Positions 1 to 64,000 of a stretch of DNA of 64,000 nt are shown here, piece by piece (within the stretch, counting starts at the first letter, position 1; the number at the start of each line of letters is the position of its first letter). The translations under genes and the position numbers were made by a program. Source of the stretch: Candidatus Dormiibacterota bacterium. Its GTDB lineage: Bacteria; Chloroflexota; Dormibacteria; Aeolococcales; Bog-877. Under the pieces are notes generated by a model. That model made no database searches and had not been told where the DNA came from. It saw only the letters and a list, made by a program, of their open reading frames with translations. The DNA lies in contig DAHUZL010000135.1 of assembly GCA_027306655.1 (NCBI GenBank), positions 6,677-70,676 on the forward strand, read 5' to 3'.

Positions 1-4
1 GCTG

Positions 5-1258
5 GTGGCGCCGTTGGTTCACACCGCGACCGGGTGGTGGGAAGCGGCGGCCACGGACTCCCGGTCCGACCGGGCGACGTTTGCCGTCTTCCGGCGAGGG
101 CGGCTCAGTCGCGCGTCCAATGGGCGGCCGTGGTGGGTGACGCCCAATCCCGTCCTTGTCCGCATCCAGCCGCCGCTGGTGGCCCCGAGCATCGGGCTCC
201 GACCCGCCGACCAGCAGGTTCCGGCGGGACACCCGGCGGGAATGACGGTGACGGGAAGCCACTGGCCGGCGGGTGCCTACGCCGAGCTCTGGACCCTCAA
301 TCCCGCCGTCAACCTCACCCCGTCCGCCCGCCTGCAGTGCGACGCCCCCGGCTGCCAGTGGATGGAGCCCGCGCCCGGCCCAGGGACATATGAGTTCTCC
401 GCCTACCTCCACGCCCGCTCCGGTGCCCGGATCGCCAGCCTGGCCCAACCGGTGCGCGTCACCTGGGGGTCACCGGTCCCGACGCCGGGGGCGTCGCCCA
501 GCCCGACGCCTGGGGCCACCCCCACGGCCACCCCCACGCCCACGCCCATGGCCACGCCCACCCCCACGCCCGTGGTGACCCCATCCCCGACGCCTGTGGC
601 CACTGCGCCGCCGCCGCCATCGTCGACGGCTGTCTACTCGAACAACTGGTCCGGCTACATGGTGGGCAGCGGCCCCTACACGGCGGCGACGGGCACGTTC
701 AACGTCCCCAACCTCTACGCCACATCGACCCAGACTCTCGCCGCCGAATGGGTCGGCATCGACGGGTGGCAGTCAGACACGGCTCTGGTCCAGACAGGGG
801 TCACCGAGATCTACGACCCGAGCACGAACCTCGTGAACTTCGAGCCCTGGTGGACCCTCTCCACCTATGGCTATCGAGCTCAGCCGATCAATATGGCTGT
901 TGCTCCCGGGAATGTTCTCACGGCCACCGTGTCCGAGGTGAGCAGCGGCCTCTGGGATCTCACCCTCACCAACGACACGACCGGCGCGACCTTCACAACA
1001 GAGCAGTCGTACAGCGCGCCGCTGGCCTCGGCTGAATGGATCGTCGAGGACCCAGGTGATACGAGCACAGGAGGCCTCTGGCCATTCGGTGACTACACCT
1101 CCAATGTGACGTTCACCAACCTGCGCATGAACGGGGTGGAGACGTCCGTGACCGACATCGTGATGCTCCAGAGCGGCACGCCGGTGTCGACGCCGTCGGC
1201 ACTGACCGCGGCCGGGTTCAGCGTCGCGCATGGGAGCAACCCACCGCCCGCTCCGTAG
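5..1258 (+). CDS. Secreted peptidase G1 (eqolisin/scytalidoglutamic peptidase-like) family protein, 5'-partial, with an internal Pro/Thr-rich linker
   Basis: ORF is open at the window edge. The C-terminal domain carries G1-family hallmarks: 'YSNNWSGY', 'WVGIDG', 'ALVQTG' (candidate catalytic Gln) and 'AEWIVEDP' (candidate catalytic Glu). A PTPTPT-type linker (nt ~481-640) precedes this domain. Confidence 0.6.
   Translation: MAPLVHTATGWWEAAATDSRSDRATFAVFRRGRLSRASNGRPWWVTPNPVLVRIQPPLVAPSIGLRPADQQVPAGHPAGMTVTGSHWPAGAYAELWTLNPAVNLTPSARLQCDAPGCQWMEPAPGPGTYEFSAYLHARSGARIASLAQPVRVTWGSPVPTPGASPSPTPGATPTATPTPTPMATPTPTPVVTPSPTPVATAPPPPSSTAVYSNNWSGYMVGSGPYTAATGTFNVPNLYATSTQTLAAEWVGIDGWQSDTALVQTGVTEIYDPSTNLVNFEPWWTLSTYGYRAQPINMAVAPGNVLTATVSEVSSGLWDLTLTNDTTGATFTTEQSYSAPLASAEWIVEDPGDTSTGGLWPFGDYTSNVTFTNLRMNGVETSVTDIVMLQSGTPVSTPSALTAAGFSVAHGSNPPPAP
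481..640 (+). repeat. In-frame Pro/Thr-rich low-complexity linker (PTPGATPTATPTPTPMATPTPTPVVTPSPTPV) inside the peptidase gene
   Basis: Direct reading of the repeated ccc/acg/ccc codons. This is a coding repeat, not a separate element. Confidence 0.7.
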
Positions 1259-1514
1259 CCGGGGTCGGCCGCCTCCGCTGGCGCGTGGGCCGGTGGATTG
1301 GGCAATGCACCCGGACCCTGCGCCAGGGGCTGGCCGACGCCATGTCGGTCGGCGTTGCGTCGCGCCGAGGGCGGGCCGCTCACCGCCGTCTTGTCGGCCC
1401 CTACGACGCAGAGGGCGCACATCACGCGATGGGAACGGCCTGACCGCCACGACGGTGCGGTCCCGGTCGCGGCGCGAGAGCCCATGGAGAGCCTTCGGGC
1501 GGCCGCAGTCCGCG

Positions 1515-1910
1515 TCACGGGATTCGGGTCATGCCGGGGACCTCGTCGAAGGCTCGGTCGAAGCTCAGGATCGTCGTGATGCCGTGGCGCTGCATGACCG
1601 CGACGTGCAGGGAGTCACGTGCCGAGAGGAATCCATGGGTGGCCAGGATGTCCTTGGCCGACATGACGTCATGCTCGTCGATCGGCAGAACGTCATCGAC
1701 GACTCCGCGGAGCACGTTGAAGGCTGGCTGGATTGCGCTGCGCCGATCGATGGCCACATAGCGATGGAGGATCTCCTGAAATGCTTCGGCGTCGGCCACC
1801 AACCTCCGGCGCTCGGTGATCAACTGCTCGAGGGTGCGTTGGGCATCGATCTTGTGGGGATGGTGGGCACCGACGAGATACATCGGCACATTCGAGTCGA
1901 CCAGGATCAC
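1515..1910 (-). CDS. vapC: Type II toxin VapC (PIN-domain ribonuclease)
   Basis: Protein shows '[19 protein letters not shown]...[30 protein letters not shown]', consistent with PIN acidic residues. A GTG start at 1910 overlaps the vapB stop as GTGA. The longer ORF to 2075 is rejected because it lies in the vapB frame-shadow. Confidence 0.8.
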
Positions 1911-2164
1911 GGGCCCAAGCCGGTTCCGTAGCCGTCCTCGATGTCGGCGAGCATCGTCTCCACCGTGGTGGTCGGGAAATCGTGCCGTGCCGCCCTCCGT
2001 ACCGCGGAGAGCTTGGCATCGATCCGCCCGGTGGCGACCTCCCGGCCGGCGCTGCGGAGGGCCTGACGGACCCACTCCGAGAGGGTGAGCCCCCGGGACT
2101 CCGCGGACCGTATGTACTGGTCGATCTCGGCATCCGGAAGCACAACCTGGAGACGCTTACTCAC
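1907..2164 (-). CDS. vapB: Type II antitoxin VapB (ribbon-helix-helix/CopG-like)
   Basis: 85 aa, '[39 protein letters not shown]' fits an RHH fold. It lies directly upstream of vapC and is translationally coupled to it by a 4-nt overlap. Confidence 0.7.
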
Positions 2165-2529
2165 GGCAGTAGTGTATCATACTCATACTTGGCTGCAAGC
2201 GGGGTCTCTCTCCCGGGAGGATCCCGACGACGCTGCAAGGGCGGCCTGGAGAGGGTCGCCTGCGGTCTCGCCGTGGAGCCTGCACCCGACCGGGCTGGTC
2301 CGTGGGCTCCCCGTGCCATCCTGCCCCGTGTCGCTCGCCCCGGCGCCAGCCGGGACGGGCGGGAGATCCCGGCGCCGGGCTGCTCGGCGACGTGCCGGTC
2401 GGCTCCATCGACCGCTCCGGATGGGACCGGGACCCCCGCGTCGGTGCCGTCGCGGACCATGCCGACATCGGCGGGACGTGTCGGACGCGGCCAGCTTGGT
2501 GTGCCCGGACCGGGTTGCCGGGTGTGTCC

Positions 2530-3759
2530 TCAGCCCCGGTCGGTGATGCGGAGGGGGAGCCTGCGACCCGCCCCGAGCAGCAGGATGGCGCCGACCGCGG
2601 CCACGACCGATGCGTAGAGGTACGCGGGCAACGGTCCTTGGGTGTAGAGGACGCCCATCACCAGGTTGCCCACCAACAGCCCGGCGCTGCGCGCGCCCGT
2701 GAGCATCCCCTGGGTCCGCCCCTGGGCGGAGGACGGGGCCAGGCTGGCCACCATCGTCGGCTCGACTGTCTCGATGACCCCCACCGCCGCGCCCAGCACC
2801 GCGACCGCGGCACCGAGGGAGATGATCGGCCCGCCGGTCGCGCTGAGCACGCCGAGTGCGAGCGTGGCGGCCGCGCTCAAACCGTAGCCGAGCAGCCCCA
2901 GCACCGGCACGGCGCGCCAGCGACTGTGCCCGATCGCGAACCCGACCAGCGCCGCTGCGCCCAGGAAGATGGCGTAGGCGATCACCCCGGCGCGGAGGGC
3001 ATGGGCGCCCTCGGCCACGGTGAGGACCGGGAAGCCGACGTTGTAGAAGCTGAAGCCGAAGAGCCCGGTCGCGATCAGGATGGCTCGCAGGGTGGTGCGC
3101 TCGACCGACCGCGCTGCGGCGGACGGGACCGGGACGACGACCGGCGGCGGGGCCGGCCGGCCGGCTCCGCGCTGCGGTCCCGGTCGGGGGCGCGCCAAAG
3201 ACAGGATGACCGTCGACAGCGCGAGCGGGGCCAGCGCCAGCAGGAAGACCCCGCGCAGGCTCCAGCCGAGGGTGAGGAGCCCGGCCAGGCCGAGCGTGGA
3301 CAGGAGCCCGCCCCCGAGGTCGAGGGCATTGAGGAGCCCGAAAGCGCGGCCGCGGTCCTGGGGCGCGACCGCCTCCGCCAGCATCGCCCGTCGGGACGGG
3401 TTGCGGAAGTTGCGCGCCCACCACCCCACCGCGAACAGGACGACGACCTGCCAGGGCGCGACCGCGAGCCCGATCAGCCCAAGGAGCGGGATCCCCGCAT
3501 TGCCGGCGAGCGCCACCCGGCGGTGCCCGTAGCGGTCACCGAGACGGCCGCCCACCACGGCGAGGAGCGAGCCGCCGCCATATCCGATCGCGGTCGCCAG
3601 CGCGAAGACCGGCGTCCCGGCGTGGAGCTCGACCACGAGGAGGAGCGGGAGGCCGGCGATGATCGACTGGTAGCCGAGGTCGGCCGCGGAGGCGGACAGG
3701 GTGATCGCGAGGACATCCCGGGTCACCCATCCAAAGCCGGGACGAATCCGGGGGTTCAT
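2530..3759 (-). CDS. MFS transporter
   Basis: 409 aa with 12 predicted hydrophobic segments. The Gly/Ala/Leu-rich helices and a 'GRLGDRYGHRRV' loop are typical of MFS. Confidence 0.8.
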   Translation of the reverse strand: MNPRIRPGFGWVTRDVLAITLSASAADLGYQSIIAGLPLLLVVELHAGTPVFALATAIGYGGGSLLAVVGGRLGDRYGHRRVALAGNAGIPLLGLIGLAVAPWQVVVLFAVGWWARNFRNPSRRAMLAEAVAPQDRGRAFGLLNALDLGGGLLSTLGLAGLLTLGWSLRGVFLLALAPLALSTVILSLARPRPGPQRGAGRPAPPPVVVPVPSAAARSVERTTLRAILIATGLFGFSFYNVGFPVLTVAEGAHALRAGVIAYAIFLGAAALVGFAIGHSRWRAVPVLGLLGYGLSAAATLALGVLSATGGPIISLGAAVAVLGAAVGVIETVEPTMVASLAPSSAQGRTQGMLTGARSAGLLVGNLVMGVLYTQGPLPAYLYASVVAAVGAILLLGAGRRLPLRITDRG

Positions 3760-3814
3760 CGGCCCGGGTCGGCGTTGGTCCGCGGTCTCACCCGTCCCGA
3801 GCGTCGTGCGACCA

Positions 3815-5440
3815 TCAGCCTGCTCCGAGCTGGAGGGACACCGCGTCCAGCTCGGCCTCCGCCTCCGCCAGCCGATCCCGGCGGGCGCTCCGGGCCGGGG
3901 AGCCCGCCAGGGCGGACGCCCGTGCCCGCTCGACCGCCTCCGTCAGCGCGGGGACGATGCCAGCAGTGACGTCGTCGGCCTGGCGGCACCAGGTGGTGGC
4001 GGCCTCGTCGAGCGCACCCTGGGCGGCGTGGCGGAGCCGGCCCGCCAGCTGGTCCGCGCTCTCAGCCGCCTCGGCGTGCTGTGCACGGTCGCGCCAGCGC
4101 CGACCGATCGCCCCCGGGGCGCGGGCGCGCATCCCGCGCATCCCCACCGCCAGGGCGCCGGCGACGTCGGTGCGATCGATCGAGGCCCGGGTGACGGTGA
4201 GGACCGCCGGGGGCGCGGGCGGCCAGGCCAGCTCAACCGCCAACAGCTCTGAGGCGTCGGACAGGAAGCGGTCCCGAGCCGACCGAACCTGCTCGGCGAA
4301 TCGCGCCGCCCGGGGCGCCAGGTTGCGCTCCACCTCGCCTCGCACCTGCTCGCACCAGGCATCGGCGGATTCGGTCTGCAGGGCGGGCCAGCGCGACCGG
4401 TCCCTGGTCTCAGACAGCCGGATCGCCAGGGTCGAGCGGAGGCGGTCGGCCGCCGGCTCGACGATCGTCGTCCCGGCGGCCCGACACGCCTGCCGGAAGA
4501 CCGCCTTCGCCTCGTCGCTCGAGGTGCGCAGGACAGCCACAGCCAGGCCCAGCTGCTGACGATTGCTCTCGATCCTTGCATCGGGCAGTGAGAGGGATGC
4601 CTGCTCCAGGCGCAGCACCGAGACTGCCGCCGCGCGCTCCGCCCGACCCGCTGTGACCGCCCGCGTGTCGAGGATCTCGTTCCGGGCGGCGGCGACCTCG
4701 TCGACCAGCCATCGGCGCATCGCGGCGATCCCGTCGTCGCCACCGGGCTCCAGCGCTCTCCGCGCGGACACCGCGAAGAGGGGGACGGCGCCCCCGACGA
4801 CGTCGTCCAGCTGCCGGCGGACGAAGGCGATGGTCTCGCGTACGTCCGGCGGCGAGAGGCGATCCACCTTGTTGAGGCACACCCCGAGGCGGGCGTCCGC
4901 GTCCGAGACCAGGCGCATCTGGACCACCTCCGCGGCCGAGAGGGGCGCATCGGCGCTCAGGACCATGAGGGCGGCGTCGATCCGGGAGACGTACGCCGGC
5001 CATCCGAGCCGAGCCTCGACGATGCCGGCGCCATTGCCAAGGTTGTCCTGCTCGGTCACCGCCGCGCGCAGCCGCTCCAGCGGCCATGGCGCTCCCTCCC
5101 GATCGTCCTGGGTGGCCACCACCAGGCTGGGCCGCTCGGCCCATCGAACCAGGGTGGGGACGCCGGTGACGGGCACCGCCCCGGTGGGCAGGACGGCTTC
5201 GCCCAGGAGGGCGTTCATGATCGAGCTCTTGCCTCGCTTGAAGTCACCGACCACTGCCGCGACCACGGCCAGGTCCGCCAGCCTGTGTCGAGCCTCGCGG
5301 ATCCGCTCTCGCTGAGGCGGAGGGACCAGCGCACAGCGCTCGAGCCGGGCGAGCGCGTCCTCAAGCTTGGAGCGATCCCGATCCGCGCGGGCGGCCGGAC
5401 CGGTGGAGGGTCGCGCGGTCGGGCGGGTCACGGCGCGGAC
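3815..5440 (-). CDS. Dynamin-family (BDLP/IniA-like) GTPase. Start uncertain: the ORF is open to 5905 but overlaps the upstream gene.
   Basis: G1 'VVGDFKRGKSSIMNALLGEAVLPTG' and G4 'CLNKVDRL' are present. The G3 position reads 'IVEARLG' rather than 'VDTPG'. The protein is on the same strand as, and immediately downstream of, the Cys-repeat proteins and the Ehr operon. Confidence 0.5.
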   Translation of the reverse strand, partial: VRAVTRPTARPSTGPAARADRDRSKLEDALARLERCALVPPPQRERIREARHRLADLAVVAAVVGDFKRGKSSIMNALLGEAVLPTGAVPVTGVPTLVRWAERPSLVVATQDDREGAPWPLERLRAAVTEQDNLGNGAGIVEARLGWPAYVSRIDAALMVLSADAPLSAAEVVQMRLVSDADARLGVCLNKVDRLSPPDVRETIAFVRRQLDDVVGGAVPLFAVSARRALEPGGDDGIAAMRRWLVDEVAAARNEILDTRAVTAGRAERAAAVSVLRLEQASLSLPDARIESNRQQLGLAVAVLRTSSDEAKAVFRQACRAAGTTIVEPAADRLRSTLAIRLSETRDRSRWPALQTESADAWCEQVRGEVERNLAPRAARFAEQVRSARDRFLSDASELLAVELAWPPAPPAVLTVTRASIDRTDVAGALAVGMRGMRARAPGAIGRRWRDRAQHAEAAESADQLAGRLRHAAQGALDEAATTWCRQADDVTAGIVPALTEAVERARASALAGSPARSARRDRLAEAEAELDAVSLQLGAG

Positions 5441-6909
5441 GCCGCCGAACCGGGCTGACCGCTGGCCCCGGTGGGCGCCGAACCCGGGGGCCAGCTCCCG
5501 GCGCTGTCGAGCGCGCGCGGGTGCCATGCGCTCGCCTGCGTCTCCAGTCCGGACTCGAACCCCGAGCAGTACGCCGCCGCCCGGGCGGCGGCCCCGCCTT
5601 CGGCGCCCGCCGCCTCGTGCCGCGTGTCCCAGCTCTGCTTGCGGAGGACCTCGTCCAGCTCCCAGGTCAGCATCGCCAGCTGTGCGCGAGCGGCGACGAG
5701 AGCGGTGCGCGCCGCGCTCGTCTCCGAGGCGGCGGCGAGAACGTGGGGGAGGTCCCGCCAGCAGGACCCGGTGCCGGCCTGCTGATCGGCGACGCCGGCG
5801 GGGTCCAGCAGTCGGGCCGCGACCCACGCACTGCGGCGGACGGTTGCCACCTGTCGCTCCCGGCATCCGCGGCAGGGTCCGCGGTTGTCCAGCTGGCGGC
5901 GGCATCGGCTGACGAGCGCGGCGGGAGTCCGCGGTGCCGCTGACGGCCCGTCCTCATCGGCGAGCGCCTGGGCCAAGATCCGGGTGAGCTGTTCCGCCAG
6001 CATCGGAGCGCGGGAGGGGGCGGCGCGGGCGCACGCCCAGAGGTGTCGGCGGCAACCCCAGCGTGCCGCGGGGTCACTGGGGCTGGCCTCGCCGAGCTCG
6101 TCGGCGGCCCACGCGATCCATCGCCCCTCGGCGCGACGTCGATGGGCACAGACCGGACAGCCCTCCGGTCGCGGATCAGAACCGCCGGCGGACAGTCCCG
6201 CCGGGCCCGGCCGCCGTCGCGTTGCGTCGGAATCGCGGCCGGCGAGGACCGCGAGCCGGGCCCAGGTGAACGGCTCAGGCGGGGTGGGGTCAGGCCCGGG
6301 GGCGAGCTGGCGGCGGGCCAGGACGATCGCCGCGAGCGACTCCGCCGGAGAGAGCCGGCCCACCAGGCTCGTCGCGTGGACGACACAGAGCGCCTGGGCG
6401 CCTGCGGCGGCGGCGGCGATCTCGGGGTCGGCCAGGCCGGGACGCAGGAGCTCGATGCGGCGGTCGACCGACTCGGCGATACTGGTGCACGCCGGACAGG
6501 GGCGCTGGGGGCCGACGCGACGGGCGAGGAGCGCCGGCTCGGTGCGATCGAGCACGGTGAGGGCGCCTGCCACCGCCGCCGCCGCTGCCCGCACCACGGC
6601 GCCATGGACGACGGCGGCCATGCCGAGCTCGGCTCGGCCCGCCAGGTCGACCGCGTGCTGGGAGCAGAAGCCGCCGGCGTTGGCGATCTGCGCCAGGACG
6701 TCCGGATCGGAGTAGGACTCGGAGCAGAACCAGAACCAGTACCGCTCGGCGGTCCGTTGCTCCTCCCGGCAGAGCAGGCACCCGGGATCGGCGAGCTCCG
6801 CCGCCCAGGCGGCCCGCAGCTGGGCGCGGGTCGCCGAGGGCCGCCCCCGCCCGCGGAGGAGCCCGATCACCGCAGCAGGTCGACGGCCCCGGCCCATCCC
6901 CCGGTCCAG
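5428..6909 (-). CDS. Cys/Trp-rich repeat protein B. Four copies of a putative metal-binding module (CxxC ... C-x2-H-x-W). Function unknown.
   Basis: Repeats: 'CLLCREEQRTAERYWFWF...GFCSQHAV', 'CPACTS...ALCVVHAT', 'CPVCAHRRRAEGRWIAWA...RWGCRRHLWAC', 'CRGCRERQ...SCWRDLPH'. The opposite-strand ORFs are R/G/D-rich shadow frames. The start is approximate (M at 6909 or an internal GTG). Confidence 0.45.
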   Translation of the reverse strand: MDRGMGRGRRPAAVIGLLRGRGRPSATRAQLRAAWAAELADPGCLLCREEQRTAERYWFWFCSESYSDPDVLAQIANAGGFCSQHAVDLAGRAELGMAAVVHGAVVRAAAAAVAGALTVLDRTEPALLARRVGPQRPCPACTSIAESVDRRIELLRPGLADPEIAAAAAGAQALCVVHATSLVGRLSPAESLAAIVLARRQLAPGPDPTPPEPFTWARLAVLAGRDSDATRRRPGPAGLSAGGSDPRPEGCPVCAHRRRAEGRWIAWAADELGEASPSDPAARWGCRRHLWACARAAPSRAPMLAEQLTRILAQALADEDGPSAAPRTPAALVSRCRRQLDNRGPCRGCRERQVATVRRSAWVAARLLDPAGVADQQAGTGSCWRDLPHVLAAASETSAARTALVAARAQLAMLTWELDEVLRKQSWDTRHEAAGAEGGAAARAAAYCSGFESGLETQASAWHPRALDSAGSWPPGSAPTGASGQPGSAASAP

Positions 6910-7637
6910 GCGAGTCCCTCCACCCAGGCCGCCCGCTCCTCCGGGCCCACCGTCGGCCCCCGCCAGGTCATCGAGCGGCCGAACCGGGCGATCCGGCCGG
7001 CGAGGTCCTCCAGCGCCGACAGGCTGCGGAGGTGGTGGGGGTGGTCGGTGGGGCCGTCCAGCAGGTGGGGTCGGCAGAGCGGTCCGCCGCCGTCGAGGCA
7101 GAGGGGGCAGGCGCGCCGCTGCCACACCGGCTCCGTCGCCGCCACCAGCGCCATCGTGCGCCGGAGCCCCTCCATCGGTCGCATCGCCCGCAGCCAGCCG
7201 GCTCCGGGATGCGCGAGCGGGTTGTCGCCGGCCCGCTGCACCATCTCGATGAAGTCGCAGGTGAGACAGGGCCCGCGCTCCAGGAGCAGCCGGCGTCCGA
7301 CCGGCCAGGGCAGGCGGCAGGCGCGGCGCATCGCCCGGGCGGCCCGTGCGATGAGGTCCTCGTGGAGGACGGTGGTGGCGAAGGGGCGGCCACCCCTGCA
7401 CTCGATCTCCATCGCGGCGAACGCCCACCCGTGACGGCGGCACAACCCCCAGCTCCGCCACAGTTGATGGCGAACGTCGGCCACCATGATCGCGCCCCCG
7501 TCGAGCATCGACCAGACCTGGCGGAGCTCATCCACCTGGAGCGGCCTCTCGCGGAGGAGGGCTCGCGGGACGTGCGGCGCAGCCGCCATCTCGATTGCAT
7601 CCCCGTCCGCGCGGGCGGACCGACTCGGAGCCGGCAT
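6867..7637 (-). CDS. Cys/Trp-rich repeat protein A, a paralog of protein B with 2-3 modules
   Basis: 'WRSWGLCRRHGWAF', 'CLTCDFIEMV', 'CPLCLDGGGPLCRPHLL'. It is collinear with B modules ('WGxCRRHxWA ... RxCR ... GPCxxC'). The start codon is 1 nt past the stop of the NuoL-like gene. Confidence 0.45.
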   Translation of the reverse strand: MPAPSRSARADGDAIEMAAAPHVPRALLRERPLQVDELRQVWSMLDGGAIMVADVRHQLWRSWGLCRRHGWAFAAMEIECRGGRPFATTVLHEDLIARAARAMRRACRLPWPVGRRLLLERGPCLTCDFIEMVQRAGDNPLAHPGAGWLRAMRPMEGLRRTMALVAATEPVWQRRACPLCLDGGGPLCRPHLLDGPTDHPHHLRSLSALEDLAGRIARFGRSMTWRGPTVGPEERAAWVEGLAWTGGWAGAVDLLR

Positions 7638-7638
7638 C

Positions 7639-9732
7639 TCAGCGGATGAACAGGATGATGACGAACACCGCCACCACGTAGAGCAGGTAGAGGCTCACGC
7701 TGCCGGCCTGGAGGCGACCAGCGGCCCGCGACAGGCAGCGCGCGGCGCCGACCGCGGGCCGGTACACGTAGGCGTCGACCGGTTCCACCACCCGCCGGGC
7801 GTAGCGGAGGGAGCGGACGAAGTAGGGCGGCTGGTCGTAGTCGCCCTCGATCGCCCGCTGGGCGCGGAAGATGCCGCCGAAGATCGACCGGAACGGGTTG
7901 GTGAAGGCGGTCGCGGTGTACTGCATGGCGGGGTGCGGCTGAGCAATCGCACCGGCCCAGACCGCGGTCTCGCGGCGCGGCCGGCGACCGAGCAGGCGGA
8001 GCACACCGGCGGTGACGCCGATGACGATCGCGAGGGTGCAGAAGATGTAGGTGGGGGAGATGAAGGCGTCGGTGAAGCTGGTGGGGACGATGACCACCCC
8101 GTTGCCGGGGATCACCTGGTGGAGGAAGGTCGCCCCCAGGCGGACCGGGAGGGGGAACCGGCCGGGGTGGAGGAAGATCGGCGGCAGGACGGCGTCGAGC
8201 AGGCCGCGGACCCGGGTGGCGCTGCCGGCGGCCGCGGCCGCCGCCCCCACCCCCAGGGGCGGCACCAACGCGGTCAGCACCGCCGTGGCGGCGGTGACCA
8301 CCATGCCCAGCCGCATCGCCCAGGGCACCTCGCGGGCGCTCCGGGCGGCCTCGCTGCGGGCGACCCCGAGGAAGGTGCCGCCGACCACCCGCACGTAGGT
8401 GGTGACCGCGAGGGCGAAGGTCAGCGTCAAGAGCATCCCCGCCCCCGCCAGGGCGACCCGGCCCTCGGGGCTGCCGAGGATCCGGGCGCGGATCAGGACC
8501 TGCAGCCCCAGCCACTCGGTCTGGAAACCGTTCAGGGGGGGCACGCCGGCGAGCCCCATCGCCCCCAGGAAGAAGAGGAGGGTGGTCCAGCGCATGCGCC
8601 GGGCGAGCCCGCCGAGGCGGTCCATGTCGAGCTGATGGGTGGCGGTGTCGACACTGCCGGCGCCCATGAAGAGCGTGCTCTTGAGGAGGCCGTGGTAGAG
8701 CGTGTGGAGCAGGACCACGACCACCGCGGTGGCGGCGAGGAGCGGGTGGTGGCTCTGGCGGAAGACCAGCGCCGCGCCCAGCATCGCCACCATGAAGCCG
8801 AGGTTCTCGATCGTGCTGTAGGCGAGCATGCGCTTCAGGTCGGACACCAGCAGCGAGAACAGCACGCCATACAGGGCGGTGAGCACGCCCAGGCCGAGCG
8901 TGAGATAGCCCCACCAGGCTGCCGGCTCGGGCAGCAGCGTGACCAGGGCGAGCACGAGGCCGTAGATGCCCGTCTTCACGACCAGCCCGGAGAGGAGAGC
9001 CGAGACGTGGGCGGGCGCCGCCGGGTGCGCCTCCGGCAACCAGCCCTGGAGCGGCAGCAGGCCGGCCTTGACCCCGAAGCCGACCAGGAAGAGCACGAAG
9101 GCGGCCGAGGCCGCCGCCCCGCTGACCTGGGGGTGCCGGGCCAGCGCCACGAAGCTGACGCCGGGGTGGAGGGCGCCGACCAGCGCGAAGGCGACCACCA
9201 GGGCGAGGAAGCCCACCTTGGCCAGCGCCAGCAGCAGGAATGCCGCCTGGGGCCGGTGGGGTCGGTCGAACTCCACCGTCACCAACACGTAGCTGGCGAT
9301 CACCATGCACTCCCAGGCGACAAGGAACGTCACCGCATCGGCTGCGGCGACCACCACCACGATGGTGGCGAGGACGAGGGCGAGCAGCGCGTGGGCGGTG
9401 GCGCGACGCAGCGGCCCGCCAACATGGGCGGTGTAGGCGGCGGAGTAGAGGCAGACCCCGGTGCCGACGACGCCGGTGAGGAGGAGGAAGAGACCGCCGA
9501 GAGGCGTCGCCCGCACCGCGAACGCGCCGATCGGGGTCGACACCGGCAGGGCGGCATGGCCGTGCGCCCCGCCCAGCCAGAGAACGGCCGCCGCCACCGC
9601 GGCCAGGCTGGCGGCGACCCCCGCCGCCGCGGAGAGGTCACCGGCCGCCGGCCAGCGGGCGACCGAGAGCCCGATCGCCGCGGCGGCGATGTACGCGGCC
9701 AGGGCCGCGCCCAGGAGCTCAAGCGCCATCGC
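7639..9732 (-). CDS. NuoL/HyfB-like proton-pumping antiporter subunit of an Ehr/Hyf-type complex
   Basis: About 697 aa polytopic protein with 'WLPEAHPAAPAHVSALLSGLVVKTGIYG' and 'MLAYSTIENLGFM' (Mrp/NuoL signature). The start was chosen at 'MALELLGAAL' (9732). The ORF extension to 9954 overlaps the upstream gene. Confidence 0.8.
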   Translation of the reverse strand, partial: AMALELLGAALAAYIAAAAIGLSVARWPAAGDLSAAAGVAASLAAVAAAVLWLGGAHGHAALPVSTPIGAFAVRATPLGGLFLLLTGVVGTGVCLYSAAYTAHVGGPLRRATAHALLALVLATIVVVVAAADAVTFLVAWECMVIASYVLVTVEFDRPHRPQAAFLLLALAKVGFLALVVAFALVGALHPGVSFVALARHPQVSGAAASAAFVLFLVGFGVKAGLLPLQGWLPEAHPAAPAHVSALLSGLVVKTGIYGLVLALVTLLPEPAAWWGYLTLGLGVLTALYGVLFSLLVSDLKRMLAYSTIENLGFMVAMLGAALVFRQSHHPLLAATAVVVVLLHTLYHGLLKSTLFMGAGSVDTATHQLDMDRLGGLARRMRWTTLLFFLGAMGLAGVPPLNGFQTEWLGLQVLIRARILGSPEGRVALAGAGMLLTLTFALAVTTYVRVVGGTFLGVARSEAARSAREVPWAMRLGMVVTAATAVLTALVPPLGVGAAAAAAGSATRVRGLLDAVLPPIFLHPGRFPLPVRLGATFLHQVIPGNGVVIVPTSFTDAFISPTYIFCTLAIVIGVTAGVLRLLGRRPRRETAVWAGAIAQPHPAMQYTATAFTNPFRSIFGGIFRAQRAIEGDYDQPPYFVRSLRYARRVVEPVDAYVYRPAVGAARCLSRAAGRLQAGSVSLYLLYVVAVFVIILFIR

Positions 9733-10561
9733 GCGCCTCCCCGGCTCGCGGGGCGCGCTCGGTCGCCCGATCGATGGCCAGCAGCAGCCCGTGCAGGAGC
9801 GCCTGCGGGGTGGGCGGGCAGCCGGGCACGTAGACGTCGACCGGGAGGCAGCGGTCGAGCGGCCCCACCGTCGTCGGCCCGCCCGCGAAGCAGCCGCCGT
9901 GGATCGCACAGACCCCGGCCGCGAGGACCAGCTTGGGCGACGGCATCGCGGCATAGGTGGCCCGCAGCGCCGCCTCCATGTTCTCGGTCACCACCCCCGT
10001 GACCAGCAGGACGTCGGCATGCCGCGGGGTGGGGGTGAAGAAGATCCCGAGCCGGTGCAGGTCGACGTAGGGGGTGCCCAGCATCTGCAGCTCCGCCTCG
10101 CAGCCGTTGCAGGACCCGGCGTCGACGTGACGGATGTGGAGCGAGTGGCGGAACAACCGGTGGCCGTGGCGCCGCACCGCGTCCGCCGCCCGCGTCAGGG
10201 GACGCGGCGCGGGCGGGCGGCCGGGCTCCCAGCCCAGCTCCAGGGTGAGACGGCCGCGGTCACGCACGGCGACGCGCGGGTCGGGGTCGACGGCAAAGGC
10301 CTGCGGGAACGCCCGCACGCATCGCCCGCAGAGGACGCAGGCGCCCTGATCGAATCGGAGCGTTCCGGCGGCCTCGGTCCCGGTCGCGGTGAGCGCCGCC
10401 GTGGGGCAGAGGGCGGCCGCCGCCAGCGCATCGGCGGGTGTGAGCCCAGGCCAGCGGCAGGTGATCGACGACGGTGCCCCGTCGTCGCCCACGCCGGCCG
10501 GACGGGGAAAGCGCGTCGTCCGGGTCCCAGTCCGAAGGCCACAGGCGATCCACCGGCTCAT
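9719..10561 (-). CDS. Fused 4Fe-4S ferredoxin-like segment plus NuoB/HycG-like small subunit
   Basis: N-terminal 'CPTAAL...CVLCGRCVRAFP'. NuoB-like part: 'GSCNGCEAE', 'PRHADVLLVTGVV', 'GVCAIHGGCF', 'VPGCPP', so the four FeS Cys are retained. The ATG at 10561 overlaps the large-subunit stop as ATGA. Confidence 0.8.
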   Translation of the reverse strand: MSRWIACGLRTGTRTTRFPRPAGVGDDGAPSSITCRWPGLTPADALAAAALCPTAALTATGTEAAGTLRFDQGACVLCGRCVRAFPQAFAVDPDPRVAVRDRGRLTLELGWEPGRPPAPRPLTRAADAVRRHGHRLFRHSLHIRHVDAGSCNGCEAELQMLGTPYVDLHRLGIFFTPTPRHADVLLVTGVVTENMEAALRATYAAMPSPKLVLAAGVCAIHGGCFAGGPTTVGPLDRCLPVDVYVPGCPPTPQALLHGLLLAIDRATERAPRAGEARDGA

Positions 10562-12102
10562 CGGTCGAACTCCGCCACCGAGAGGTCGAAGCTGGCCTCG
10601 ATCACCGGGTAGTCGGTGAGGTTGTTGCCGCTGGCGCAGGCGTGGGCGTAGGGATGCCAGTTGACCACCGCCGGCGGTCGCGCGCGCCAGTGCCGCACCC
10701 GCCCGTCGCTGTCGAGCTCCACGAAGGCCAGGGTCTCGCCGCCGGGGGCCTCCGCCCAGCCGAGGGCGGCGCCGGCGCGGAGCTCCGGCGGTCCCATCGG
10801 GCCCGGGGCCTCGATCCAGACATCGAGGAGCCGTCGGAGCAGGCCGAGCGACGCGTCGATCTCGTCGAGGCGCACCTGCAGCCGTGCCGCCGCGTCGCCG
10901 TCGCGTCGCACCGGGACCCGGATCGGGAGCCCGGGGTAGGCGAGGTACGGGTGGTCGCGTCGCGCGTCGCAATCGGCTCCGGACGCCCGGCCGACAGGGC
11001 CGACCAGCTGGTGCCGCTCCGCATACGCGGGCTCCAGCACCGCGGTGGTGTCGAGGCGGTCCAGGAACGTCGAGGTCTCGTCGAGGAGCGCGCGCAGCGC
11101 CGACGCTCGATCGGCCCACCCGTCCACCCGCCGGCGCAGGTGGTGGGGGACGACCGAGGGCTGGATGGCGTCGGCCCCGCCGATGGACAGGCACCCGCGC
11201 AGGTACCGGTGGCCGGTGAGGTCGGCGGCGGTGCGCAGGAGCTCCTCGGTGAGGAGCCCGTACTGGGCGCTCGCCACCAGCAGGCCGGTGGCGTCGGCGA
11301 GGCGCGTGACCGCGGCGCAGTGGCTGCGCACGCGCTCCAGCTCGGCCAGGCAGGTCCGGGTCCACTCCGCGGCGGGGCCGACCGCGATGCCGGCGGCGCG
11401 CTCCACCGCCCGGGCGAAGGCGAGGGCGGTGGCGAAGCTGGAGGTCCCGGCCAGCCGCTCGGCGAAGACGAGGGCCCGGTCCGCCGGCAGTCCCTCGGCC
11501 ATCCGCTCCAGGGCCCGGAACTTGTAGCCAAGGCGCGGGCTGACCTGGACCAGGTCCTCCCCACCGGAGCTGAAGAGGAACGCGGCCGACTCCTGGGGCC
11601 CGCTGCGGACCGGGCCGAGGGGGAGCTGGACGAGACCCTGGCCCTCGACGGCCGGTCCGAAGGCGGGGCGCGGGTCCGCCCCGGCCGGGAACTCGGGCGC
11701 CGATGGCGACCGCAGCGGCGGAGCGCCCGGCGAGAGGTGGCGCCGCAGCGGGGCCGGGCGCGGGTGCCCGATCGGCTCCAGCCCGTGAGCCTCCCAGATC
11801 TCGCGTTCGTACCAGCTCGCCGCATGCACGATCGGGGTGAGCGAGGCGAAGGTCGTCCCCTGCAGCTCCGTCGAGAGGACGAGCCACTGCGGGTCGCCGT
11901 GGAGCTGGAGGACGGCGGTGAGCCGGGGTCGGCGCGCGTCGTCGGCGGTGGCGAAGAGGTCGGCGAGGACCGCCGGTCCGGCGAGCCCGGCGACCAGCTC
12001 GGTGAACACCGCCTCGGGGCAGCTCGCCTGCAGCTCGTCGTCGGCCACCGCCCGCGTCCGCAGGCCGCGGTCCTCCGCCAGCTGGCGAAGGGATCGGGTC
12101 AT
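10558..12102 (-). CDS. NuoC+NuoD fused HycE-like 'large subunit' lacking NiFe-binding cysteines
   Basis: 514 aa. NuoC-like 'ASWYEREIWEAHGLEP'. NuoD-like 'LPLGPVRSGPQESAAFLF...RLGYKFRALE'. C-terminus 'NWHPYAHACASGNNLTDYPVIEASFDLSVAEFDR'. No N-terminal RxCxxC motif and no C-terminal DPCxxC motif is present. Confidence 0.8.
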   Translation of the reverse strand: MTRSLRQLAEDRGLRTRAVADDELQASCPEAVFTELVAGLAGPAVLADLFATADDARRPRLTAVLQLHGDPQWLVLSTELQGTTFASLTPIVHAASWYEREIWEAHGLEPIGHPRPAPLRRHLSPGAPPLRSPSAPEFPAGADPRPAFGPAVEGQGLVQLPLGPVRSGPQESAAFLFSSGGEDLVQVSPRLGYKFRALERMAEGLPADRALVFAERLAGTSSFATALAFARAVERAAGIAVGPAAEWTRTCLAELERVRSHCAAVTRLADATGLLVASAQYGLLTEELLRTAADLTGHRYLRGCLSIGGADAIQPSVVPHHLRRRVDGWADRASALRALLDETSTFLDRLDTTAVLEPAYAERHQLVGPVGRASGADCDARRDHPYLAYPGLPIRVPVRRDGDAAARLQVRLDEIDASLGLLRRLLDVWIEAPGPMGPPELRAGAALGWAEAPGGETLAFVELDSDGRVRHWRARPPAVVNWHPYAHACASGNNLTDYPVIEASFDLSVAEFDR

Positions 12103-13580
12103 CGCCGCACCTCGCGAGCCGCGTCGGCGAGCAGGGTGTGGAGGGGCCCGGGAACGAAGACGCCGAGGACCAGGACCGCCGCCAGGAGGACATAGCCAGG
12201 GAGCAGGACCGCCGCTCCGAGCTCGGCCCGCCGCGGGAGCGGGTCGGCCCGACCCTCGCCGAACACCATCGTGCTGAAGGGGGCGACCAGGGCGAGGAAC
12301 CCCACCAGCAGGAGGAGGGCGATCAGGCCGGCGGCGCCGAAGGCGCGGGCCCCGATCCCGCCCGCGACGATCGACGCCTCCGAGAGGAAGAGCCCGAACG
12401 GAGGCGCTCCCGCGATGGCGAGGGCCCCGGCCAGCACCAGGACGGCGGCCGCCGGGGCGACCCGGATCATGCCTCGGACCTCGCTGATGGTGGTGGTGCG
12501 GAAGCGGAGGAGGAGGTTGCCGGCGTTGAAGAACATGAGGCACTTGGCGAGGCTGTGGGCCAGCATCTGGAGCAGCGCGCCGAACACCGCCAGGGGGGCG
12601 CCCAGCCCGAAGCCGGCGGCGATCAGGCCCATCTGGTCGACCGACGAGTAGGCCAGCAGTCGCTTGTAGTCGCGCTGGGAGACGAGGAAGACGACCCCCA
12701 CGGCCATCGAGAGGAGCCCGAAGGCGAGCAGGGCGGAGTGAAGCTCGCTGCCCCCGTGCTGCGCCGGGGTGGCCAGCGCCAGCACCCGGACGATCGCGAG
12801 CATGGCGCAGTTGAGCTCGGCGCCGGACAGCATCGAGCAGATCGGGGCAGGGGCCTGGCTGTGCGCGTCGGGGAGCCAGGTGTGCATCGGCGCCAGCCCG
12901 GCCTTGGTGCCGAAGCCGACGAGCACCAAGAGGAACCCCAGGGTGGCGAGAGTGGGGGAGAGATGGGGCCCCGCGGCGCGCAGGACGGGGATCGCGAAGT
13001 TGTAGCTGCCGCCGAGCCACCCGACCGCCGACGCGTAGAGGCACAGGAATCCGAACAGGGCGATCAGCTCGCCCGCCACCGCCAGCATGATGAACTTCCA
13101 CGCTGCCTCCAGAGGACCGTGGGACCCGTAAAAGTCGACCAGCGGAGCGGAGGCGAATGTGGTTGCGGTCACCGCGGTCCACAGCAGGCCGAGGTTGCCG
13201 GCCACCGTGGCCGCCACCATGGTGAAGACGAAGAGGTGGAAGAGGGCGAAGTACCGGCGCGTCTCGCCGGCGCGCAGGGTGTGGACGTTCGCGGAGGAGC
13301 GGAAGTAGGCGATCGAGTAGAGGGCGGCCAGCGCGGAGACCAGCGTCACGATCAGGAGCGCGAGCGCACCGAGGTGGTCAAGGTAGAGCCAGTCGCCGAA
13401 CGCCGTGAACCGGCCCCGCTGCACCACCCGGGCGACCAGCGTGAGTCCCAGACCGAGGCCCACGAGTGCGGTCGGGACGACCAGGATCAGGCGCAGGTCA
13501 TCCCCCGGCACCAGCCAGGTCGCGACCGCGGCGGCCAGCGGCACCGCCAGCACGGCGAGCAGGAGCGCGGCGTCGATCAT
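12099..13580 (-). CDS. NuoN/NuoM/HyfF-like antiporter subunit
   Basis: Start at 'MIDAALLLAV'. Motifs 'GFGTKAGLAPMHTWLPDAHSQAPAPICSMLSG' and 'LLAYSSVDQMG'. The upstream R/P-rich ORF extension is rejected. The gene overlaps its neighbour by 4 nt. Confidence 0.75.
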   Translation of the reverse strand: MIDAALLLAVLAVPLAAAVATWLVPGDDLRLILVVPTALVGLGLGLTLVARVVQRGRFTAFGDWLYLDHLGALALLIVTLVSALAALYSIAYFRSSANVHTLRAGETRRYFALFHLFVFTMVAATVAGNLGLLWTAVTATTFASAPLVDFYGSHGPLEAAWKFIMLAVAGELIALFGFLCLYASAVGWLGGSYNFAIPVLRAAGPHLSPTLATLGFLLVLVGFGTKAGLAPMHTWLPDAHSQAPAPICSMLSGAELNCAMLAIVRVLALATPAQHGGSELHSALLAFGLLSMAVGVVFLVSQRDYKRLLAYSSVDQMGLIAAGFGLGAPLAVFGALLQMLAHSLAKCLMFFNAGNLLLRFRTTTISEVRGMIRVAPAAAVLVLAGALAIAGAPPFGLFLSEASIVAGGIGARAFGAAGLIALLLLVGFLALVAPFSTMVFGEGRADPLPRRAELGAAVLLPGYVLLAAVLVLGVFVPGPLHTLLADAAREVRR

Positions 13581-14221
13581 CCGCGCAGCCGGGTGAGCTC
13601 GGAGGTGTCGGTGCTGAAGACCTCCTCGCGCATCCGAGCCAGCAGGAAGGACATCACCACTACCGCGATCAGGACGTCGAGGACCAGGGCGAACTCGATC
13701 AGCAGGCTCAGCCGCGGCGCCAGCACCAGCCCGATCAGGAGGAGCCCGTTCTCGGCCGCCAGCAGGCCCCCCATCTGGAGCACGCCGTCGCGTCGGGCGG
13801 TGGTGGTGAAGAGGCCGAGGAGCAGGACGGCGATGCCGATGCCGAGGTCGGCCCCGGGGAGGAGATGGGACGGCGAGGGGATCCGGCTGGCCGCGATGAA
13901 GCCGGCCAGCGACAGGGCGGCGCCGAGCAGGAGCGCGGTGGGGAACCCCACGTGGTAGGAGCTCTCCCGACCGGCGCTGAGGGCGACCCGCATCCGCCGG
14001 CGCAGAAGGGTGGGGATCGCCACCCCCTTGAGGGACACGATCAGCAGGCCGAAGAGGAGCAGCTCCGTCAGGTGGGTGTGGACGAAGAGAGCGATCGCGA
14101 TGCCGCCGAGCAGCCACGACTGGAGCTGGTAGGCGCCCACCGCCGTGCGCAGGCGACGGGCCACGATCAGCTGGAAGCTGACCAAAAGGAAGAGGGCCGC
14201 GAGGGTGATCTCAGGCAGCAC
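13577..14221 (-). CDS. HyfE/HycP-like small membrane subunit
   Basis: 214 aa with about 7 TM segments, positioned between the NuoH-like and NuoN-like genes as in hyf/hyc operons. Confidence 0.65.
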   Translation of the reverse strand: MLPEITLAALFLLVSFQLIVARRLRTAVGAYQLQSWLLGGIAIALFVHTHLTELLLFGLLIVSLKGVAIPTLLRRRMRVALSAGRESSYHVGFPTALLLGAALSLAGFIAASRIPSPSHLLPGADLGIGIAVLLLGLFTTTARRDGVLQMGGLLAAENGLLLIGLVLAPRLSLLIEFALVLDVLIAVVVMSFLLARMREEVFSTDTSELTRLRG

Positions 14222-14263
14222 GGGACCATCCCCCGGATCGACGCCGGGCGTCGGCCATCGCCG

Positions 14264-15295
14264 TCACCGCCCCAGGGTGGAGAGCACCAGGCCCAGGAAC
14301 GCGAGCACGAAGCTGCCCCCGAGGTACTCGGGCACGCGCATGATCCGGATCTTGGCGAGCGCGGACTCGATCACCACGATCAGGAAGGCGGCGGCCAGCA
14401 TCTTGCCGACGAGCGTGGCGATCGCCACCGCGAAGGCGGGGACGGTCACCGCTCCCGCCAGTCCGGGGGGGAAGACCAGCACGTTGAGCCAGACCACCAG
14501 CACCACGAAGAGCTTCATGGCGCCTCCCCATTCCATCAGCGCCTGGTCAGAACCGGCGTACTCGAACAGGCGGGAGGACTCGATCATGGAGAGCTCCTGG
14601 GCGCTGTTGGGGTTGTCGATCGGGAGCCGTCCGGTCTCGGCCAGGACCACCATCAGGAAGGCGGCCGCGATCAGCGCATGGCTCGGGGTGATCGCGGCGG
14701 AGCTGGTGAAGAGGGTCTGGTTGACCACGAACGGCACCGTCCCGCCGGAGATGAACCCGACCGCGAAGAACACCACGATGAAGGTGGGCTCAGCCAGCGA
14801 GGAGACGAAGCGGGACCGGCTCGCGCCCAGGCCGCCGTAGACGCTGCCGCTGTCCATCGCCGCCAGGTTGGTGAAGAAGCCGCCGATGCCGATGACGAAC
14901 CCGCTCCCCACCATGTCGGCCATGAACGCCCAGCTGAGCGGGGCGGCGGTGAGGACCGGGATGAGGACGGCGAAGGCGATCGGCGTCGCGAAGACCACGT
15001 AGGGGGCGACGCGGAAGATGAACGAGGCGTCAGGGGTGGTGGAGCGGTCCTTGCCGAAGAGCTTGCGGAGGTCGCGGTAGGGCTGCAGCGGTGACGGCCC
15101 CCGCCGCGACTGCAGCCTCGCCTTGCCGGTCTCGATCACCCCCTTCAGCAGGGGCGCGAGCGCGAGCACGACCAGCAGCGCGACTACCTGGCCGACCGCG
15201 TCGGCTAGCACGTGGCACCCCAGGTGGACCCGATCGAGGCTCGCGCCATCCCCCAACTCCCGAAAGGCCTTCCGGTCTTCGTGGTCAGGGGCCAT
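14264..15295 (-). CDS. NuoH/HycD/HyfC-like membrane subunit
   Basis: 'APLLKGVIETGKARLQSRRGPSPLQPYRDLRKLF' is the NuoH/HycD N-terminal signature. It is the first gene of the operon. The true start is probably an internal GTG near 15211. Confidence 0.75.
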   Translation of the reverse strand: MAPDHEDRKAFRELGDGASLDRVHLGCHVLADAVGQVVALLVVLALAPLLKGVIETGKARLQSRRGPSPLQPYRDLRKLFGKDRSTTPDASFIFRVAPYVVFATPIAFAVLIPVLTAAPLSWAFMADMVGSGFVIGIGGFFTNLAAMDSGSVYGGLGASRSRFVSSLAEPTFIVVFFAVGFISGGTVPFVVNQTLFTSSAAITPSHALIAAAFLMVVLAETGRLPIDNPNSAQELSMIESSRLFEYAGSDQALMEWGGAMKLFVVLVVWLNVLVFPPGLAGAVTVPAFAVAIATLVGKMLAAAFLIVVIESALAKIRIMRVPEYLGGSFVLAFLGLVLSTLGR

Positions 15296-15426
15296 CAGCT
15301 CCGCAGGGAAGCCGTTTCGGCGCCGGCGCCGAGGCGAGCCCCATCGCCCGCCCCTACCTTACCGCACCCGGGCCGTCCCGCCGCGGTGCGGGGGCGGGCG
15401 CGGCCGGTGAGCGGGATAATCGGCCC

Positions 15427-15939
15427 ATGGCCGTCGCCGACCCGCTCGTCCACACCGCCCGGTGGCGGGTGCGCCACTACGAGTGCGACCCCAACGGCCA
15501 TGTCAACAACGCCGTCTACCTCAACTGGGCCGAGGAGGTGGCCATCGAGCACGCCGACCTGGCCGGGTTCGGGCCTGCCTGGAGCGCCAGCCGAGGCGGG
15601 GCGTGGGTGATCCACCGCCAGGCGATCACCTACCATCACCCCGCCGTCCACGGCGACGAGGTCGTGCTCACCGTGTGGGTCGAGATGGTGCGGGGCGTGC
15701 GCGGCACCCGCCGCACCGAGGTGCGGCGGGCCGGCGACGACCGCCTCCTGGCCGAGGTCCGGACCGAGTGGGTGTGGGTGCGGCTCGCCGACGGCCGCCC
15801 GTCCGCGGTCCCCGCCGAGGTGGTGGACGCGGCCCGGCCGGCGACGCTGGCGACCCTGGCCCATCGCCGCACCGCCGGCCGGGAGTCCCCCGGCGGGGCC
15901 GGGCCCCGGCCCACCCCGACCGGTCCGCCCGCGCCGTGA
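15427..15939 (+). CDS. Acyl-CoA thioesterase (4HBT/YbgC-like hotdog fold)
   Basis: 'WRVRHYECDPNGHVNNAVYLNWAEE'. It is divergent from the Ehr operon. Confidence 0.75.
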   Translation: MAVADPLVHTARWRVRHYECDPNGHVNNAVYLNWAEEVAIEHADLAGFGPAWSASRGGAWVIHRQAITYHHPAVHGDEVVLTVWVEMVRGVRGTRRTEVRRAGDDRLLAEVRTEWVWVRLADGRPSAVPAEVVDAARPATLATLAHRRTAGRESPGGAGPRPTPTGPPAP

Positions 15940-16547
15940 GCGGGGCCCGGCTGCCCTACCCGGGCCGGCGCGGCGCCGCCTACGACGCCGCCTTCGCCGC
16001 CCGCGCCGCCGCCGGGGCGGACGTGCACGGGGAAGCGAGCCTGGTCGCGGGGCTGGCCCCGGCGACCGTCCTCGACGCCGGCTGCGGCACCGGTCGGGTG
16101 GCGATCGAGCTCGCCCGCCGCGGCGTCGAGGTGGTCGGGGTCGACCGCGACGAGCAGATGCTGGCCGCCGCCCGCGCGAAGGCGCCGGAGCTGGGGTGGA
16201 TCCTCGGCGACCTCGCCACCGTGACGGTGCCGGGCGTCGGTCCCCCCGGGCCCGCGGGGATCGGCCCGCGCGCCTTCGACTGCGTTGTCTGCGCCGGGAA
16301 CGTCCTGATCTTCGTGGACCCGGGCAGCGAGGCGGCGGTGGTGGCGAACCTGTCCCGCCACCTGGCCCCCGGTGGGCGCCTGGTGGCCGGCTTCCAGATC
16401 CTGGAGGGGGGTCTCGACTGTCCCCGCTACGACGCGCTCTGCGCCGCCAGCGGGCTCGAGCGTGAGCACCGCTTCGGCACCTGGGAGCGGGGCCGGTACG
16501 CGGCCGACGGCGGCTACGCCGTCTCGATCCACCGCCGCCCCACCTGA
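15936..16547 (+). CDS. Class I SAM-dependent methyltransferase
   Basis: 'VLDAGCGTGRVAIELARRGVEVVGVDRDEQML'. A GTG start overlaps the thioesterase stop as GTGA. Confidence 0.7.
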   Translation: MSGARLPYPGRRGAAYDAAFAARAAAGADVHGEASLVAGLAPATVLDAGCGTGRVAIELARRGVEVVGVDRDEQMLAAARAKAPELGWILGDLATVTVPGVGPPGPAGIGPRAFDCVVCAGNVLIFVDPGSEAAVVANLSRHLAPGGRLVAGFQILEGGLDCPRYDALCAASGLEREHRFGTWERGRYAADGGYAVSIHRRPT

Positions 16548-16607
16548 CCCGGTCGCGGCTCGGTCAGGACCTCGTCTCGGCGCCGTTCGGGCGTGGGCGC
16601 CCCGGCC

Positions 16608-17315
16608 TCACTCCTCGGTCGGCAGGTGGACGTAGAGGGACTGGATCCCGACCCGGCCCGGCCCCTCGAAGCGGTTGAAGACCAGGCGGCCGACGCCGCC
16701 GAAGATCCCGGTGCGCAGCCCGTACACCTGGGGCCGCATCCGCACGGTCGGGTCCATGTAGACCCAGCCGCCCGGCTCGACGTCGATCGCCTCGCCCTGG
16801 GCCAGCTCCTTCTCGAAGACGTTGCCGTAGCCGTGGAGCCAGACCACCCCGTCGTCGTCGCGGGCCTCGAAGCGGTCGAGCCAGAGGCCGTTGCCGCCGA
16901 ACAGGTTGTTGGTGACACCGCGGATCCGCCTCGGGGTGAAGCGCAGGCTCCCGCTGGCGGCGAGGAACTGGTGCTCGCGCACCAGCACCACCTCGCCCCT
17001 GGCGAGCGGGAGCGGGAAGACGTGACCGGGAGCGTCGCGGGAGAAGGCGATCGAGCCCGCGCCGCGGGCCTGGGTGAGGAACACCGGCATCCCCAGGACC
17101 ATCCGCCGCACCGCCCCCCGCATCGGACGCAGCGTCACCCCCAGCTGCGGATCCTTCCAGAGGACCAGGTGGTGCTCGAAGAAGAGCGGGACCGAGCCGT
17201 CGAGGGTGCAGTGGAGCACCGGCACCAGCTCCCCCGCGATCCGGTACCGGATCCCGGGGGCCCAGCCCTCGCTGATGCGGGTCGGCAGGATGGTGGGCGG
17301 GCTGCTCATGGGCAC
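16608..17315 (-). CDS. AIM24/DUF124 family protein
   Basis: 235 aa, 'ISEGWAPGIRYRIAGELVPVLHCTL...LWLDRFEARDDDGVVWLHGYG'. Confidence 0.7.
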   Translation of the reverse strand: MPMSSPPTILPTRISEGWAPGIRYRIAGELVPVLHCTLDGSVPLFFEHHLVLWKDPQLGVTLRPMRGAVRRMVLGMPVFLTQARGAGSIAFSRDAPGHVFPLPLARGEVVLVREHQFLAASGSLRFTPRRIRGVTNNLFGGNGLWLDRFEARDDDGVVWLHGYGNVFEKELAQGEAIDVEPGGWVYMDPTVRMRPQVYGLRTGIFGGVGRLVFNRFEGPGRVGIQSLYVHLPTEE

Positions 17316-17335
17316 CTGGGATGGTCCGGCCGGTG

Positions 17336-17356
17336 ACGCCGGCCGGGGCGGCGTCC
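17336..17356 (-). terminator. Candidate hairpin downstream of the cupredoxin gene (CCGGCCGG-tgacg-CCGGCCGG)
   Basis: Perfect 8-bp stem with a 5-nt loop in the 76-bp gap. No U-tract, so this is at best a stem-loop attenuator. Confidence 0.25.
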
Positions 17357-17391
17357 CGGGCGGCGGCCCGGTCCCCCGCGGCCGGGCGCGG

Positions 17392-18306
17392 TCAGAGGTG
17401 GATGGTGGGGACCCCGCCGGCGGTCACCTGGAGGGCGGCCCACATCCCGGCCGGCTCGTGGCCGGGCACCAGGCAGGCGATCCGGTAGCTCCCGGCCGCC
17501 CCCGTGACGAAGTGGAAGGTGGCGTGGCCCCCGGGGGCCACCCCCTTGACCGGGTCGGGCAGGGCGGCGCCGGCGAAGACCGGGGTCGTCCCGGTGGCGG
17601 TGACCACCGCTGCCGAGTGGTTGAGGCTGGCGACATTGCTGAAGTCGACCGTCACCGTCCAGCCGGTGGGGATCCCGATTCGCATCCCCCCCGAGGTGGT
17701 GCCGTTGTAGTCGAGGCCGTCGTTCACGTTGCCGTAGCCGGCGACCAGCTGGAGGGTGACGGTCCGGGCGGCGGCGTCGTAGCGAAGCCAGCGATCCAGC
17801 GAGACGGTCGCCGCCGTCGGGGTCGGACGCGGGCGGGGGCTCGGGCGCGCGCTCGGGCTGGGGTGGGGGCTCCGCACCGGGGACGTGCTCTGGGGCAGGA
17901 CGGCGCCGGACGGCGAGGCCGCGGGGAGGTGGACGTCGAGGGTGGCCGTGATCAGGCCGTCGATCAGGACCGCGATCCGGCCGCGGTGCCGGGTCTGCCC
18001 GTCGACCGTCCATCCCGTCAGCGGGGGCGCCCCTGGCAGCCGCGCCGAGGGCCCCAGCCGGGCGGTGAGCCCGCAGGGGATGGAGAGGGTGCTGGTCGGT
18101 TGGTCGAGGAGGGTGGACCGGCCCCCGACGGTGGCCATCGCTCCGGCCACCGGGTGGCCGCCCCGGAGCGGCAGGGAGACGGTGAGCGAGCACCCGGAGC
18201 CCGTGGCCGGGGAGTTGAGCGGGCCCCGGCCGCAGCCGCCCACGGTGAGCGCGGCGGCGACGAGGCAGCCGCCGAGGGCGACCGCCCGGGTCGTGGGCTG
18301 GGCCAT
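17392..18306 (-). CDS. Lipoprotein with a C-terminal type-1 copper (cupredoxin/sulfocyanin-like) domain
   Basis: N-terminal signal with lipobox-like 'LTVGGC'. P/S-rich linker 'SPHPSPSARPSPRPRPTPT'. Copper ligands 'HATFHF ... IACLVPGHEPAGMW' (His...Cys-x4-His-x4-Met). The upstream part of the 655-aa ORF is rejected. Confidence 0.6.
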   Translation of the reverse strand: MAQPTTRAVALGGCLVAAALTVGGCGRGPLNSPATGSGCSLTVSLPLRGGHPVAGAMATVGGRSTLLDQPTSTLSIPCGLTARLGPSARLPGAPPLTGWTVDGQTRHRGRIAVLIDGLITATLDVHLPAASPSGAVLPQSTSPVRSPHPSPSARPSPRPRPTPTAATVSLDRWLRYDAAARTVTLQLVAGYGNVNDGLDYNGTTSGGMRIGIPTGWTVTVDFSNVASLNHSAAVVTATGTTPVFAGAALPDPVKGVAPGGHATFHFVTGAAGSYRIACLVPGHEPAGMWAALQVTAGGVPTIHL

Positions 18307-18399
18307 CTCCTGAAGGGTAGCCGACCCGGCAGGGGGGTGGCCGTGCCGCCGCCGAGATGGCGCCCCCGCGCCGGGGCCGCGCGTCCGTAGACTCCGGGG

Positions 18400-19047
18400 G
18401 TGCTGCCGTCGGACGCCACCCTCTTCCATCTCGTCCACACCTACGGCTACCTGGTGATCTTCCTGGCGGTCACCGCGGAGTGCCTGGGGGTGCCGTTCCC
18501 GGGCGACACCGTGATGATCGCGGGCGCGGTCTGGGCCGGGGCCGGCCACCTCGACATCGGGCTGGTGATCCTGGCCGGGGTCGCCGGCGCCGTCGTCGGC
18601 GACAACTGCGGCTACGCGATCGGCCGGTTCGCCGGCACCTGGGTGGTGGCCCGGCTGCTGCCCCGGCTGCCCTTCCTCAACGGCTGGGTGCTCCTGGCCC
18701 GGCGCTTCTTCGCGCGCCACGGCGGCAAGACGATCGTGATCGCCCGGTTCATCGCGGCGCTCCGGATCACGGTGTCGTTCGTGGCCGGGATCTCCCGCTT
18801 CCGCTGGCCTCGGTTCGTCGCCTTCAACCTCGCCGGCGGGGTCGCCTGGGCGACGTCGTACAGCCTGGTCGCCTTCCTCATCGGGCGCACCTTCGGCCGC
18901 TACACCGACGCCATCAGTGCCGTGGGGCTGCTGATCGCGGTGATCGGCGCGGCCGGGGTGGTCCTCCTCTTCACCCTGGGGCAGCGCTGGGTGGAGCGGT
19001 GGCTGCTCGCCGATGAGCGGCTGGTGCTGGGCGGGGCCGCCGACTGA
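18400..19047 (+). CDS. DedA/SNARE-associated family membrane protein
   Basis: 'YGYLVIFLAVTAECLGVPFPGDTVMIAGAV ... GKTIVIARFIAALRITVSFVAG'. Confidence 0.8.
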   Translation: MLPSDATLFHLVHTYGYLVIFLAVTAECLGVPFPGDTVMIAGAVWAGAGHLDIGLVILAGVAGAVVGDNCGYAIGRFAGTWVVARLLPRLPFLNGWVLLARRFFARHGGKTIVIARFIAALRITVSFVAGISRFRWPRFVAFNLAGGVAWATSYSLVAFLIGRTFGRYTDAISAVGLLIAVIGAAGVVLLFTLGQRWVERWLLADERLVLGGAAD

Positions 19048-19092
19048 CCGGGGGGGGATGCCAGCCGCCGTCCGGCGCGCTACGGTAGCGGC

Positions 19093-19389
19093 ATGGCCGA
19101 CCGGATCAGCGCCCCGGAGCGGACCGAGGCCCCCGCGGGCGGGACGGCGGCCGAGCGCGACCGGCCGTGGGAGGTCGTGGTCTGGAACGACCCGGTCACG
19201 CTCATGTCCTACGTGGTCTTCGTCCTCCGCCGGATCTTCGGCTACGACGAGCCCACCGCCACCCGGCTGATGCTCCAGGTGCACCACCAGGGGCGGGCGG
19301 TGGTGGCCAGCGGGCCCCGCGAGCGGGCCGAGATCGCGGTCGCCCAGCTGCACGCGCACGGGCTCCAGGCAACCGTGGCCCGGCCCTAG
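19093..19389 (+). CDS. clpS: ATP-dependent Clp protease adaptor ClpS
   Basis: 'VVVWNDPVTLMSYVVFVLRRIFGYDEPTATRLMLQVHHQGRAVV'. Confidence 0.85.
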   Translation: MADRISAPERTEAPAGGTAAERDRPWEVVVWNDPVTLMSYVVFVLRRIFGYDEPTATRLMLQVHHQGRAVVASGPRERAEIAVAQLHAHGLQATVARP

Positions 19390-19391
19390 GG

Positions 19392-19874
19392 ATGGCGGCG
19401 ATCCGCGCCCGCACCGATGGCGCCGCCGGCGCCCTGGTCGAGATGGACCGCTCCGAGCGGGACGCTCTCGCGGCGCTGCTCGACCACCTCGAGCCGATGG
19501 CGGCCCGCTCGCCCCGGGTCACCCCCCCCGCCTACCCCGACGAGGAGCAGCTGGAGGCCGAGTATCGGCACCTCACCGGGCCTGACCTCGAGGCCGCCCG
19601 GACGCTGGCGATCGCGACGATGCGGCGCACCATCCAGGAGGATGGCCCGGCGACCGCGCTCGCGCCGGCCGAGGTGGAGGCGTGGCTGCGCGGCCTCAAT
19701 GCCCTTCGGATCGCTCTCGCCGACGAGATCGGGATCGAGTCCGACGGCTGGGAGGAGGCGGTCCCACCCGAGGCGCACGCCCGTCCCCCGTACGCCGCGC
19801 TCCACGCCCTGGGCTGGATCCAGGAGGAGCTCCTGGCCGTCGTCCCCGTCGTCGCCGGCCCGGCGACGGGCTGA
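19392..19874 (+). CDS. DUF2017-like protein. This is the conserved actinobacterial partner found downstream of clpS.
   Basis: 160 aa acidic protein starting 3 nt after the clpS stop. The call rests on synteny, not on a motif. Confidence 0.5.
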   Translation: MAAIRARTDGAAGALVEMDRSERDALAALLDHLEPMAARSPRVTPPAYPDEEQLEAEYRHLTGPDLEAARTLAIATMRRTIQEDGPATALAPAEVEAWLRGLNALRIALADEIGIESDGWEEAVPPEAHARPPYAALHALGWIQEELLAVVPVVAGPATG

Positions 19875-19905
19875 CCCCGGGCTCACCCCGGGCCGACCCG
19901 GGCCC

Positions 19906-20634
19906 TCACCGCGTCCGCCGCCGCCGGCGGGAGCGCGGGGCGGGGCGCAGCGCATACCAGTACCAGTGCAGGTAGCGCCCGAGCCAGGCGCGCACGTGGA
20001 AGTTGGACTGCCCCCCGGCGCGGTCCAGCCAGATGGTGGGGAGCTCCGCCACCGGTCGGCGCAGCCGGCGTGCCTTGGCCACCATCTCGATCCCCAGCTC
20101 GAAGCCGGCGTCCGACTCCATCTGGGCCTCCAGCAGGAAGGCGCGCGAGTAGGCCTTGAAGGAGTTGGTGGCGTCGTGCGTCCCCACCCGGCCGAGAAGG
20201 TGCAGGCTGACCCCGGCCCCCCGCGACATCCAGCCCTTGAGCCGCGGCCCGCCCACCTGCTGGCCGCCCTGCATGTAGCGGGAGGCGGCGGCGATCACCA
20301 CGCCCCGCTCCACCAGCCGGACCAGGGGGTCGATCTGCTGGGGGTCGTCACTGCCGTCCGCCATCGTCACCACCACCACGTCGGCCCTGGCCTCGCGGAT
20401 CCCCCGCCGGATCGCGGCCGCCGGGCCCCGCCCCTCGTCGTTGTGGATCCCGCGCACCCGCGGGTCCCGCTCCGTGTAGCGGCGAACGACCGGCGCGGTC
20501 GTGTCCTGGGGCGTGTCCCAGACCACCAGCACCTCGGCCCCGAGCGTCACCGTCTCCAGGATCCGGTCCAGGCAGGTGGCGATCGCGTCGCCCTCGTTGT
20601 AGGCGGGGATGACCACCGACACCCGGGGGGTCAC
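19906..20634 (-). CDS. GT2 glycosyltransferase (polyprenol-phosphate mannose/glucose synthase-like)
   Basis: 'VSVVIPAYNEGDAI ... VVVTMADGSDDP'. It overlaps the upstream gene by 4 nt. Confidence 0.8.
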   Translation of the reverse strand: MTPRVSVVIPAYNEGDAIATCLDRILETVTLGAEVLVVWDTPQDTTAPVVRRYTERDPRVRGIHNDEGRGPAAAIRRGIREARADVVVVTMADGSDDPQQIDPLVRLVERGVVIAAASRYMQGGQQVGGPRLKGWMSRGAGVSLHLLGRVGTHDATNSFKAYSRAFLLEAQMESDAGFELGIEMVAKARRLRRPVAELPTIWLDRAGGQSNFHVRAWLGRYLHWYWYALRPAPRSRRRRRTR

Positions 20635-21851
20635 ACCCGCACCCCGCGTCCGAGCAGCCCGGTGATGTCCACCACCGGGCGGTCGGTCGCGAGCTCCCGG
20701 TAGGCCTCGTGGGGGGCGCCGATGACGAGCACGTCGGACCGTGCCAGCACCTCCGCCTGGGGCACCAGCGAGGGGTCGCTGCTGACGTACGGGTCGCAGC
20801 AGAGCACCGCCCGGGCCTTGAACTGGAGGATGCGGCGGAGCTTGTAGCTGAGGCTGGAGCGGGTGTCGTCCGACTCCGCCTTGAAGGCCATCCCGAGGAT
20901 GCCGACGGTGGCGAGGGCGAGGTCGAAACGGCGCTCCAGGCGCGCCACGATGTAGAGCGGCAGGCCCTCGTTGACCAGCATGCTGGCGTGGCCGAGGGCG
21001 AACTGGTTGTTGTTGAAGGCGGCCAGCTGCATCGTGTCCTTGAACAGGCAGGGGCCGGCGGTGAGGCCGGCCGAGGGGAGGTCGGCGGCGCGCGGATAGT
21101 CGGCGGCGATGGCGGCGCGGATGCGCTCGTAGTCGAGACCGAAGTCGTTGGCGATCATGTAGAGCTGGTTGGCGGTGGCGAACTTGATGTAGCGCCAGGT
21201 GTTGGTGAACAGCTTGGCGAGCTCGGCCTCCTCCGGCTCCAGCGCGACGATCGAGCCGGTCAGCCGGCGGAACAGGGCCGCCGCCCGCTCCTGGGCCCGA
21301 GGCGTCCGGGCGGCCACGATCTGCGGCAGCGAGCCGAGCTCCTCGATCGCCCGTCCCTCGGCGATGCGCTCGGGACAGAACGCGACGTCCACGCGCAGGC
21401 CGAGCTCGCAGAGCCGGCGCTCCACCAGGGCGGTCACGCCCGGGTACACCGTGCTCCGGAGCACGACCAGCTGGCCGTCCCGGAGGTGGGGGGCGAGCGC
21501 GTCGATCGCCCGCGGCAGCGCCATCGTCTGGGGGTTGAGATGCTCGTCGATGGGGGTGCCCACCACCACCACCACGTGCTCGGCCCCGGACACCGCGGTC
21601 GGGTCGGCGGTGACCGTGAGCCGCCCGGCGGCGAGCACCCGGCCGAGCACGGCCTCCGCGCCCCGTTCCCGGAACGGCATCTGGCCCTCGGCCACGCGCG
21701 CCACCTGGGCCCGGTCGAGGTCGAAGGCGGTGACCCGGACGCCACGGTCGGCGAGGACGAGGGCGAGCGGCAGGCCGACATGCCCGCAGCCGCCCACCAC
21801 CACGACGTCCACCGGACCGCTCACCGCGGGGTCGCGCTCCGGAGCGCTCAC
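20631..21851 (-). CDS. UDP-glucose/GDP-mannose dehydrogenase family protein
   Basis: 'VVVVGGCGHVGLPLALVLA' Rossmann fold, with catalytic region 'AGLTAGPCLFKDT'. Confidence 0.8.
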   Translation of the reverse strand: MSAPERDPAVSGPVDVVVVGGCGHVGLPLALVLADRGVRVTAFDLDRAQVARVAEGQMPFRERGAEAVLGRVLAAGRLTVTADPTAVSGAEHVVVVVGTPIDEHLNPQTMALPRAIDALAPHLRDGQLVVLRSTVYPGVTALVERRLCELGLRVDVAFCPERIAEGRAIEELGSLPQIVAARTPRAQERAAALFRRLTGSIVALEPEEAELAKLFTNTWRYIKFATANQLYMIANDFGLDYERIRAAIAADYPRAADLPSAGLTAGPCLFKDTMQLAAFNNNQFALGHASMLVNEGLPLYIVARLERRFDLALATVGILGMAFKAESDDTRSSLSYKLRRILQFKARAVLCCDPYVSSDPSLVPQAEVLARSDVLVIGAPHEAYRELATDRPVVDITGLLGRGVRV

Positions 21852-21858
21852 GACGGGG

Positions 21859-23304
21859 TCAGCCGTCGGAGCCGGCCCCCAGACCGGCCATCCACGTCTC
21901 CACCACGTCGGGATCGGTGGGCAGCCCGGCCGAAAGGACCGTCGACCCCGACTCGGTCACCACCACGTCGTCCTCGATGCGGACGCCGATGCCGCGATAG
22001 CGCTCGGGGACGGTGAGGTCGTCGGGCTGGAAGTAGAGGCCCGGCTCGACGGTGAGGACCATCCCCGGGGCGAGCGGCTCGGTGGTCCAAACCGTCTCCC
22101 GCGCGCGCGCGCAGTCGTGCACGTCGAGGCCGAGCCAATGGCTCACGCTGTGCAGGGTGTAGCGCCGGTGGAGCTGGCGGTCGTCGCGGAGGGACTGGAC
22201 CGCGGGCTCGGGCAGGATCCCCATCCGCTCCAGCCCGTGGGCGAGCACCTCCATGGCGCGGTGGTGCGGGTCGCGGAAGCCGGCCCCCGGCCGCACCGCA
22301 GCCAGGGCCGCCTGCTGCGCCTCGAAGACCAGCGTGTAGACCTCGCGCTGGGCCGGGGTGAAGCGCCCGCTCACGGGCAGGGTGCGGGTGACGTCGGCGG
22401 TGTAATGGCGGTCGGTCTCCACCCCCGCATCGAGGAGGAGCAGGTCGCCGGGGCGGACCAGACCGTCGTTGCGGCTCCAGTGGAGCACGGTGGCATGGGT
22501 CCCGGCGGCGGCGATCGTCAGATAGCCGGTGTCGTGCCCCTCGCGTCGCGCTCGGGAGAAGAACGTGACCTCGACCTCGCGCTCGGTCCGGGTGGTGGGG
22601 AGGGCCCGGACCACGTCCTCGAAGGCCCGCCGGGTGAGGTCGCAGGCCCGGGCCAGCTCGGCGATCTCGCCCGCGTCCTTGACGACGCGCAGGTCGGAGA
22701 GCGCCTGGGCGAGCTCGTCGCCCGGCCCGGCGAGGTCGGCGCCGAGCGCGTCGACCTCGGGGTCGAGGCCGCGCAGCACCGCGCCGCGGTCGTGTTCGCG
22801 GACCAGCCCGGCGAGCTCGCCGAGCGGTCGTGACTCCAGCCCCAGGCGTGCCCGCGTCGCCCGCAGCCCGCGCGGCGGACCGACCCAGAGCGCGCCGCGG
22901 GCGCGGTCGGTGAAGAACTCCGGCCGCTGGTGGTCGACCTCCGGCTCGGTGTGGAGGACGGCGTCATGGCCGCCGGCGGGGCGCGGGACCAGCACCAGCA
23001 CCTCGCGCGGCTCGCCCTCGCCGACCAGATGGAGGAAGTCGGTGCCCGCTCGGAAGCGGTAGACGGTGTCGTTGGCGCGGACCCGCTCGACGCCGGCCGG
23101 GATCACCAGCAGGAGCCCGGGAAACCGGGCGGAGAGCCGCTCGCGGCGGGCCGCGAGGGCGTCCGCGCTCTCGATCCGCCCGGGAAGCGCCGGCGCCGAC
23201 TCGTCCCAGCCGGTGCGCAGGAAGTCGAGGAGAGCGGCCGGGGGCTGGATGTCGTGGCTCGCCCGTCGCGGGGGCGCGGGCGGCGCCGCCTGGTCCTCGG
23301 TCAC
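21859..23304 (-). CDS. Xaa-Pro aminopeptidase (M24B)
   Basis: 'DAGVETDRHYTADVTRT', 'HSVSHWLGLDVHD' and 'GMVLTVEPGLY' are M24 metal-ligand motifs. Confidence 0.8.
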   Translation of the reverse strand: MTEDQAAPPAPPRRASHDIQPPAALLDFLRTGWDESAPALPGRIESADALAARRERLSARFPGLLLVIPAGVERVRANDTVYRFRAGTDFLHLVGEGEPREVLVLVPRPAGGHDAVLHTEPEVDHQRPEFFTDRARGALWVGPPRGLRATRARLGLESRPLGELAGLVREHDRGAVLRGLDPEVDALGADLAGPGDELAQALSDLRVVKDAGEIAELARACDLTRRAFEDVVRALPTTRTEREVEVTFFSRARREGHDTGYLTIAAAGTHATVLHWSRNDGLVRPGDLLLLDAGVETDRHYTADVTRTLPVSGRFTPAQREVYTLVFEAQQAALAAVRPGAGFRDPHHRAMEVLAHGLERMGILPEPAVQSLRDDRQLHRRYTLHSVSHWLGLDVHDCARARETVWTTEPLAPGMVLTVEPGLYFQPDDLTVPERYRGIGVRIEDDVVVTESGSTVLSAGLPTDPDVVETWMAGLGAGSDG

Positions 23305-23388
23305 CGCCCCATCCTAAGCACGCAGCCGACGCTCCCGTCGGAGGAGGAGCGCACCGGCCCGGGCCGCCGACCCGGTATGGTCCCCGGC

Positions 23389-23931
23389 ATGGCCCTAGCG
23401 GCGCCGAAGGGACCCCCGCCCGCGCTCCCCGCGGAGCTCGCCCCGCTGGCATTCCTTCTCGGCGTCTGGGAGGGGGGCGGCCGGGGGCTGTGGGTGGCGG
23501 AGCCGCCGCTCCGCTACCGGGAGCGGCTCACCGTCGCCTGGGATGGCCGTCCGCTGCTCCGGTACCGGGAGGAGACCTGGTCGGGCGACCCGCTCACGCC
23601 GCTCCACACCGAGGTGGGGTTCCTGCGTCCCCTGGGGACCGGCGAGGCCGAGCTGCTGGTGGTCCAGGCCGCCGGGATCCTGGAGGTCGATCGCGGCCCC
23701 TGCTCAGCCTCGCAGCTGGAGCTGGCCTCCAGCGCGATCGACGCCGGCCCCTGCGGGCTCCTGGTCACTGCGGTGCGCCGCCGCTACCGGCGCGAGGGGA
23801 CGGTCCTCCACGTCCTGGTCCAGATCGCGATGGACGGCGGGGTGCCGCAGGACCATGTCCGGGCCCGGCTGGAGTGGGTGGCGGCGCCCGGCCCGGCGCA
23901 GGCTCCGCCGCTGGAGGCTCCCGGGGCCTGA
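23389..23931 (+). CDS. Nitrobindin/FABP-like beta-barrel protein (UPF0678/DUF1794-like)
   Basis: 'LAPLAFLLGVWEGGGRG' N-terminal signature. About 180 aa. Confidence 0.5.
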   Translation: MALAAPKGPPPALPAELAPLAFLLGVWEGGGRGLWVAEPPLRYRERLTVAWDGRPLLRYREETWSGDPLTPLHTEVGFLRPLGTGEAELLVVQAAGILEVDRGPCSASQLELASSAIDAGPCGLLVTAVRRRYRREGTVLHVLVQIAMDGGVPQDHVRARLEWVAAPGPAQAPPLEAPGA

Positions 23932-23966
23932 CGCCGGCCGGTCGGTACGGCGCCGGCGCTCCCGGA

Positions 23967-24797
23967 TCACCCCCCCGGACCGGGCGCGCTCGCGGACGTG
24001 GGAGCGGGGGTCCGGGCCAGCTCCAGGCGGGTCCCCCCGGCGATCAGGACCGGCGGCCCCGCGGCCGGGCCGTCGAAGTGCACGGCGAGGATGCCCGATC
24101 GCGGGCCGTCGGCCCGGTCGTGCCCGGCGCCCTCGGCCCGGTCCACCAGCCGCACCCGGCCGCCGCCCGCGAAGACGACGTCGGCGAAGCGGCCGCCCGC
24201 GGCCTGGCCGGTGGCCTCCACCTCGCCGAGGAGGAGCTCTCGGTAGAGGCGGAGCCCGTCGTCGATGGTGGGGACCAGGTGGTCGACCCGGGTGAGTCGG
24301 GCGGGCTCGGCCGGGTCGCCGGGTGGGTTGGGGAGGTCGAAGCGCAGGGCCGGTGGCACCGCCGCCGACCACTCCATCCCCGGCCAGCCGGTCTGAGCCA
24401 GCTGGATGGTCGTGCCGAGCGCCTCGCGCGGGTGCAGGAACGCCTCCTGCCAGAGTGGGTGGGAGCGGTCAACCGCGACCGGGTGCCAGCCCAGGGCGCG
24501 GGCGTGGTCGAGGGCGCCGGTCAGGTCGTCGGTGGTGAAGGTGAGGTGATGCGGGCCGGGGCCGCGCCGGTCGAGGAACCGCCGTAGGAAGGGGTGGTCC
24601 GGGTCCAGGACGGGCTCCAGCAGCTCCACCGTCCCGCCCCCCGCGTAGCGAAGGTGGACGCCGCGGAACCCGGCCTCCGTCCCGCCGGCGAGGATGCGGC
24701 CGCCGAGCCGCCCCACGAAGGTGGGGAGCTCGGCCGCGACCGACTCCACCGCCAGCGACACGTGGTCGAAGCGGCAGCGCCCGACCGGGGCCGCGAC
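23967..24797 (-). CDS. Two-domain VOC (glyoxalase/dioxygenase) family protein
   Basis: 'RFDHVSLAVESV...GGTVELLEP' and 'LTRVDHLVPTIDDGLRLYRELLLGEVE'. The start is approximate. The long R/G-rich N-terminal extension of the ORF is rejected. Confidence 0.5.
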   Translation of the reverse strand, partial: VAAPVGRCRFDHVSLAVESVAAELPTFVGRLGGRILAGGTEAGFRGVHLRYAGGGTVELLEPVLDPDHPFLRRFLDRRGPGPHHLTFTTDDLTGALDHARALGWHPVAVDRSHPLWQEAFLHPREALGTTIQLAQTGWPGMEWSAAVPPALRFDLPNPPGDPAEPARLTRVDHLVPTIDDGLRLYRELLLGEVEATGQAAGGRFADVVFAGGGRVRLVDRAEGAGHDRADGPRSGILAVHFDGPAAGPPVLIAGGTRLELARTPAPTSASAPGPGG

Positions 24798-24835
24798 CGG
24801 GTCTCCCCGACCGCGGCCGGCCCGCTCCCGGTTGC

Positions 24836-26347
24836 TCAGCTCTCCGCCAGGTTGACCCAGACGCTCTTCACCTCGGTGTAGAGATGGATCGCCTCGAAGC
24901 CCATCTCGCGGCCGTGTCCGCTCTCCTTGAACCCGCCGAAGGGGAGCGCCGCGTCGGTGGCGCCGTAGGTGTTGACCCAGACCGTGCCCGCTCGCAGGGC
25001 ACTGGCCACCCGGTGGGCCTTGGCGAGGTTCTTGGTCCAGATCCCGGCGCCCAGCCCGTAGGCGATGTCGTTGCCCTGGCGGACCACGTCCTCCACGTCG
25101 CGGAAGGGGATGACGCTGACCACCGGGCCGAAGATCTCCTCCTGGGCCACCCGCATGTCGTTGCGGGCGTTGGCGAGCACGGTGGGCTTGACGAAGAAGC
25201 CCTTCTGGAGCTCCGCCCCCTCGGCCCGGCCGCCGCCGCTCAGGATCCGGGCCCCCTCGCCGGGGCCGAGCTCGATGTACCCCAGCACCCGGTCCAACTG
25301 CTCCTGGCTCACCAGCGGCCCGATCTCGGTCGCCTCGTCGAAGCCGGGCCCGACCCTGAGCTTCGCCGCCTGGTCGGCGATGAACTGGGCGACGTCGTCG
25401 TAGATCCCGTGCTCCACGAACACCCGCGACCCCGCCGTGCAGTCCTGGCCCATGTTGTAGAAGATGCCCGCGGCCGCGCCCTCGCGGGCGGCGTCCATGT
25501 CGGCGTCGGCGAAGACGATGTTGGGGCTCTTGCCGCCCAGCTCCAGGCTCACCTTCTTGAGGTTGCTCTGACTGGCGGCGCGGAGGATCAGCCGTCCCAC
25601 CTCGGAGGAGCCGGTGAAGGCGACCTTGTCGACGTGGGGATGGGCGGCGAGGGCGGCGCCGGCGGTCTCGCCATAGCCGGTCACCACGTTGACCACCCCG
25701 GGGGGGATCCCCGCCTCCAGGCAGAGCTCGCCCAACAGGATGGCGGAGAGCGGCGTCTGCTCCGCCGGCTTCAGCACCACGGTGCAACCGGCGGCCAGCG
25801 CCGGGGCCACCTTCCACGCCGCCATCATCAGCGGGTAGTTCCAGGGCACGATCTGGCCGCAGACGCCGACCGGCTGGCGGAGCGTGTAGGCGAAGGTGTC
25901 GGCGACGCTGACCGGCACCGTCGCGCCCTCGATCTTGGTCGGCCAGCCGGCGTAGTAACGGAAGTACTCGACGGTCCCGCCGACGTCGTCGCGGCGCGCG
26001 ACCGTGAGCGGCTTGCCGTTGTCGAGCGTCTCCAGCTGCGCGAAGACCTCGGAGCGCTCCTCGATCAGGTCGGCCAGCCTCCAGATCAGCCGGGAACGCT
26101 CCGCCGCCGTCATCGCCGGCCAGGGACCGCCGTCGAACGCGCGCCGCGCCGCCTGCACCGCCCGGTCGATGTCGGCCGCATCGCCCTCGGCGACCTCGGC
26201 CAGCCGGTCGCCGGTGGCGGGGTCGTGGGTGGCGAACGTCTTGCCGGAGGCGGCCTCCACGAAGTCACCGCCGATCAGGAGGCGCTTGGGCCCGCCGCCG
26301 AGGAAGGCCTGCACCCGGGGATCCACCTCTCGCGCCGTCATCACCAT
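24836..26347 (-). CDS. NAD(P)-dependent aldehyde dehydrogenase
   Basis: 'VSLELGGKSP', 'FYNMGQDCTAGSRVFV', 'EEIFGPVVSVIPF'. The start was chosen at 'MVMTAREVD'. Confidence 0.85.
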   Translation of the reverse strand: MVMTAREVDPRVQAFLGGGPKRLLIGGDFVEAASGKTFATHDPATGDRLAEVAEGDAADIDRAVQAARRAFDGGPWPAMTAAERSRLIWRLADLIEERSEVFAQLETLDNGKPLTVARRDDVGGTVEYFRYYAGWPTKIEGATVPVSVADTFAYTLRQPVGVCGQIVPWNYPLMMAAWKVAPALAAGCTVVLKPAEQTPLSAILLGELCLEAGIPPGVVNVVTGYGETAGAALAAHPHVDKVAFTGSSEVGRLILRAASQSNLKKVSLELGGKSPNIVFADADMDAAREGAAAGIFYNMGQDCTAGSRVFVEHGIYDDVAQFIADQAAKLRVGPGFDEATEIGPLVSQEQLDRVLGYIELGPGEGARILSGGGRAEGAELQKGFFVKPTVLANARNDMRVAQEEIFGPVVSVIPFRDVEDVVRQGNDIAYGLGAGIWTKNLAKAHRVASALRAGTVWVNTYGATDAALPFGGFKESGHGREMGFEAIHLYTEVKSVWVNLAES

Positions 26348-26387
26348 CACCGTGCCTCCTTGGATTCGATTCGTGTCCCCGCCGCCG

Positions 26388-27758
26388 TCACTCCGCCGTG
26401 CTCCGGGGCGGCAGCCGCCGGGCCACCTCCTGGATCGCCTCCGCCGCCGCGGCCAGGGTCTGGTCGATGTCGGCATCGGTGTGGGCGGTGCTGAGGAACC
26501 AGCGCTCCGACTGACCGGGGTGGAAGTAGATCCCGCGCTGCTGCATCGCCTCGTGGAACGCCGCATAGACGTCGCGGCGGCTGTGCCCCATCGCATCGCG
26601 GTAGTCGATCAGGCGCTCGCGGGGGCGGTCCAGGAAGAAGAGCTGGAAGAACGGGCCTACCCCCTGGACCAGGCTCGGGTAGCCGGCGTCGCGGACCACC
26701 CGGAGCAGGCCGTCCTGCAGCCGCTGCGTCAGCCGGTTGAGCTCGGGGTACATGGTGTCGCGGTCGCGCTCGATCCGGTCCAGCACCGCCCGGGCCGCCG
26801 CCAGCACCAGCGGGCTGGCGGTGTAGGTGCCGCCGTGCATGACCTCGCCGGTGGCCTCCAGCTCCATCACGTCGCCGCGGCCGCCGAAGGCCGCGACCGG
26901 GAACCCTCCCCCCAGCACCTTGGCGAAGGTGCTGAGGTCGGGACGGATCCGGAAGTGCTCCTGGGCCCCGCCCGGGGCGAGCCGGAATCCGGTCATCACC
27001 TCGTCGAAGATGAGCAGCACCCCGTGGGCCTCGGTCAGCCTGCGGACCCCCTCCAGGTACCCGGGCAAGGGCGGGATGATCCCGCAGTTGGCGAGCGCCG
27101 GCTCGATCAGCACGGCGGCGATCTCGAAGCCGCGCCGGTCCAGGGTCTGCTCCAGCACCTCGAGGTCGTTGAAGGGCTGGACGATGACGGTGTCGGCGAT
27201 CGCCCGGGGGATGCCGGCGGTGTCGGGGACCGACCGCGGCGCCCGGTGCAGGCCGGCGGCGGCGGCGCCCACCGGCGGGTGGGCGCTGATGTAGTGGAGG
27301 TCGCTCCAGCCGTGGTAGGCGCCCTCGAACTTGACGATCTTCTCCTTGCCCGTGAAGCCGCGGGCCAGCCGCATCGCCGCCATCGTCGCCTCGGTGCCGG
27401 AGCAGGCGAATCGCAGCAGCTCCATCGACGGCACCATCCGCTGCAGACGCTCGCCCACCTCGTAATCGAGACGGTGCGGGAAGCTGAAGTGATAGCCGCG
27501 GGTGGTGATCTGCTCGACCACCGCGGCGACGATGTCCTCGGGGTGATGGCCGAAGAGGAGGGGTCCGTAGCCGAGGCAGTAGTCGAGGTATTCGTTGCCG
27601 TCGACGTCCCACATGCGGGCCCCGGCGGTGCGCTCGATGCAGAGCTCGATGCCCGACCGCAGCCGCGCATAGGAGCTCTCGCCGCCGGCGATGCTGGTGG
27701 CGATCCGGCGGAACATCTCCTGCGACCGCCGGGTGTCGGTGCGGGCGGCGACGGCCAT
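26388..27758 (-). CDS. Class III aminotransferase (glutamate-1-semialdehyde aminomutase-like)
   Basis: 'ACSGTEATMAAMRLARGFTGKEKIVKFEGAYHGW ... LIFDEVMTGFRL ... STFAKVLGGGFPVAAFGG' (PLP lysine region). Confidence 0.8.
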   Translation of the reverse strand: MAVAARTDTRRSQEMFRRIATSIAGGESSYARLRSGIELCIERTAGARMWDVDGNEYLDYCLGYGPLLFGHHPEDIVAAVVEQITTRGYHFSFPHRLDYEVGERLQRMVPSMELLRFACSGTEATMAAMRLARGFTGKEKIVKFEGAYHGWSDLHYISAHPPVGAAAAGLHRAPRSVPDTAGIPRAIADTVIVQPFNDLEVLEQTLDRRGFEIAAVLIEPALANCGIIPPLPGYLEGVRRLTEAHGVLLIFDEVMTGFRLAPGGAQEHFRIRPDLSTFAKVLGGGFPVAAFGGRGDVMELEATGEVMHGGTYTASPLVLAAARAVLDRIERDRDTMYPELNRLTQRLQDGLLRVVRDAGYPSLVQGVGPFFQLFFLDRPRERLIDYRDAMGHSRRDVYAAFHEAMQQRGIYFHPGQSERWFLSTAHTDADIDQTLAAAAEAIQEVARRLPPRSTAE

Positions 27759-27878
27759 GCGAGACCCCCTGGTGGTGGCGAGTCGGCTCGGCGCGGCTAT
27801 CGGGCGCCGCCCGCCTGGTCACGGCGACGGCGCCCGGTCACTCCGTGCACCGGCACGATCCCCCCCCACGCTAAGCTC

Positions 27879-29486
27879 TGGCCCGTGGTGTGTCAAGTCG
27901 AGGACGGGGTGGGGGATCGGTTCGCCATCGCCACCCCCCACCGGGCCGCCACCGAGGCCGGCCGCGCGGCGTTCCAGGCGGGAGGGAGCGCGGTCGACGC
28001 CGCTCTCACCGCCAGCTGTGTGCTGAGCGTGGCCTACCCGCACATGACCGGGGTGGGCGGTGACCTCTTCGCGCTGGTCGCCCGCCCGTCCGGCGAGGTG
28101 GTGGCGGTGAACGGGAGCGGGGCGGCGGCGGCGGGGGTCGACCCCGCCGAGGTCCGCCGCCGCCACGGGACCATGCCCCACGACGGGCCGCTCGCCATCA
28201 CCGTCCCCGGCGCAGTGGCGGCCTGGGGGGTGCTGGAGGGCCTCGGCGCCCGCCGCGGCCTCGCCGACGCCATCGCGCCTGCCGCCCGCCTGGCCCGCGA
28301 GGGCGTCGCGGTCGCCCCCTCGCTGGCGCGGGCGCTCGCCGAGCCGGGCGCGGCCGTGGCCCGCGATCCCGGGCTCGCCGCGGTGTTCGTCCGCGACGGC
28401 GCGCCGCTCACGGCGGGGGCGACCCTCCGGGACCCGGCGCTGGCGGCCACCCTGGAGACCATCGCCCGGGACGGGCCCCCAGCGTTCTACCAGGGTGCCC
28501 TGGGCGAGCGATGGATCCGGGGGCTGCGAACCCAGGGAGCGCTCCTGGCCGAGGCCGACCTCGCCGCCCACCAGACCAGGTGCTCCGCGCCGCTGGTGGG
28601 TCGGTACGGCGAGACCGAGATCCTCACCGCCCCGCCCAACTCCCAGGGCTGCCTGCTGCTCGCGATCCTGGCCGTGGTCGAGCGCCTGGGGCTGGCCCGC
28701 GACCACCTCGGCTCCGACGCCGGGCGGCTGGCCCGGCTTTTCGCGGCGGTGACCGCCGAGCGCGACCGCGGCCTCTGCGATCCCGCCGGCGGCCCGGACT
28801 TCGCCGAGCGGCTGCTGGCGCCGGCCGGGCTGGACCGTCTGGCCGCCCAGGTGGACGGCTCCGCCCCGCCTCCGCCCGGTCCGCCGCCCGGCCGTCACCG
28901 CGGGGACACGGTGGCGGTGGTCGCCGCCGACGCCGACGGCACCGTCGTCTCCCTGAACCACAGCCTCTACGGTGGGTTCGGGTCCGGGATCCGCGAACCC
29001 CAGACCGGGATCATCGCCCACAACCGGGGGGCGTCCTTCGTGCTCGAACCCGGGCATCCCAACCGGCTGGCGCCGGGCCGGCGCCCGGCCCACACCCTGA
29101 TGCCGGTGCTGGTTCGGCGGGAGGGGCGGATCGCGGTCGCAGCCGGCACGATGGGGGGGAGCGCCCACCCGCAGATCCATGCGAGCCTCCTGCTGGCGTG
29201 CCTCGACCGGGACCTCGGGCCCGGCCCCGCCGTCGCCCTGCCTCGCTGGGTGGTCGGCGGCCTCGGCGGCGAGGCGGCTCCGGATGGGGCGATGCCGGTC
29301 GTGTTCGCCGAGGCCGGTGTCGGCGCACCGGTCGTGGCCTCGATCGAGCGGTCGGGCTTCGCCGTCCAGCTTCTGGGGCCGCTCGATGAGGGGGTGGGCC
29401 ACGCCCAGCTGATCGTGCGAGACGCGGCCGGTCTCCTCCGGGCCGGCAGCGACCCCCGCGCGGACGGCGGCGGGCTGGTGGGGTGA
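27879..29486 (+). CDS. ggt: Gamma-glutamyltransferase family protein
   Basis: 'GGDTVAVVAADADGTVVSLNHSLYGGFGSG' (Thr nucleophile) and 'TMGGSAHPQ'. A GTG start is inferred. The 5' 1.8 kb of the ORF is rejected as antisense shadow of the aminotransferase and aldehyde dehydrogenase genes. Confidence 0.75.
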   Translation, partial: WPVVCQVEDGVGDRFAIATPHRAATEAGRAAFQAGGSAVDAALTASCVLSVAYPHMTGVGGDLFALVARPSGEVVAVNGSGAAAAGVDPAEVRRRHGTMPHDGPLAITVPGAVAAWGVLEGLGARRGLADAIAPAARLAREGVAVAPSLARALAEPGAAVARDPGLAAVFVRDGAPLTAGATLRDPALAATLETIARDGPPAFYQGALGERWIRGLRTQGALLAEADLAAHQTRCSAPLVGRYGETEILTAPPNSQGCLLLAILAVVERLGLARDHLGSDAGRLARLFAAVTAERDRGLCDPAGGPDFAERLLAPAGLDRLAAQVDGSAPPPPGPPPGRHRGDTVAVVAADADGTVVSLNHSLYGGFGSGIREPQTGIIAHNRGASFVLEPGHPNRLAPGRRPAHTLMPVLVRREGRIAVAAGTMGGSAHPQIHASLLLACLDRDLGPGPAVALPRWVVGGLGGEAAPDGAMPVVFAEAGVGAPVVASIERSGFAVQLLGPLDEGVGHAQLIVRDAAGLLRAGSDPRADGGGLVG

Positions 29487-29644
29487 CGGCCATCGATGAG
29501 GCTGAGGCACCATGATAGGTCCTGAGTTTGTCCTCTCAGCCAGTTGACGAGGGCGACTCGCCCACGGCCTTATTGAGATCAGACGGTCGGGGCTAGAGTC
29601 ACCTCGGGCCGCCCTCGTCATCAACGGCACCGGGAGGGAGCACA

Positions 29645-31492
29645 GTGTTGGCGACGGGAGGTCGAAGGCGAGCCGGGCAGTGCCGGTATCCGGGACCGAT
29701 CTTGACGGGCGCCCTTGTGATGGGCCTGGTGGCGGGGTGCGGCCAGGTTGCGAGCCACGAGCCGGCCCGCCCAGCCGTCGCGGGCACCGTGACCTTTGCC
29801 GACGCGCCGGGCAACCCTCCGAACTACGTGTTCCCGCTCTTGTCCCTGGCCAACGACGCACCGGCGAATCCTGACGGATTTGTCAACCTCCTCTACCCGC
29901 CCCTGTATGCATTCGGGGTCGGTGACAAGCCGGTGGTGAACACGCGGCGCAGTCTGGCCGACCTTCCCACATACTCCAACGGCGGCCGGACGGTGACGAT
30001 CGATCTCAAGCCGTTCCGATGGTCCGATGGGTGGCCCGTCACCAGCCGTGACGTCCAATTCTGGCAGGACCTGGTCACAGCCAACAAGGCCAACTGGGTC
30101 GGGTACGTTCCGGGCGGCTACCCCGACAACGTGGTGCGTTTCCGACTTATCGGCCCACGTCGCTTCACCATCACATTCAACCGACCCTATGGCCGGTACT
30201 GGCTGCTCTACAATGAACTGAGTCAGCTATGGGCCATCCCGCAACACGCGTGGGACAGGACCTCTTCGGGGCAGCCGGTCGGCAACGCCGATCGGACTGC
30301 AGCTGGAGCGCGGGCCGTATACCACTTCCTCGATGCTCAGGCTCGTACCCTCACCACATACGCGAGTAACCCACTTTGGCGAGTGGTGGACGGCCCGTGG
30401 CGAATTGCCACCTACGCACCGTCGACAGGCTATCTGGCCCTGGTGCCCAACCGGCACTACGCCGGCCCGGACCGTCCGCACCTTGCCCGGATTGAGGAGA
30501 TTCCCTTTACCTCAGACTCGGCCGAGTTTGATGCCCTCCGCTCGGGCGCGATCGACTATGGGTACCTTCCCACCCAGGACCTTCCTCAGCTCAGCTACCT
30601 CACCCACCACGGCTTTCAGTTCCGACCCTGGATCGGCTGGGAGATCAGTTACATCCTGTTCAATTTTACGAATCCCCGGGAGGCGCCGCTTTTCGGGCAG
30701 CTATACCTGCGCCAAGCAATGCAACGGCTAGTAGATCAGCCAGCCTGGATCCGGGACATTCTCAAGGGTTACGGGTATGCCACGACCGGTCCGGTTCCGA
30801 CCCGGCCGCCGAGCACGTTCATCAGTCCCTTCGAATCCCGCATCCCATACCCATACAACCCGGGCTCCGCCATCCGCCTGCTTCGCGAGCACGGGTGGAG
30901 GGTGCATCCGGATGGAGTCACAATCTGCGCTCGGGGCGGATCGGGTGCGCATTCCTGTGGTCCCGGCGTGGCCCGCGGCGCAGCATTGGACTTCACACTG
31001 CTCCAAGCCAGCGGAAACCTTGCCATTCTGCAGGAGATGGAGGCATTCAAGTCGGAGCTGTCGCGCGTGGGGATCCAGATCTCGATCGCGCAGGCGCCTG
31101 AGGGTACGGTGGTGGCAGATACGGCGCCATGCACTCGAGCCACGGGGGCCGGCTGTAGCTGGGATCTCAGCAATTGGGACATCGGAGCCGACGGAAGCTG
31201 GCTCTATGGCCTCGACCACTATCCGACGGGTGGCGCGATTTTTGCCTCCGGGGCGGGTGCCAACGGTGGTGGCTATAGCGATCCTCACTCAGACGCGCTG
31301 ATCTCTGCCACCCATACGTCGAGCAGCCTCTCGGCCCTCTATCGATACGAGGACTATCTGGCCCGCCAGCTTCCGGTCCTGTGGATCCCGAACCAGGACA
31401 ATTACCTCACCATCATTCGCTCAAGCCTCCGCGGCGCACTCCCCCAGAATCCCTTTGGCACAATCGAGCCGCAGGATTGGCGATTCAACTGA
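29645..31492 (+). CDS. ABC transporter substrate-binding lipoprotein, family 5 (peptide/opine/nickel type)
   Basis: Lipobox 'LVAGCGQ'. 'RWSDGWPVTSRDVQFWQDLVTANKANW' is a family-5 signature. The gene lies inside the lower-GC island. Confidence 0.75.
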   Translation: MLATGGRRRAGQCRYPGPILTGALVMGLVAGCGQVASHEPARPAVAGTVTFADAPGNPPNYVFPLLSLANDAPANPDGFVNLLYPPLYAFGVGDKPVVNTRRSLADLPTYSNGGRTVTIDLKPFRWSDGWPVTSRDVQFWQDLVTANKANWVGYVPGGYPDNVVRFRLIGPRRFTITFNRPYGRYWLLYNELSQLWAIPQHAWDRTSSGQPVGNADRTAAGARAVYHFLDAQARTLTTYASNPLWRVVDGPWRIATYAPSTGYLALVPNRHYAGPDRPHLARIEEIPFTSDSAEFDALRSGAIDYGYLPTQDLPQLSYLTHHGFQFRPWIGWEISYILFNFTNPREAPLFGQLYLRQAMQRLVDQPAWIRDILKGYGYATTGPVPTRPPSTFISPFESRIPYPYNPGSAIRLLREHGWRVHPDGVTICARGGSGAHSCGPGVARGAALDFTLLQASGNLAILQEMEAFKSELSRVGIQISIAQAPEGTVVADTAPCTRATGAGCSWDLSNWDIGADGSWLYGLDHYPTGGAIFASGAGANGGGYSDPHSDALISATHTSSSLSALYRYEDYLARQLPVLWIPNQDNYLTIIRSSLRGALPQNPFGTIEPQDWRFN

Positions 31493-31521
31493 CGGCGGAG
31501 ACGGCGGCTGCCTTCCGCCAT

Positions 31522-32790
31522 TTGGAATTCCTCGCCGGCCAGTGTGGACCACGGCCGGCTGGATCACCGTCGGCGGTCAGGGCACGGGGGTACATTGCTG
31601 ATGCCCTCGAGCGCCTGGGGATGGATGTTGCAATCACGCCGATCTCTGCTCCGCGCTACGCCCTGGTGACGTCACGGCTCCGCGCCGCCAGGTCGGGAGG
31701 TTGGCGGGAAGTCGAGCACAAGCCGGTGTGGTTCGCCGGCGACACGGGATGCGACGCCATTCAGGCCGAGTTGGTCGACGGGGGGGACGGCAGCGAGGCT
31801 TTCCTTGGTGGCGGAGGCGTCGCTGACAAGGTTGTGTTGATCGCGCGCGATGTATACGTCGATTATCCAGACGTCGTCTTGACCGATCGGCTTCTACGGC
31901 ACCGGCCGGCCGCGGTGCTGTACACGACCAGGGCCGGCTACCAAGGCGGTCCCCCCGACGTGTACTACAACTATCGGACCGTGGAGAGTCACCCGCCCCC
32001 GCCTTCGGCGGTGATCGACTACGCGGCGGCACTGGATCTACTTCGGCGACCACCGAGGCTGGTCGAGTACCAGGCGCAGTACCGGGTCGAGGCGGGGACA
32101 TGCGCCCACGTCGTCGCCACCCTAGCGGGTTCCGACCCCCGCGCCGGTCGGGTCGTAGTGTGCGCTCACTACGACAGCGTTCCCGGGAGCCCGGGTGCCG
32201 CTGACGATGCCGGCGGGGTGGCTGTCGTGCTCGCGCTTGCCGAGCGCCTCAGTGCCCAGGCCCGCCGCGGCCAGCCTCCTCGGCAAACCGTGACCTTTGT
32301 GGCGTGGTCCGGACACGAGACGGGGGTTCACGGGAGCAGCCAGTTCCTCGGCCGGCATCCGGAGTTTGTCGCCAGCTGCCGCTTCGCGCTCAATTTTGAC
32401 GGGATTGGGAGCCGTCTCCACCTCAACCAGATGCTAGGCTGCGGCAGCCCGGAGGTGCTAGCGGCAGTCCAGGGGCGGGTCGCCGGGTGTGGGTATGAGT
32501 GGCCGATGTCCATAGGCCCGGGAGGGCTCGACGTGATCAACCTGACGGCCGTCGGCGTGCCTTGGGTCTCCTTGGGCCAGGGGTTGACCGCGTGGGCGCA
32601 CACGCCCCTCGATGACGTCGACAGCTGCAGCCCCGGCGCCCTTGCCGCGCCGCTGGTTGCGGCCTGGGCGATTTTGGAGTGGGCGGTCGAGGCGGCGGAG
32701 ATTCCGCGCGGGTACCCGCCGGCTCTGGCCGCGGACGCTGCCGAGTACTGTGCCCGGTTCGGTTGGGGGCCGATCGTGGACGAGGACTGA
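31522..32790 (+). CDS. M28 family metallopeptidase
   Basis: 'VVCAHYDSVPGSPGAADDAGGVAVVLALAERL ... VAWSGHETGVHGS'. A TTG start just after the SBP stop is inferred. The ORF's 5' portion overlaps the SBP gene. Confidence 0.6.
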   Translation: MEFLAGQCGPRPAGSPSAVRARGYIADALERLGMDVAITPISAPRYALVTSRLRAARSGGWREVEHKPVWFAGDTGCDAIQAELVDGGDGSEAFLGGGGVADKVVLIARDVYVDYPDVVLTDRLLRHRPAAVLYTTRAGYQGGPPDVYYNYRTVESHPPPPSAVIDYAAALDLLRRPPRLVEYQAQYRVEAGTCAHVVATLAGSDPRAGRVVVCAHYDSVPGSPGAADDAGGVAVVLALAERLSAQARRGQPPRQTVTFVAWSGHETGVHGSSQFLGRHPEFVASCRFALNFDGIGSRLHLNQMLGCGSPEVLAAVQGRVAGCGYEWPMSIGPGGLDVINLTAVGVPWVSLGQGLTAWAHTPLDDVDSCSPGALAAPLVAAWAILEWAVEAAEIPRGYPPALAADAAEYCARFGWGPIVDED

Positions 32791-32818
32791 TCTGTCCCAA
32801 CTCTACCGAGTGCGCGCG

Positions 32819-33214
32819 TCAGTCGCTGGAGGCGTCCGCTTGAACCTCGACCAGCCAGGCCGGGTCAACCAGCCGGGAAACCTCAACCAATGTGGATGGA
32901 GGCGGCGTGCTACCGAAGAAACTAGGCGCGATCGCACGCTCAGCGCGGAGGTACTCGTCCATGTCCGTGGTGAAGGTGTTGAGGTGGGTGACCGCTCGCC
33001 AGTCGAGGCCGAGGGCCCTCAGCGCCGTCGTCACCATCTCGTAGCAGCAGCGAATCTGCCCAGCCATGTCAGTCGCCACCAGCCGGCCCTCGGCGTCGAG
33101 CGCCACCTGACCACCGATGCGGTAGCTGTGGCGGCCATCCGCCACCGAGACGTGGCTGTAGAGGTTGTCGGTGGGCGGATGCAGGCCGATCGGGTTGCGA
33201 TACACTACGGTCAT
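32819..33214 (-). CDS. ridA: RidA/YjgF family protein
   Basis: Start at 'MTVVYRNPIGLHPPTDNLYSHVSVADG'. The gene overlaps the upstream DMFase-like gene by 4 nt. Confidence 0.75.
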   Translation of the reverse strand: MTVVYRNPIGLHPPTDNLYSHVSVADGRHSYRIGGQVALDAEGRLVATDMAGQIRCCYEMVTTALRALGLDWRAVTHLNTFTTDMDEYLRAERAIAPSFFGSTPPPSTLVEVSRLVDPAWLVEVQADASSD

Positions 33215-35469
33215 TGCGGCAGCGGTTCCGGGTCGCTGAATCGGCGCAGCACGTTGGCGGTGATGGTCGAGACGTTGTTGCGGTCCCCGTGGTGCGTCAG
33301 ACTGCCGCCCCACGCTATCGAGCCGACCGCGAAGACGCCCCCACCGGTCGCAGTGGCGTAGTAGGTGACGTCGGCACGGATGGCGGGGTTCTCGGCTGCG
33401 CCGGTCCCCGGTGAGGGCAACCCATCACCGCCGACGTAATTGTTGGAATGGCCCTCGGAGGACGCCAGCAACAGGGTGCCGGGTGGCGAGCCTCGGCGGG
33501 AGTCCATGCTGTCGATCTCGAGACCGGCGGCCCCGCCGCCTACCGCACCGAAATCGCCGATCCGTTCGTCGTCGGCCACGCCCTCAAAGATCCAGCTCGC
33601 GCGCGAGTCCTTGCTCCCGGGCTGGCGTCGATAGAAGGAGCAGCTGTCGAACCCTGATGCTATGTAGCCGAGCCCCATCAGCTTGTGGGGATCGCGGCCC
33701 GATAGCCGCCACGAGCCACCCACTTCGCCCGTAAAGGCGTAGTGGAACTCCCCTGGAAGCGCTTCCCAGTCGTTGCCGCCACCCCATCGGCGAATCTCGA
33801 CCAGATCGGGCCGGTGCGGGTGAAAGGCGATGCTGCCGTGGAATCCATTGCCGCCGAGATACACCACCCTCCCACCCTCGCACACGTACTGCTCGACCGC
33901 ATCCAGCATCGCGCCCGAGTAATACTCGGGGTGGCACCCGGTGACCACCGCGCGATAGGGGCGCAGCAGGTCTACGCCTTCGGTGTGGAGATCATCGTCG
34001 GTAATGACGTCATGCTCAAAGCCCTGACGGGTCATCCAAGATGAGATGCGCAGATCACCGATGAAGGTTCCCAGATTGAATCGATCCCAGCTGTCACGAC
34101 GCGGCTGCAGATTGAGGACCGGCCGCCGACGGGAGGCGAAGGCGACGCCGCTGCCGTCGCTGTGCGTGTCATAGGGCGAGAGCCCGAACTCGCGGTGCGC
34201 CGCCAAGAACAGCTCCTGGGTTTCAAAGACCAGGGTGCGGCCGAAATAGAGTTCGGTGAGCGGGACGTCGATGGCTCCGCGCACGTTGGCATAGACCGCA
34301 TAGGTGGCAGTGGGCGCGAGAAACGCGAGCGGCCTCGTCGCTTGGGCCGCTGAGGGCTTGACGAAGAGGGGGACGTAGTGGTCATCGAGTCCTTGCGCCA
34401 GATGGATGGCGTAGATGCCTGAGGTGGCATCCGGCGGCACCGTCATGCTGAAGTCCGGAAGCCATCGGGCATCGTCAAGATCGTCGTCATGGAAGTGGAT
34501 CGCGGCGTACTCGTCGGGGCGGTCGATGAAACGGACAGCCTTGCCTGTCCAGTTGTGGCCAGTGACCGCGCGGGTTGGCTGATTGACGGTCCGCCCATGC
34601 TGGTCTCGGCCGCTACTGTCGACGACGACATCAGTGGCGACGCCGCCGGAGTCGATGTTGGCCGCAAAGTTCCATCGGCCTACGAGTCCGTCGACCCGAT
34701 CGCCCCGAAGTACCCGGTCGATGGCGCGGGCCCCGAGTGCCCGATCCGCCAGCCATGGGCTCTCCAGCTTGCCATTGAAGTGGTGACGAGCCGCGCCGGG
34801 AAGAGCGCCGTCGGCGGTGGGGAGGGCGGCCATCATGAGCGGGATCGAGATCGTCTCCGCCTCCCCGGTGGGCGGGGACAGGGGCCAGCCTTGGCTGCCG
34901 TCCTCGATCGGAGTGACCCGGGCATAGACGTCCACCGGGCGCAGAGGAAGGGCCACCTGGGTGATCTGAACCGTGCCGACGGCAGGATCCACGATGGCTG
35001 CTACCCGATACCAGCAGCGCTCGCGCAGAGGCGCGCCGGCCTGGAAGCGCTGGGTCGCGCCTCCGGGGCCCCGGAGCCACAGTTCAGTCGCGGCGCTCTC
35101 ATTCACGACCAGGGCAAAGCCCGGACCTCCCGCGGGATCCCACCGTCCGAGAATGGCCTGGATACCCTGGCCGGGCTTGGTCGGCCAGATGAGGGCGCCC
35201 AAGGATAGGCCGGTCCCTGGTCCGAGGGCGGGGTGGGCTGGCACTATCACATGCGACCCGGACCATGCCCGCTGATGCCGCCCCGGGTAGTGACCATTGC
35301 CGACCGCGTCGACCCCAATCTCGGGATGGGTCGGTCCGCCCGGATCCTGATCGGAATGCTCCAGGCGGACCAGCCGGGCCGCATAGGTGGATGACGCCTC
35401 CGTTGACACCATGACCTGGACCGTGTCGCCCGGCCGCACGCTCCAGCGATCGGAGTAGCCACAGATCAT
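33211..35469 (-). CDS. N,N-dimethylformamidase large (beta) subunit-like protein
   Basis: 752 aa. The size and the N-terminus 'MICGYSDRWSVRPGDTV' resemble the DmfA2 family. It follows a 128-aa partner gene with a 4-nt overlap. The family assignment is made from memory. Confidence 0.55.
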   Translation of the reverse strand: MICGYSDRWSVRPGDTVQVMVSTEASSTYAARLVRLEHSDQDPGGPTHPEIGVDAVGNGHYPGRHQRAWSGSHVIVPAHPALGPGTGLSLGALIWPTKPGQGIQAILGRWDPAGGPGFALVVNESAATELWLRGPGGATQRFQAGAPLRERCWYRVAAIVDPAVGTVQITQVALPLRPVDVYARVTPIEDGSQGWPLSPPTGEAETISIPLMMAALPTADGALPGAARHHFNGKLESPWLADRALGARAIDRVLRGDRVDGLVGRWNFAANIDSGGVATDVVVDSSGRDQHGRTVNQPTRAVTGHNWTGKAVRFIDRPDEYAAIHFHDDDLDDARWLPDFSMTVPPDATSGIYAIHLAQGLDDHYVPLFVKPSAAQATRPLAFLAPTATYAVYANVRGAIDVPLTELYFGRTLVFETQELFLAAHREFGLSPYDTHSDGSGVAFASRRRPVLNLQPRRDSWDRFNLGTFIGDLRISSWMTRQGFEHDVITDDDLHTEGVDLLRPYRAVVTGCHPEYYSGAMLDAVEQYVCEGGRVVYLGGNGFHGSIAFHPHRPDLVEIRRWGGGNDWEALPGEFHYAFTGEVGGSWRLSGRDPHKLMGLGYIASGFDSCSFYRRQPGSKDSRASWIFEGVADDERIGDFGAVGGGAAGLEIDSMDSRRGSPPGTLLLASSEGHSNNYVGGDGLPSPGTGAAENPAIRADVTYYATATGGGVFAVGSIAWGGSLTHHGDRNNVSTITANVLRRFSDPEPLPQ

Positions 35470-35852
35470 GTGGGGAACACGGGCACACCGAGGTCGCTCA
35501 AGCGGCGGCAGAAGACCATGTGTTCGGCCTCGGCACGGGAGGTTGCGGCCAGGTCGGGAACTCGCTCCGGTGGCGTCTGGCGATCTCCGGAGAGCACGAC
35601 AACACCGAACAGTTGGTCTGGCTCCAAGGCGACGATCCCATACTGCCCCCGCTGCTCCCCGTGATTGCGGCGCAGGTATAGGAGGATGCGTTCCAAGTGA
35701 GGCGAGTGCGGTCCGAAGGGGTTATGGCGGTGCTCGGCGACGAGCTCCGGTGTAACCAGCGGACGGAGATGGTCCTCGAACAGCCGACGATCGGCGGCCC
35801 GGTAGGCAGCGATCTCAGGCGGATCGGGTGACACGCCGCCGACCGTTGCCAC
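35466..35852 (-). CDS. N,N-dimethylformamidase small (alpha) subunit-like protein
   Basis: 128 aa, translationally coupled upstream of the large-subunit-like gene. The small-plus-large arrangement mirrors dmfA1-dmfA2. Confidence 0.45.
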   Translation of the reverse strand: MATVGGVSPDPPEIAAYRAADRRLFEDHLRPLVTPELVAEHRHNPFGPHSPHLERILLYLRRNHGEQRGQYGIVALEPDQLFGVVVLSGDRQTPPERVPDLAATSRAEAEHMVFCRRLSDLGVPVFPT

Positions 35853-35853
35853 C

Positions 35854-36858
35854 TCAGATCCCGACCGTCTGTGGGGTGAGCCGTTCGGGGCTCGCGCCCG
35901 GGCTGGCCGTCACCGCGAGCAGACCGAGCATCTCGTAAACGAGGTGAGCCGCGGTGAGGCTGGTGATCTCTGCGTGATCGTAGGCGGGAGCCACCTCTAC
36001 CACGTCGCCCCCCACGAGTGGAAGGCCGCGAAGCGCCCGGAGGGTGCCGAGTAGCTCCCGGCTACTGAGCCCACCAGCCTCGGGAGTGCCGGTTCCGGGC
36101 GCGTGCGCCGGGTCGAGCACGTCGATATCGACCGACACATAGACCGGGGCCGATCCGACCCGGGAGCGAATGGTCTGAGCGACGGATTGGCATCCCCCGT
36201 CATCATAGGCCGCTGCCGGTATCACATCGAAGCCCAGCCGCGTGTCGTCGGGCAGGTCCCGTTCCGTGTATAGGGGGCCCCTGATTCCGATGTGAACCGA
36301 TCGCCCATCCAACAGCAGTCCCTCCTCCGCCGCCCGACGGAAGGGCGTCCCGTGAGTAAAAGGCGCACCGAAGTAGGTGTCCCACGTGTCGAGGTGGGCA
36401 TCGAAGTGTACCAGGGCCACAGGGCCTGAATGCCGATTCAAAGCGCGGAGGAGAGGAAGTGCGATCGTGTGGTCACCGCCGATGGCAATCAGGCTCCGAG
36501 CCTTGAGCAGGACGGACTTGGCCGCAGCCTCGATCTGCTCGAGGGCAACGGTGATGTCGAAGGGGTTGCAGGTGACGTCGCCGACATCGACGACCTGCTG
36601 GCGGTCAAACGGTGCGACCGCAAGTCCGGGGTGGTAGGGGCGCAGCAGCCGGGACCCCATCCTGACCGCCGCTGGCCCGAATCGGGCCCCGGGCCGATAT
36701 GAGGTGCCGCTGTCAAATGGTACGCCAAGGATCGCCACGTCCCACCGTGACACCTCGTCCCCACGCGGGAGCCTGGCAAAGGTGGTGGGCCCGCCAAAGC
36801 GGGGCACCGTCCGCCCATCCACCTGGCCGACCGGGGGTGGTGGTTCGGAACTAGCCAT
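35854..36858 (-). CDS. Ureohydrolase (agmatinase/arginase/guanidino-acid hydrolase family)
   Basis: 'GGDHTIALP', 'HFDAHLDTW', 'VSVDIDVLDPAHAPGTGTPE', 'GGLSSREL' are the binuclear Mn ligand motifs. The start was chosen at 'MASSEPPPP' (36858). Confidence 0.8.
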   Translation of the reverse strand: MASSEPPPPVGQVDGRTVPRFGGPTTFARLPRGDEVSRWDVAILGVPFDSGTSYRPGARFGPAAVRMGSRLLRPYHPGLAVAPFDRQQVVDVGDVTCNPFDITVALEQIEAAAKSVLLKARSLIAIGGDHTIALPLLRALNRHSGPVALVHFDAHLDTWDTYFGAPFTHGTPFRRAAEEGLLLDGRSVHIGIRGPLYTERDLPDDTRLGFDVIPAAAYDDGGCQSVAQTIRSRVGSAPVYVSVDIDVLDPAHAPGTGTPEAGGLSSRELLGTLRALRGLPLVGGDVVEVAPAYDHAEITSLTAAHLVYEMLGLLAVTASPGASPERLTPQTVGI

Positions 36859-37018
36859 CTCCCTCACGGCCGGAGCTGTTGACCACGGGGGTGGAGCGGA
36901 CGGTTCTGGTGCAGATGCAGGTGCGGGCATGGGGGGTGGGCGAGACTGACCCGTAGAACTGTGGCCGGCCGGCTTCCTTCGGCGCAATTGGCCGACCGAC
37001 CAAGTCAGGATCCCGACC

Positions 37019-38665
37019 TTGGCCACGGCGGTGGCGCCGGAGCCGAAGCCGCCGGCGAGCGTCGACCAGCGGCCTGCTGTAGAGTGCTCCACCTTGACCA
37101 TCACCGTCGCGGACCTGATCACCATGCCCCATCTCGGCATCTCGGTTCGTGCGGGGGCGGGCGGGCTCGCCGCCCGGGTGTCTTGGGCCCATGTGAGTGA
37201 GCTGGAGGACCCGACCCCGTGGCTGGAGGGGGGAGAGCTGATTATGACCGCCGGAATGGCGGTACCTCGGGGCGCGGCCCGCCAGAAGGCCTACGTCGAC
37301 CGACTGGCTGCACGAGGCGTGGCCGCAGTAGCGATCTCCCAGGACCTCTATGCCCCCGCCGATATGACCGCCCTTCTTGCAGAGGCGGACCGGCGCTCAT
37401 TTCCGGTCCTCGACGTGTCGATCGAGGTCCCGTTCCTCGTCATCACCCGGGTGGTGGCTACCGCCAACCAGGCCGAATCCCAGCGTCGTCTCGTTACCCA
37501 CCTGCAGATCTTCGACTCGCTGCGAGCAGCGTCGCGGGAGGGGCTCGAAGCACGGGCTCTGTTCGACCGCCTGGAGCGGCTCTCAGGATATCGCCTCTTC
37601 CTTGGGACCCCATCGGGGAAGGAGCTCCTGCCCGGGGTGAGCGCGCCCCCAGCCTCGTCGGCCTCGCTCCTCCCGCGGCCCACTGGTGCCTCACCGGAGA
37701 TCCCGGGTGGCTACGCAGTCTCGGTCCCCGTGGCTGGCCGCACGGCCGGCTACCTGGTGGCCCTGCAGACAGACGGCGCGCGTGGCGTCGGACTGTCTGG
37801 AGTCCAGCACATCGCCACCATCGCCGCCCTTCAGGTCGCCAATCTTGACCGCGAGCGCGAGAGTCTTCGGCGTGCCGGCGCCGAGACGCTTGCGGAGCTG
37901 CTTGCCGGAGTGTTGGACCCCGGAGTGGCCCAGAAGCGGCTGGACCTCGCCGGTTTCGACGTCAGCAAACCGGCGGTCTTGGCGGTGATCCGGAGCCGTG
38001 GGGCACCGCTCGATGATCAAGGCGTCGCCAGAGCCCTCATCATGAGTTCCCTTACCCACCTGCTCCTGTTTCAGCGTGACCTTTGGCTGCTCACGCCCGC
38101 CGATCCTGGGCCGGCAGCTGCACTGGGCGCCGTGGAAGGCACCGTGGCAGGGGTCAGCGCACCCTTCAATCCGGCAGAATCGCTGGTTCGCCCCCGTCGC
38201 CAGGCGACTTGGGCTCTCCAGCGTGCACTCGACCGCGGGTCAACTCTGGCGCACTTTCACGAGGCAGAGGCGGCGCTTGCGTGGCTTCCACCCGACGCCG
38301 ACTCCCTCAACGGCCTCGTAGACCAAGTGCTCGGTGCCGTCGTGCGCTACGAGCCTCCCCGAGGAGCCGACCTGCTGCGATCCCTGAGTGTCTGGCTCGA
38401 GTCGGAGCGCCGAACCGAAGCTGCCGCACGGATCCTCGGAGTCCACAAGCACACCCTGGCCTACCGGCTCAGCCGGGTCGAGTCCCTCACGGGCCGAGAC
38501 CTCAGTCGAGTGCGAGACCTGGCGGATGTGTGGCTGGCCATGCGCGCGCTCGCCATTGTGGCGCCGAACCTGCTTGAGGGTGAGCGAACGGTTGGACGTC
38601 GCCGCCGGGGAAAGGGACTGACGGGTCACCTGCCCGATCACGATGTTGGTCTGCCAGGCCACTGA
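37019..38665 (+). CDS. PucR-family transcriptional regulator
   Basis: PucR-like N-terminal domain ('LGISVRAGAGGLAARVSWAHVSELEDPTPWLEGGELIMTAG') and C-terminal HTH ('AAARILGVHKHTLAYRLSRVESLTGRDL'). It is divergent from the ureohydrolase operon. Confidence 0.7.
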   Translation: MATAVAPEPKPPASVDQRPAVECSTLTITVADLITMPHLGISVRAGAGGLAARVSWAHVSELEDPTPWLEGGELIMTAGMAVPRGAARQKAYVDRLAARGVAAVAISQDLYAPADMTALLAEADRRSFPVLDVSIEVPFLVITRVVATANQAESQRRLVTHLQIFDSLRAASREGLEARALFDRLERLSGYRLFLGTPSGKELLPGVSAPPASSASLLPRPTGASPEIPGGYAVSVPVAGRTAGYLVALQTDGARGVGLSGVQHIATIAALQVANLDRERESLRRAGAETLAELLAGVLDPGVAQKRLDLAGFDVSKPAVLAVIRSRGAPLDDQGVARALIMSSLTHLLLFQRDLWLLTPADPGPAAALGAVEGTVAGVSAPFNPAESLVRPRRQATWALQRALDRGSTLAHFHEAEAALAWLPPDADSLNGLVDQVLGAVVRYEPPRGADLLRSLSVWLESERRTEAAARILGVHKHTLAYRLSRVESLTGRDLSRVRDLADVWLAMRALAIVAPNLLEGERTVGRRRRGKGLTGHLPDHDVGLPGH

Positions 38666-38767
38666 GTGGAGTTCGCGATTGTGTTATCGGCCAATTGCCA
38701 TGTCCATCGGGGCGGGTCACACTCGGCCCCGTACAGGGGCGTCGACCGACGCGTGGGGGATTTGGGG

Positions 38768-40591
38768 ATGATTACATTGGGTGGCCCGAGCCGACGGATC
38801 GGCCCGATGCTCAGTCTGGTGGGGTTGATGGCCGCGCTGGCGGCCTGCGGCGGCGGGCTGCCGTCCCGCACGGCGGCGGGTCGCACTCAGGGCACGGTCG
38901 TCTTCGCCGAACCGGCCGGATCGCACCCGACCTACATCTTTCCCCTAGACTCGCTAGCCTATTTTTCGACAATCAACCTGAACCAGTTCCAGTACCTCAT
39001 GTGGCGGCCTCTGTACTGGTTTGGCAGTGGCTCAAAGGTCGTGCTGAATCAGCAACTGAGCTTGGCTTACCCGCCGCAGTTCATCGACGGAAACGGGAAG
39101 GTCGTAATACGACTCAAGCCGTACCGCTGGTCCGATGGCCACCCAGTCACGGCCCGTGACGTCCAGTTCTGGATGAACCTGCTCAAGGCCAACAAGGCCA
39201 ATTGGGGAGAGTATGCCGGCCCTGGCACATTCCCGGACAACGTCGCCAAGGTCACCATCGACAACGCGACCGAGCTGACCCTCACGCTCACCCATGCCTT
39301 CTCACCCACTTGGTTCACATTCAATGAGTTGAGCCAGATTACCCCCATTCCACAGCACGCCTGGGATCGCACGAGCTCAGGTGGAAGCGTCGGAAACTTT
39401 GATGACACTCCCAAAGGCGCCGTGGCCGTTTACAACTTCCTCAACCATCAGGCCGAATCGCTCACTACTTACACCACCAACCCACTCTGGCGGGTGGTCG
39501 ATGGCCCATGGGTTCTTCACACCTTCAACACCACAGGGTACGCCGCCTTCCGCCCTAACGTGAACTACTCGGGTTCGGTCAAGCCTCACCTACGCGAATT
39601 CGTCGAGATGCCGTTCACCTCCGAGACGGCAGAGTTTGACGCCCTCCGGGCCGGAACCATAACATACGGCTACGTTCCGCTCCCCGATGTAAGCCAGATT
39701 CACGCGGTCAGGGCAGCGGGATTCACGGTCCATCCGTGGTATCTGTGGTCGATGAACATCATTCCGCTGAATTTCCACAATCCCGTGGCGGGCTCCATTC
39801 TCCGTCAGCTCTACGTGCGTCAGGCGATCCAGTCGCTCATCAATCAGACTCTGTACCTACGCGCGGCGCTGAAGGGCTACGGCGCTCCAGATTACGGTCC
39901 GGTGCCGATCTATCCGCCCAACCCGTATGCAAGCGCCTACGAGCGGGCGAATCCCTATCCATTCAACCCAGGGCACGCGGTGAGCTTGCTTAGGCGGCAT
40001 GGCTGGCGCGTCCGGCCGGGAGGCGCCTCTACGTGTGCCGATCCTGGGCCGCGGCAGAGCCAGTGCGGGGTGGGTGTGGTCCGCGGCGAGCGGCTGGAGC
40101 TCAACATTCTGTACTCGGCCGGGATCGTCTGGATCAGTCAGGAAATGCAGGCTCTCAGGTCTAGCCTGTCGCTCGCGGGGATCCAGCTCAACCTTCGAGA
40201 GGCGCCGTCGAATACAGTCGTATTCACGCCGATTCCGTGCACGGCCAAGCAGCCGGTCTGCAGTTGGCAGTTGGTGTTTTGGGGAAACGGATGGGAGTAT
40301 GCTCCGGATAACTACCCGACCGGAGGTGACGCCTTTCACACCGGCGCGGTCGGCAACTGGGGCAGCTACAGCAATCCTACCGCCGACCGCTTGATTGCGG
40401 CGACGCACTACCAGACTGGTGAGGCGGTGCTGGTTCGGTACCAGAACTTCATCGCCGCGCAGATCCCGATGCTGTGGATGCCGATTGCCCCCTATCAGAT
40501 CTCCGCCATCCGCGACACCCTCCACGGGGCCACGCCGCAGCCCGTTGACGGGGTTTCGCTCACTCCAGAGGCGTGGTCGCTGAGACGCTGA
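38768..40591 (+). CDS. ABC transporter substrate-binding lipoprotein, family 5, a paralog of the 29645 gene
   Basis: Lipobox 'LAACGGG'. 'RWSDGHPVTARDVQFWMNLLKANKANW' and 'TTNPLWRVVDGPW' are shared with the first SBP. A later start (M at ~38807) is possible. Confidence 0.75.
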   Translation: MITLGGPSRRIGPMLSLVGLMAALAACGGGLPSRTAAGRTQGTVVFAEPAGSHPTYIFPLDSLAYFSTINLNQFQYLMWRPLYWFGSGSKVVLNQQLSLAYPPQFIDGNGKVVIRLKPYRWSDGHPVTARDVQFWMNLLKANKANWGEYAGPGTFPDNVAKVTIDNATELTLTLTHAFSPTWFTFNELSQITPIPQHAWDRTSSGGSVGNFDDTPKGAVAVYNFLNHQAESLTTYTTNPLWRVVDGPWVLHTFNTTGYAAFRPNVNYSGSVKPHLREFVEMPFTSETAEFDALRAGTITYGYVPLPDVSQIHAVRAAGFTVHPWYLWSMNIIPLNFHNPVAGSILRQLYVRQAIQSLINQTLYLRAALKGYGAPDYGPVPIYPPNPYASAYERANPYPFNPGHAVSLLRRHGWRVRPGGASTCADPGPRQSQCGVGVVRGERLELNILYSAGIVWISQEMQALRSSLSLAGIQLNLREAPSNTVVFTPIPCTAKQPVCSWQLVFWGNGWEYAPDNYPTGGDAFHTGAVGNWGSYSNPTADRLIAATHYQTGEAVLVRYQNFIAAQIPMLWMPIAPYQISAIRDTLHGATPQPVDGVSLTPEAWSLRR

Positions 40592-40599
40592 GGATCGGG

Positions 40600-40626
40600 C
40601 GGGGAACCGGGACGATCGTTCCCCGA
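40600..40626 (+). terminator. Candidate stem-loop after the SBP paralog (GGGGAAC-N10-GTTCCCC)
   Basis: 7-bp perfect stem beginning 9 nt after the stop codon. No U-tract. Confidence 0.3.
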
Positions 40627-40692
40627 GCGGATGGCGGTCCCGGCGACCGTGAGCCGCCCGGAGTCGTCCAAAGCCGGTAACGTCTCCGGGCG

Positions 40693-43275
40693 ATGCGCCC
40701 GGTCAGCCAGTTCACGGTCCAGCCCCGGCTCCCGGGGCCGCTCGAGCCGCTCCAGGAGCTGGCCGAGAACCTCCGCTGGACCTGGCATCGTCCGGCTCGC
40801 GACCTGTTCCGGCGGCTGGTGGACGAGGGCGGCGAGGTGCACCGCAACGGTGGGGCGGGCCTGGTGGGCGCCGACGGCGCCGTCAACCCGCTGCTGGCCC
40901 TCGCCCGGGCGGGGCGGGAACGTCTGGACGCGCTGGCGGCGGACCCGGGGTACGTGGCCCAGGTGGCGGCCCAGGCCGAGGCGCTCGACGCGTACCAGCA
41001 GCAGCGGCTCTGGTTCCAGACCGATGGGCCGCCCGGGCTCGGCACCGTGGCCTACTTCTCACCGGAGTTCGGGATCAGCGAGGCCATCCCCCAGTACTCG
41101 GGCGGTCTCGGGGTGCTCGCGGGCGACCACCTGAAGGCCGCCAGCGATCTCGGCGTGCCCCTGGTCGGGGTCGGGCTGCTGTACGCGGAGGGCTACTTCC
41201 GGCAGGAGCTCGACGAGTCGGGCTGGCAGCGCGAGCGCTACGTCGCGCTCGATCCCGAGCTCCTGGGGCTGCGGCCGGTCGCCGGGCTCGAGGTGCAGGT
41301 GGAGCTGGCCGGACGACCGCTCGCCGCCCAGGCCTGGCGGGCCTCGATCGGGCGGGTCCGTCTGTACCTGCTCGACACCGACGTGCCCGCGAATCCCCCC
41401 GACCTGCGCCGTCTCACCGACCGTCTCTACGGCGGGGACATGGAGCACCGGCTCTGCCAGGAGATCCTCCTCGGGGTGGGCGGGATCCGCGCGCTGCGCG
41501 GGGCCGGGGAGGCGCCCACCGTCTTCCACACCAACGAGGGGCATGCCGGCTTCCTCGGCCTGGAGCGGATCCAGGAGCTGGTCGTGGGATCGGGGCTCTC
41601 GTTCGACGAGGCGGTGGAGGCGGTGCGGAGCGCCACCGTCTTCACCACCCACACCCCGGTTCCGGCCGGGATCGACCGCTTCCCGGTCGAGCTGATGCGC
41701 CGCTACTTCGCCCCCCTGGCGGAGGCGTGCGGCATCCCCTTCGCGCGCCTGATGGCAATCGGCCACCACCCGGATGAGCCCGAGGAGGCGCCTTTCAACA
41801 TGGCGGTGATGGGCCTGCGCCTGGCCGGCCACGCCAACGCCGTCTCCCGCCTGCACCAGGCGGTGAGCCGCACCCTCTTCGGCGGGCTCTGGCCGGAGGT
41901 GCCGGCGGCGGAGGTCCCCATCGGCGGCATCACCAACGGTGTCCATCCCCGCAGCTGGGTCGCCGAGGACGTGGACCGGCTGCTCACGCAGCACCTGGGC
42001 CCGGATTGGGACCAGGCGACGGCGGAGCGGTGGGCTGGGCTCGCCGCGGTGCCCGACCAGGCCCTCTGGTCGCTCCGGGAGTCGGGTCGCGGCCGATTGG
42101 TCGCCGCCGTCCGGGCGCGGCTGCGGGCGAGCCAGCTCGCCGTCCCCTCGGGAGGGGGCGACCTCGCCTGGTGGGACGAGGTCCTCGACCCCTCCGTGTG
42201 CACGATCGGCTTCGCTCGCCGGGTGGCCGAGTACAAGCGCGCGACCCTCCTGCTGAGCGATCCGGGCCGGCTGACCCGGCTCCTCACCGACCCGACCCGA
42301 CCGGTGCAGCTCGTCTTCGCGGGCAAGGCCCACCCGGCCGACGAGGTCGGCAAGCGCATGATCCAGGAGCTCGTCCGGTTCGCCGCCGATCCCGCCGTGC
42401 GCCACCGGATCGTCTTCCTCGAGGACTACGGCATCGACCTCGCCCGCGCCCTCTACCAGGGGGCCGATGTCTGGCTCAACACGCCGCGGCGCCAGCAGGA
42501 GGCATGCGGCACAAGCGGCGAGAAGGCGGCGCTCGGGGGCGGTCTCAACTGCTCGATCCGGGACGGGTGGTGGGACGAGGGCTTCGACGGGGAGAACGGC
42601 TGGGCGATCCCCTCCGCCGACCCCGCGCTCGACCCGGCCGAGCGCGACCGCCGGGAGGCCGCCGAGCTGTTCTCGGTGCTGGAGGACAGGGTGGTGCCGC
42701 TGTTCTACGCGCGCGACGGCGGCGGGGTGCCGGCCGGGTGGGTGGCCCGCGTCCGTCACGCGCTGATGGTGCTGGGGCCGTTCGTGAACGCCGCCCGGAT
42801 GGTGAGGGAGTACGTGGAGGCCAGCTACGCCCCGGCCGAGCGACGGGGGGCCCGCCTCGCCGCCGACGGGTTCGCCGTCGCCCGCGACCTGGCCGCGTGG
42901 AAGGCGAATGTGCGGGCGTGCTGGCCCCAGCTCCGGATCGAGGGGGTGCGCGGGCCGGGGGCGCCGCCCGCGCTGGGCGCCCGTGCCGAGGTCGAGGCGC
43001 GGGTGGCGCTGGCCGGCCTGCGTCCCTCGGAGCTGCAGGTCGAGCTGGTGCATGGGGCGATCACCGACGGCGGCGAGATCGACAATCCCGGCCGCGCCCC
43101 GATGGCGCTGGTCGACCCGGAGATCTCCGGGGATGGCGCCCGCTACCGGGGACGCTTCGTCTGCGACCGCGCCGGACCCTACGGGTTCACCGTCCGCGCG
43201 ACCCCGGTCCATCCCGAGCTGGCGAGCCCGCTCGAGACCGGGTGCATCGCCTGGGCCCTCCCGGAGGAGCGATGA
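40693..43275 (+). CDS. glgP: Alpha-glucan (glycogen/maltodextrin) phosphorylase, GT35
   Basis: 860 aa. 'AYFSPEFGISEAIPQYSGGLGVLAGDHLKAASDLGVPLVGVGLLY' and 'GEKAALGGG' (PLP-Lys region). Confidence 0.85.
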   Translation: MRPVSQFTVQPRLPGPLEPLQELAENLRWTWHRPARDLFRRLVDEGGEVHRNGGAGLVGADGAVNPLLALARAGRERLDALAADPGYVAQVAAQAEALDAYQQQRLWFQTDGPPGLGTVAYFSPEFGISEAIPQYSGGLGVLAGDHLKAASDLGVPLVGVGLLYAEGYFRQELDESGWQRERYVALDPELLGLRPVAGLEVQVELAGRPLAAQAWRASIGRVRLYLLDTDVPANPPDLRRLTDRLYGGDMEHRLCQEILLGVGGIRALRGAGEAPTVFHTNEGHAGFLGLERIQELVVGSGLSFDEAVEAVRSATVFTTHTPVPAGIDRFPVELMRRYFAPLAEACGIPFARLMAIGHHPDEPEEAPFNMAVMGLRLAGHANAVSRLHQAVSRTLFGGLWPEVPAAEVPIGGITNGVHPRSWVAEDVDRLLTQHLGPDWDQATAERWAGLAAVPDQALWSLRESGRGRLVAAVRARLRASQLAVPSGGGDLAWWDEVLDPSVCTIGFARRVAEYKRATLLLSDPGRLTRLLTDPTRPVQLVFAGKAHPADEVGKRMIQELVRFAADPAVRHRIVFLEDYGIDLARALYQGADVWLNTPRRQQEACGTSGEKAALGGGLNCSIRDGWWDEGFDGENGWAIPSADPALDPAERDRREAAELFSVLEDRVVPLFYARDGGGVPAGWVARVRHALMVLGPFVNAARMVREYVEASYAPAERRGARLAADGFAVARDLAAWKANVRACWPQLRIEGVRGPGAPPALGARAEVEARVALAGLRPSELQVELVHGAITDGGEIDNPGRAPMALVDPEISGDGARYRGRFVCDRAGPYGFTVRATPVHPELASPLETGCIAWALPEER

Positions 43276-44045
43276 CCGCGCCCGCCGCCGGCGGCGCCCT
43301 GGCGGGCCGGGTCGTCCTCATCACCGGCGCGTCCCGCGGCATCGGCCGGGCGGTGGCGGCCGCCGTCCTCGACGCCGGCGGCCGGGTGGTGCTCACCGCC
43401 CGCCACCCCGAGGGGTTGGCGGAGACCGCCGCCATCCTCGGCGACGCCACCGGGGTGCGCACCGTGGCCGGGGCCAGCGAGGACCCGGCCCACCGCGCCG
43501 CCGCCGTCGCCTGCGCCCTGGAGGCGTTCGGGCGCTGTGACGGGCTGGTCCATGGGGCCGCCGTCAGCCCCCTGTACGGGCCCCTGATCGAGGCCGACCT
43601 CGGCGAGGTCGGGCGCACCCTGGAGGTGAACGTCACCGCCGGGCTGGGCTGGGTCCAGCTGGTCTGGCGGGCGTGGATGGCCGATCACGGCGGGGCGATC
43701 GTCACCCTCGCCTCGGTCGGGGGGCTGCGCGCGGCGCCCGCGATCGGCGCCTACAACGTCAGCAAGGCGGCGCTGATCCACCTCACCCGCCAGCTCGCCC
43801 AGGAGCTCAGCCCCGGGGTGCGGGTCAACGCGGTGGCGCCGGCGGTGGTGCGGACCCGGTTCGCCCGGGCGCTGTACGAGGGGCACGAGGCGGAGGTGGC
43901 GGCACGGTACCCGTTGGGGCGGTTGGGCGAGCCCGCGGACGTCGCCCACGCGGTGGTGTTCCTGCTCGGCGATGCCGCCAGCTGGATCACGGGGACGGTC
44001 CTCAGCGTGGACGGCGGCCTGCAGGTGGCGGCCGGGCCGCTCTGA
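43272..44045 (+). CDS. SDR family oxidoreductase
   Basis: 'VLITGASRGIGRA' and 'YNVSKAAL'. The start overlaps the glgP stop as ATGA. Confidence 0.8.
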   Translation: MTAPAAGGALAGRVVLITGASRGIGRAVAAAVLDAGGRVVLTARHPEGLAETAAILGDATGVRTVAGASEDPAHRAAAVACALEAFGRCDGLVHGAAVSPLYGPLIEADLGEVGRTLEVNVTAGLGWVQLVWRAWMADHGGAIVTLASVGGLRAAPAIGAYNVSKAALIHLTRQLAQELSPGVRVNAVAPAVVRTRFARALYEGHEAEVAARYPLGRLGEPADVAHAVVFLLGDAASWITGTVLSVDGGLQVAAGPL

Positions 44046-44099
44046 CGCGGCGACGGACGTCCGGGTGCGGATCCCGCCCGCGTCGTACGATCGGCGTCG

Positions 44100-45827
44100 A
44101 TGACGACGACCCCCACGCGCATGTGGCCGGGAGGCGGCCGCGAGGCGGTCGAGCTCTACACGCGCACCTACCGGACCGTGCTGCGCTCGTCGGGCGAGCT
44201 TCGGCTGCGGGTGCTGGAGTCGGCCCACCGCGGGATGCACTCCTCGCTGCACGCGCTCGCCGACGCCCCGTCGATCGACGCGGGCGCGCTCCTGTATGCG
44301 CTCCGGCGCCTGCCCCCGGTGACGATCGCCCTGCGCCGGGTGATCATGGGCCAGTCCGCCGCGCACATCCAGGCCGCGCTGGGGCGGTCGCTGGAGAACT
44401 GGCCGGTGGTGGCCGCCGCCGGACGGCGGCGGCGCTGGTGGTGGGATGCGGCCACCGGCACCCTCGCCGTGGCGCTGGCCAGCAGCTCCGATGTCGACGA
44501 CCTGGTCCCCACCCTGGTCGCGCTCCAGGTGGAGTGGAACAAGTCCCACCTGGCCCTGGTCGGACTGCGCCCACCCGGGCCCGACCCCGGGGGCGCCTCC
44601 GACATCGTTGCCGCCGCCCGCGCCGCGCTCGACATCGCCGCCGACGACTGGGGCCGGCTGGCGGACTGGTTCGGAGCCGACTTCGCGACCTGGCTGGCGA
44701 CCGTCGCCGCCCGCCCGCTCGACCTCGGGATCCAGCTGCTGGGCGGGACCCAGGTCGGCTACGCGCGGGAGACCCGGGCCTGGTGGGCGCCGATCGGGGC
44801 GACGCTGGCGGCCGAGGGCCTCGACGGCGGGCCCCTCTACTTCGTCAGCAGCAACGCCCACGCGCTGGTCAACCTGCTCTCGGGGGTGGCCCACGACCGG
44901 GCCGACGACATCGACCGCTGGGTGGAGCGATCCGGCGACCCCGAGCTGCATGCGATCCAGGCCGACCTGCGCCGCCCCGAGTCCCGGGGCTCGCGGGAGA
45001 ACTTCCTCTACTACGCGGCCCGGCGCTGGTTCGCCCACGACGCGGCGGCGAAGGCGGATCGCGACCGGACCGAGCGGGCGCGCGGCATCATCCACCTCGA
45101 TCCCCACACCGGCACCAACGTCGCCGCCCAGGTGATCGTGCTCGCCCGCCTGGACGCGGCGCGTCTCGACCCGCGCCTGGGGCTGGGCCCGGAGGAGGCG
45201 GCACGATTGGCCGGCTCCCCGGCGGTGATCGTCAACATCCAGTACCCCCTGGGCCAGGCCGCCTACCACATCCTGCGCCAGGTGCTGGAGGCCAACGAGC
45301 ACGTCGCCGGGGTGTACATCCTGGGCAAGGCGGCGACGCTGAACGCCGACGTCGGCGACGTGATGATCGCGGACGTCGTCCACGACGAGCACAGCGGCAA
45401 CACCTACTGGATCGACAACTGCTTCAGCTTCCAGGAGGTGGCGCCGTTCATGCGGATGGGCTCGGTGCTCGACCGCCAGCGCGCGGTCACGGTGCTGAGC
45501 ACCTTCCTGCAGAATCGGGCCTACCTCGAGTTCTACTACCGCGATGCCTACACGGTGGTGGAGATGGAGGCGGGCCCCTACCTGGGCGCCCTCTACGAGG
45601 CGGGCGAGGCGCAGCGATACCCCACCGGTCAGCAGGTCGACCTGACCCGGCCGTCGATCGACCTGGGGCTGATCCACTACGCGTCCGACACCCCCTACAC
45701 GCAGGCTCGCACGCTCGGCGCGCGCGGCCTCTCGTACCGCGGCATGGACGCGACCTATGCCGGCAGCCTCGCGATCGCGCGGCGGATCCTGGAGCGGTGC
45801 GGGGTGGTCGGGCAGGGCCGGGTGTGA
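44100..45827 (+). CDS. Conserved hypothetical protein. The C-terminal half resembles the nucleoside phosphorylase (PNP/UDP-like) fold.
   Basis: 575 aa, 'VIVNIQYPLGQAAYHILR...GVYILGKAATLNADVGDVMIADVVHDE'. No confident family call. Confidence 0.35.
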   Translation: MTTTPTRMWPGGGREAVELYTRTYRTVLRSSGELRLRVLESAHRGMHSSLHALADAPSIDAGALLYALRRLPPVTIALRRVIMGQSAAHIQAALGRSLENWPVVAAAGRRRRWWWDAATGTLAVALASSSDVDDLVPTLVALQVEWNKSHLALVGLRPPGPDPGGASDIVAAARAALDIAADDWGRLADWFGADFATWLATVAARPLDLGIQLLGGTQVGYARETRAWWAPIGATLAAEGLDGGPLYFVSSNAHALVNLLSGVAHDRADDIDRWVERSGDPELHAIQADLRRPESRGSRENFLYYAARRWFAHDAAAKADRDRTERARGIIHLDPHTGTNVAAQVIVLARLDAARLDPRLGLGPEEAARLAGSPAVIVNIQYPLGQAAYHILRQVLEANEHVAGVYILGKAATLNADVGDVMIADVVHDEHSGNTYWIDNCFSFQEVAPFMRMGSVLDRQRAVTVLSTFLQNRAYLEFYYRDAYTVVEMEAGPYLGALYEAGEAQRYPTGQQVDLTRPSIDLGLIHYASDTPYTQARTLGARGLSYRGMDATYAGSLAIARRILERCGVVGQGRV

Positions 45828-46177
45828 GCGTGCCCCTGGCGAGGGAGCGCTGCGAGGCCTGCAGCGGCCGGACCCCGCCGATCGGGGCCGACGAGCGGTC
45901 GGCCCTGCTCGCGGAGCTCGCTCCCGGGTGGACGGTCGCGGGCGCGCACCTGGGCCGGAGCGTGGCCACCCGGGCCTTCGCGGACGCCTTCGCACTGGCG
46001 ACCCGGATCGCGCTGGTGGCCGAGGCCGCCGGCCACCACCCCACCCTGACCGTGGGCTGGGGCCGGCTGGAGATCGACTGCACCACCCACGCCATCGGGG
46101 CCCTGTCGCGCAACGACTTCCGGCTGGCGGCCCGGATCGACCGCGCCGCCGGCTGGGCGGCCCGCGGGCCGGCCTGA
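45824..46177 (+). CDS. Pterin-4a-carbinolamine dehydratase (PCD/DCoH)
   Basis: 'GHHPTLTVGWGRLEIDCTTHAIGALSRNDFRLAARID'. The GTG start overlaps the upstream stop. The rest of the 834-aa ORF is rejected. Confidence 0.75.
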   Translation: MSVPLARERCEACSGRTPPIGADERSALLAELAPGWTVAGAHLGRSVATRAFADAFALATRIALVAEAAGHHPTLTVGWGRLEIDCTTHAIGALSRNDFRLAARIDRAAGWAARGPA

Positions 46178-46280
46178 CCGCAGCCCCGGGGGGCGGGGCT
46201 CGACCCGACTCGCCCCGGCGGGGGTGGCGGAGGGGGAGGAGGGGGGCACGGGTCCCCGACCGGGGCGCACGGGGAGAGCC

Positions 46281-46317
46281 GTTGGCAAGCTACACTTGCG
46301 TTTGGCAAGCGACACTT
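46281..46317 (+). promoter_or_regulatory. Two 17-bp direct repeats (gTTGGCAAGCtaCACTT / tTTGGCAAGCgaCACTT) spaced 20 bp apart, upstream of the ABC importer
   Basis: Read directly. 15/17 identical. The centre-to-centre spacing is two helical turns, as expected for a dimeric regulator operator. Confidence 0.4.
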
Positions 46318-46356
46318 TCCACTGGCCGACGGCGAAGTGGAGGGAGGGCGAGCGGG

Positions 46357-46413
46357 ATGGAGAGCGACACGTGCCACGGGTGGCGGGCGAAGCCGAGGGA
46401 GGGCGAGCGATGA
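46357..46413 (+). CDS. 18-codon upstream ORF (MESDTCHGWRAKPREGER) translationally coupled (ATGA) to the SBP gene
   Basis: An identical 15-nt purine-rich element, GAGGGAGGGCGAGCG, precedes both the uORF ATG (46340-46354) and the SBP ATG (46395-46409). Confidence 0.3.
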   Translation: MESDTCHGWRAKPREGER

Positions 46414-47408
46414 GGGACGGGTTGAGGCGCGCCGCGATCGCCGCCCTCGGCGGCGTCGCCGTGCTGGGGGCCGTCGCGCTCCCGCTCAGAGGCGCCCGTG
46501 CCAGCACCGTCAGTGCCGCGCACTCCGGCACCGCCGATGTCGCCTACGCCGCCTCCCTGGCCCTGGTCAACGACACCCGGGTCGGGCCGGCCTTCACCCG
46601 CGCCACCGGCTACGCCTACCAGGGCCGGGCGGGCGAGTCGGATGCCCTGGTCCAGGAGATCCGGTCGGGCGAGATCGCTCCCAACGTCCTCATGACGGTC
46701 GGCGGCGGGCCGATCGCCACCGTCGAGCCCCGCTTCACCCGCTGGTATGTGGAGGTGGCGGCCAGCCCGATCGTGGTCGCCTACTCCCCGCACAGCCGGT
46801 ATGCCGCCACCCTGCGGTCGATCGCGCGCGGCGCCACCCCGATCGCCCAGCTCTTCCGGCTCCTGGCCCGTCCCGGATTCCTGCTCGGCCGGACCGACCC
46901 GGCGACCGACCCCCAGGGGCGGGCCTTCGTGCTCATGGTCCGCCTCGCCCAGCGGCAGTTCCACCTTCCCGCCGGGACCGCCGCCGCCGACCTCGGAGGC
47001 CGGAATCCCTCGGCGCAGATCTTCGACGAGGCCTCCCTGGAGGCACGCCTGCAGGCCGGCCAGCTCGACTCCGCCAGCGCCTTCCGGTCGCAGGCGGTCC
47101 AGCTCCATCTCCCCTACATCACCCTTCCGACCGCCATCGACTTCGGCGATCCCGCCGACGCGGCGCTCTACGCCCGCGCGACCCTGCGGGTGGCCGGCAC
47201 GGTGTACCACGGGGAGCCGTTGGTGATCGACATCACCCAGCTGCGGGGGGCGGACCCGGCGGCCGCCATCGCCTTCGTCCGCTTCGTCCTCTCCCCAGCG
47301 GGCCGAGCCCTCTACCGGGGAGCCGGCTACACGCTCCTTCCCGAGCGGATCGTGGGGGATCGGGCCGCGGTCCCGGTGGCGGTCCGGTCGATGGTTGGCG
47401 GCCCGTAG
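46410..47408 (+). CDS. ABC transporter periplasmic substrate-binding protein (molybdate/tungstate/sulfate-type family)
   Basis: Signal peptide 'AALGGVAVLGAVALPL'. It is followed by a CysT/ModB-like permease and a TOBE-domain ATPase. Confidence 0.55.
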   Translation: MRDGLRRAAIAALGGVAVLGAVALPLRGARASTVSAAHSGTADVAYAASLALVNDTRVGPAFTRATGYAYQGRAGESDALVQEIRSGEIAPNVLMTVGGGPIATVEPRFTRWYVEVAASPIVVAYSPHSRYAATLRSIARGATPIAQLFRLLARPGFLLGRTDPATDPQGRAFVLMVRLAQRQFHLPAGTAAADLGGRNPSAQIFDEASLEARLQAGQLDSASAFRSQAVQLHLPYITLPTAIDFGDPADAALYARATLRVAGTVYHGEPLVIDITQLRGADPAAAIAFVRFVLSPAGRALYRGAGYTLLPERIVGDRAAVPVAVRSMVGGP

Positions 47409-48213
47409 CGCGAAGCCGCCGGCGGTGGTGCGCCGGGCCGCGCCCCAGACCGGTCTCGCGGTCGGGTCGGCCCTCCTGGTGTGGGCGGTCCTGCTCGTCC
47501 CGCTGGCGACGCTGGTCGCCCACAGCGCGCCCGGGACCGTGGTTCGGGCGCTGGGCGCTCCGGGCGCCCTGGACCCGCTCTGGGTGTCCTTGGGCGCCAG
47601 CGCGGCCGCGCTGGCCGTCATCGTGGGGGCGGGGACGCCGCTCGGCTGGCTCCTGGCCCGCGACCGGCTGCCGGCCCCCCGGGTGATCGAGGCGGGGCTG
47701 CTGGCCCCCCTCCTGATGCCGCCCTTGGTGATCGGCCTCCTGCTGGTGTTCATGGTGGGCCCCGCCACCCCGGTGGGCGAGCTGCTGCAGCGGGTCGGTC
47801 TCTCCGCCACCAACACCTTCCTGGCCGTCGTGATCGCCGAGATCTACGAGGCTGCGCCGTACTACGTGCTCGGGGTGCAGGCGGCGGTGGCGGGCGTCGA
47901 TCGGGAGCTGGAGGTGGAGGCGGAGCTGCTCGGAGACGGCGCCTGGCGGCGCTGGCGGCGCGTCACCCTGCCCCTGGCCGCCCCCGGGCTCGCCAGCGCG
48001 CTCGCGATCACCTGGGCCCGAGCCATCGGTGCCTTCGGAGCCGTCATCATCGTGGCCTACCATCCTTTCGGGCTCCCCCTCCAGATCTGGACGTCGCTGC
48101 AGGAGACCGGCCTCCCGTCCGCCCTCCCCTTCGCCCTGCTCCTGGTGGTGGTGGCCCTCCCGCTCCCGGTCGCCGCCTATGTCTGGAGCGCCCGTGCTCG
48201 ACGTCGACGTTGA
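47395..48213 (+). CDS. ABC transporter permease (CysTW/ModB family)
   Basis: EAA-like loop 'EAELLGDGAWRRWRRVTLPLAAPGL'. Six TM segments. Confidence 0.7.
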   Translation: MAARSAKPPAVVRRAAPQTGLAVGSALLVWAVLLVPLATLVAHSAPGTVVRALGAPGALDPLWVSLGASAAALAVIVGAGTPLGWLLARDRLPAPRVIEAGLLAPLLMPPLVIGLLLVFMVGPATPVGELLQRVGLSATNTFLAVVIAEIYEAAPYYVLGVQAAVAGVDRELEVEAELLGDGAWRRWRRVTLPLAAPGLASALAITWARAIGAFGAVIIVAYHPFGLPLQIWTSLQETGLPSALPFALLLVVVALPLPVAAYVWSARARRRR

Positions 48214-49240
48214 GGTGCCCCGGCGGCAGTTCCCGGTCGTCGCCGCGCTCACCGTGGGGGCGGGCGAGCGGCTCGCTCTCCACGGCCCCTCGGGGGCGGG
48301 CAAGACGACCGTCCTGGAGGCGATCGCCGGTCTGGCGACGGTGCGGCGGGGCACCATCCGGCTCGGACCCCGGGTGCTCACCCGGACCGATCCGCCGCCG
48401 CTCCAGGTCCCGGTGCGGGAGCGCCGGGTCGGGCTCCTCCGCCAGCGGGCGCTGCTCTTCCCCCACCTCACGGTGGCGCAGAACCTGGGCTATGCCGCGA
48501 CCGGGCCGGACGGCCGCCCCGGAGGGGCGGCGGGGGAGTGGCTCCGCACCCTGGTCGGGGTGCTGCGCCTGGAGGGGCTGCTCGCCGCCCGCCCCGCCGC
48601 CCTCTCGGGCGGCCAGGCGCAGCGGGCGGCGCTGGCCCGGGTGCTGGCCAGCGATCACGAGGTCCTCCTGCTCGACGAACCCCTGACCGGCCAGGACCCC
48701 GGTCTGCGCCACGAGCTCCGGGCCGCGCTCGGCGAGCTCCTCGCCCGACGTCCGATCCCGGCCATCCTCGTCAGCCACGACCTTGACGAGGCCCAGTCGT
48801 TCGGCGATAGGGTGGGCGTCCTCGACCAGGGCCGGCTGCTCCAGGTGGGGCCGCCCGACCATCTGGTTCGGCGGCCGGCGACCCGGCGGGTCGCCGAGCT
48901 GGTCGGGTACTCGGCGGTGGTGCCTGCCGCGCGCTGCGCCCGCGGGGCCGGACTCCCCGGCGGCTCGGTGGCGGTCCATCCCGACCGGGTGGTCCGGGGC
49001 GACCACCCGGACCGCGGGCCGGCGCTGCGCGGCCGCGTCGCCAGCGCGGCTCCGAGCGGGGCCGGGTGGACCATCGGGCTCCAGCTCGACGACGGGGCCC
49101 GGGCCCGGGTCCGGCTCCCGGACCGGGTGGCGCCGGGAGAGCCCCTCACCGTGACCCTGCTCGACCCCCCGTGCTTCGACCCGGACGGCGCCCTCGCCGA
49201 CGACCGGCGCCACCCCGCGGCCGCTGGTGCCGGTGGCTGA
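48179..49240 (+). CDS. ABC transporter ATP-binding protein with a C-terminal TOBE/Mop-like domain
   Basis: Walker A 'GPSGAGKTT', signature 'LSGGQAQRAALAR', Walker B 'LLLDEP'. The start is either the ATG at 48179 or the GTG at 48193. Confidence 0.8.
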   Translation: MSGAPVLDVDVEVPRRQFPVVAALTVGAGERLALHGPSGAGKTTVLEAIAGLATVRRGTIRLGPRVLTRTDPPPLQVPVRERRVGLLRQRALLFPHLTVAQNLGYAATGPDGRPGGAAGEWLRTLVGVLRLEGLLAARPAALSGGQAQRAALARVLASDHEVLLLDEPLTGQDPGLRHELRAALGELLARRPIPAILVSHDLDEAQSFGDRVGVLDQGRLLQVGPPDHLVRRPATRRVAELVGYSAVVPAARCARGAGLPGGSVAVHPDRVVRGDHPDRGPALRGRVASAAPSGAGWTIGLQLDDGARARVRLPDRVAPGEPLTVTLLDPPCFDPDGALADDRRHPAAAGAGG

Positions 49241-50378
49241 GCGCGCCCGGGTCCGGCTGCTCCGGCTGGCCCGGGGGCTCTCCCAGGACCAGCTGGCGCG
49301 GGAGGCGGGCATCTCGCGCCAGGCCGTCACCGGGATCGAGAGCGGACGCTGGGACCCCTCGATCCGGGTGGCCCTCGCGATCGCGCGGGCTCTCCGCGCC
49401 CCGGTGGAGGACCTGTTCGAGGGCCCGCCGCCCCTGTCGCCTGTCGAGGCGCTCCTCCCGCCCGGGACCGAGACGGCGGCCGGGGGTCGGCTGCGCCTCG
49501 CCGAGGTCGGGGGGCGCCTGGTCGCGCTGCCGCTCTCCGGCGCCGGCGCCTCGACGCTCGGCTTCGAGCCGGCCGACGCGCTGCGCGGCCCGGGCGAGCC
49601 GGTCCCCCTGAGGGCCCCGACGGAGTCCGCCGGCCCTCCGCCCCGGCGGGCGATGGTCCAGCCCCTCGGGCTGCGCCGACCCACCCTCCTCGTCGCCGGG
49701 TGCGACCCGGCGCTCGCCCTCCTGGCCGGACCCCTGCGTCAGCTCGACCCGCCGGTGGAGCTGGTGTGGTGGCCCTGCGGGAGCGTCCGGGCCCTGGCGC
49801 TGGCGGAAGCCGGGCTGGTGCACGTTGCGGGCGCCCACCTCCGAGACCGCGCCGGCTCCTACAACCGGGTCGGCCCCGCGACCGTGCTGGCGGCCGTCGG
49901 CGGGGAGATCGTGGGGTTCGCCCGCTGGCGCCAGGGGTGGGCCCTCTCACCCGAGCTGGGGCCGCTCGACGACCCGCTCGCCGCCGCCGCCCAGCGCGGT
50001 CTCCGGCTGGTCAACCGCGAGGCGGGCGCCGAGGCGCGCCGCCTCCTCGACCGCGAGCGCCGCCATCTCGGGATCGACCCCGGCCAGCTCTCCGGCTACC
50101 GCACCGAGCTGCCGGGGCATCTCCCGGTGGCGGCCGCTGTGGCGACCGGGCTGGCCGATCTCGGCATCACCACCGAGCCCGCCGCTCTCAGCCTGGGCCT
50201 CGCCTTCGACCCGCTCACCGCGGAGCGATTCGACCTCGTGCTCCCCCGCACCACCACCGGCTCGGTGGCGGTGCAGGGGCTTCTCCGCGTCCTCGGTGGG
50301 CGGGAGATGCGGGGCCAGCTGGAGGCGCTCCCCGGCTACGACGCCAGCGTCCTTGGGAGCGCGGTCGCCAGCTTCTGA
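49227..50378 (+). CDS. XRE-type HTH regulator fused to a periplasmic-binding-protein-like (substrate-binding) domain
   Basis: 'LRLARGLSQDQLAREAGISRQAVTGIESGRWDPSIRVALAIARAL' HTH, followed by about 290 aa resembling an SBP fold. It overlaps the ATPase end. Confidence 0.5.
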   Translation: MPVAERARVRLLRLARGLSQDQLAREAGISRQAVTGIESGRWDPSIRVALAIARALRAPVEDLFEGPPPLSPVEALLPPGTETAAGGRLRLAEVGGRLVALPLSGAGASTLGFEPADALRGPGEPVPLRAPTESAGPPPRRAMVQPLGLRRPTLLVAGCDPALALLAGPLRQLDPPVELVWWPCGSVRALALAEAGLVHVAGAHLRDRAGSYNRVGPATVLAAVGGEIVGFARWRQGWALSPELGPLDDPLAAAAQRGLRLVNREAGAEARRLLDRERRHLGIDPGQLSGYRTELPGHLPVAAAVATGLADLGITTEPAALSLGLAFDPLTAERFDLVLPRTTTGSVAVQGLLRVLGGREMRGQLEALPGYDASVLGSAVASF

Positions 50379-50421
50379 CCATGGCGCGCGGCCGCGGCGC
50401 GCGGCCGCGGCCGCGGCCTCC

Positions 50422-51711
50422 TCAGGCGACCGGCCCGGTGGCCAGGGTCACCGTCCCGTGGTACCGCGTCGGCCCCGCGAGCCAGTTCAGGGCCAGCCGC
50501 TGGCCGGGCCGCCGGCCGACGATGATCGCCCGCAGGGCGCCCCGGGAGGTGATCGGGTGGCCGGCGGCGGAGGTGATGACGTCGCCCGGCTGCAGCCCGA
50601 GCTGGGCCGCGGGGGTTCCCGGCACCACCGCCAGCACCAGGGCGCCCGGGGTCTGGGGCACGGTCCCCACCCCGCCGTCGCCGCCGAAGCCGGGGATCCC
50701 ACCGTTCAGGCCGGGCCCGCTGGTGCTCACGTCGACGCCGAGGAATGCGGGAGGCGTGCGGAGGATCGCGGCGCTCTGGGTGCCGCGCTGGATCGACCCG
50801 ACCACGCTGGTGACCCGTCCGGACGGGATCGCGAAGGCGATGGTGCTGGTCTGCGCCGAGAAGGGCGTGGTGGCGGCGGCGGTGTCCATCCCCACCACGT
50901 CACCGGAGGCGTCGACCAGCGGGCCGCCGGAGTCGCCCCGGGCCAGGCGGGCGTTGGTCTGCAGCATCCCGGTGAGGTGCTCGGAGGAGCTCTGCCCGTT
51001 GCTGGCGGTGACCGGCCGGTCGAGGGCAACGATGGTCCCGGAGCTCACCGCCGGGGTGCCGCCCAGCCCGTACGCGTTGCCGATGGCCACCACCGGCTCG
51101 CCCACGCGGACATCGACCGGGTTGGCGAAGGTGACGGTCGGCAGGCCGCTGGCCCCCTCCATCTGGAGCAGGGCGATGTCCCGGGAGGGGTCGACGGCGA
51201 TCACCCGGGCGGCGTAGGAGCGGTGCTGCGCGGGGACCTCGACGCTGACCGAGGTCGACCCCTGGACCACGTGGTTGTTGGTGACGACCTCGCCCCTGGA
51301 GGTCACGATCATGCCCGTCCCGGCGGAGGTGCCGGTCCCGCCCAGTTCCAGCACCTGGGCGGTGACGTCGACCACGGCGGGCTCCACCCGGGCGGCGACC
51401 GCGGCGGCGTCGATCCCCCCGGTGGTGACCGCCGGGGTGTGCGACCCGGAGGCGATCGACAGCTGGGGGGACGGGCCGCCCCCGATCCGGGTGACCTGCT
51501 CGCCGGCGACGACCAGGCCGCCCCCGACGATGGCGGCGGCGGCCAGGGCGGCCGGGAGGCGGAGGCGATGACGGCGGCGGCGGGCGGTCTCGTGGTCGCC
51601 GGCCGGGGACCAGGCGTCGGGATCACCGGGCTCGGCCTGCTCGGCCGGGTCGGCCGGCGGAACGCCGCCGGCTGATCCCTCGGGGGCGTAGGGGGTTGGC
51701 TCGTCGGTCAT
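50422..51711 (-). CDS. HtrA/DegP-family trypsin-like serine protease with a PDZ domain
   Basis: 'GTGMIVTSRGEVVTNNHVV' (His), 'DIALLQ' (Asp), 'GDSGGPLVD' (Ser). A C-terminal PDZ-like region is present. The start is at 'MTDEPTPY'. Confidence 0.8.
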   Translation of the reverse strand: MTDEPTPYAPEGSAGGVPPADPAEQAEPGDPDAWSPAGDHETARRRRHRLRLPAALAAAAIVGGGLVVAGEQVTRIGGGPSPQLSIASGSHTPAVTTGGIDAAAVAARVEPAVVDVTAQVLELGGTGTSAGTGMIVTSRGEVVTNNHVVQGSTSVSVEVPAQHRSYAARVIAVDPSRDIALLQMEGASGLPTVTFANPVDVRVGEPVVAIGNAYGLGGTPAVSSGTIVALDRPVTASNGQSSSEHLTGMLQTNARLARGDSGGPLVDASGDVVGMDTAAATTPFSAQTSTIAFAIPSGRVTSVVGSIQRGTQSAAILRTPPAFLGVDVSTSGPGLNGGIPGFGGDGGVGTVPQTPGALVLAVVPGTPAAQLGLQPGDVITSAAGHPITSRGALRAIIVGRRPGQRLALNWLAGPTRYHGTVTLATGPVA

Positions 51712-51792
51712 GGTCGTCCTCCTTGGGGACGGGGTCTGGGTCGGGGGAATCCGGTGATGGGCCCTGTCGTGGAGTCTGACCGCGGATGCTGT

Positions 51793-51890
51793 GAGTCGCA
51801 TGAGGAGCCGGTGAGTCGGTCCTCACGCTGACCGGGCGCCGACCCGCCCTGCCTTGATGAGGCCGATCTCAGCCCGCTCTCATGCGACTC
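51793..51890. promoter_or_regulatory. 12-bp perfect inverted repeat GAGTCGCATGAG ... CTCATGCGACTC (arms 51793-51804 and 51879-51890, 74-nt spacer) in the htrA/apbE divergent region
   Basis: Read directly. Extending the arms gives 15/16 matches. The spacer contains an additional GTGAG/CTCAC mini-hairpin. Confidence 0.4.
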
Positions 51891-51916
51891 CAATCCGGGC
51901 CGCCCAGACTGGGCAC

Positions 51917-52909
51917 ATGGCCGCTCCCCTCACCCGCCACCTCCCCCGCGCCGACCCCGGGCACCGACCCGGGGTCGGCGATCACCTGGCCGCGATCGAA
52001 TGGCCCGCCCTGGGGTCCACCGCGCGCGTCGTCGTGACCGAGCCCGGGGCGCTGGAGCCAGCGCTCCGGCAGGTGGTCGCGACGATGGACCGTGTCGCGG
52101 CCGCCGCCGGCCGGTTCCAGCCGGACAGCGAGCTCCGCCACCTCCAGGAGGCGGACGGGGGCTGGTGTCGGGTGTCCGTGACCCTGCGGGCGCTGCTCGC
52201 GACCGCGCTGGAGGGGGCCCGCCGGACCGGAGGGCTGGTGGACCCCACCGTCGGCCCCACCCTGGTCGCGCTCGGATACGACGAGGACCTGGAGCGCGGC
52301 GGGCGGGCCCCGCGGCGGCGCCCCGCGGAACCGGGTGGCGCCGCGGTCGCGGGATGGCGGTCGGTGGAGATGGTGGGCGACCTCGTGCGGGTGCCGCCCG
52401 GGATGCTCCTCGATCTCGGCGCCACCGCCAAGGCCTGGTGCGCGGACCGGGCCGCGACGATGGCCGCGCGGGTGAGCGGGGCCGGGGTGCTGGTGGGCCT
52501 GGGGGGCGATGTCGCGACGGCCGGCGCGGTCCCGGAGGGCGGGTGGATCGTGCGGGTCGCCGAGGACCATCGGTGGGAGGATCCCTCCGCCCCCACCCTC
52601 GCCGTTCGCTGGGGCGGGGTGGCCACCTCCTCGACCCTGCGCCGCCGCTGGTGGTGCGGCGACCGCGCCGTCCACCACATCGTGGACCCGCGCACCGGCG
52701 ACGCGGCCGCGGGACCCTGGCGCACGGCCACCGTCGCCGCCGGCAGCTGCGCCGTCGCCAGCACCATGGCCGTGGCCGCGATCGTCGCCGGGGCGGGCGC
52801 CCCCGCGCTGCTCGCCGCGGCGCGCCTGCCGGCGCGGCTCATCGCCGGCGACGGCACGGTCCTCCGCTGCGGCGGCTGGCCCGGCCCGCCGACCGGTCCC
52901 CGCGGCTGA
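51917..52909 (+). CDS. apbE: FAD:protein FMN transferase (ApbE family)
   Basis: 'LLDLGATAKAW' and 'VHHIVDPRTG'. Confidence 0.75.
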   Translation: MAAPLTRHLPRADPGHRPGVGDHLAAIEWPALGSTARVVVTEPGALEPALRQVVATMDRVAAAAGRFQPDSELRHLQEADGGWCRVSVTLRALLATALEGARRTGGLVDPTVGPTLVALGYDEDLERGGRAPRRRPAEPGGAAVAGWRSVEMVGDLVRVPPGMLLDLGATAKAWCADRAATMAARVSGAGVLVGLGGDVATAGAVPEGGWIVRVAEDHRWEDPSAPTLAVRWGGVATSSTLRRRWWCGDRAVHHIVDPRTGDAAAGPWRTATVAAGSCAVASTMAVAAIVAGAGAPALLAAARLPARLIAGDGTVLRCGGWPGPPTGPRG

Positions 52910-52940
52910 CCTCGGGCGCCCCCGGAGTCGTCGGAGCCGG

Positions 52941-54344
52941 CTAGACCCCCGGCGTGGGCGGCAGCCAGATCGTCTGGACGTTCATCAGCTCGTGGATCCC
53001 GAACTGGGAGAGCTCCCGGCCGTAGCCGCTCCGCTTCACTCCCCCGAAGGGGATGCGGGGATCGGAGTGGGTCATCCCGTTGACGAAGACGCCGCCGGTC
53101 TCGAGCCGGCGCGCCACCCGCGCCCCCCGCTCCAGGTCCCGGGTCCAGACGTTGCCGCCGAGGCCGTAGGGGGAGGCGTTGGCGAGCCGGATCGCCTCGT
53201 CCTCGTCGCGCACCCGGGTGACCGCCGCGACCGGGCCGAAGGTCTCCTCGCGGAAGACTGCCATCGCCTCGGTGACGTCCCCGAGCACCGTCGGCTGGTA
53301 GAAGAACCCCGCCCCCTCGAGCGGTCCCCCGCCGCAGCGCACGGTCGCGCCCCGGGCCACCGATTCCCGCACCTGGCGGTCGAGCCCGTCGCGCAGGTCG
53401 GAGCGTGCCAGGGGGCCGATCTCGGTCGAGGCCAGGGTGGGATCGCCCACCCGCAGCGCCAGGACCGCGTCGCGGAACCGCGGCTCGAAGCGGTCGGCGA
53501 CCGAGTCGACGACCAGGAAGCGCTTGGCCGCGATGCAGGTCTGGCCGGTGTTCTGGAAGCGCGCCCGCACCCCGGTCGCCACCGCCTGGTCGAGGTCGGC
53601 GTCCTCCAGGACGATGAAGACGTCGGAGCCGCCCAGCTCCAGCACGGTCTTCTTGAGGTGGCGCCCGGCCAGCGCCGCGACCTGGGCCCCAGCCCGGTCG
53701 CTCCCGGTCAGCGTCACCGCGCGGACGCGGGGGTCGGCGATCACCGACTCGGTCTGCGGCTCGGTGATCAGCAGGGTGGTGAAGACCCCCGGGGGTACCC
53801 CCGCCCGCTCCATGACCGCCTCGATCTCCAGGGCGCAGCGGGTGACCGACGGGGCGTGCTTGAGCAGGATCGCATTGCCCCCGAGCAGGGCCGGGCCGGC
53901 CGCGCGCACCACCTGCCAGAAGGGGTAGTTCCAGGGCATGATCGCCAGCACCACCCCGAGCGGGGCGAAGGCGACGAAGCTGCGGTCGGAGTCGCTCGCC
54001 AGGGCGACGTCGGCGAGCCAGCCGGGTCCCTGCTCGGCGAAGGTGACGCAGGCGGCGGCGCACTTCTCGATCTCGGCCCGGGCCTCGGCCAGGGGCTTGC
54101 CCATCTCCCGCGTGATCACCAGGGCGAGCCGCTCCGCCTCCAGCCGGAGCTCGGCGGCGACGCCCCGGAGCCGGTCGGCGCGGGCCGGGAGGGGCTCCCG
54201 CGCCCAGTCGCGCTGGGCACGGTCGGCGGCGGCGATCGCCGCCGCCACCTGCCCCGCGTCCAGCGGCGTGAACGCCTCGAGCGGCTCCCCGGTGGCGGGG
54301 TTGACCGACGCCAGCGGTCGGGCGATGGGAGGGACGCTGATCAT
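52941..54344 (-). CDS. NAD(P)-dependent succinate-semialdehyde dehydrogenase-like aldehyde dehydrogenase
   Basis: 'VLELGGSD', 'FQNTGQTCIAAKRFLV', 'EETFGPVAAV'. The start was chosen at 'MISVPP'. The upstream G/P/R-rich ORF extension is rejected. Confidence 0.85.
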   Translation of the reverse strand: MISVPPIARPLASVNPATGEPLEAFTPLDAGQVAAAIAAADRAQRDWAREPLPARADRLRGVAAELRLEAERLALVITREMGKPLAEARAEIEKCAAACVTFAEQGPGWLADVALASDSDRSFVAFAPLGVVLAIMPWNYPFWQVVRAAGPALLGGNAILLKHAPSVTRCALEIEAVMERAGVPPGVFTTLLITEPQTESVIADPRVRAVTLTGSDRAGAQVAALAGRHLKKTVLELGGSDVFIVLEDADLDQAVATGVRARFQNTGQTCIAAKRFLVVDSVADRFEPRFRDAVLALRVGDPTLASTEIGPLARSDLRDGLDRQVRESVARGATVRCGGGPLEGAGFFYQPTVLGDVTEAMAVFREETFGPVAAVTRVRDEDEAIRLANASPYGLGGNVWTRDLERGARVARRLETGGVFVNGMTHSDPRIPFGGVKRSGYGRELSQFGIHELMNVQTIWLPPTPGV

Positions 54345-55468
54345 GGGAAGGGCTCCGTGGGGGCGGTGGCGGCGGACCGCGGGGCGGTCGCCGCGGCGGG
54401 GGTCCGGTCGGGCGAGGGGGGGATGCCCGGCCGGTAGCGCAGGACCCCGTCCTGCTCGACCTGGACCGCCTCCCCCCGGTCGACCAGGACGTCGAGGTGG
54501 GCCGCCGTCTCGCCGACGGCGAGCATCTGGTTGAACCCGTCGAGGTCCTGGAGCCGGTGCTCGCGCCGGGTCCAGCGCAGCCGGCCCGCCACCAGGGCCG
54601 CGTCCACGGCCGTCCCGGGAGCCGCCGCCGCCTGCTCCAGCGCCGCCCGGCACTGCCGGAGGCGGCGCTCGTGGTGCTCCAGCAGCTCCAGGACCCGTCC
54701 CCGCAGGTCGCCGAAGACCGGCCCGTGGGCCGGCAGGACCGCGGCCGCGGGCAGGTCCTGGACCCGCCCCAGCGAGCGGAGGAAGTCGGCCAGGGGACGG
54801 CGGGCCGGGACGGGCTCCAACCCGATCGACGGGGTGATGTGGGGGAGAACGTGGTCGCCCGCGTACAGCAGCCGGCGGCCCTCGTCCCACAGGCAGACGT
54901 GACCCTGCGTGTGCCCGGGCGTGGGCACCACGGCCAACGGCCGTCCGCCGGCGACCACGGCCGACCCCTCCGCCAGGTAGACGTCGGGCAGCTCGTATCG
55001 GGCGCGGTCGGGCGGCTCGGTCCCACCGGCCAGGCCGGCCTCGAGCCGCGCCGCCAGCTCCGCGGCCCCCAGCCGGCGCAGCCGCCGCGCCACCCGTCCG
55101 CGGCCGTGGTCCTCGTCGCGGCGGATTTGCTCCAGCGAGGGGCGCTCCCCGGCGCCCAGCAGGATCGCCGCGCCGGCGTCGTCGCGCAGGCGGGCGGCCT
55201 GGCCGATGTGGTCGTTGTGGAGGTGGGTCGCGGCCACCACCCGGACCGCGCCGATGCCGGCGCCGAGGCGTCGGAGGCCACAGTCGAGGGCGGCCCAGCT
55301 GGCGGGGGTGTCCCAGCCGGCGTCGACCAGCGCCACCCCCGATCGGTCCCGGATCGCGTAGACGTTGACCGCCCGCAGGGCGTCGCCCGGCAGCGGGAGG
55401 GGAATCCGGAAGACGTCGTCGGCCACCTGCTCGGGGCCGGGCTCGGCCCAGGCGTGGCGGTCGGTCAT
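54341..55468 (-). CDS. MBL-fold metallo-hydrolase
   Basis: 'VAATHLHNDHIG' (HxHxDH) and 'TPGHTQGHV'. It overlaps its neighbour by 4 nt. Confidence 0.7.
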   Translation of the reverse strand: MTDRHAWAEPGPEQVADDVFRIPLPLPGDALRAVNVYAIRDRSGVALVDAGWDTPASWAALDCGLRRLGAGIGAVRVVAATHLHNDHIGQAARLRDDAGAAILLGAGERPSLEQIRRDEDHGRGRVARRLRRLGAAELAARLEAGLAGGTEPPDRARYELPDVYLAEGSAVVAGGRPLAVVPTPGHTQGHVCLWDEGRRLLYAGDHVLPHITPSIGLEPVPARRPLADFLRSLGRVQDLPAAAVLPAHGPVFGDLRGRVLELLEHHERRLRQCRAALEQAAAAPGTAVDAALVAGRLRWTRREHRLQDLDGFNQMLAVGETAAHLDVLVDRGEAVQVEQDGVLRYRPGIPPSPDRTPAAATAPRSAATAPTEPFP

Positions 55469-55481
55469 GGAGGCCACCGCC

Positions 55482-56357
55482 TCATTCTGGGCTCGCCGGG
55501 GGGGCCGCGGCCGCCGCCGCCTCGGCCAATAGCCGCACCACCTGGCGGACGTCCACCGGGCGGAGCGCCGCCACCTGCAGCCGGCAGCTCACCTCGGGGT
55601 CGCCGCTGAGGCTCACCCGCTGCGGTCGGAGCGCGACCGATGCGGGCGGCTGCAGGCCGAGGCCCAGGGCCAGCCGGCTCTCGATGTCGGCGAGCGGAGC
55701 GTCGGCGCGCAGGGCGACGTCGAGGTCGACCTGGACCGGGATCGGACCGGTGGTGAGCGCTGCCATCAGGATCGCGCTGTTGGGGATGTGCACCGCCCGG
55801 CCGCCCACGCTCATCACGGTGTGGAAGCTGCCGATGTGGACGATGGTGCCGCTGAAGTCGGAGCCGCTGAAGCCGCCGAAGAGGTAGGTGCGGAGGTGGA
55901 CCCAGGCCCCGACCGAGAACGGCCGGGCCACCAGGAGCACGGCACCGGCGAAGAGGTTGCCGAGCGAGGTCTGGGCGCCCACGCCCAGCACCACCCCGAT
56001 CACCGCGCTCCCGACCAGGAGGCCGGAGAGGTCGAGGCGGAGCTGGGCCACGATGACGAGCCCGAGCAGGACGTAGGCACACCAGGTCGCGGCGGTGCGC
56101 CAGGTGGCGGCTGGGGTGCCGGCCGTGCGCCCGAACGCGGCCGCCACCAGGGCCCGGGTCGCCAGCACCGCCAGGACCGTCGCCACCACGAGGAAGCCGC
56201 CCGTGACGAGGTCGCGCCCGGCCGGGGAGAGACCGCGGACCGCTCCGCTGGCGAGGAGGTCCCGGCCCGCCACCAGGACCAGCACCAGGACCGCGAGCAG
56301 GCCCAGCCCAGCGGCGAGCAGCCGGCGCGGCGGGCGCCGGCTCGGGTTGAGCGCCAT
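55482..56357 (-). CDS. Mechanosensitive ion channel (MscS family)
   Basis: 'VGAQTSLGNLFAGAVLLVARPFSVGAWV' pore-helix signature. The start is at 'MALNPSRRPP'. Confidence 0.75.
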   Translation of the reverse strand: MALNPSRRPPRRLLAAGLGLLAVLVLVLVAGRDLLASGAVRGLSPAGRDLVTGGFLVVATVLAVLATRALVAAAFGRTAGTPAATWRTAATWCAYVLLGLVIVAQLRLDLSGLLVGSAVIGVVLGVGAQTSLGNLFAGAVLLVARPFSVGAWVHLRTYLFGGFSGSDFSGTIVHIGSFHTVMSVGGRAVHIPNSAILMAALTTGPIPVQVDLDVALRADAPLADIESRLALGLGLQPPASVALRPQRVSLSGDPEVSCRLQVAALRPVDVRQVVRLLAEAAAAAAPPASPE

Positions 56358-56403
56358 CAGAGGGGGACCGTAGCAGCCCGGGCGGGTGGCCGCCGGGGCC
56401 GGG

Positions 56404-57330
56404 TCACCCCACCCGGAGGACGGCCTTGCCCGCCACCCGGCGCTCGCGGAGCGCCCGGAGCGCGCCCTCCGCCTCCCGCCAGTCGAGGACGAGGTCCACC
56501 TGCGGGGCGAGGCGGCCGTCGGCGACCAGCTGGGCGAGGTGGCCGAGGTCGGCGGCGGGGGGCTCGCGCCCCGCGTCCTGGAGCAGGAAGTAGCCGCGCA
56601 GGCTGACCCCCCACCGGGTGTAGAAGTCGTTGACAAGGAAGGTGGTCGGCTCCCGGGACGAGTTGCCATAGGTCACGACCGTGCCGCCCTGCCCGACCAG
56701 GCGGAGGGCGGCGGCCAGGGAGGCGCCGCCGGCTGCCTCCAGGATGAGGTCGAAGGAGCCCGCGGCGGCCTCGATCCCGACCACCACGCGGTCGGCCCCC
56801 AGCTCGGCCAGGCCTGCCCCGCGCTCGGGACCGCCCACGACCGCGGTGACCTCGGCCCCGGCGCGGTGCGCCAGCTGGATCGCGAAGCGGCCCACCCCGC
56901 CGGCGGCGCCGGTGACCAGCACCCGGCGATCGAGGAGGAGCCCGCCCATCCGGAGCGTGCGCAGGGCGGTGAGCCCCGCCACCGGGAGGGCGGCCGCGTC
57001 GGTGGCGGCGACGGCGTCGGGGAGAGGCGCAAGGTTGGCCGCCGGCACCGCGGCGCGCTCCGCCCAGCCGGCGCCGTCGGGCAGGATCCCCACGACCCGG
57101 GTGCCGACCCCGGGCCCGTTCCCGTCGGTGGCCGGGACCAGGACCCGGCCGGCGAGGTCCCAGCCGGGGCGCCACCCGGGCTCGGCGCTCTGGAGCCGGT
57201 TGACCTCGCCGCGGTTGAGCGAGACCGCCTCCACCGCGACCACCGTCAGGGCCGGCCCGGGCGCGGGCTCGGGCCGCTCGCGCAGGGCGATCCGCTCGGG
57301 GGCGGTCGGGTCCGCGACCAGGGCCAGCAT
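56404..57330 (-). CDS. MDR-family zinc-type alcohol dehydrogenase/quinone oxidoreductase
   Basis: 'VLVTGAAGGVGRFAIQLAHRAGAEV' Rossmann fold. Confidence 0.75.
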   Translation of the reverse strand: MLALVADPTAPERIALRERPEPAPGPALTVVAVEAVSLNRGEVNRLQSAEPGWRPGWDLAGRVLVPATDGNGPGVGTRVVGILPDGAGWAERAAVPAANLAPLPDAVAATDAAALPVAGLTALRTLRMGGLLLDRRVLVTGAAGGVGRFAIQLAHRAGAEVTAVVGGPERGAGLAELGADRVVVGIEAAAGSFDLILEAAGGASLAAALRLVGQGGTVVTYGNSSREPTTFLVNDFYTRWGVSLRGYFLLQDAGREPPAADLGHLAQLVADGRLAPQVDLVLDWREAEGALRALRERRVAGKAVLRVG

Positions 57331-57399
57331 CCTGGGCCGCAGTCTAAGGACCCGCCGCGGGGCGGGCGGCCCCGGCCGCGCCCGGGGCCGGGCTCGGTC

Positions 57400-58266
57400 T
57401 CAGCCCGCGTCCCACGCGCGCTTGACCCGGCGCACCCGCTCCAGGTGCTCCTCGGGCGCGCCGACCCCGGCGTCCATCGTGTTGAGGCTGCACTGGGTCG
57501 CCCCCAGCTCCGCCCACGCCCGCAGCTCCCGGAGGGCGGGCGCGGGATCGTCAGGGACCGTGACCCGTCCGGCGATGCCGAAGCCGGCGGGGTCGCGACC
57601 GGCCTGCGCCAGCGCCGCGCGGAGGGTGGCCAGCGCCCCGTCCAGCTCCGGTCCCAGGGGGACGTTCGCGAGCCACCCGTCGGCGAGCTCGGCGGCCCGC
57701 CGCAGGGCCGGGGTCGCCCGTCCTCCGAACCAGATCGGGATCGTCCGCCGCGGCGGGAGCGGGTTGAGGCCCGCCGCCCGGATGTCGTGGGAGCGGCCGG
57801 TCACGGTCACGACCGGGTCCGCCCACAGCCGGCGCAGCACCGTCACCTGCTCCCGGAGCCGCCGGCCCCGGTCCGCGAACTCCATCCCCAGCGCCCGGTA
57901 CTCCACGTCGTTCCAGCCCAGCCCGACCCCGAGGCGGAGGCGCCCCCCCGAGAGGACGTCCACCTCGGCCGCCTGCTTGGCCACCAGCGCGGTCTGGCGC
58001 TGGGGCAGGACCAGGACCTCGGTGCCCAGCTGGATCCGGGTCGTCACCGCGGCGAGGAACCCGAGCAGGACGAACACCTCGTGGAAGGCGTCGCGGTCGG
58101 TGTACCGGCCCGCCCACCCGCCGGGGCGGTCCGCCGACGCGCCCAGGACATGGTCGTAGGCGCCCAGGGTCGCGAACCCGGCCGCCTCCGCGCCCTCGGC
58201 ATAGGCGCGGATGACCGCGGGGTCGTTGCCGATCTCGCGCTGCGGAAAGATCACCCCGAGCTCCAT
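57400..58266 (-). CDS. LLM-class (luciferase-like) F420/flavin-dependent oxidoreductase
   Basis: 'GFATLGAYDHV ... LSGGRLRLGVGLGW'. Confidence 0.7.
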   Translation of the reverse strand: MELGVIFPQREIGNDPAVIRAYAEGAEAAGFATLGAYDHVLGASADRPGGWAGRYTDRDAFHEVFVLLGFLAAVTTRIQLGTEVLVLPQRQTALVAKQAAEVDVLSGGRLRLGVGLGWNDVEYRALGMEFADRGRRLREQVTVLRRLWADPVVTVTGRSHDIRAAGLNPLPPRRTIPIWFGGRATPALRRAAELADGWLANVPLGPELDGALATLRAALAQAGRDPAGFGIAGRVTVPDDPAPALRELRAWAELGATQCSLNTMDAGVGAPEEHLERVRRVKRAWDAG

Positions 58267-58279
58267 CGCATTCCTCCGT

Positions 58280-59773
58280 TCAGCCCTCGACCGCGGCGGT
58301 CGGGTCCCGGCTCAGCGTCGCGCGACCGCGCAGGGCGGCGAGCGCGGCCGCGACCAGCGCGGTCCCGGCCAGGAACAGGGCGGCCGCGACGAACCCGGCG
58401 CGGGCCGGACCGGGATGGTCGGCGTTGGAGGTGCCGGCGCCGGCGGCGAGCCCGAACACCAGGCCGGTCAGGGCCACCCCCATGGTGGTCCCCAGCCCGC
58501 GGGTCATGTTGAGCAGGCCGCTGGCGACGCCCGACTCCGTCTTGGGGGCACAGCCCATGATGGCGGCGTTGTTGGGCGGCGTGAAGGCGCCCAGCCCGAC
58601 GCCGGTCAGGGCCAGCTCCAGGATGAGGCGCAGGCCAGTGCCGGGGGTGATCGCGATCAGGCCCAGGCCGACCGCGGTCAGCACCATCCCGCCCACCGTG
58701 AGCGGACGGGCGCCGACCCGCTCGGCCAGCCGGCCCGCGAACGGGGCCACCACCCCCAGCGCCAGCGGCATCGGGGTGAGCAGGAGCCCGGCCCCGCGCG
58801 AGTCGAGGTGGTGGGCGAACTCGAAGTAGATGGGGGCGACAAAGAGCACCCCGAAGAGGACCAGGTAGGAGAGCAGCCCGCTCGCGATCCCGGCCGTGAA
58901 CTGGGTGCGGGCGAAGAGGGCGAGGTTGACCATGGGGGCGGGGACGCGGCGCTCGCGGACCAGGAACGCGGCCCCCAGCAGGGCGGCCGCGACCAGCGCG
59001 CCCAGGATCCGGAGGTCGGTCCACCCCACCTGGTCCCCGAAGGAGAGCGCGTACATGAGCCCCGCCACCGCCGGGACGAACAGCGCCAGGCCGGCCCAGT
59101 CGAAGCGGACCCGGGCGGCGAGGTGGCGGGAGCGGGGGAGCAGGTACCAGCCGAGGAGGGTGCCGGCGATCCCGGCCGGGACGTTGACGTAGAAGATGAG
59201 CCGCCAGCCCCCGAGCGCGATCAGCGCGCCGCCGACGCTGGGGCCGAGGGCCAGCCCGAGCGCCTGGGCCGCGCCCTGGACGCCGATCCCGCGTCCGAGC
59301 TCGTGGTCGGGCATCGCCTGGACGATCAGGGCGACGCTGTTGGCCTGCAGCATCGCCGCCCCCACCGCCTGGAGCACCCGGAACCCGTCGAGGAGGCCGA
59401 GGGTGGGGGCGAGCCCGCAGAGGGCGGAGCCCGCGATGAAGATCAGGAAGCCGTAGATGTAGAGGAGCTTGCGTCCGACCATGTCGGCGAAGCGCCCGAT
59501 CGCGGTCACCATCGCCACCAGCACCAGCAGGTACGTGATCGACACCCACTCCACCGCCGGCAGGGTGCCGTGGAAGGCGCGCTCCAGGTTGGGCACTGCG
59601 ACCAGGACGATGCTCGCGTCGAGCTGGCCCATGAAGGCGCCGACGCAGACCGTCGCCACCACCAGCCAGTGGGCGTTGGGGCGGGCCGCGATCGAGGCCG
59701 GACGGCGCGGCTCGACCAGGAGACGGCGCCACCCGGTGGCGCTCAGCGGGTGATCCAGAGGCCCCCGACCCAC
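58280..59773 (-). CDS. MFS transporter, DHA2 (EmrB/QacA) type, 14 TM
   Basis: 'GAFMGQLDASIVLVAVP ... ADMVGRKLLYIYGFLIFIAGSALCGLAP'. Confidence 0.8.
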   Translation of the reverse strand: MGRGPLDHPLSATGWRRLLVEPRRPASIAARPNAHWLVVATVCVGAFMGQLDASIVLVAVPNLERAFHGTLPAVEWVSITYLLVLVAMVTAIGRFADMVGRKLLYIYGFLIFIAGSALCGLAPTLGLLDGFRVLQAVGAAMLQANSVALIVQAMPDHELGRGIGVQGAAQALGLALGPSVGGALIALGGWRLIFYVNVPAGIAGTLLGWYLLPRSRHLAARVRFDWAGLALFVPAVAGLMYALSFGDQVGWTDLRILGALVAAALLGAAFLVRERRVPAPMVNLALFARTQFTAGIASGLLSYLVLFGVLFVAPIYFEFAHHLDSRGAGLLLTPMPLALGVVAPFAGRLAERVGARPLTVGGMVLTAVGLGLIAITPGTGLRLILELALTGVGLGAFTPPNNAAIMGCAPKTESGVASGLLNMTRGLGTTMGVALTGLVFGLAAGAGTSNADHPGPARAGFVAAALFLAGTALVAAALAALRGRATLSRDPTAAVEG

Positions 59774-59874
59774 CCCCCGAATATAGGGGGGCGGCGGCCG
59801 GGGCCCCGAGACCGGCGCGGGGGGCCGCGGGCAGCGGGTGGGCCCCGCTGCCCGGGCTCGATCCCGGCGCCGAA

Positions 59875-61803
59875 TCAGCCCGACGGCGAGGGTGCCGGGC
59901 CCAGGGGAGCGGGCGGGCGCTCGCCCGGCCGCTCGACGGCCGCCACCGGCGCGTCCGAGACGACACCCGACCCGGTCGCCACGATGGCCGTGATCTCCTC
60001 GGTCTCGAAGCCACTGTGGACGGCCCAGCCATACACCAGGACCCCCACCAGGATCACCACCAGGAGGTCAGCCGGGAAGGGGATGCCGGCCGCCTTCAGC
60101 GGTCCGAAGGCCCCGTAGTAGGAGATCCCCATGATCGCCAGCAGGAAGATCACCAGCCACCAGGTGCTGCCGACCGCCCGGCGTCCCTGCTCGTTGCAGA
60201 GGAACCAGAGGCTGGCGGTGAAGCCGACCACCTCCAGGATGGTGACGAAGTACAGGATGGGGAAGCTGGGGTGGGCGGCGAGGGGCAGGCCGGTGGTCAG
60301 CACCCACAGCCCCCAGCGCTGGGTGATGATCCAGAGCACCAGGAAGACCAGGCCCAGCACACCTCCGGCGCCGGGATTGATCCAGCCCCGCGTCGGCGCG
60401 TAGAACCAGACGAAGAGCGGCAGGGCGACGAAGACCGCACCCAGCACGGTCATGATGGTGGGGAATCCGGACCAGTAGACGATCAGGATCGCGGCCAGGA
60501 ACCCGACCGGGGAGAGGACCTCCGACCACGGCATCCGGTAGGGACGGTGGAGCGAGCCGGCCGTGCGGCGCAGGACCGGGAGCCCGATCCCGCCCATGAT
60601 GTAGGTGAGGACGGTGGCCGAGGTGATGATCCCCACCAGCGAGTACCAGCTCGGCAGCGGGAGGAAGAAGAGGCAGGCCACCACCGAGGAGGCGATCAGG
60701 GCCAGCCAGGGGATCCGGAACCGCTCGGTGAGGCCCTGGAAGGCCTTCGGCAGGTAGCCCACCACCGAGAGGCCGTAGACCGTCCGGGTCGAGGTGCCGA
60801 GGTAGATGTACCCGGTGCCGGTCGGGGAGATGAAGGCGTCGATGAGGAGGATGGTGGCGAAGGCCCCCAGCAGGCCCACGCCGGCCGACTTCATCGCCAC
60901 GTAGAAGGGCGCGTTGTTGACCGCCCCGGTGGTGGCGAGCGATGACCAGGCCCCGGTGTGGACGTGGAAGCCGGGCCAGACGATGGATCCGGTGAAGGCC
61001 AGCTGGAGCAGGACGTAGAGGACGATCCCGGCCACCACCGAGGCGATGGTGGCGATGGGGATGTCCCGCTGGGGGTTGCGCGCCTCGCCGCCGAAGTCCA
61101 GCGCCTGGCGGAATCCGAGGTAGGAGAAGACGATCCCGCTGGTGGCAACGGCGCTGAGGATCGGGGCCCCCCCATAGGGCGTCCAGCCGCCGCTGAGGCC
61201 GCCGAAGTTCTTGGAGTGAAAGGAGAAGAGGAACAGCAGGATGAAGGTCAGGGTGGGGATGACGAACTTCCAGCCGGTGACGAAGGAGTTGAACTGGCTG
61301 AGGAAGCGGATCCCGACGTAGTTGATGACGAAGAAGAGGATCATCAGCGCGATCCCCAGCAGGATGCCCGAGGGCCAGCTCAGCACCGCCGACGAGTTGA
61401 CGAGGCCGTGGATGTAGGTGTTGGCGTAGGTGACCACCGCCTCGGCCTCGATGGCGGGGACGCTCACCGCCGAGAGCAGGTAGGCCCAGCCCAGGATGAA
61501 TCCGGTGTAGCCGCCGTGGGTGAGGTGCGGATATCGGACGATGGCGCCGCTTCGGGGCATCATCCCCGAGATCTCGGCGTAGTTCAGGGCCACGAAGAGG
61601 ACCAGGATCCCGCCGATGATCCAGGACACGACCGCTGCCGGCCCGGCGGTGGCGTCGGCGGAGAGGACCGCGAACAGCCAGCCGGACCCGATGATGCCGC
61701 CCATCGACAGGAAGAAGAGCTGCCACACCGACATCCGCCGATCGAGCCTGCGGTCGGCGGCGGTCTGTTCCGACGCCGGGCCTGACGCCGTGGTCGCTGC
61801 CAT
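59875..61803 (-). CDS. APC-superfamily amino acid/polyamine permease
   Basis: 642 aa. 'LFFLSMGGIIGSGWLF' N-terminal signature and about 14 TM segments. The alternative-frame ORF 60068..61891 is rejected as a shadow. Confidence 0.8.
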   Translation of the reverse strand: MAATTASGPASEQTAADRRLDRRMSVWQLFFLSMGGIIGSGWLFAVLSADATAGPAAVVSWIIGGILVLFVALNYAEISGMMPRSGAIVRYPHLTHGGYTGFILGWAYLLSAVSVPAIEAEAVVTYANTYIHGLVNSSAVLSWPSGILLGIALMILFFVINYVGIRFLSQFNSFVTGWKFVIPTLTFILLFLFSFHSKNFGGLSGGWTPYGGAPILSAVATSGIVFSYLGFRQALDFGGEARNPQRDIPIATIASVVAGIVLYVLLQLAFTGSIVWPGFHVHTGAWSSLATTGAVNNAPFYVAMKSAGVGLLGAFATILLIDAFISPTGTGYIYLGTSTRTVYGLSVVGYLPKAFQGLTERFRIPWLALIASSVVACLFFLPLPSWYSLVGIITSATVLTYIMGGIGLPVLRRTAGSLHRPYRMPWSEVLSPVGFLAAILIVYWSGFPTIMTVLGAVFVALPLFVWFYAPTRGWINPGAGGVLGLVFLVLWIITQRWGLWVLTTGLPLAAHPSFPILYFVTILEVVGFTASLWFLCNEQGRRAVGSTWWLVIFLLAIMGISYYGAFGPLKAAGIPFPADLLVVILVGVLVYGWAVHSGFETEEITAIVATGSGVVSDAPVAAVERPGERPPAPLGPAPSPSG

Positions 61804-61994
61804 CGTGGTCCTCCCTAGGGGGCCTCGTGCTGCCGGGACCGGCCGCGGTCCCGAGCCACCGGGCGCCAGCACCGCACGCGCTCGGTGACATCCTCCAATT
61901 GGCGGGATATGGTGCGCTCGCGGGAGGGGCACGTCAACCGGGCGGCCGCCGGCCCGGTGGCGGGGAGGCCGCCCGGCTATCATGCCCACGGGTG

Positions 61995-62390
61995 ATGGAC
62001 GTCCTCGACGTGTCGGGCGGGGCTCCGGAGTTCGAGCAGGTGGCGGCCTCGCTCCGGGCGGACGCCCGCGACCTGGCGACCTTCCTGGAGGTGCTGGCGC
62101 AGAAGCTGGAGGGAGCGCTGCCGGGCGGCGTCCAGGTGGACCGGGCCGGCGGGTTCCGCAAGCCCAAGCGGGTCGCCCGGATCCGCTGCGACCTCGGCGA
62201 CGAGCGCTTCCAGCTGGCCCCGGCCGCCGCCGGCCTGGAGGCGGTGCGCACCCGGGTGGTGCGTGGGATCGCTCTCAAGAGCGAGGTGATGCCCCTGGAC
62301 GCCTGGATCGATGCCCTGAGCCAGGCCCTGGCCCAGAGCGCGGCCACCAACGCCGCCGCCAGCACCGCCCTCGGGCGGCTGGTGACCTAG
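61995..62390 (+). CDS. Hypothetical protein (131 aa)
   Basis: The ORF is codirectional with, and 2 nt upstream of, the YbjQ-type gene. It has no recognisable motif. Confidence 0.3.
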   Translation: MDVLDVSGGAPEFEQVAASLRADARDLATFLEVLAQKLEGALPGGVQVDRAGGFRKPKRVARIRCDLGDERFQLAPAAAGLEAVRTRVVRGIALKSEVMPLDAWIDALSQALAQSAATNAAASTALGRLVT

Positions 62391-62392
62391 GC

Positions 62393-63376
62393 ATGCCCTG
62401 GTTCCGCCCCCGCCCCGCGCCGGACCGGGCCGCCCAGGCGGAGGCGGCCGAGCGCGACCAGCGCAGCCAGGCGGAGCTGGCCGCGGGCCGGCTTCCGCTG
62501 CAGGCCCAGGAGCGGCTGCAGCGGCAGGCGCAGGGCGGCGAGGGGTGGACCAGCGACCTCTCCGTCGACGAGCTCGCCGCCCTCCACCAGGTCGGGTTCG
62601 ACCCCGTCGGCCAGGTGATGGGCAGCACGATCTACCGGATCAGCGCGCTCCGGGTCGGCCTCGGCGGGGGCGGGCTGGGCGGGTCGCTCGGCCTCGGCGG
62701 CCTGGCCTACACCACCGGGGCCACCGAGAACCCGGTGCTCTCCCACGCGCTCTACGAGTCGCGCCGGCTGGCGATCGGGCGTCTCCTGCAGGAGGCGGCG
62801 GGCCTCGGCGCGCACGGGGTGGTGGGGGTGCGCCTCACCATCCGCCCCTACGACTGGGGCGCCGGCCTCGCCGAGTTCAGCGCGCTCGGCACCGCGGTCC
62901 GGCGGAGCGGCGCGCCCCCGCTCCCCCAGCCGTTCACGTCCGACCTGTCGGGGCAGGAGTTCAGCAAGCTGGTCCGGGCCGGCTGGATGCCGGCGGGGCT
63001 GGTCCTGGGCGCCTGCGCGATGCAGGCGGTGGTGGTCTTCAACGCCATGGGGATGGGCTGGAGCAGTGTCTCCAGCTGGTGGAACCAGGAGGTCACCCCG
63101 TTCACCGCGGCCCTTCACCAGGCACTCCAGGTCGCCCGCCAGCGGATGCGCGCCGACGGCGCCCAGCTCGGCGCCGAGGGGATCGTCGGGGTCCACCTGC
63201 AGCGCGAGATCCACGAGTTCGCGACCGGCAACGAGAGCGTCCAGGGGCGCCTGGTGGAGTGGGTGGCGGCCGGAACCGCAGTGGTCGCCTACACGCCCGA
63301 GCACCGCGGCCAGTCGCCGCGGCTGGTGGTGCCGCTCCACGACCGAGCCGACCCGGCGGGGGTGCCGGCGCCGTGA
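62393..63376 (+). CDS. YbjQ/UPF0145 (heavy-metal-binding) family protein with two YbjQ-like domains
   Basis: 'TSDLSVDELAALHQVGFDPVGQVMGSTIYRI' and a second 'FTSDLSGQEFSKLVRAGWMPAGLVLGACAM'. Confidence 0.6.
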   Translation: MPWFRPRPAPDRAAQAEAAERDQRSQAELAAGRLPLQAQERLQRQAQGGEGWTSDLSVDELAALHQVGFDPVGQVMGSTIYRISALRVGLGGGGLGGSLGLGGLAYTTGATENPVLSHALYESRRLAIGRLLQEAAGLGAHGVVGVRLTIRPYDWGAGLAEFSALGTAVRRSGAPPLPQPFTSDLSGQEFSKLVRAGWMPAGLVLGACAMQAVVVFNAMGMGWSSVSSWWNQEVTPFTAALHQALQVARQRMRADGAQLGAEGIVGVHLQREIHEFATGNESVQGRLVEWVAAGTAVVAYTPEHRGQSPRLVVPLHDRADPAGVPAP

Positions 63377-63425
63377 CCGCCCGACGTGACCGGCGCGGAC
63401 CGCGCCGAGAGGAGGTAACCCGCGC

Positions 63426-64000
63426 ATGACCGACCAGCCCGCGTCGACCCAGGACCTGCCCGAGGATGCGCTCCGCCGTCTCCGCGAGATGCGGGGAGGC
63501 GACGGTCGGGCGTCGCTGTTCACCAGCGACCTCTCCGTCAACGAGTTCCTGCTCGTCAAGGAGGCGGGCTACGACCCGGTCGGGCTGGTGGTGGGGAGCT
63601 CGATCTACCACATCGGGGTCCAGATCGCCAACTTCAAGCAGAACCAGGAGCTCCAGGTGCTGAGCCAGGCGATGTACCAGGCCCGGGAGCTGGCGATGAC
63701 CCGGATGGAGGAGGAGGCGGGGGCGCTCGGCGCCGACGGGGTGGTGGGGGTGCGCCTGGTGATCAACCGCTACGAGTGGGGCGAGCACCTCGCCGAGTTC
63801 ATGGCCATCGGCACCGCCGTCAAGGGCCGCGGGCAGCCGTTCCGCACCACCCAGGGCAAGCCGTTCACGTCCGACCTCTCCGGCCAGGACTTCTGGACGC
63901 TGCTCCAGGCCGGCTACTTCCCCCTCGGGCTGGTGATGGGGAGCTGCGTCTACCACGTGGCCCACCAGGGCATCGGCCAGTTCCTGCGCCAGGTCGGTCA
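63426..64000 (+). CDS. Second YbjQ/UPF0145-family paralog, 3'-truncated at the window end
   Basis: Own translation: 'MTDQPASTQ...FTSDLSVNEFLLVKEAGYDPVGLVVGSSIYHI...FTSDLSGQDFWTLLQAGYFPLGLVMGSCVYHV'. It is absent from the ORF track because there is no stop within the window. Confidence 0.6.
   Translation, partial: MTDQPASTQDLPEDALRRLREMRGGDGRASLFTSDLSVNEFLLVKEAGYDPVGLVVGSSIYHIGVQIANFKQNQELQVLSQAMYQARELAMTRMEEEAGALGADGVVGVRLVINRYEWGEHLAEFMAIGTAVKGRGQPFRTTQGKPFTSDLSGQDFWTLLQAGYFPLGLVMGSCVYHVAHQGIGQFLRQVG

Follow-up and report, generated by a model that had tools for sequence, protein, structure and literature searches.

Two predicted helical metalloproteins encoded beside a dynamin-like GTPase: a DUF6062 member with four Cys3His modules and its two-module sister

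Results

Genes A and B lie next to each other on the minus strand of the window, as the whole 64,000-nucleotide stretch that was analysed is called here; all features described below are on that strand. Gene B (5428..6870) encodes a 480-residue protein of the DUF6062 family, with four Cys3His modules and a conserved C-terminal helix. Gene A (6867..7637) encodes a protein of up to 256 residues with the potential ligands C66/H69, C124/C127, C177/C180, and C188/H191. Downstream of B are genes for a 538-residue dynamin-like GTPase (3815..5431) and for an MFS transporter (2530..3726) of a subfamily found repeatedly next to genes of the A and B families. A GTGA stop/start overlap places the GTG start of B at 6870 over the stop of A, and a second GTGA overlap places the GTG start of the GTPase over the stop of B. 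Upstream of A is a group-4-hydrogenase-like operon (7639..15295) that ends 1 nt from the first ATG of A and comprises NADHdh, a 214-residue protein, antiporter-M, a large subunit, a NuoI/NuoB-like fusion, and a HyfB-like protein. The N-terminal RxCGxCxxxH and C-terminal DPCxxCxxR motifs of the large subunit lack their cysteines, both in the window and in the orthologous operons at loci L009 and L001. The operon is thus assigned to an Ehr-type complex, and its identification as a [NiFe]-hydrogenase of group 4 is rejected because the nickel–iron ligand motifs are not matched.

A and B are real minus-strand genes. A has a GC3 of 0.91 and B one of 0.875. In both, GC2 is lower than in any other frame and the only stop is the terminal one; the codon statistics, which the first-pass annotation had named as a check that might favour the opposite strand, thus favour the frames of A and B. 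Independently made gene calls agree with both frames, which are further supported by homologues (16 for A and ~1750 cluster representatives for B). The start of B is most likely GTG 6870 rather than GTG 7461, the start of the raw open reading frame far upstream. Candidate starts for A are ATG 7637, ATG 7589, and GTG 7535, the last of which gives the 222-residue NCBI call.

The modules of B span ~75–95 residues, with a CxxC pair followed 36–38 residues on by a CxxH pair. Module 1 (M1; 6553..6801, residues 24–106) contains C31xxC34 and C69xxH72, along with an invariant E51 and W47 and Y53 that are conserved in at least 90% of sequences. M2 (6295..6519, residues 118–192) contains C125xxC128 and C162xxH165, and M3 (5959..6180, residues 231–304) contains C238xxC241 and C273xxH276, the latter within WGCRRHLW. 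In M4 (5671..5895, residues 326–400), C333xxC336 is paired with C370-W-R-D; an aspartate occupies the fourth ligand position, with H376 nearby, and most but not all relatives have CxxH here. The modules are followed by a C-terminal signature (5560..5670), W403-E-L-x-E-x2-R-K-x2-W414-x2-R417-x-E...G-x-E, which is the most conserved stretch of the family outside the ligands in an alignment of 40 sequences.

All the motifs that the first-pass annotation quoted were found again on translation of the minus strand. B contains RTAERYWFWF (39–48), GFCSQHAV (67–74), LCVVHAT (161–167), RRRAEGRWIAWA (244–255), WGCRRHLWAC (271–280), RSAWVAARLLDP (346–357), and SCWRDLPHVL (369–378); A contains WGLCRRHGWAF (63–73) and LCRPHLL (187–193). 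The proposed consensus WGxCRRHxW describes only two of the copies; the more general form is CxxC-x32-34-G-[FL]-C-x2-H. The module length first given, 60–70 residues, was too short, since the repeat period is 94–113 residues.

The four copies originally proposed for B do align with one another better than shuffled controls, with z scores of 7.6 (B1–B2), 4.9 (B2–B4), 4.5 (B1–B3), and 3.45 (B3 with the first module of A); the observed scores were reached by 0–6 of 1000 shuffles. Family-level hhalign comparisons also bear out the repeat and are strongest for M2–M4 (E 7e-19) and M1–M3 (E 6e-15), followed by M1–M2 (E 7e-11) and the remaining pairs (E 4e-9 to 6e-8). Because the best pairs are M1–M3 and M2–M4, B is a two-module unit duplicated in tandem, (M1–M2)x2.

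In the 40-sequence alignment, C31, C34, C69, H72, C125, C128, C238, C241, C273, H276, C333, C336, and C370 are invariant, and C162 and H165 are conserved in at least 90%. Across 77 aligned modules the three cysteines are invariant and the histidine is present in 74. Four CxxC pairs, each with a CxxH 34–44 residues on, occur in 28 of the 40 best matches to B; the remaining 12 are short of one or two copies, in some cases through truncation. The suggested four-ligand Cys3His module is therefore upheld. Conservation of the ligands within each module fits one tetrahedral metal site per module, and each module would form one such site.

Protein A is homologous to B. Its N-terminal half (7302..7550, residues 30–112) corresponds to M1 of B (hhalign probability 97%, E 6e-11) and has the CxxH pair in WGLCRRHGW without the leading CxxC. 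Its C-terminal half (6993..7292, residues 116–215) is M2-like (78%, E 1.7e-5), with CLTC (124–127), an inserted CPLC (177–180), and GGGPLCRPH (188–191). The ligands thus run in the order one CxxH, two CxxC, and one CxxH. All eight are invariant in 16 homologues and are kept in each of the four full-length A-family frames found beside B-family genes in other phyla; a fifth such frame is partial at the end of its locus and stands outside this count. Eight invariant ligands would be enough for two metal sites. The earlier estimate of two to three copies in A can accordingly be narrowed to a two-module relative, with no N-terminal CxxC.

It had also been proposed that A and B are collinear and arose by duplication. 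A is indeed collinear with the N-terminal half of B (M1–M2), and local HMM cross-matches reach E 6e-12. A local duplication is rejected, however: the two are barely detectable to each other by BLASTP (E 0.02), and they represent separate old subfamilies that are adjacent in several phyla, with A-type and B-type genes side by side also in Bacillota, Chloroflexota, and Rokubacteria MAGs. By these comparisons A is an old, divergent two-module relative of B.

Although the first-pass annotation did not recognise the module, B matches Pfam DUF6062 (PF19538) with 27.7 bits (E 2.2e-6), above the gathering threshold of 27 bits. Residues 27–170, comprising M1–M2, align with positions 16–172 of the 243-position model. 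All 40 aligned relatives match DUF6062 (best E 1e-18), and some carry the NCBI name "DUF6062 family protein". B is thus assigned by profile to a widespread family: 1750 representatives of 50%-identity clusters, from many phyla, are found at E ≤ 1e-3 and 688 at E ≤ 1e-10. Whereas the Pfam model covers M1–M2 only, B-type proteins are doubled, with four modules and the extra C-terminal helix; a 213-residue DUF6062 protein is encoded close to a B-type gene at locus L013. Neither A nor its 15 homologues match DUF6062 even at E ≤ 10, and A has no Pfam match. A therefore belongs to an uncatalogued sister family rather than to DUF6062 as currently defined. A literature search found no paper naming DUF6062 and no published description of its repeat, ligand pattern, or neighbourhoods.

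AlphaFold models of A (pLDDT 88, pTM 0.83) and B (pLDDT 83, pTM 0.82) consist of helices only, with zero β strands by DSSP, and the fold of both proteins is predicted to be all-α. Each CxxC or CxxH pair forms the N-terminus of a helix. The zinc-ribbon or treble-clef geometry first suggested is inconsistent with these models: there is no strand to form the two β-hairpin CxxC knuckles and three-stranded sheet of a ribbon, and no β-hairpin knuckle of a treble clef, which has only the helix N-terminus half of its definition in common with the modules. Conserved residues other than ligands are mainly hydrophobic or aromatic and core-like in the 40-sequence alignment. Both families are rich in Arg and Trp and are basic, with a median pI of 8.8 for relatives of B and values mostly of 9–11 for relatives of A. 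The Trp and Arg residues might contact nucleic acid or a membrane, as the first-pass annotation suggested. Neither family has a transmembrane segment, and Pfam and NCBIfam searches of A, B, and homologues revealed no helix-turn-helix or other known nucleic-acid-binding domain.

The only PDB sequences matched by the family or module profiles are Cys-containing ribosomal bS18 proteins (E 0.006–0.045). Over 52 residues these alignments contain no gap and keep all four ligands in register, as for M2 of B and M. tuberculosis bS18, and the matches are lost when the non-ligand columns of the profile are permuted. The C+ form of bS18 (M. tuberculosis S18-1, PDB 5V93 chain r; mitochondrial mS40/bS18b) shares with B a CxxC, ~33 residues, and CxxH/Q, and in both a helix begins at the second ligand pair. 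After CxxC, bS18 has an extended segment, whereas in B a ~20-residue helix starts directly at this pair. Moreover, bS18 is a single RNA-binding domain of ~80 residues without a repeat, and B has 480 residues, four repeats, and a non-ribosomal operon. None of the 40 B-family members matches Pfam Ribosomal_S18, and structure searches did not recover bS18. Identification of B as bS18 is rejected on the marginal profile matches, the missing Ribosomal_S18 match, and the operon context; the resemblance could reflect convergence on one site geometry rather than homology. M. tuberculosis S18-1 is described as binding zinc with sub-micromolar Kd in the account of Prisic 2015 given in PMC5912738.

The first-pass annotation was right to set the module apart from ZAS, Wbl, DksA, HypA, and FmdB proteins, none of which is found among the Pfam and NCBIfam matches of A, B, and homologues (HypA, DksA/TraR, WhiB-like, and FmdB models; zf-HC2 for ZAS). 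ZAS anti-sigma factors (zf-HC2, RsrA) are all-α with zinc ligands on helices, as modelled for A and B, but they are single domains with an adjacent sigma factor, in contrast to the four-fold repeat of B, which has none. With the zf-HC2 match and the H-x3-C-x2-C motif and spacing both missing, a ZAS identity is rejected. No defence-protein model in PADLOC-DB matches A or B; the dynamin-like GTPase beside B has a weak LeoA match (E 2.6e-4).

Use of the C-terminal signature of B as a DNA pattern yielded 76 loci, each with a significant match to the B HMM. Of 79 B-family loci, 16 have an MFS transporter, 15 (the window included) a dynamin-like protein, and five an A-family gene. In the 14 loci other than the window, which represent eight or more phyla, the dynamin-like protein lies next to the B-family gene. 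Direct adjacency on the same strand (gap of at most 155 bp, or overlap) is seen for the MFS gene in seven loci and for the dynamin-like gene in four further loci, and all three genes occur together in the window and in L048, L051, L055, L064, and L074, from different phyla. An A-family gene overlaps an MFS gene in L007, and three A-family contexts are without B. Most B loci have neither an MFS nor a dynamin-like protein within the 8 kb analysed. Other recurring neighbours are MoxR+DUF58, MutS-like ATPases (10 loci), enolase, ABC ATPases, a Na+/H+ exchanger, and Ehr genes. B is the last gene of the Ehr operon here and in a Rubrobacteraceae genome (29% identity), and antiporter-M genes adjoin B in 8 of the 79 loci. 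The Ehr association of the B family is restricted to Actinomycetota and is often convergent and not co-transcribed; contexts without Ehr include a Na+/H+ exchanger in Bipolaricaulota and an MFS transporter in Desulfobacterales, and a relative of the window genome retains A with no Ehr operon at the locus. An unrelated ECF/zf-HC2 pair lies 7 kb away in L011.

Discussion

A compact helical unit with its ligand pairs at the starts of helices is a typical setting for structural zinc, and by analogy we infer that zinc is the metal bound in the modules of A and B. Each module would be a unit of helix, short helix, helix, and long helix, in which one structural Zn(II) is held in a Cys3His site by the CxxC that opens the first helix together with the G-[FL]-C-x2-H that opens the third. 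B would contain four such sites and A, with its eight ligands, two.

It is possible that these sites do more than stabilise the fold. ZAS proteins may serve as a model for structural zinc that responds to redox state, and A and B might act as sensors like Hsp33 or the RsrA-type anti-sigma factors: zinc would be lost on oxidation, A and B would change conformation, and this would act as a switch on the partner GTPase or transporter. The all-α architecture with putative ligands on helices, the several Cys-rich sites within one chain, and the coupling to stress-associated machinery (the dynamin-like GTPase and MoxR/DUF58) are consistent with such a switch, which would refine a scaffold role rather than compete with it. 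Apart from the L011 pair, however, the neighbourhoods offer no sigma factor or chaperone partner, and Pfam zf-HC2 is unmatched. A thiol switch is an unlikely function.

Somewhat less likely is that each Cys3His tetrad holds a [2Fe-2S] or [4Fe-4S] cluster and that B, with A, serves the Ehr complex in the cytoplasm as a subunit for electron input or redox sensing. Cys3His ligation of Fe–S clusters occurs in mitoNEET, in the distal cluster of NiFe hydrogenases, and in cluster N5 of complex I. The position of B at the end of two Ehr operons, the adjoining antiporter-M genes, and Ehr large subunits without NiFe ligands point in this direction. Ehr complexes, moreover, require an electron-donor partner that is not yet identified (PMC6349859). 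Against these points, the Ehr link is confined to Actinomycetota, and the B family occurs widely in genomes and settings that have no Ehr genes. The relative of the window genome likewise retains A at a locus without the operon, the closest analogue in sequence among solved proteins (bS18) is a zinc site, and the placement of the ligand pairs is typical of structural zinc.

We give slightly less weight again to a role in nucleic-acid binding, in which the modules would be bS18-like RNA- or DNA-binding zinc domains and A and B regulators or RNA chaperones. That bS18 is the only solved sequence relative, and is lost in the permuted-column control, favours this idea, as do the basic pI, the richness in Arg and Trp, and the MutS-like neighbours. 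The bS18 link is nevertheless marginal and absent at the level of the fold, known binding domains were not found, the conserved non-ligand residues look like core, and membrane proteins dominate the neighbours. Finally, long open frames do arise in all frames of high-GC DNA, and one antisense frame over B equals it in GC3, yet that frame contains stops, and a chance origin of the Cys patterns is refuted by the four-module pattern, by the number of homologues (hundreds, from many phyla, with invariant ligands), by the confident models, and by the agreement of independent gene calls.

The explanation that we hold to be somewhat probable is that A and B are structural multi-zinc scaffold proteins that work with membrane machinery. 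Neither has a catalytic, DNA-binding, or transmembrane signature. Operons for dynamin-like proteins (LeoABC, IniBAC, DynAB) include accessory genes, and here B is translationally coupled to the GTPase; we are aware of no dynamin partner described so far that has a Cys3His repeat. The genomic context suggests as partners the B-coupled dynamin-like GTPase and then the MFS transporter, with which a scaffold role for A and B is inferred. A and B would be cytoplasmic, all-α-helical metalloproteins of the DUF6062 superfamily, stabilised by zinc and perhaps responsive to zinc or redox state, that serve membrane-associated partners as scaffold or adaptor subunits. In the window genome, the set of A, B, the dynamin-like GTPase, and the MFS transporter is appended to an Ehr respiratory-type operon.

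Two genes and a four-fold repeat

A and B are real genes. The first-pass annotation placed the pair within 5428–7637, and frame-by-frame GC analysis bears this out in a region of 72–79% GC, with A at 6867–7637 and B at 5428–6870 on the minus strand: GC1/2/3 is 0.76/0.59/0.91 for A and 0.78/0.66/0.875 for B, and each frame has one terminal stop. One nucleotide separates the stop of a HyfB-like gene from the first ATG of A. B most likely starts with a GTG at 6870 that overlaps the TGA of A (GTGA). GTGA recurs where the stop of B overlaps the GTG at which a dynamin-like GTPase of 538 aa begins (Dynamin_N match; 3815–5431, minus strand). The 480-aa B product is also called independently in public assemblies; the raw 677-aa ORF is artifactual, extending into a frame that stays open upstream. 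The first ~30 residues of A lack conservation and are modeled with low confidence, so 7589 and 7535 are also possible starts.

All of the motifs quoted from the first reading are found in the translations. The CxxC pairs of B lie at residues 31, 125, 238, and 333, and CxxH follows at 69, 162, and 273; the fourth position reads C370-W-R-D. These elements define modules M1 to M4, which align with one another above shuffled controls (Smith-Waterman, 1000 shuffles; z = 7.6 for M1–M2, 4.9 for M2–M4, and 4.5 for M1–M3). When a 40-sequence family alignment was split into the four modules and the resulting profiles were compared pairwise, every pair proved related: M2–M4 at E 7e-19, M1–M3 at E 6e-15, M1–M2 at E 7e-11, and the remaining pairs at E 4e-9 to 6e-8. 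Since M1–M3 and M2–M4 are the best pairs, B is a duplicated two-module unit, (M1–M2)x2. In the same alignment 13 ligand residues are invariant, C162 and H165 are at least 90% conserved, and the family carries a C-terminal signature, W-E-L-x-E-x2-R-K-x2-W-x2-R-x-E. B thus carries four homologous copies of one module, with Cys3His tetrads that are invariant.

A large family and an unannotated sister

The module had been thought unrecognizable, a view that no longer holds, for B belongs to the catalogued family DUF6062. The Pfam match of B itself is slight (27.7 bits against a threshold of 27) and covers M1–M2 only; all 40 aligned relatives match DUF6062, the best at E 1e-18. A word-indexed search had returned one relative of B, or two with the 40-sequence profile, because Ala/Arg low complexity swamps the index, and an exhaustive HMMER profile search, run against 1.84 billion cluster representatives, was therefore needed. 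It gave about 1750 relatives (50%-identity clusters) at E <= 1e-3 and 688 at E <= 1e-10, mostly 430–520 aa long. Four CxxC pairs, each with a CxxH 34–44 residues on, are present in 28 of the 40 best relatives; the other 12 miss one or two copies, in some cases through truncation. Named entries are labeled "DUF6062 family protein" or "hypothetical protein" by their sources. A literature search found no paper mentioning DUF6062 or PF19538, and nothing relevant came from a wider search on dynamin, zinc, and MFS. No description appears to exist of the repeat anatomy, the sister family to which A belongs, the possible bS18-type zinc site, or the association with dynamin-like GTPases and MFS transporters.

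Screening GTDB species genomes with a degenerate DNA version of the C-terminal signature yielded 76 loci, in all of which a local B-family HMM was significant. They include Actinomycetota (Amycolatopsis, Streptomyces, Saccharopolyspora, Solirubrobacterales), Chloroflexota, Bipolaricaulota, Desulfobacterales (Desulfobacterota), Binatia, Rokubacteria, Gemmatimonadota, Nitrospira, Bacillota, Thermotoga, at least one haloarchaeon (Haladaptatus), and a Cupriavidus plasmid, whose B homologue had no match in a plasmid database. Two homologues appear, by eye, to be domain fusions: in P0073 (809 aa) about 370 residues resembling HEAT-like repeats precede a complete four-module B, and in P0118 (671 aa) a putative NUDIX hydrolase domain with a Nudix-box-like motif follows it. 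Two or three tandem DUF6062-type genes, some of them shorter two-module forms, occur at loci L019, L024, L039, L045, L053, and L013, and point to local family expansion.

A belongs to an unannotated sister family of B. Neither A (Pfam, NCBIfam) nor any of its 15 homologues (Pfam) matches a described family. The homologues are 37–62% identical to A, and those with named sources come from Candidatus Dormibacteraeota MAGs, except P0004, which is labeled Verrucomicrobiae. Invariant in the 16 sequences are W63-G-x-C66-x-R-H69-x-W, C124-x2-C127, C177-x2-C180, and G-x-G-x2-C188-R-x-H191. By BLASTP the match of A to B is marginal (E 0.02). In profile–profile comparison the N-terminal half of A matches M1 (97% probability, E 6e-11), with the alignment beginning just past the missing CxxC position, and the C-terminal half matches M2 (E 1.7e-5), with C188 and H191 aligned to the M2 CxxH and the extra C177xxC180 lying within an insertion. 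Local HMMs of the two families match each other in both directions, down to E 6e-12. At five further loci, which belong to Bacillota, Limnocylindrales, Dehalococcoidia, and Rokubacteria, an A-family gene adjoins a B-family gene; the eight ligands are kept in all four complete A ORFs, and the fifth ORF ends at the locus edge. The profile-level match and the side-by-side occurrence across taxa indicate that A and B are ancient paralogous subfamilies rather than products of a recent local duplication.

Predicted fold and metal site

AlphaFold2 models of A (pLDDT 88, pTM 0.83) and B (pLDDT 83, pTM 0.82) are all-helical. A zinc-ribbon or treble-clef site had been suggested from the ligand pattern, and both proposals fail because neither model contains strands. 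Each predicted module of B runs through a CxxC helix, a short helix, a CxxH helix, and a long helix; every CxxC opens a helix of about 20 residues (32–52, 126–147, 239–260, and 334–353), and the CxxH helices, the fourth at C370-W-R-D, span 70–79, 163–168, 274–283, and 374–380. The models thus predict, with confidence, a novel-looking all-alpha fold.

Among PDB sequences the family profile matches almost exclusively Cys-containing ribosomal bS18 proteins: module 4 matches mitochondrial bS18b (E 0.006) and module 2 matches M. tuberculosis S18-1 (E 0.019). The four best matches of a generic 77-module profile are mycobacterial bS18 (E 0.007–0.045), aligned without gaps along 52 residues, CxxC and CxxH both falling in register. 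A control profile, in which non-ligand columns were permuted while ligands and spacing were kept, gave zero bS18 matches at E <= 10 among the PDB sequences; the likeness therefore does not come from ligand spacing alone. Fold searches with the models did not recover bS18. The resemblance hints that the module and bS18 share one type of site, and is too weak for a claim of homology. S18-1 binds zinc, its Kd being sub-micromolar (PMC5912738, which cites Prisic et al. 2015). By analogy, each module probably holds one structural zinc.

Gene neighborhoods of the B family

B-family neighbors recur across phyla. In a homology clustering of the neighbors at 79 B-family loci, the commonest are MFS transporters akin to the window gene at 2530–3726 (minus strand) in 16 loci, dynamin-like GTPases (window included) in 15, ABC ATPases in 15, enolase in 12, DUF58 and MutS-like ATPases in 10 each, and MoxR in 8. 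An automated survey of immediately downstream ORFs was set aside as too noisy in high-GC DNA. The MFS gene lies directly before or after B on the same strand in 7 loci, and the GTPase directly adjoins B on the same strand in the window and four further loci. The triad of B, GTPase, and MFS gene is found in the window and in five loci of other phyla. A and the MFS gene overlap, stop to start, in L007. The MFS subfamily of the window returned generic sub-threshold matches only.

Other arrangements were also seen. MoxR AAA+ ATPase and DUF58 pairs stand directly beside B-family genes in L018, L030, L038, L042, L045, L052, and L077, and ten loci show MutS-like ATPase pairs in this position. The Bipolaricaulota homologue (L004:8691–12375, L011:7610–11273) has a Na+/H+ exchanger upstream, joined to it in L004 by a start/stop overlap, and, on its downstream side, a conserved protein of 269 aa that lacks a Pfam match; the latter was considered as an A-family member and rejected as unrelated to A. 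A defense role for A and B was likewise set aside, PADLOC having found no defense system and no match for either protein.

A and B probably act as scaffolds or adaptors that serve the dynamin-like GTPase and MFS transporter, possibly in a zinc- or redox-responsive manner. An unlikely rival reading is that the zinc sites form a thiol redox switch.

The upstream Ehr-type operon

Upstream of A lies a seven-gene operon of hydrogenase-4-like genes that resembles a group 4 hydrogenase (7639–15295, minus strand). Its large subunit (10558–12102, minus strand) has ERLAGTSSFA in place of RxCGxC and ends in ...FDLSVAEFDR in place of DPCxxCxxR; both NiFe cysteine motifs are likewise absent from the orthologues of two related genomes, at L009:3649–5202 and L001:5401–7053. 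The complex is therefore Ehr-type; complexes of this class depend on an electron donor yet to be identified (PMC6349859). The small subunit (9719–10564, minus strand) is a NuoI-like/NuoB-like fusion. The operon also encodes a 214-aa protein with no Pfam match (13577–14221, minus strand), and a 220-aa gene holds the equivalent place in Rubrobacteraceae (L009:1519–2181). A HypA-like role in hydrogenase maturation was dropped, since the adjacent complex has no NiFe site to mature and HypA models were unmatched.

In Rubrobacteraceae a B homologue (29% identity) is likewise the last gene of an Ehr operon. The link is not general: of the 79 loci, only 8 have antiporter-like genes next to B, mostly in Actinomycetota and often convergent; close relatives of the window genome have A divergent beside the Ehr operon and B absent; and in other relatives the same flanking genes enclose only A and the MFS gene, with the Ehr operon, B, and the dynamin-like gene absent. 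Binding of Fe-S by the Cys3His sites, with a role in Ehr electron input, would suit the two operons that B closes and is improbable given this distribution.

Compared with a 59%-identity relative (L001), the window (2530–17315) carries the Ehr operon inverted against its flanks, which are the thioesterase, methyltransferase, and AIM24 genes, and in another relative (L007) the same flanks hold only A and the MFS gene. The Ehr operon and the pair formed by B and the dynamin-like gene thus behave as insertable or deletable blocks. Just past the divergent thioesterase/methyltransferase pair are genes for an AIM24-family protein (16608–17315, minus strand) and a sulfocyanin (SoxE) blue-copper domain protein (17392–18306, minus strand). 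Farther along, a lower-GC island at 29600–40600 (59–69%, against 72–79% around it) encodes two SBP_bac_5 solute-binding proteins, an M28 peptidase, a DMFA2_C (dimethylformamidase-like) protein, an arginase-family enzyme, and a PucR regulator, and may have been acquired horizontally.

Implications

Both families are basic and without transmembrane segments. Nucleic-acid binding by the modules in the manner of bS18 would accord with that basic character and with the profile matches; with bS18 missing from the fold searches, we consider it quite improbable. Very improbable is the most far-reaching proposal, that DUF6062-type proteins are the missing cytoplasmic Ehr partner, their four Cys3His sites holding Fe-S clusters as an electron-input wire or redox sensor, with the module put to use elsewhere in the control of dynamin-like GTPases and MFS/CPA transporters; were it true, the missing partner would be the last gene or genes of the Ehr operon here and in Rubrobacteraceae.

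The window alone offers a moderate finding, a real, well-conserved metalloprotein gene pair whose function we infer. The wider interest lies in DUF6062 as a large, phylogenetically broad family with a strikingly regular architecture of four Cys3His modules, an all-alpha fold for which no relative has been solved, and no literature, and for which module boundaries, an (M1–M2)x2 history, and an unannotated A sister family are now defined. Together with the triad of B, GTPase, and MFS transporter and the possible link to the bS18 zinc site, these features provide a testable entry point to this uncharacterized family. They also make B a candidate partner of bacterial dynamin-like proteins, about whose cofactors little is known.

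Follow-up and report, generated by a model that had tools for sequence, protein, structure and literature searches.

Dynamins remodel membranes through GTP-driven dimerization and a conformational cycle, and in their GTPase domain the aspartate of the G3 motif positions Mg2+ via a water molecule while the backbone NH of the G3 glycine senses the gamma-phosphate. The best match to the 538-residue dynamin-like protein encoded in the window, which is the whole 64-kb stretch of DNA analyzed here, was BDLP of Nostoc punctiforme (PDB 2J68, 2J69, and 2W6D), both by structure (Foldseek E value, 6.5e-15; probability, 1.0) and by family profile (E value, 2.7e-33). In both proteins, the G domain leads into a long helical neck and trunk, and the G1 motif of BDLP, GDMKRGKS, is nearly identical to GDFKRGKS in the window protein; overall, the two share only ~16% identity, with a TM-score of 0.44. 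BDLP has a DSPG motif and a full switch II, whereas the window protein lacks this block. Furthermore, BDLP carries a hydrophobic paddle where the clade of the window protein has a Gly/Arg-rich tip, part of which was modeled with low confidence.

Mycobacterial IniA (PDB 6J72 and 6J73), a single-chain BDLP of similar length, was matched with a Foldseek E value of 4.8e-14 and a TM-score of 0.45, and the family profile aligned across aa 34 to 416. IniA is reported, as cited in a preprint, to be active as a GTPase and to carry out membrane fission (bioRxiv 10.1101/2023.10.03.560745). The IniA gene, like the window gene, lies in an operon with membrane-associated partners, but the setting is iniBAC for IniA and an Ehr-type complex for the window protein, and IniA has an intact DTPG, unlike the window protein. 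Cj-DLP2 of Campylobacter jejuni (DLP1/DLP2; PDB 5OWV) was the best single-sequence match in the PDB (E value, 6.8e-08), and LeoA of Escherichia coli (PDB 4AUR) was a structural match in Foldseek. C. jejuni DLP1/DLP2 and LeoA work as dynamin pairs, whereas the window contains no second dynamin. Membership of the Eleos (LeoA/LeoBC) antiphage defense system was considered and rejected; the PADLOC match to LeoA was weak (E value, 2.6e-4; aa 19 to 78 only), and because it reaches only to the P-loop, it provides no evidence of membership.

The fungal protein Mmc1 is a dynamin-related pseudoenzyme that has a BDLP-like fold without GTPase catalytic motifs, and its proposed role is that of a membrane scaffold that does not depend on cycling nucleotides (bioRxiv 10.1101/2023.10.03.560745). 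In Mmc1, the GTP-binding and the GTP hydrolysis motifs are both missing, a state conserved in many orthologues, whereas the window protein lacks only G3 and switch II. Also unlike Mmc1, the loss in the window protein is a single deletion in a single known lineage.

The dynamin-like gene and its retained motifs

The dynamin open reading frame (ORF) is uninterrupted and aligned with its homologues through the conserved C terminus, and it showed none of the hallmarks of a pseudogene that were sought (frameshifts, premature stops, or truncation). A sequence-only reading of this DNA had called the N-terminal boundary ambiguous, as the ORF overlaps the upstream gene, here termed gene B. The minus-strand ORF from 3815 to 5905 is indeed present in the ORF list of the window; however, GC3 was 0.88 inside the dynamin gene and 0.68 in the stretch of the ORF that precedes 5431. 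GTG 5431 is the most likely start; it was chosen because homologue N termini align with residue 1 of the 538-aa protein or with the residues just after it, because this codon and the stop of the upstream gene share 4 nt (GTGA), and because public gene calls give the identical 538-aa protein. ATG 5527 is a possible alternative start, and GC3 over 5432 to 5527, at 0.88 when read in the dynamin frame and 0.91 in that of gene B, does not decide between the two.

On the evidence of its sequence and predicted structure, the protein is a dynamin superfamily member of the BDLP/IniA type and belongs to a Dormibacteria-centered clade. The Pfam Dynamin_N family (PF00350) was matched with 51 bits (cutoff, 27), covering only positions 2 to 79 of the 168 in the profile, whereas the matches of the intact relatives P0003 and P0002 covered positions 1 to 163 and 1 to 166 with 99.5 and 85.7 bits, respectively. 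Residues G62, F64, K65, R66, G67, and K68 of G1 were invariant in all 15 aligned sequences, as were P87 and T89, the latter of which the alignment marks as the probable retained G2 threonine. The proposal that this is a BDLP-family dynamin with a canonical G1 (GDFKRGKSS) and a canonical G4 (NKVD) was borne out by the Dynamin_N match, by invariant residues in both motifs, and by the BDLP-like fold found with Foldseek (Table 1).

The AlphaFold2 model of the protein had a mean pLDDT of 82.8. Its top Foldseek matches were BDLP (2j69), IniA (6j72), Cj-DLP (5owv), mitofusins, and LeoA, all with a probability of 1.0. The long, stalk-like helical region that the earlier reading had seen at the C terminus was recovered as predicted helices at residues 250 to 280, 284 to 341, 345 to 397, 440 to 490, 492 to 509, and 511 to 537. 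Within the stalk, the Gly/Arg-rich tip is conserved; G425, A426, A428, G430, R435, P439, G440, G443, W446, and R447 were invariant in a nine-member clade, and residues 421 to 427 were modeled with a pLDDT below 50. This conserved tip is the one feature that points to putative membrane binding or to GTP-dependent self-assembly and hydrolysis.

Table 1. Features of the dynamin-like gene and its neighbors (all on the minus strand; positions are those of the window)
Feature	Position	Basis
Dynamin-like (BDLP-family) gene, 538 aa plus stop	3815..5431	Dynamin_N match, Foldseek, public gene calls
G1/P-loop GDFKRGKSS, aa 62-70, intact	5222..5248	Alignment
Switch I/G2 region PVTGVPT, aa 87-93	5153..5173	Alignment
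GIVEARLG, aa 136-143, beta-strand before G3	5003..5026	Aligns to GVREVVVE of homologues
Deletion junction GWP/AYVS, aa 143-149; ~84 nt (28 codons) gone at ~4996/4997	4985..5005	Alignment gap
SRIDAALMVLSADAP, aa 149-163; alpha2 remnant, strand beta4, next loop	4943..4987	Aligns to PR(I/V)DVALLVLxxDAPLS
G4 NKVD, aa 187-190, intact	4862..4873	N187, K188, and D190 invariant
G5-like VSAR, aa 221-224, intact	4760..4771	S222 invariant
Helical neck/stalk, aa 233-538	3818..4735	AlphaFold2 helices
Gly/Arg-rich tip, aa 422-450	4082..4168	
MFS transporter, 409 aa, downstream	2530..3759	Pfam MFS_1, 96.9 bits
Gene B, 480 aa, Cys-rich, DUF6062-like, upstream	5428..6870	Pfam DUF6062, 26.1 bits, just below the cutoff of 27
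256-aa Cys-rich protein, weak gene B paralogue	6867..7637	BLASTP
Ehr-type (hydrogenase-related, complex-I-like) membrane complex genes, upstream	7639..15295	Pfam, NCBIfam

The gap at G3 and switch II

Where VDTPG was expected, some 70 residues after G1, the sequence-only reading had found GIVEARLG and taken it for a degenerate G3. Alignment instead placed a gap of exactly 28 residues between P145 and A146 relative to 14 of 14 aligned homologues. GIVEARLG lies before this gap and corresponds to the strand that precedes G3 (predicted strand at residues 137 to 144; the counterpart in intact P0003 is a strand at residues 123 to 130). In the closest relatives listed (P0031 to P0033), DTPG begins 93 residues after the first glycine of G1, not ~70. 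Thus, the protein indeed has no G3, with no DxxG between G1 and G4 or elsewhere in the protein, but the motif has not degenerated; the whole block is deleted, and it is this deletion that, as an illusion of alignment, makes a degenerate motif seem to be there.

The family profile aligned the missing block to GIEIVDSPGLNDTEARN-ELSLG of BDLP and placed it on the G3/switch II region of the solved structures (DSPG in BDLP, and DTPG in Cj-DLP2 and IniA). The block comprises strand beta3, the DxxG of G3, the switch II loop, and about the first two-thirds of helix alpha2. It was present in every intact relative examined, with highly conserved L, G, DTPG, GS, and NT residues, and the gap takes in 10 of the 64 columns at which at least 13 of the 14 intact homologues agree (LGDTPGGSNT). 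The spacing from G1 to G4 is 125 aa here, compared to a median of 152 and a typical value of 151 among 177 sequences with G1. Only two spacings were shorter; one (P0054) was an artifact of the regular expression, and the other (P0020) reflected a shorter insert between G2 and G3, with DTPG kept. Consistent with a missing block, nearly all phmmer alignments were split into two stretches, usually with the break near residues 140 to 150 of the query.

We found no segment resembling D.[PAS]G, DxxG, or D[TSM]PG between G1 and G4, and a search of the 64-kb window for a displaced copy of G3 and switch II, using tblastn with segments of homologues and a six-frame motif search, returned only noise. The segment SRIDAALMVLSADAP, within which it had been suggested that a true DxxG might lie, was rejected as an alternative G3. 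Its RIDAAL matches PR(I/V)D(V/A)AL, a conserved strand that follows switch II, and SADAP, likewise considered, aligns to the conserved xDAPL; all homologues have both submotifs alongside DTPG.

The predicted structures agree with the alignment. In the AlphaFold2 model of intact P0003, the block forms a short helix (residues 134 to 137), a strand (139 to 143), G3, and a helix (152 to 164), whereas in the model of the window protein, strands 137 to 144 and 153 to 159 are joined directly. With the same 15-sequence input alignment, block-mean pLDDT from the P-loop strand to switch I was 43 to 84 for the window protein and 77 to 96 for P0003. As G3 is lost, canonical GTP hydrolysis would not be expected, as the sequence-only reading had suspected. 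Its further proposal of a protein that binds GTP but is impaired in hydrolysis appears doubtful because the deleted unit, running from beta3 through G3 and switch II to half of alpha2, includes the core strand beside the P-loop strand. Nor is the label of pseudo-GTPase regulator supported by the evidence; the deletion was seen in one lineage only and in none of the ~175 relatives inspected, which gives no sign that selection maintains the G3-less state.

We also considered the possibility that the gap is an artifact or a minority variant, in that the real gene has the 84 nt and these were dropped or collapsed in short-read metagenome assembly. The source does appear to be a metagenome-assembled contig, and the deletion occurs in one lineage only. 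However, the same 538-aa protein was found on a Logan contig assembled from SRA reads (SRR13766253), with 1 mismatch in 4,280 nt, which was intergenic; the Logan contig was also seen in a second sample, and the 74.7-kb NCBI contig agrees with it across the junction, although the NCBI and Logan assemblies possibly share reads and are not fully independent. In addition, the deletion keeps the reading frame exactly and lies at a structural boundary, and we noticed no collapse-prone repeat on reading the sequence around the junction. Taken together, these observations make an artifact very unlikely.

Age and consequences of the deletion

Of 5,419 matches, ~175 relatives were inspected, and none of these carried the deletion. 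Nothing but the identical protein exceeded 39% identity when 5.8 billion cluster representatives were searched by word index, when HMMER was run exhaustively over 1.84 billion representatives, or when GTDB species genomes and JGI metagenome contigs were searched; the 15-billion-protein set likewise contained no relative above this level. Because these collections hold no relative above 39% identity, the deletion could not be dated. Tajima relative-rate tests over all columns gave no acceleration of the window lineage (e.g., 55/47, 61/58, and 50/47; all P > 0.05), and the same was true of the G domain (all P > 0.1); the outgroups (P0010, P0015, and P0016) share only ~25% identity, and the tests have low power. 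One comparison of the stalk only, against P0002 with P0016 as the outgroup, gave 36/15 (P = 0.003). When in-group sequences served as outgroups, the significance obtained was spurious, owing to the basal position of the window lineage; the values given here are those with true outgroups. The ratio of G-domain to stalk identity was 1.45, compared to 1.40 within the clade, indicating no disproportionate decay of the G domain. Given that no acceleration is detectable outside the deletion and that all other G motifs are preserved, a recent origin on its branch is most likely, and we consider the deletion probably fairly recent. Eight substitutions fall at highly conserved positions, and three of these are near the junction: P131L, which precedes it by 14 residues, and F147Y and P149S, which come just after it. 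These could reflect adaptation following an older deletion.

The reading that we modestly favor is a lineage-specific deletion that caused loss of function or a strongly hypomorphic state, i.e., an incipient pseudogene whose frame is still intact. In this reading, one lineage of the Dormibacteria-centered dynamin clade has lost 28 codons in frame, and with them one structural unit of the GTPase domain. From the established mechanism of GTPases, loss of the G3 aspartate, the G3 glycine, and switch II would abolish GTP-driven dimerization and the conformational cycle, and absence of the core strand beside the P-loop strand would probably weaken nucleotide binding. The gene is probably still cotranslated with the run headed by the Ehr-type complex. 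Against a broken gene stand the intact frame through the conserved C terminus, with a coding-like GC3 of 0.88; the removal of a clean structural unit rather than a random piece, which may leave a foldable domain; and the three substitutions at conserved sites near the junction. The deletion could instead have produced a functional pseudo-GTPase, selected as a GTP-independent membrane scaffold or regulator acting with the Ehr-type complex, the Cys-rich proteins, or the transporter. The normal length of the intact ORF, a start coupled to the upstream stop (GTGA) in a packed gene run, retention of the stalk and its clade-conserved tip, the lack of excess divergence from intact relatives, the excision of exactly one beta-alpha unit, and the clustering of substitutions near the junction would all fit such a protein, and Mmc1 provides a precedent for a BDLP-like pseudoenzyme (bioRxiv 10.1101/2023.10.03.560745). 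However, the deletion is a singleton among the relatives inspected, the collections searched yielded no orthologue in which the G3-less state is conserved, and Mmc1 and established pseudoenzymes have typically lost several motifs, a loss that their orthologues share. In the window protein, G1, G2, G4, and G5 all remain canonical, as expected of a recent lesion, and the Cys-rich upstream partners are not conserved beside dynamins in other genomes. We therefore regard a selected pseudo-GTPase as possible but somewhat unlikely, and we hold it unlikely that the protein is a GTP-independent membrane scaffold retained by translational coupling at the end of the Ehr-type gene run of a Dormibacteria-like soil bacterium.

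Some dimerization-activated GTPases receive catalytic elements in trans, and this, together with the perfect preservation of G1, G2, G4, and G5, might suggest that the protein is an active GTPase with a noncanonical substitute for G3, contributed from elsewhere in the chain or by a partner subunit. However, neither the interval from G1 to G4 nor any frame of the window contains a G3-like segment, the loss extends beyond the motif to the strand and switch II, and no Ras-like GTPase is known to us that functions without strand beta3. Such activity is thus highly improbable. The most likely view is that one lineage carries a broken or GTPase-dead copy and that this is not a new kind of protein.

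If the gene is simply broken, the deletion matters mainly for annotation, as automatic pipelines would call it a dynamin family protein, although judging from its motifs it almost certainly performs no GTP cycling. If the protein still functions, it would be a natural experiment in which membrane binding and scaffolding by a bacterial dynamin have been split from the GTPase cycle, and it would extend the pseudo-GTPase concept from eukaryotic Mmc1 to bacteria. Were the scaffold reading true, it would be the first bacterial dynamin pseudoenzyme and would offer a natural "minimal" G domain, with a fold that tolerates removal of a core strand.

Gene neighborhood

Ten tightly packed minus-strand genes form a run that starts with the Ehr-type membrane complex, and the dynamin gene is the ninth of these. 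The Ehr-type genes, whose ends abut or overlap, encode NuoH-like, 214-aa, NuoN-like, NuoC/D-like, NuoB-like, and HyfB-like proteins. The stop of gene B, which is also called as 480 aa on the Logan contig, overlaps the dynamin start by 4 nt. The 256-aa protein showed weak BLASTP similarity to gene B over WG.CRRH.WA ... RGPC..C (E value, 0.02) and had no match in Pfam or NCBIfam. Gene B was rejected as a conserved partner of the dynamin, as its sole homologue (29% identity) adjoins a Na+/H+ exchanger with no dynamin nearby, and Cys-rich partners next to dynamins were not conserved in the other genomes examined. The window contains no second intact dynamin paralogue and no MutS_V pair. Promoter and terminator scans of positions 2400 to 7800 and Rfam and tRNA scans of the window returned nothing. 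The MFS gene lies 55 nt past the dynamin stop, and an MFS gene also follows the dynamin at another locus (L007). The Dormibacteria dynamin clade, which has received little study, repeatedly adjoins Ehr-type respiratory-like complexes and MutS-domain-V ATPase pairs, associations that to our knowledge have not been described before.

Family assignment and the missing G3/switch II block

The sequence-only reading had placed the 538-aa product among the BDLP/IniA-type dynamins with a C-terminal helical stalk, and this assignment was borne out by Pfam, an AlphaFold2 model, and PDB matches. The Pfam Dynamin_N profile matched the protein at 51 bits (cutoff, 27), with the match ending at profile position 79 of 168; the intact, G3-bearing homologues P0003 and P0002 matched over positions 1 to 163 (99.5 bits) and 1 to 166 (85.7 bits), respectively. 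In the model (mean pLDDT, 82.8), long helices (aa 250 to 537) follow the G domain, and its top PDB matches were Nostoc BDLP (2j69; E value, 6.5e-15), IniA (6j72), Cj-DLP1/2, mitofusins, and LeoA. PADLOC returned only a weak LeoA match, limited to the region up to the P-loop. All strings quoted in the earlier reading were located: GDFKRGKSS (aa 62 to 70), GIVEARLG (aa 136 to 143), SRIDAALMVLSADAP (aa 149 to 163), and NKVD (aa 187 to 190). G1, G2, G4, and G5 are canonical, and the stalk and a clade-conserved Gly/Arg-rich tip (aa 422 to 450) are kept.

Alignment with 14 homologues (24 to 38% identical to the window protein) revealed a single clean 28-column gap between P145 and A146. In all 14, this segment reads (P)LLxxG(L/V)VLxDTPGxGSVxxHNTxxTx, with a DMPG variant in P0002, and the family profile aligns it with the G3/switch II of solved structures (BDLP, GIEIVDSPGLNDTEARN-ELSLG; Cj-DLP2, ITLVDTPGLNA; IniA, LAFVDTPGVGG). 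The earlier observation of an aberrant G3 was real, but the motif is deleted rather than degenerate: GIVEARLG, the proposed degenerate G3, aligns instead with GVREVVVE, the conserved strand just before G3. The alignment also rules out SRIDAALMVLSADAP, which that reading had itself raised as a possible G3 site, since RIDAAL and SADAP correspond to PR(I/V)DVAL and xDAPL, and every homologue carries both of these as well as DTPG. Neither a copy of the missing segment, in any frame, nor a second dynamin gene was found elsewhere in the window.

In the AlphaFold2 model of intact P0003, the missing block comprises a short helix (134 to 137), a strand (139 to 143) whose last residue is the Asp of DTPG (D143), the loop of switch II, and approximately two-thirds of helix 152 to 164. 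In the model of the window protein, the flanking strands (137 to 144 and 153 to 159) are linked by eight residues. Both models were built from input alignments of the same 15 sequences; over the region spanning the P-loop strand and switch I, block means of pLDDT were 43 to 84 for the window protein versus 77 to 96 for P0003, soft evidence that the G-domain core may be perturbed.

Rarity, authenticity, and age of the deletion

When 1.84 billion representative proteins were searched exhaustively with HMMER, 5,419 hits were obtained, and the top non-self match shared 39% identity with the window protein; among the hits listed, nearly all aligned in two stretches, with breaks usually near query residue 140 to 150. 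The G1-G4 distance is 125 in the window protein versus a median of 152 (typically 151) in the 177 retrieved sequences having G1, none of which lacks the G3/switch II block. The two other short values reflect a regex artifact (P0054) and a shorter G2-G3 insert with DTPG still present (P0020). In the homologues P0134 and P0170, an Asp-to-Asn change in G3 replaces DxPG with NxPG (TNSPG and TNCPG); both are otherwise full length and keep the remainder of switch II. No close relative of the window protein was found in any collection searched.

That the deletion is an assembly artifact is improbable, because an independently assembled Logan contig (SRR13766253, seen in two samples) agrees across it and encodes an identical 538-aa protein. 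The contig matches window positions 2873 to 7152 with 1 mismatch in 4,280 nt, at intergenic position 3774. The window gene is a new BDLP-family member with a lineage-specific in-frame switch II deletion.

In the established GTPase and dynamin mechanism, the Mg2+-coordinating water is positioned by the G3 Asp, the gamma-phosphate is contacted by the backbone NH of the G3 Gly, and switch II ties nucleotide state to G-domain dimerization and to the membrane-remodeling movements of the neck and stalk. Because the G3 Asp and Gly, switch II, and strand beta3 beside the P-loop strand are gone, neither GTP hydrolysis nor GTP-dependent assembly would be expected from this mechanism, and nucleotide affinity is probably lowered. 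The protein could conceivably still bind membranes or partners in the absence of a nucleotide cycle, since the stalk and tip remain, and the eukaryotic BDLP-like pseudoenzyme Mmc1 provides a precedent for such a role (bioRxiv 10.1101/2023.10.03.560745). Motif loss in Mmc1, however, is broad and conserved across orthologues, whereas the present deletion is found in one lineage.

At least 13 of the 14 intact homologues share a residue in 64 columns. The window protein has that residue in 46 of these columns and a different one in 8, and the other 10 fall in its deleted block; clade members carry 0 to 5 substitutions in the same columns. Near the junction, P131L lies 14 residues before it and F147Y and P149S just after it. 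Tajima relative-rate tests with true outgroups showed no acceleration of the window lineage (in every test, P > 0.05 over all columns and P > 0.1 in the G domain), and one of the stalk-only comparisons (with P0002; outgroup, P0016) gave a P value of 0.003. The G-domain/stalk identity ratio was 1.45, which we regard as the same as the 1.40 within the clade. These results and the motif content fit a recent deletion or continued constraint alike. We nevertheless favor a recent deletion, inactivating or strongly hypomorphic, over a maintained pseudo-GTPase, an artifact, or an active noncanonical enzyme, and hold it to be somewhat probable, because a canonical P-loop, G4, and G5 that are now useless are expected of a recent lesion and the deletion is unique to the lineage. 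The gene is thus most likely an inactivated copy. Maintenance as a pseudo-GTPase is rather unlikely, leaving a genuine bacterial dynamin pseudoenzyme as a minority possibility, and retention of activity by noncanonical means is very improbable.

Start codon and gene neighborhoods

G+C content is approximately 75% across the window. The minus-strand ORF spans 5905 to 3815 but looks like coding sequence only from GTG 5431 onward; GC3 is 0.88 within the gene versus 0.68 in the extension (5432 to 5905). GC3 is similar in both overlapping frames at an alternative start, ATG 5527, but nothing supports that codon, whereas GTG 5431 overlaps the upstream gene's stop (5428 to 5430) as GTGA, aligned homologue N termini coincide with residue 1 of the 538-aa version or lie directly after it, and both public gene calls (n = 2) are exactly this protein. 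The supposedly ambiguous N terminus, overlapping gene B by approximately 100 to 470 nt, is an ordinary 4-nt overlap of the kind typical of translational coupling.

Genes of the window cluster and paired or adjoining genes at loci of relatives (L numbers; own locus numbering)
Feature	Sequence	Position	Strand
NuoH-like	Window	14264-15295	-
214-aa protein	Window	13577-14221	-
NuoN-like	Window	12099-13580	-
Fused NuoC/D-like	Window	10558-12102	-
NuoB-like with N-terminal ferredoxin-like part	Window	9719-10561	-
HyfB-like	Window	7639-9729	-
Cys-rich protein, 256 aa	Window	6867-7637	-
Gene B, Cys-rich, DUF6062-like, 480 aa	Window	5428-6870	-
Dynamin-like protein	Window	3815-5431	-
MFS transporter	Window	2530-3759	-
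MutS domain V pair	L002	11880-15016	
MutS domain V pair	L004	2612-5400	
MutS domain V pair	L005	6560-9582	
MutS domain V pair	L006	2788-6002	
MutS domain V pair	L009	~6593-9729	
MutS domain V pair	L010	~6558-9595	
MutS domain V pair	L018	~11749-12876	
DUF190 protein	L007	9663-10001	
DUF190 protein with CBS domain	L053	858-2099	
Region with gene B homologue	L051	10001-12375	

The dynamin gene occupies ninth place in a tightly packed run of ten genes, which includes a six-gene complex-I-like/hydrogenase-4-like module (7639 to 15295, minus strand). As read from the translation, its NuoC/D-like large subunit apparently lacks NiFe-binding cysteines (AGTS for CGxC; C-terminal DLSVAEFDR), which points to a putative Ehr-type complex rather than a true hydrogenase. 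Dormibacteria MAGs are the source of the closest dynamin homologues, and similar Ehr-type operons adjoin homologues in L002/L003 and L007; L002 holds two such modules, the second with 70 to 89% protein identity to that of the window.

Gene B and the 256-aa protein have a WG.CRRH.WA ... RGPC..C module in common, and gene B scores just under the DUF6062 cutoff. The one homologue of gene B that could be detected (29% identity) is encoded immediately after a Na+/H+ exchanger gene; therefore, both known occurrences of the Cys-rich proteins are downstream of cation/proton-antiporter-type genes. Gene B is no conserved partner of the dynamins, and no universal partner was found across the fetched loci. 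In seven of these, including two that carry the same dynamin (P0002, in L002 and L004), the Dormibacteria-clade dynamin lies beside an adjacent pair of ~490- to 545-aa proteins with MutS domain V only, an association of which we know no description; the window has no such pair. Immediately upstream of intact dynamins P0003 and P0031, and overlapping their starts, is a DUF190 protein.

In the window, a glycogen-phosphorylase-like gene, one short gene, and a DUF6909 gene occupy 40693 to 45827. Members of the same two families adjoin each other close to the dynamin locus in another Dormibacteria MAG (L005, 1 to 1964), which suggests wider synteny. A lower-GC block at 29500 to 40700 (63 to 68% versus ~75% elsewhere) encodes two family-5 solute-binding proteins, an M28 peptidase, a dimethylformamidase-beta-like protein, an arginase-family enzyme, and a PucR-type regulator and may be an acquired nitrogen-catabolism island.

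Follow-up and report, generated by a model that had tools for sequence, protein, structure and literature searches.

Six intact, co-directional open reading frames, g1 to g6, occupy positions 7639-15295 of the window, by which we mean the whole 64-kb stretch of DNA analysed; they and all features named below lie on the minus strand. Their subunit order is H-E-N-CD-FdB-L: a HycD/NuoH-like, a HyfE-like and a HyfF/NuoN-like protein, a NuoC+NuoD fusion, a ferredoxin+NuoB fusion and a HyfB/HycC-like protein. A preliminary description of this DNA had proposed these six identities, and Pfam, NCBIfam and PDB matches bear them out. It had also placed 4-nt overlaps at all junctions, which is wrong: ATGA overlaps, with translational coupling, occur at only three of the five (g2/g3, g3/g4 and g4/g5). 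The first two genes are separated by a 42-nt spacer, with g2 starting at GTG 14221 and a GGGGGA ribosome-binding site just 5' of it, and g5 and g6 overlap by 11 nt. The GTGA at the g1 stop codon was rejected as the g2 start: it lies in another frame, which reaches a stop after 18 codons. The longest g1 reading frame extends to ATG 15295; GTG 15211 is the more likely start, because this column is M or V in 11 of 11 aligned Dormibacterota-type orthologues and the residues upstream of it show no conservation. Two to three more genes follow g6 at tight spacing, an adjacency to the complex that is not conserved elsewhere.

The HycD/NuoH-like membrane anchor g1 (14264..15211; PF00146, 104 bits) matched only HycD (134 bits), MbhM and MbsM in the PDB sequence search, which returned no complex I NuoH/ND1 chain at E<1e-3. 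The ND1-loop 'PFDLAEAEQEL' of HycD reads 'PIDNPNSAQEL' in g1, and at the positions of the HycD proton-channel residues R108, E130, E199, E201 and Y102 it has G, S, N, A and F; E138, E189 and E203 are retained. The small HyfE-like membrane subunit g2 (13577..14221, 214 aa) had no match in Pfam or among PDB sequences. It aligns over its full length with NCBIfam NF008556 (hydrogenase 4 membrane subunit; 75.7 bits, under the curated cutoff) and is present in all related loci, with the invariant motifs 'AENGL' and, at the C-terminus, 'STDTSELTRLRG'. Two antiporter-like subunits complete the predicted membrane arm. The HyfF/NuoN-like g3 (12099..13580, 493 aa; PF00361, 142 bits) has hydrogenase 4 subunit F as its best NCBIfam match (404 bits, under cutoff) and MbhH as its best PDB match (116 bits); for the HyfB/HycC-like g6 (7639..9729, 696 aa; PF00361, 168 bits) these are hydrogenase 4 subunit B (506 bits, under cutoff) and HycC (172 bits). 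g6 retains each of TM5 Glu, TM7 Lys, TM8 Lys and TM12 Glu; many clade members have Ser or Thr in place of the TM7 Lys. g3 retains TM8 Lys and TM12 Glu; in the whole Dormibacterota clade Thr occupies its TM5 Glu position and Asn, accompanied by a Glu at -2, its TM7 Lys position. Since five channel residues are replaced in g1 and the TM5-Glu/TM7-Lys pair is gone from g3, ion coupling may be unlike that of known relatives, or weakened.

The large subunit and the iron-sulfur wire

The 514-aa large subunit g4 (10558..12102) is a NuoC+NuoD fusion of the HycE/HyfG type (PF00329+PF00346), on which PF00374 reaches only 15.6 bits, under its cutoff. Its best PDB match is HycE (144 bits, E 5e-41), and its AlphaFold model (pLDDT 86) gives TM scores of 0.91/0.89 to 7z0s_E and about 0.86 to E. 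coli NuoCD. Alignment with HycE and MbhL places the remnant of the N-terminal NiFe motif at residues 215-224 (11431..11460), 'ERLAGTSSFA' versus 'DRVCGICGFA'; the C-terminal remnant, residues 504-514 (10561..10593), reads 'SFDLSVAEFDR' versus 'S(L/I)DPCxxCxxR'. The earlier observation that both RxCGxC and DPCxxC are missing is confirmed by alignment to E. coli HycE, the four NiFe-ligating Cys positions being A218, S221, S508 and E511. Because all four ligands are replaced, the complex as read from its sequence cannot hold a canonical [NiFe] centre. There is also no protease-cleaved (HycI-type) C-terminal extension, since the stop codon directly follows 'SFDLSVAEFDR'.

Changes extend beyond these ligands. 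In the query clade the canopy Arg is Gly in 72 of 75 members, the canopy Asp is replaced by Ala, Gly or Ser, the L1 His is lost and the loop His (His188 equivalent) is Arg, whereas most other cysteine-less relatives retain the L1 His, canopy Arg and loop His. Glu171, the equivalent of HycE Glu193, is invariant in the clade, and C489, missing from sister clades, is the sole conserved Cys of its large subunit. By the complex I Nqo4 numbering that we assume here, Gly219 stands at the position of Tyr87 and Gln170 at that of His38.

The 280-aa g5 (9719..10561) joins a HycF/NuoI-like ferredoxin half (a Fer4 remnant) to a HycG/NuoB-like small subunit (PF01058). In its ferredoxin-like core (residues 28-92; 10286..10480), only the fourth Cys of motif I (CxxCxxCxxxCP), C52, is left, and motif II keeps its first three, C75, C78 and C81, with F85 in place of the fourth. 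These four are Cys in 100% of 82 clade members and the other four positions in 0%; 35 more distant fused homologues keep all eight ferredoxin Cys in 86-89%. The domain is thus predicted to be a HycF-like half with exactly one of the two [4Fe-4S] clusters, presumably N6b, the neighbour of N2, by the Nqo9 ligand rule. The NuoB/HycG-like domain (residues 140-268; 9758..10144) does carry the four proximal-cluster Cys noted in the preliminary description (C151, C154, C218 and C248), and 93-100% of 117 homologues share them. Its 'GSCNGCE' has the hydrogenase-type CxxC spacing found in MbhJ, not the tandem CC of complex I, and MbhJ ranks first and HycG second among the PDB matches of g5. The predicted redox wire is cut to two [4Fe-4S] clusters, one in the HycF-like half-domain and the proximal one in the HycG/NuoB-like domain.

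Conservation and class of the complex

All of the nearest 120 g4 homologues lack the NiFe cysteines. The N-terminal motif columns are C/C in 28 Cys-containing representatives and mostly S, A, E or T in 107 cysteine-less ones. In a neighbour-joining tree of the large subunit, g4 falls in a large, all-cysteine-less clade, apart from HycE/MbhL and from a second Cys-containing clade; an actinobacterial (Acidimicrobiales/Aciditerrimonas) cysteine-less clade is distinct from that of the Dormibacterota. Ten complete related loci, mostly from Candidatus Dormibacterota and drawn from several MAG lineages, have exactly the gene order of the query, and four truncated loci are consistent with it. Across three comparisons dN/dS is 0.16-0.53 for all six genes, g4 (0.30-0.53) being highest in each. 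The complex is under purifying selection and kept as a unit across Candidatus Dormibacterota-type genomes. Given the 120 cysteine-less homologues, the separate clade, the gene order and the dN/dS values, loss of the NiFe cysteines is a lineage trait and not decay.

The flanks of the related loci hold unrelated transporters, MutS-like ATPases and similar genes, and their comparison revealed no conserved partner gene beside the complex. We found no hyp, hycI, fdh, ferredoxin or nif genes within the window and no sulfur-metabolism genes near the complex. Absence of hyp genes does not discriminate as a test, because group 1 or group 3 [NiFe] hydrogenases are common in Dormibacterota genomes (preprint 10.1101/2021.08.23.457424).

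Together, these data show that the locus encodes a membrane complex of six subunits with its origin among the Hyf/Hyc-type (group 4) energy-converting hydrogenases. [quoted passage not shown] They have since been reported in Sulfobacillus (PMC4378227), Nitrospira (PMC10284858, PMC12342949), Margulisbacteria/Saganbacteria (PMC6349859) and the Chloroflexi supergroup (10.1101/2021.08.23.457424). Lacking NiFe ligands, they are not counted as hydrogenases (PMC6349859, PMC5037454, PMC10284858, PMC12342949), and HydDB excludes them as homologues that do not metabolise H2 (PMC5037454). The Ehr-like reading in the preliminary description is supported by a large subunit that is a HycE homologue in sequence and predicted fold, by its missing NiFe ligands and by its cysteine-less homologues and clade; published definitions of Ehr use the same traits. 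We regard it as at least highly probable that the locus is an Ehr-class non-hydrogenase, a class assigned by shared features, with a tree that contains no named Ehr reference.

Possible function

In our best explanation, to which we give about an even chance as a whole, the complex would be an oxidoreductase that works reversibly, translocates ions and is supplied by a ferredoxin-type carrier, its acceptor possibly a quinone. A soluble, low-potential one-electron carrier of the ferredoxin or flavodoxin type would dock at the exposed HycF-like domain; that the donor is of ferredoxin type seems to us roughly a coin toss. The two clusters would then relay electrons to an acceptor at the interface of large subunit, small subunit and HycD-like anchor. 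We tentatively propose a membrane quinone, the most plausible acceptor by elimination. The free energy would drive H+ or Na+ across the membrane through g1, g2, g3 and g6, and in reverse an ion gradient may drive quinol-to-ferredoxin electron transfer. The conserved proximal-cluster Cys and the TM8 Lys and TM12 Glu of both g3 and g6 favour this scheme. Against it, no donor or acceptor gene is conserved near the complex among related loci, and the replaced residues of g1 and g3 bear on its coupling step. Counting against quinone are the absent Tyr87 and His38 equivalents and the canopy Arg and Asp lost in the clade; in complex I, mutation of either canopy residue impairs quinone reduction (PMC9474812). 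Azorhizobium Hyq is the one six-subunit cysteine-less relative with genetic data, and their published reading as H2 metabolism (PMC2650096, PMC3357923) also weighs against the scheme.

A soluble or sulfur-type acceptor, as in archaeal Mbx/MBS, with catalysis at or near the proximal [4Fe-4S] cluster, is unlikely. The dismantled pocket would suit catalysis at the cluster itself, as is said to have been proposed for MBS, and MbsL, MbsJ, MbsM and MbsH are all detectable homologues. However, Mbs subunits are always outscored by Hyc/Mbh (MbsL 87 versus HycE 144 bits; MbsM 37 versus HycD 134), the six genes include no Mrp-type MbsA-G module, no sulfur-metabolism genes lie nearby and the lineage is an aerobic soil group (preprint 10.1101/2021.08.23.457424).

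We consider it improbable that the complex is a Hyq-like 'endo-hydrogenase', an H2:quinone oxidoreductase with a non-canonical H2 site despite the lack of the four cysteines. Hyq has the same six subunit types with a HyqG lacking both CxxC motifs, its deletion slows diazotrophic growth, it was credited with H2 uptake and evolution in vivo (PMC2650096, PMC3357923), and Glu171 is invariant in our clade. Yet no metal-ligand set is left in g4, where C489 is the lone clade-conserved Cys and the L1 His, canopy Arg, canopy Asp and loop His are lost too, and it has no maturation extension, nor does the window hold any hyp or hycI gene. The Hyq authors themselves called a NiFe site in HyqG 'uncertain, if not unlikely' (PMC3357923), HyqI differs from g5 in having no ferredoxin domain, H2 does not increase Ehr expression in Nitrospira moscoviensis (PMC12342949), and the HydDB exclusion points the same way.

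It is similarly doubtful that the complex is mainly an Mrp-type cation/proton antiporter whose peripheral arm is a redox sensor or gate and not a catalytic oxidoreductase. Two Mrp-type antiporter-like subunits with a small membrane subunit, a pocket without any known catalytic residue set and the lack of a conserved donor or acceptor partner nearby would fit, but a complete and strictly conserved two-cluster wire, which links a ferredoxin-like domain exposed at the surface with the proximal position, exceeds apparent sensing needs, and g3 lacks the TM5/TM7 ion pair that active antiporter modules typically have. Finally, a functionless, decaying hydrogenase-operon remnant, suggested by the lost catalytic Cys, active-site and proton-channel residues and by the high g4 dN/dS, is effectively refuted by the dN/dS range, the intact and partly coupled reading frames, the eight conserved Fe-S Cys (93-100% of homologues), the shared gene order and a cysteine-less state that marks large, deep clades.

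Comparison with known systems

The complex shares with complex I and ferredoxin-dependent NDH-1/Fpo a homologous Q-module and membrane-arm architecture and, in our preferred reading as a ferredoxin-fed oxidoreductase, would also share the principle of an Fe-S wire to a NuoB/NuoD/NuoH-interface site coupled to antiporter-like subunits. Unlike these systems, the locus has no NuoA, NuoJ, NuoK, NuoE, NuoF or NuoG, has CxxC and not tandem CC at the proximal cluster, and lacks Tyr87 and His38 equivalents. Of the E. coli proteins, HycD, HycE and HycC of Hyc (FHL-1, PDB 7Z0S) rank first among PDB matches and HycG second, with g3 (best match MbhH) and g2 (no PDB match) as exceptions; in NCBIfam, g2, g3 and g6 match HyfE, HyfF and HyfB of Hyf (hydrogenase-4) best. 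The CxxC-type proximal cluster and the NuoC-NuoD fusion also recall formate hydrogenlyase. Unlike Hyc/Hyf, the locus lacks NiFe ligands, FdhF, HycB/HyfA, HyfD, HycI and hyp genes; of HycF only a one-cluster N-terminal half is left, as a fusion with HycG, and the five HycD channel residues are replaced. The Mycobacterium tuberculosis Rv0082-Rv0087 'hyc' locus, to which the preliminary description likened this one, may encode similar subunit types: NuoB-like, NuoL-like, HycD, HycP (HyfE-like), HycQ (HyfF-like) and HycE.

Azorhizobium caulinodans Hyq (hyqRBCEFGI; PMC2650096, PMC3357923) likewise has HyfB-, HyfC-, HyfE-, HyfF-, HyfG- and HyfI-like subunits, a NuoC::NuoD fused large subunit (about 504 aa) with neither CxxC motif, though with three conserved Cys in HyqG, and a small subunit with a CxxC...C...C proximal cluster. 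It differs in gene order (B-C-E-F-G-I versus C-E-F-G-(H')I-B), in belonging to the nif regulon, and in HyqI being a plain NuoB homologue, judged by ligand numbering (Cys55-Cys152). Like Ehr complexes, the locus combines large and small subunits of the group-4-hydrogenase type, the large one without both CxxC pairs, with NuoH-like, HyfE-like and NuoL/HyfB-like membrane subunits; in Sulfobacillus, a gene set of the same composition is described, six syntenic genes including NuoH/NuoL and HyfE/HyfB homologues near the catalytic subunit (PMC4378227). Unlike the proposed FDH-Ehr of Margulisbacteria, it has no formate dehydrogenase nearby. The cysteine-less kind (Ehr, the Sulfobacillus six-gene set, Azorhizobium Hyq) is already published, and our locus adds another member. 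We did not find in the Ehr/Hyq papers cited here the one-cluster HycF-like half in the small subunit, the loss of the canopy Arg, L1 His and loop His (now Arg) with an unconserved canopy Asp, and the replacement of five HycD proton-channel residues; the one-cluster half-domain sets the query clade apart from the Ehr complexes reported elsewhere, and the lost L1 His, canopy Arg and loop His from most cysteine-less relatives.

Operon organisation and genomic surroundings

The complex is encoded by six minus-strand genes that run in one direction across positions 7639-15295 of a window with ~75% G+C, in the order NuoH, HyfE, NuoN, NuoC+NuoD, ferredoxin+NuoB and NuoL (abbreviated H-E-N-CD-FdB-L). 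The first gene, g1 (14264-15211/15295; 315 or 343 aa), carries PF00146 and is closest to HycD; g2 (13577-14221; 214 aa) matches the NCBIfam model "hydrogenase 4 membrane subunit" (HyfE); and g3 (12099-13580; 493 aa) carries PF00361 with HyfF as its top NCBIfam match. The large subunit g4 (10558-12102; 514 aa) combines PF00329 and PF00346, with PF00374 under the cutoff at 15.6 bits. The fusion protein g5 (9719-10561; 280 aa) contains PF01058 and sub-threshold 4Fe-4S matches, and g6 (7639-9729; 696 aa) carries PF00361 with HyfB as its top NCBIfam match. When the proteins were searched by sequence against PDB chains, the best matches were nearly always chains of formate hydrogenlyase (FHL) or the membrane-bound hydrogenase MBH: HycD for g1 (134 bits), MbhH for g3 (116 bits), HycE for g4 (144 bits), MbhJ and HycG for g5 (133 and 116 bits) and HycC for g6 (172 bits). 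This search returned no solved relative for g2, and no solved complex I NuoH chain matched g1 with E <1e-3.

The preliminary description had placed a 4-nt overlap at every junction. ATGA overlaps indeed join g2/g3, g3/g4 and g4/g5, but g1 and g2 are separated by a 42-nt spacer, with a GGGGGA site preceding the GTG start of g2, and g5 and g6 share 11 nt. For g1, the GTG at 15211 is the conserved start: 11/11 aligned Dormibacterota-type orthologues have M or V in that column.

Judged by g4, the closest relatives are MAGs of Candidatus Dormibacterota (53-63% identity) and one unclassified MAG, which reaches 70%. The same gene order was found in all 10 complete Dormibacterota-type loci, and the 4 truncated loci are all consistent with it. 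With genes in lower-GC loci called by a GC3-minus-GC2 ORF picker, a search of the flanks of these loci for conserved electron-donor neighbours found none: flanking genes vary between loci, and no redox partner is among them. The only ones that recur, and only within sub-lineages, are APC-type transporters, MutS-like ATPases, ABC components and aldo-keto reductases. Likewise, the 64-kb window holds no hyp, hycI, formate dehydrogenase, nif or canonical ferredoxin genes (~45 proteins were domain-scanned for hyp/hycI). Finding hyp genes elsewhere in the genome would be uninformative, since Dormibacterota commonly have group 1 or group 3 hydrogenases (10.1101/2021.08.23.457424).

Three minus-strand genes follow g6 in the window (3815-7637) and are not associated with the complex in other loci. 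The first, g7 (6867-7637), begins 1 nt past the g6 stop and encodes a Cys-rich 256-aa protein with no Pfam match. A DUF6062-like protein of 480 aa (5428-6870) overlaps g7 by GTGA, and a dynamin-family GTPase (3815 to ~5527) follows at tight spacing. g7 and the DUF6062-like protein have in common a weak repeat, "WG-CRRH-W ... RGPC..C". We rejected g7 as a seventh subunit: it adjoins the complex elsewhere only in the related locus L005, and the one homologue seen in metagenomes is a tandem pair whose contig carries no Ehr genes. Upstream of the complex, at ~1.3 and ~2.1 kb, lie minus-strand genes for an AIM24-family protein (16608-17315) and a protein with a sulfocyanin (SoxE)-type cupredoxin domain (17392-18306; PF06525, 72.6 bits), with divergent thioesterase and methyltransferase genes in between. 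Farther away, an island of lower G+C (~29600-40600; 63-68% vs ~75% elsewhere) encodes two family-5 solute-binding proteins, an M28 peptidase, an N,N-dimethylformamidase beta-subunit-like protein (PF20254, 283 bits) and a PucR-type regulator, and may be a horizontally acquired block for amide or peptide catabolism. A full-length DUF6909 protein (44100-45827, plus strand, 623 bits) neighbours a short-chain dehydrogenase, a pterin-4a-carbinolamine dehydratase and a DUF3417/glycogen-phosphorylase-like protein.

A large subunit without NiFe ligands

Neither of the two motifs that ligate nickel and iron is present in g4. At the N-terminal L1 motif (RxCGxCxxxH), E. coli HycE "DRVCGICGFAH" aligns with "ERLAGTSSFAT", in which the cysteines are replaced by Ala and Ser and the histidine by Thr. 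At the C-terminal L2 motif (DPCxxCxx(H/R)), g4 has "DLSVAEFDR", with Ser and Glu for the cysteines; the protein ends in "SFDLSVAEFDR" where "SLDPCxxCxxR" is expected, and the stop codon follows directly. Since the alignment to HycE has non-Cys residues at both motifs, all four ligands are replaced (A218, S221, S508, E511). This confirms the core of the preliminary description, a six-gene hydrogenase-like complex whose large subunit lacks the NiFe cysteines. As the reading frame ends right after ...FDR, a HycI-type cleavable C-terminal extension is absent. Selenocysteine recoding at these sites was ruled out: the codons are ordinary ones for Ala, Ser, Ser and Glu, and the frame ends at the usual ...DR. 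The AlphaFold model of g4 (pLDDT 86) superposes on HycE with TM scores of 0.91/0.89 and on E. coli NuoCD with a TM of ~0.86.

As judged from the alignments, the losses in the g4 pocket go beyond the cysteines. Numbering pocket residues as in the FHL structure (PMC9474812) and counting over 107 cysteine-less representatives, we found that the loop histidine (HycE His188) is His in 47/107 and Arg in 44/107; the Dormibacterota-type clade of cysteine-less relatives has Arg, which is Arg166 in g4. The L1 histidine is kept in 77/107 representatives, whereas it is Thr in g4 and mostly Asn in relatives. [quoted passage not shown] The canopy aspartate (HycE Asp529) varies among cysteine-less relatives and is Ala, Gly or Ser in the clade, with Asp only in this window. 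Glu171 (HycE Glu193) is invariant. The beta1-beta2 loop of g4 (residues 166-170) is modelled at pLDDT <50; density for the same loop is only weak in the FHL structure from an aerobic preparation (PMC9474812).

The four NiFe cysteines are absent from 120/120 of the best g4 homologues. A search of 1.84 billion cluster representatives returned 339 relatives with E <1e-30; among the best 150 of these, 107 lack Cys at every one of the ligand sites and 28 retain three or more of the four cysteines. We built a neighbour-joining tree, without bootstrap, from HycE, MbhL and 140 cluster representatives, one of them the query (142 sequences in total, none of which is a named reference for Ehr, HydDB or complex I). 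There g4 falls in a large, exclusively cysteine-less clade, apart from the branch of HycE/MbhL-type hydrogenases. The tree also has a second cysteine-less clade, whose sister group contains cysteines ("SFELCYAC") and is probably group-4f-like. Measured against three relatives (loci L010, L005 and L001), dN/dS is 0.16-0.53 in all six genes; g4 is the fastest-evolving and least constrained of them (0.30-0.53 vs 0.16-0.20 for the HycD-like anchor g1). In these sequence comparisons the cysteine loss is a lineage trait, with decay effectively excluded, and the complex is demonstrably kept by selection.

The Fe-S wire and the membrane subunits

The NuoB-like domain of g5 retains C151, C154, C218 and C248. 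Its "GSCNGCE" motif shares the C151-x-x-C154 spacing with MbhJ and HycG; complex I instead typically has a tandem CC, a pair of adjacent cysteines that membrane-bound hydrogenases lack as well (PMC9474812). The fused ferredoxin domain is reduced: only the last Cys (C52) of the first CxxCxxCxxxCP motif remains, together with only the first three (C75, C78, C81) of the second. The usual cross-ligation rule then gives just one complete [4Fe-4S] site, the other being wholly gone. We take the remaining ligand set to be that of N6b in Thermus Nqo9, the cluster adjoining N2. Across 82 clade members, the four retained positions are Cys in 100% and the other four in 0%, whereas 35 more distant fused homologues, mostly proteobacterial, have all eight ferredoxin cysteines in 86-89%. 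With one HycF-like cluster and the proximal cluster remaining, the wire comprises two clusters and is entered at a surface domain with nothing attached beyond.

Ferredoxin+NuoB fusions of 262-283 aa with all eight ferredoxin cysteines are common in Proteobacteria and Verrucomicrobia, including Rhodopila, Rudaea, Rhizomicrobium, Caulobacteraceae and Opitutaceae (proteins P0356-P0388), and the fusion is therefore older than the one-cluster state of the Dormibacterota clade. A different arrangement occurs at L017 8090-8998, a more distant Ehr-type locus of order L-H-E-N-CD-FdB in a Chloroflexi groundwater MAG (JACPRP010000107.1). Its ferredoxin domain retains two full Cys motifs, but in the small-subunit domain acidic residues replace three of the four proximal-cluster cysteines ("GSDNSCD", "GDEAC", "PGDPP"), so that by sequence it looks like a variant without the N2-equivalent cluster.

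In the anchor g1, the HycD channel residues R108, E130, E199, E201 and Y102 are G, S, N, A and F, respectively; HycD E138, E189 and E203 are retained, and the loop "PIDNPNS(A/S)QELSMIESS" is conserved across the family. Both antiporter-like subunits, g3 and g6, contain the TM8 Lys and TM12 Glu. The TM5 Glu and TM7 Lys of g3 are absent clade-wide; g6 of this locus does have the TM7 Lys, although many relatives have Ser or Thr there.

Possible mechanism and relation to known systems

Our alignments establish a Hyf/Hyc-derived complex of the energy-converting hydrogenase-related (Ehr) class, in which a canonical NiFe site is impossible and the wire has two clusters. A ferredoxin-type carrier would give electrons to, or take them from, the exposed HycF-like cluster; the proximal cluster would relay electrons in either direction between this cluster and an acceptor at the interface of g4, g5 and g1, and turnover would be coupled to ion translocation. 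By analogy with complex I and the published Hyq proposal, quinone would be the default acceptor, a weak case because the Tyr/His site and the canopy residues are absent. In complex I, mutation of a canopy residue impairs quinone reduction (PMC9474812). We think it improbable, if conceivable, that the Dormibacterota-type complex acts as a minimal ferredoxin:quinone oxidoreductase normally working uphill in aerobes, in which the ion gradient drives quinol electrons across the proximal cluster and the single HycF-like cluster to ferredoxin or flavodoxin. Such a role would explain cysteine-less relatives in aerobes that need low-potential electrons, and would reinterpret the "endo-hydrogenase" phenotype of Hyq, the six-subunit Azorhizobium caulinodans relative. 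Such aerobes include Nitrospira, with its reductive TCA cycle, and diazotrophic alpha-proteobacteria, in which hyq belongs to the nif regulon.

To our knowledge, Hyq is the only cysteine-less relative with genetic data. We considered a non-canonical hydrogenase of this type: Azorhizobium Hyq has six subunits and a HyqG without either CxxC motif, and its genetic data were interpreted as H2 recycling (PMC2650096, PMC3357923). Judged from the published description rather than from sequences, the subunit types HyqB, C, E, F, G and I and the CxxC-less HyqG agree with our locus (PMC3357923); HyqG itself has three family-conserved cysteines. However, HyqI is plain NuoB-like, whereas g5 has the extra HycF-like domain, and the NifA-dependent nif-regulon setting of Hyq has no counterpart in this window, which lacks nif genes. 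An MBS/Mbx-like reductase with catalysis at a cluster was also considered; those systems have 13-14 subunits with an Mrp-like MbsA-G module, unlike the six genes here, and Mbs matches are weaker than those to Hyc/Mbh. A third candidate was a redox-gated antiporter. A dead remnant of a hydrogenase operon is effectively excluded by dN/dS of 0.16-0.53 in all six genes and by the cysteine-less state common to 120/120 best homologues.

The Ehr-class complex that we favour belongs to a widespread group, found in Nitrospirales, Sulfobacillus, Geobacter, Acidimicrobiales-type actinobacteria, rhizobia and now Candidatus Dormibacterota-type soil bacteria. We know of no Ehr-type complex with a demonstrated function, twenty years since the naming. 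The present locus is an unusually minimal Ehr: it has just six genes and two Fe-S clusters, lacks partner genes, and has lost every known hydrogenase or quinone-site residue from its pocket; being so stripped-down, it places narrower demands on any mechanism. It could serve as a convenient target and a good candidate for structural and biochemical study of Ehr function.

With [NiFe] group 4 (Hyc/Hyf/Mbh/Ech) the complex shares large- and small-subunit homology and fold and the CxxC-type proximal [4Fe-4S] cluster, but it lacks the L1 and L2 motifs and the protease-cleaved extension, and hyp/hycI are absent within the window. It differs from complex I/NDH-1/Fpo in having CxxC in place of the tandem Cys-Cys of N2, and in that NuoA, NuoJ, NuoK and an NADH or F420 input module were found neither in the six-gene operon nor in the window. 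In a phmmer alignment, g4 has Gly219 and Gln170 at what we take to be the positions of Tyr87 and His38 of Thermus Nqo4.

Ehr was reportedly named in Geobacter by Coppi (2005) and is said to have been generalised by Marreiros et al. (2013). The Ehr assignment of the preliminary description is supported by a group-4-type large subunit without NiFe-coordinating residues, by an operon with NuoB-like small subunit, NuoH-like anchor, HyfE-like subunit and Mrp/NuoL-type antiporter-like subunits, and by placement among cysteine-less sequences outside the true [NiFe] groups in a neighbour-joining tree that includes no named reference for Ehr, HydDB or complex I. A 492-aa representative from the clade with an Aciditerrimonas sequence, used as a query aimed at M. 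tuberculosis HycE, returned Acidimicrobiales-type sequences only. The composition of the operon agrees with the Geobacter EhrA/C/L/S naming (PMC7894505) and with Sulfobacillus, where a catalytic subunit without the motifs has six syntenic genes nearby, including NuoH/NuoL and HyfE/HyfB homologues (PMC4378227). HydDB excludes Ehr on the ground that it does not metabolise H2 (PMC5037454), and Nitrospira papers of 2023 and 2025 still call Ehr function unknown (PMC10284858, PMC12342949), the latter finding Ehr-type complexes in about half of the Nitrospirales genomes analysed. Ehr complexes have also been described in the Chloroflexi supergroup, Dormibacterota included (10.1101/2021.08.23.457424). 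The locus is thus a member of an already published class and no new kind of system; the cited Ehr/Hyq literature does not mention that the fused HycF-like domain has cleanly lost one cluster, that canopy and loop residues are lost as well in this clade, or that the HycD channel is remodelled.
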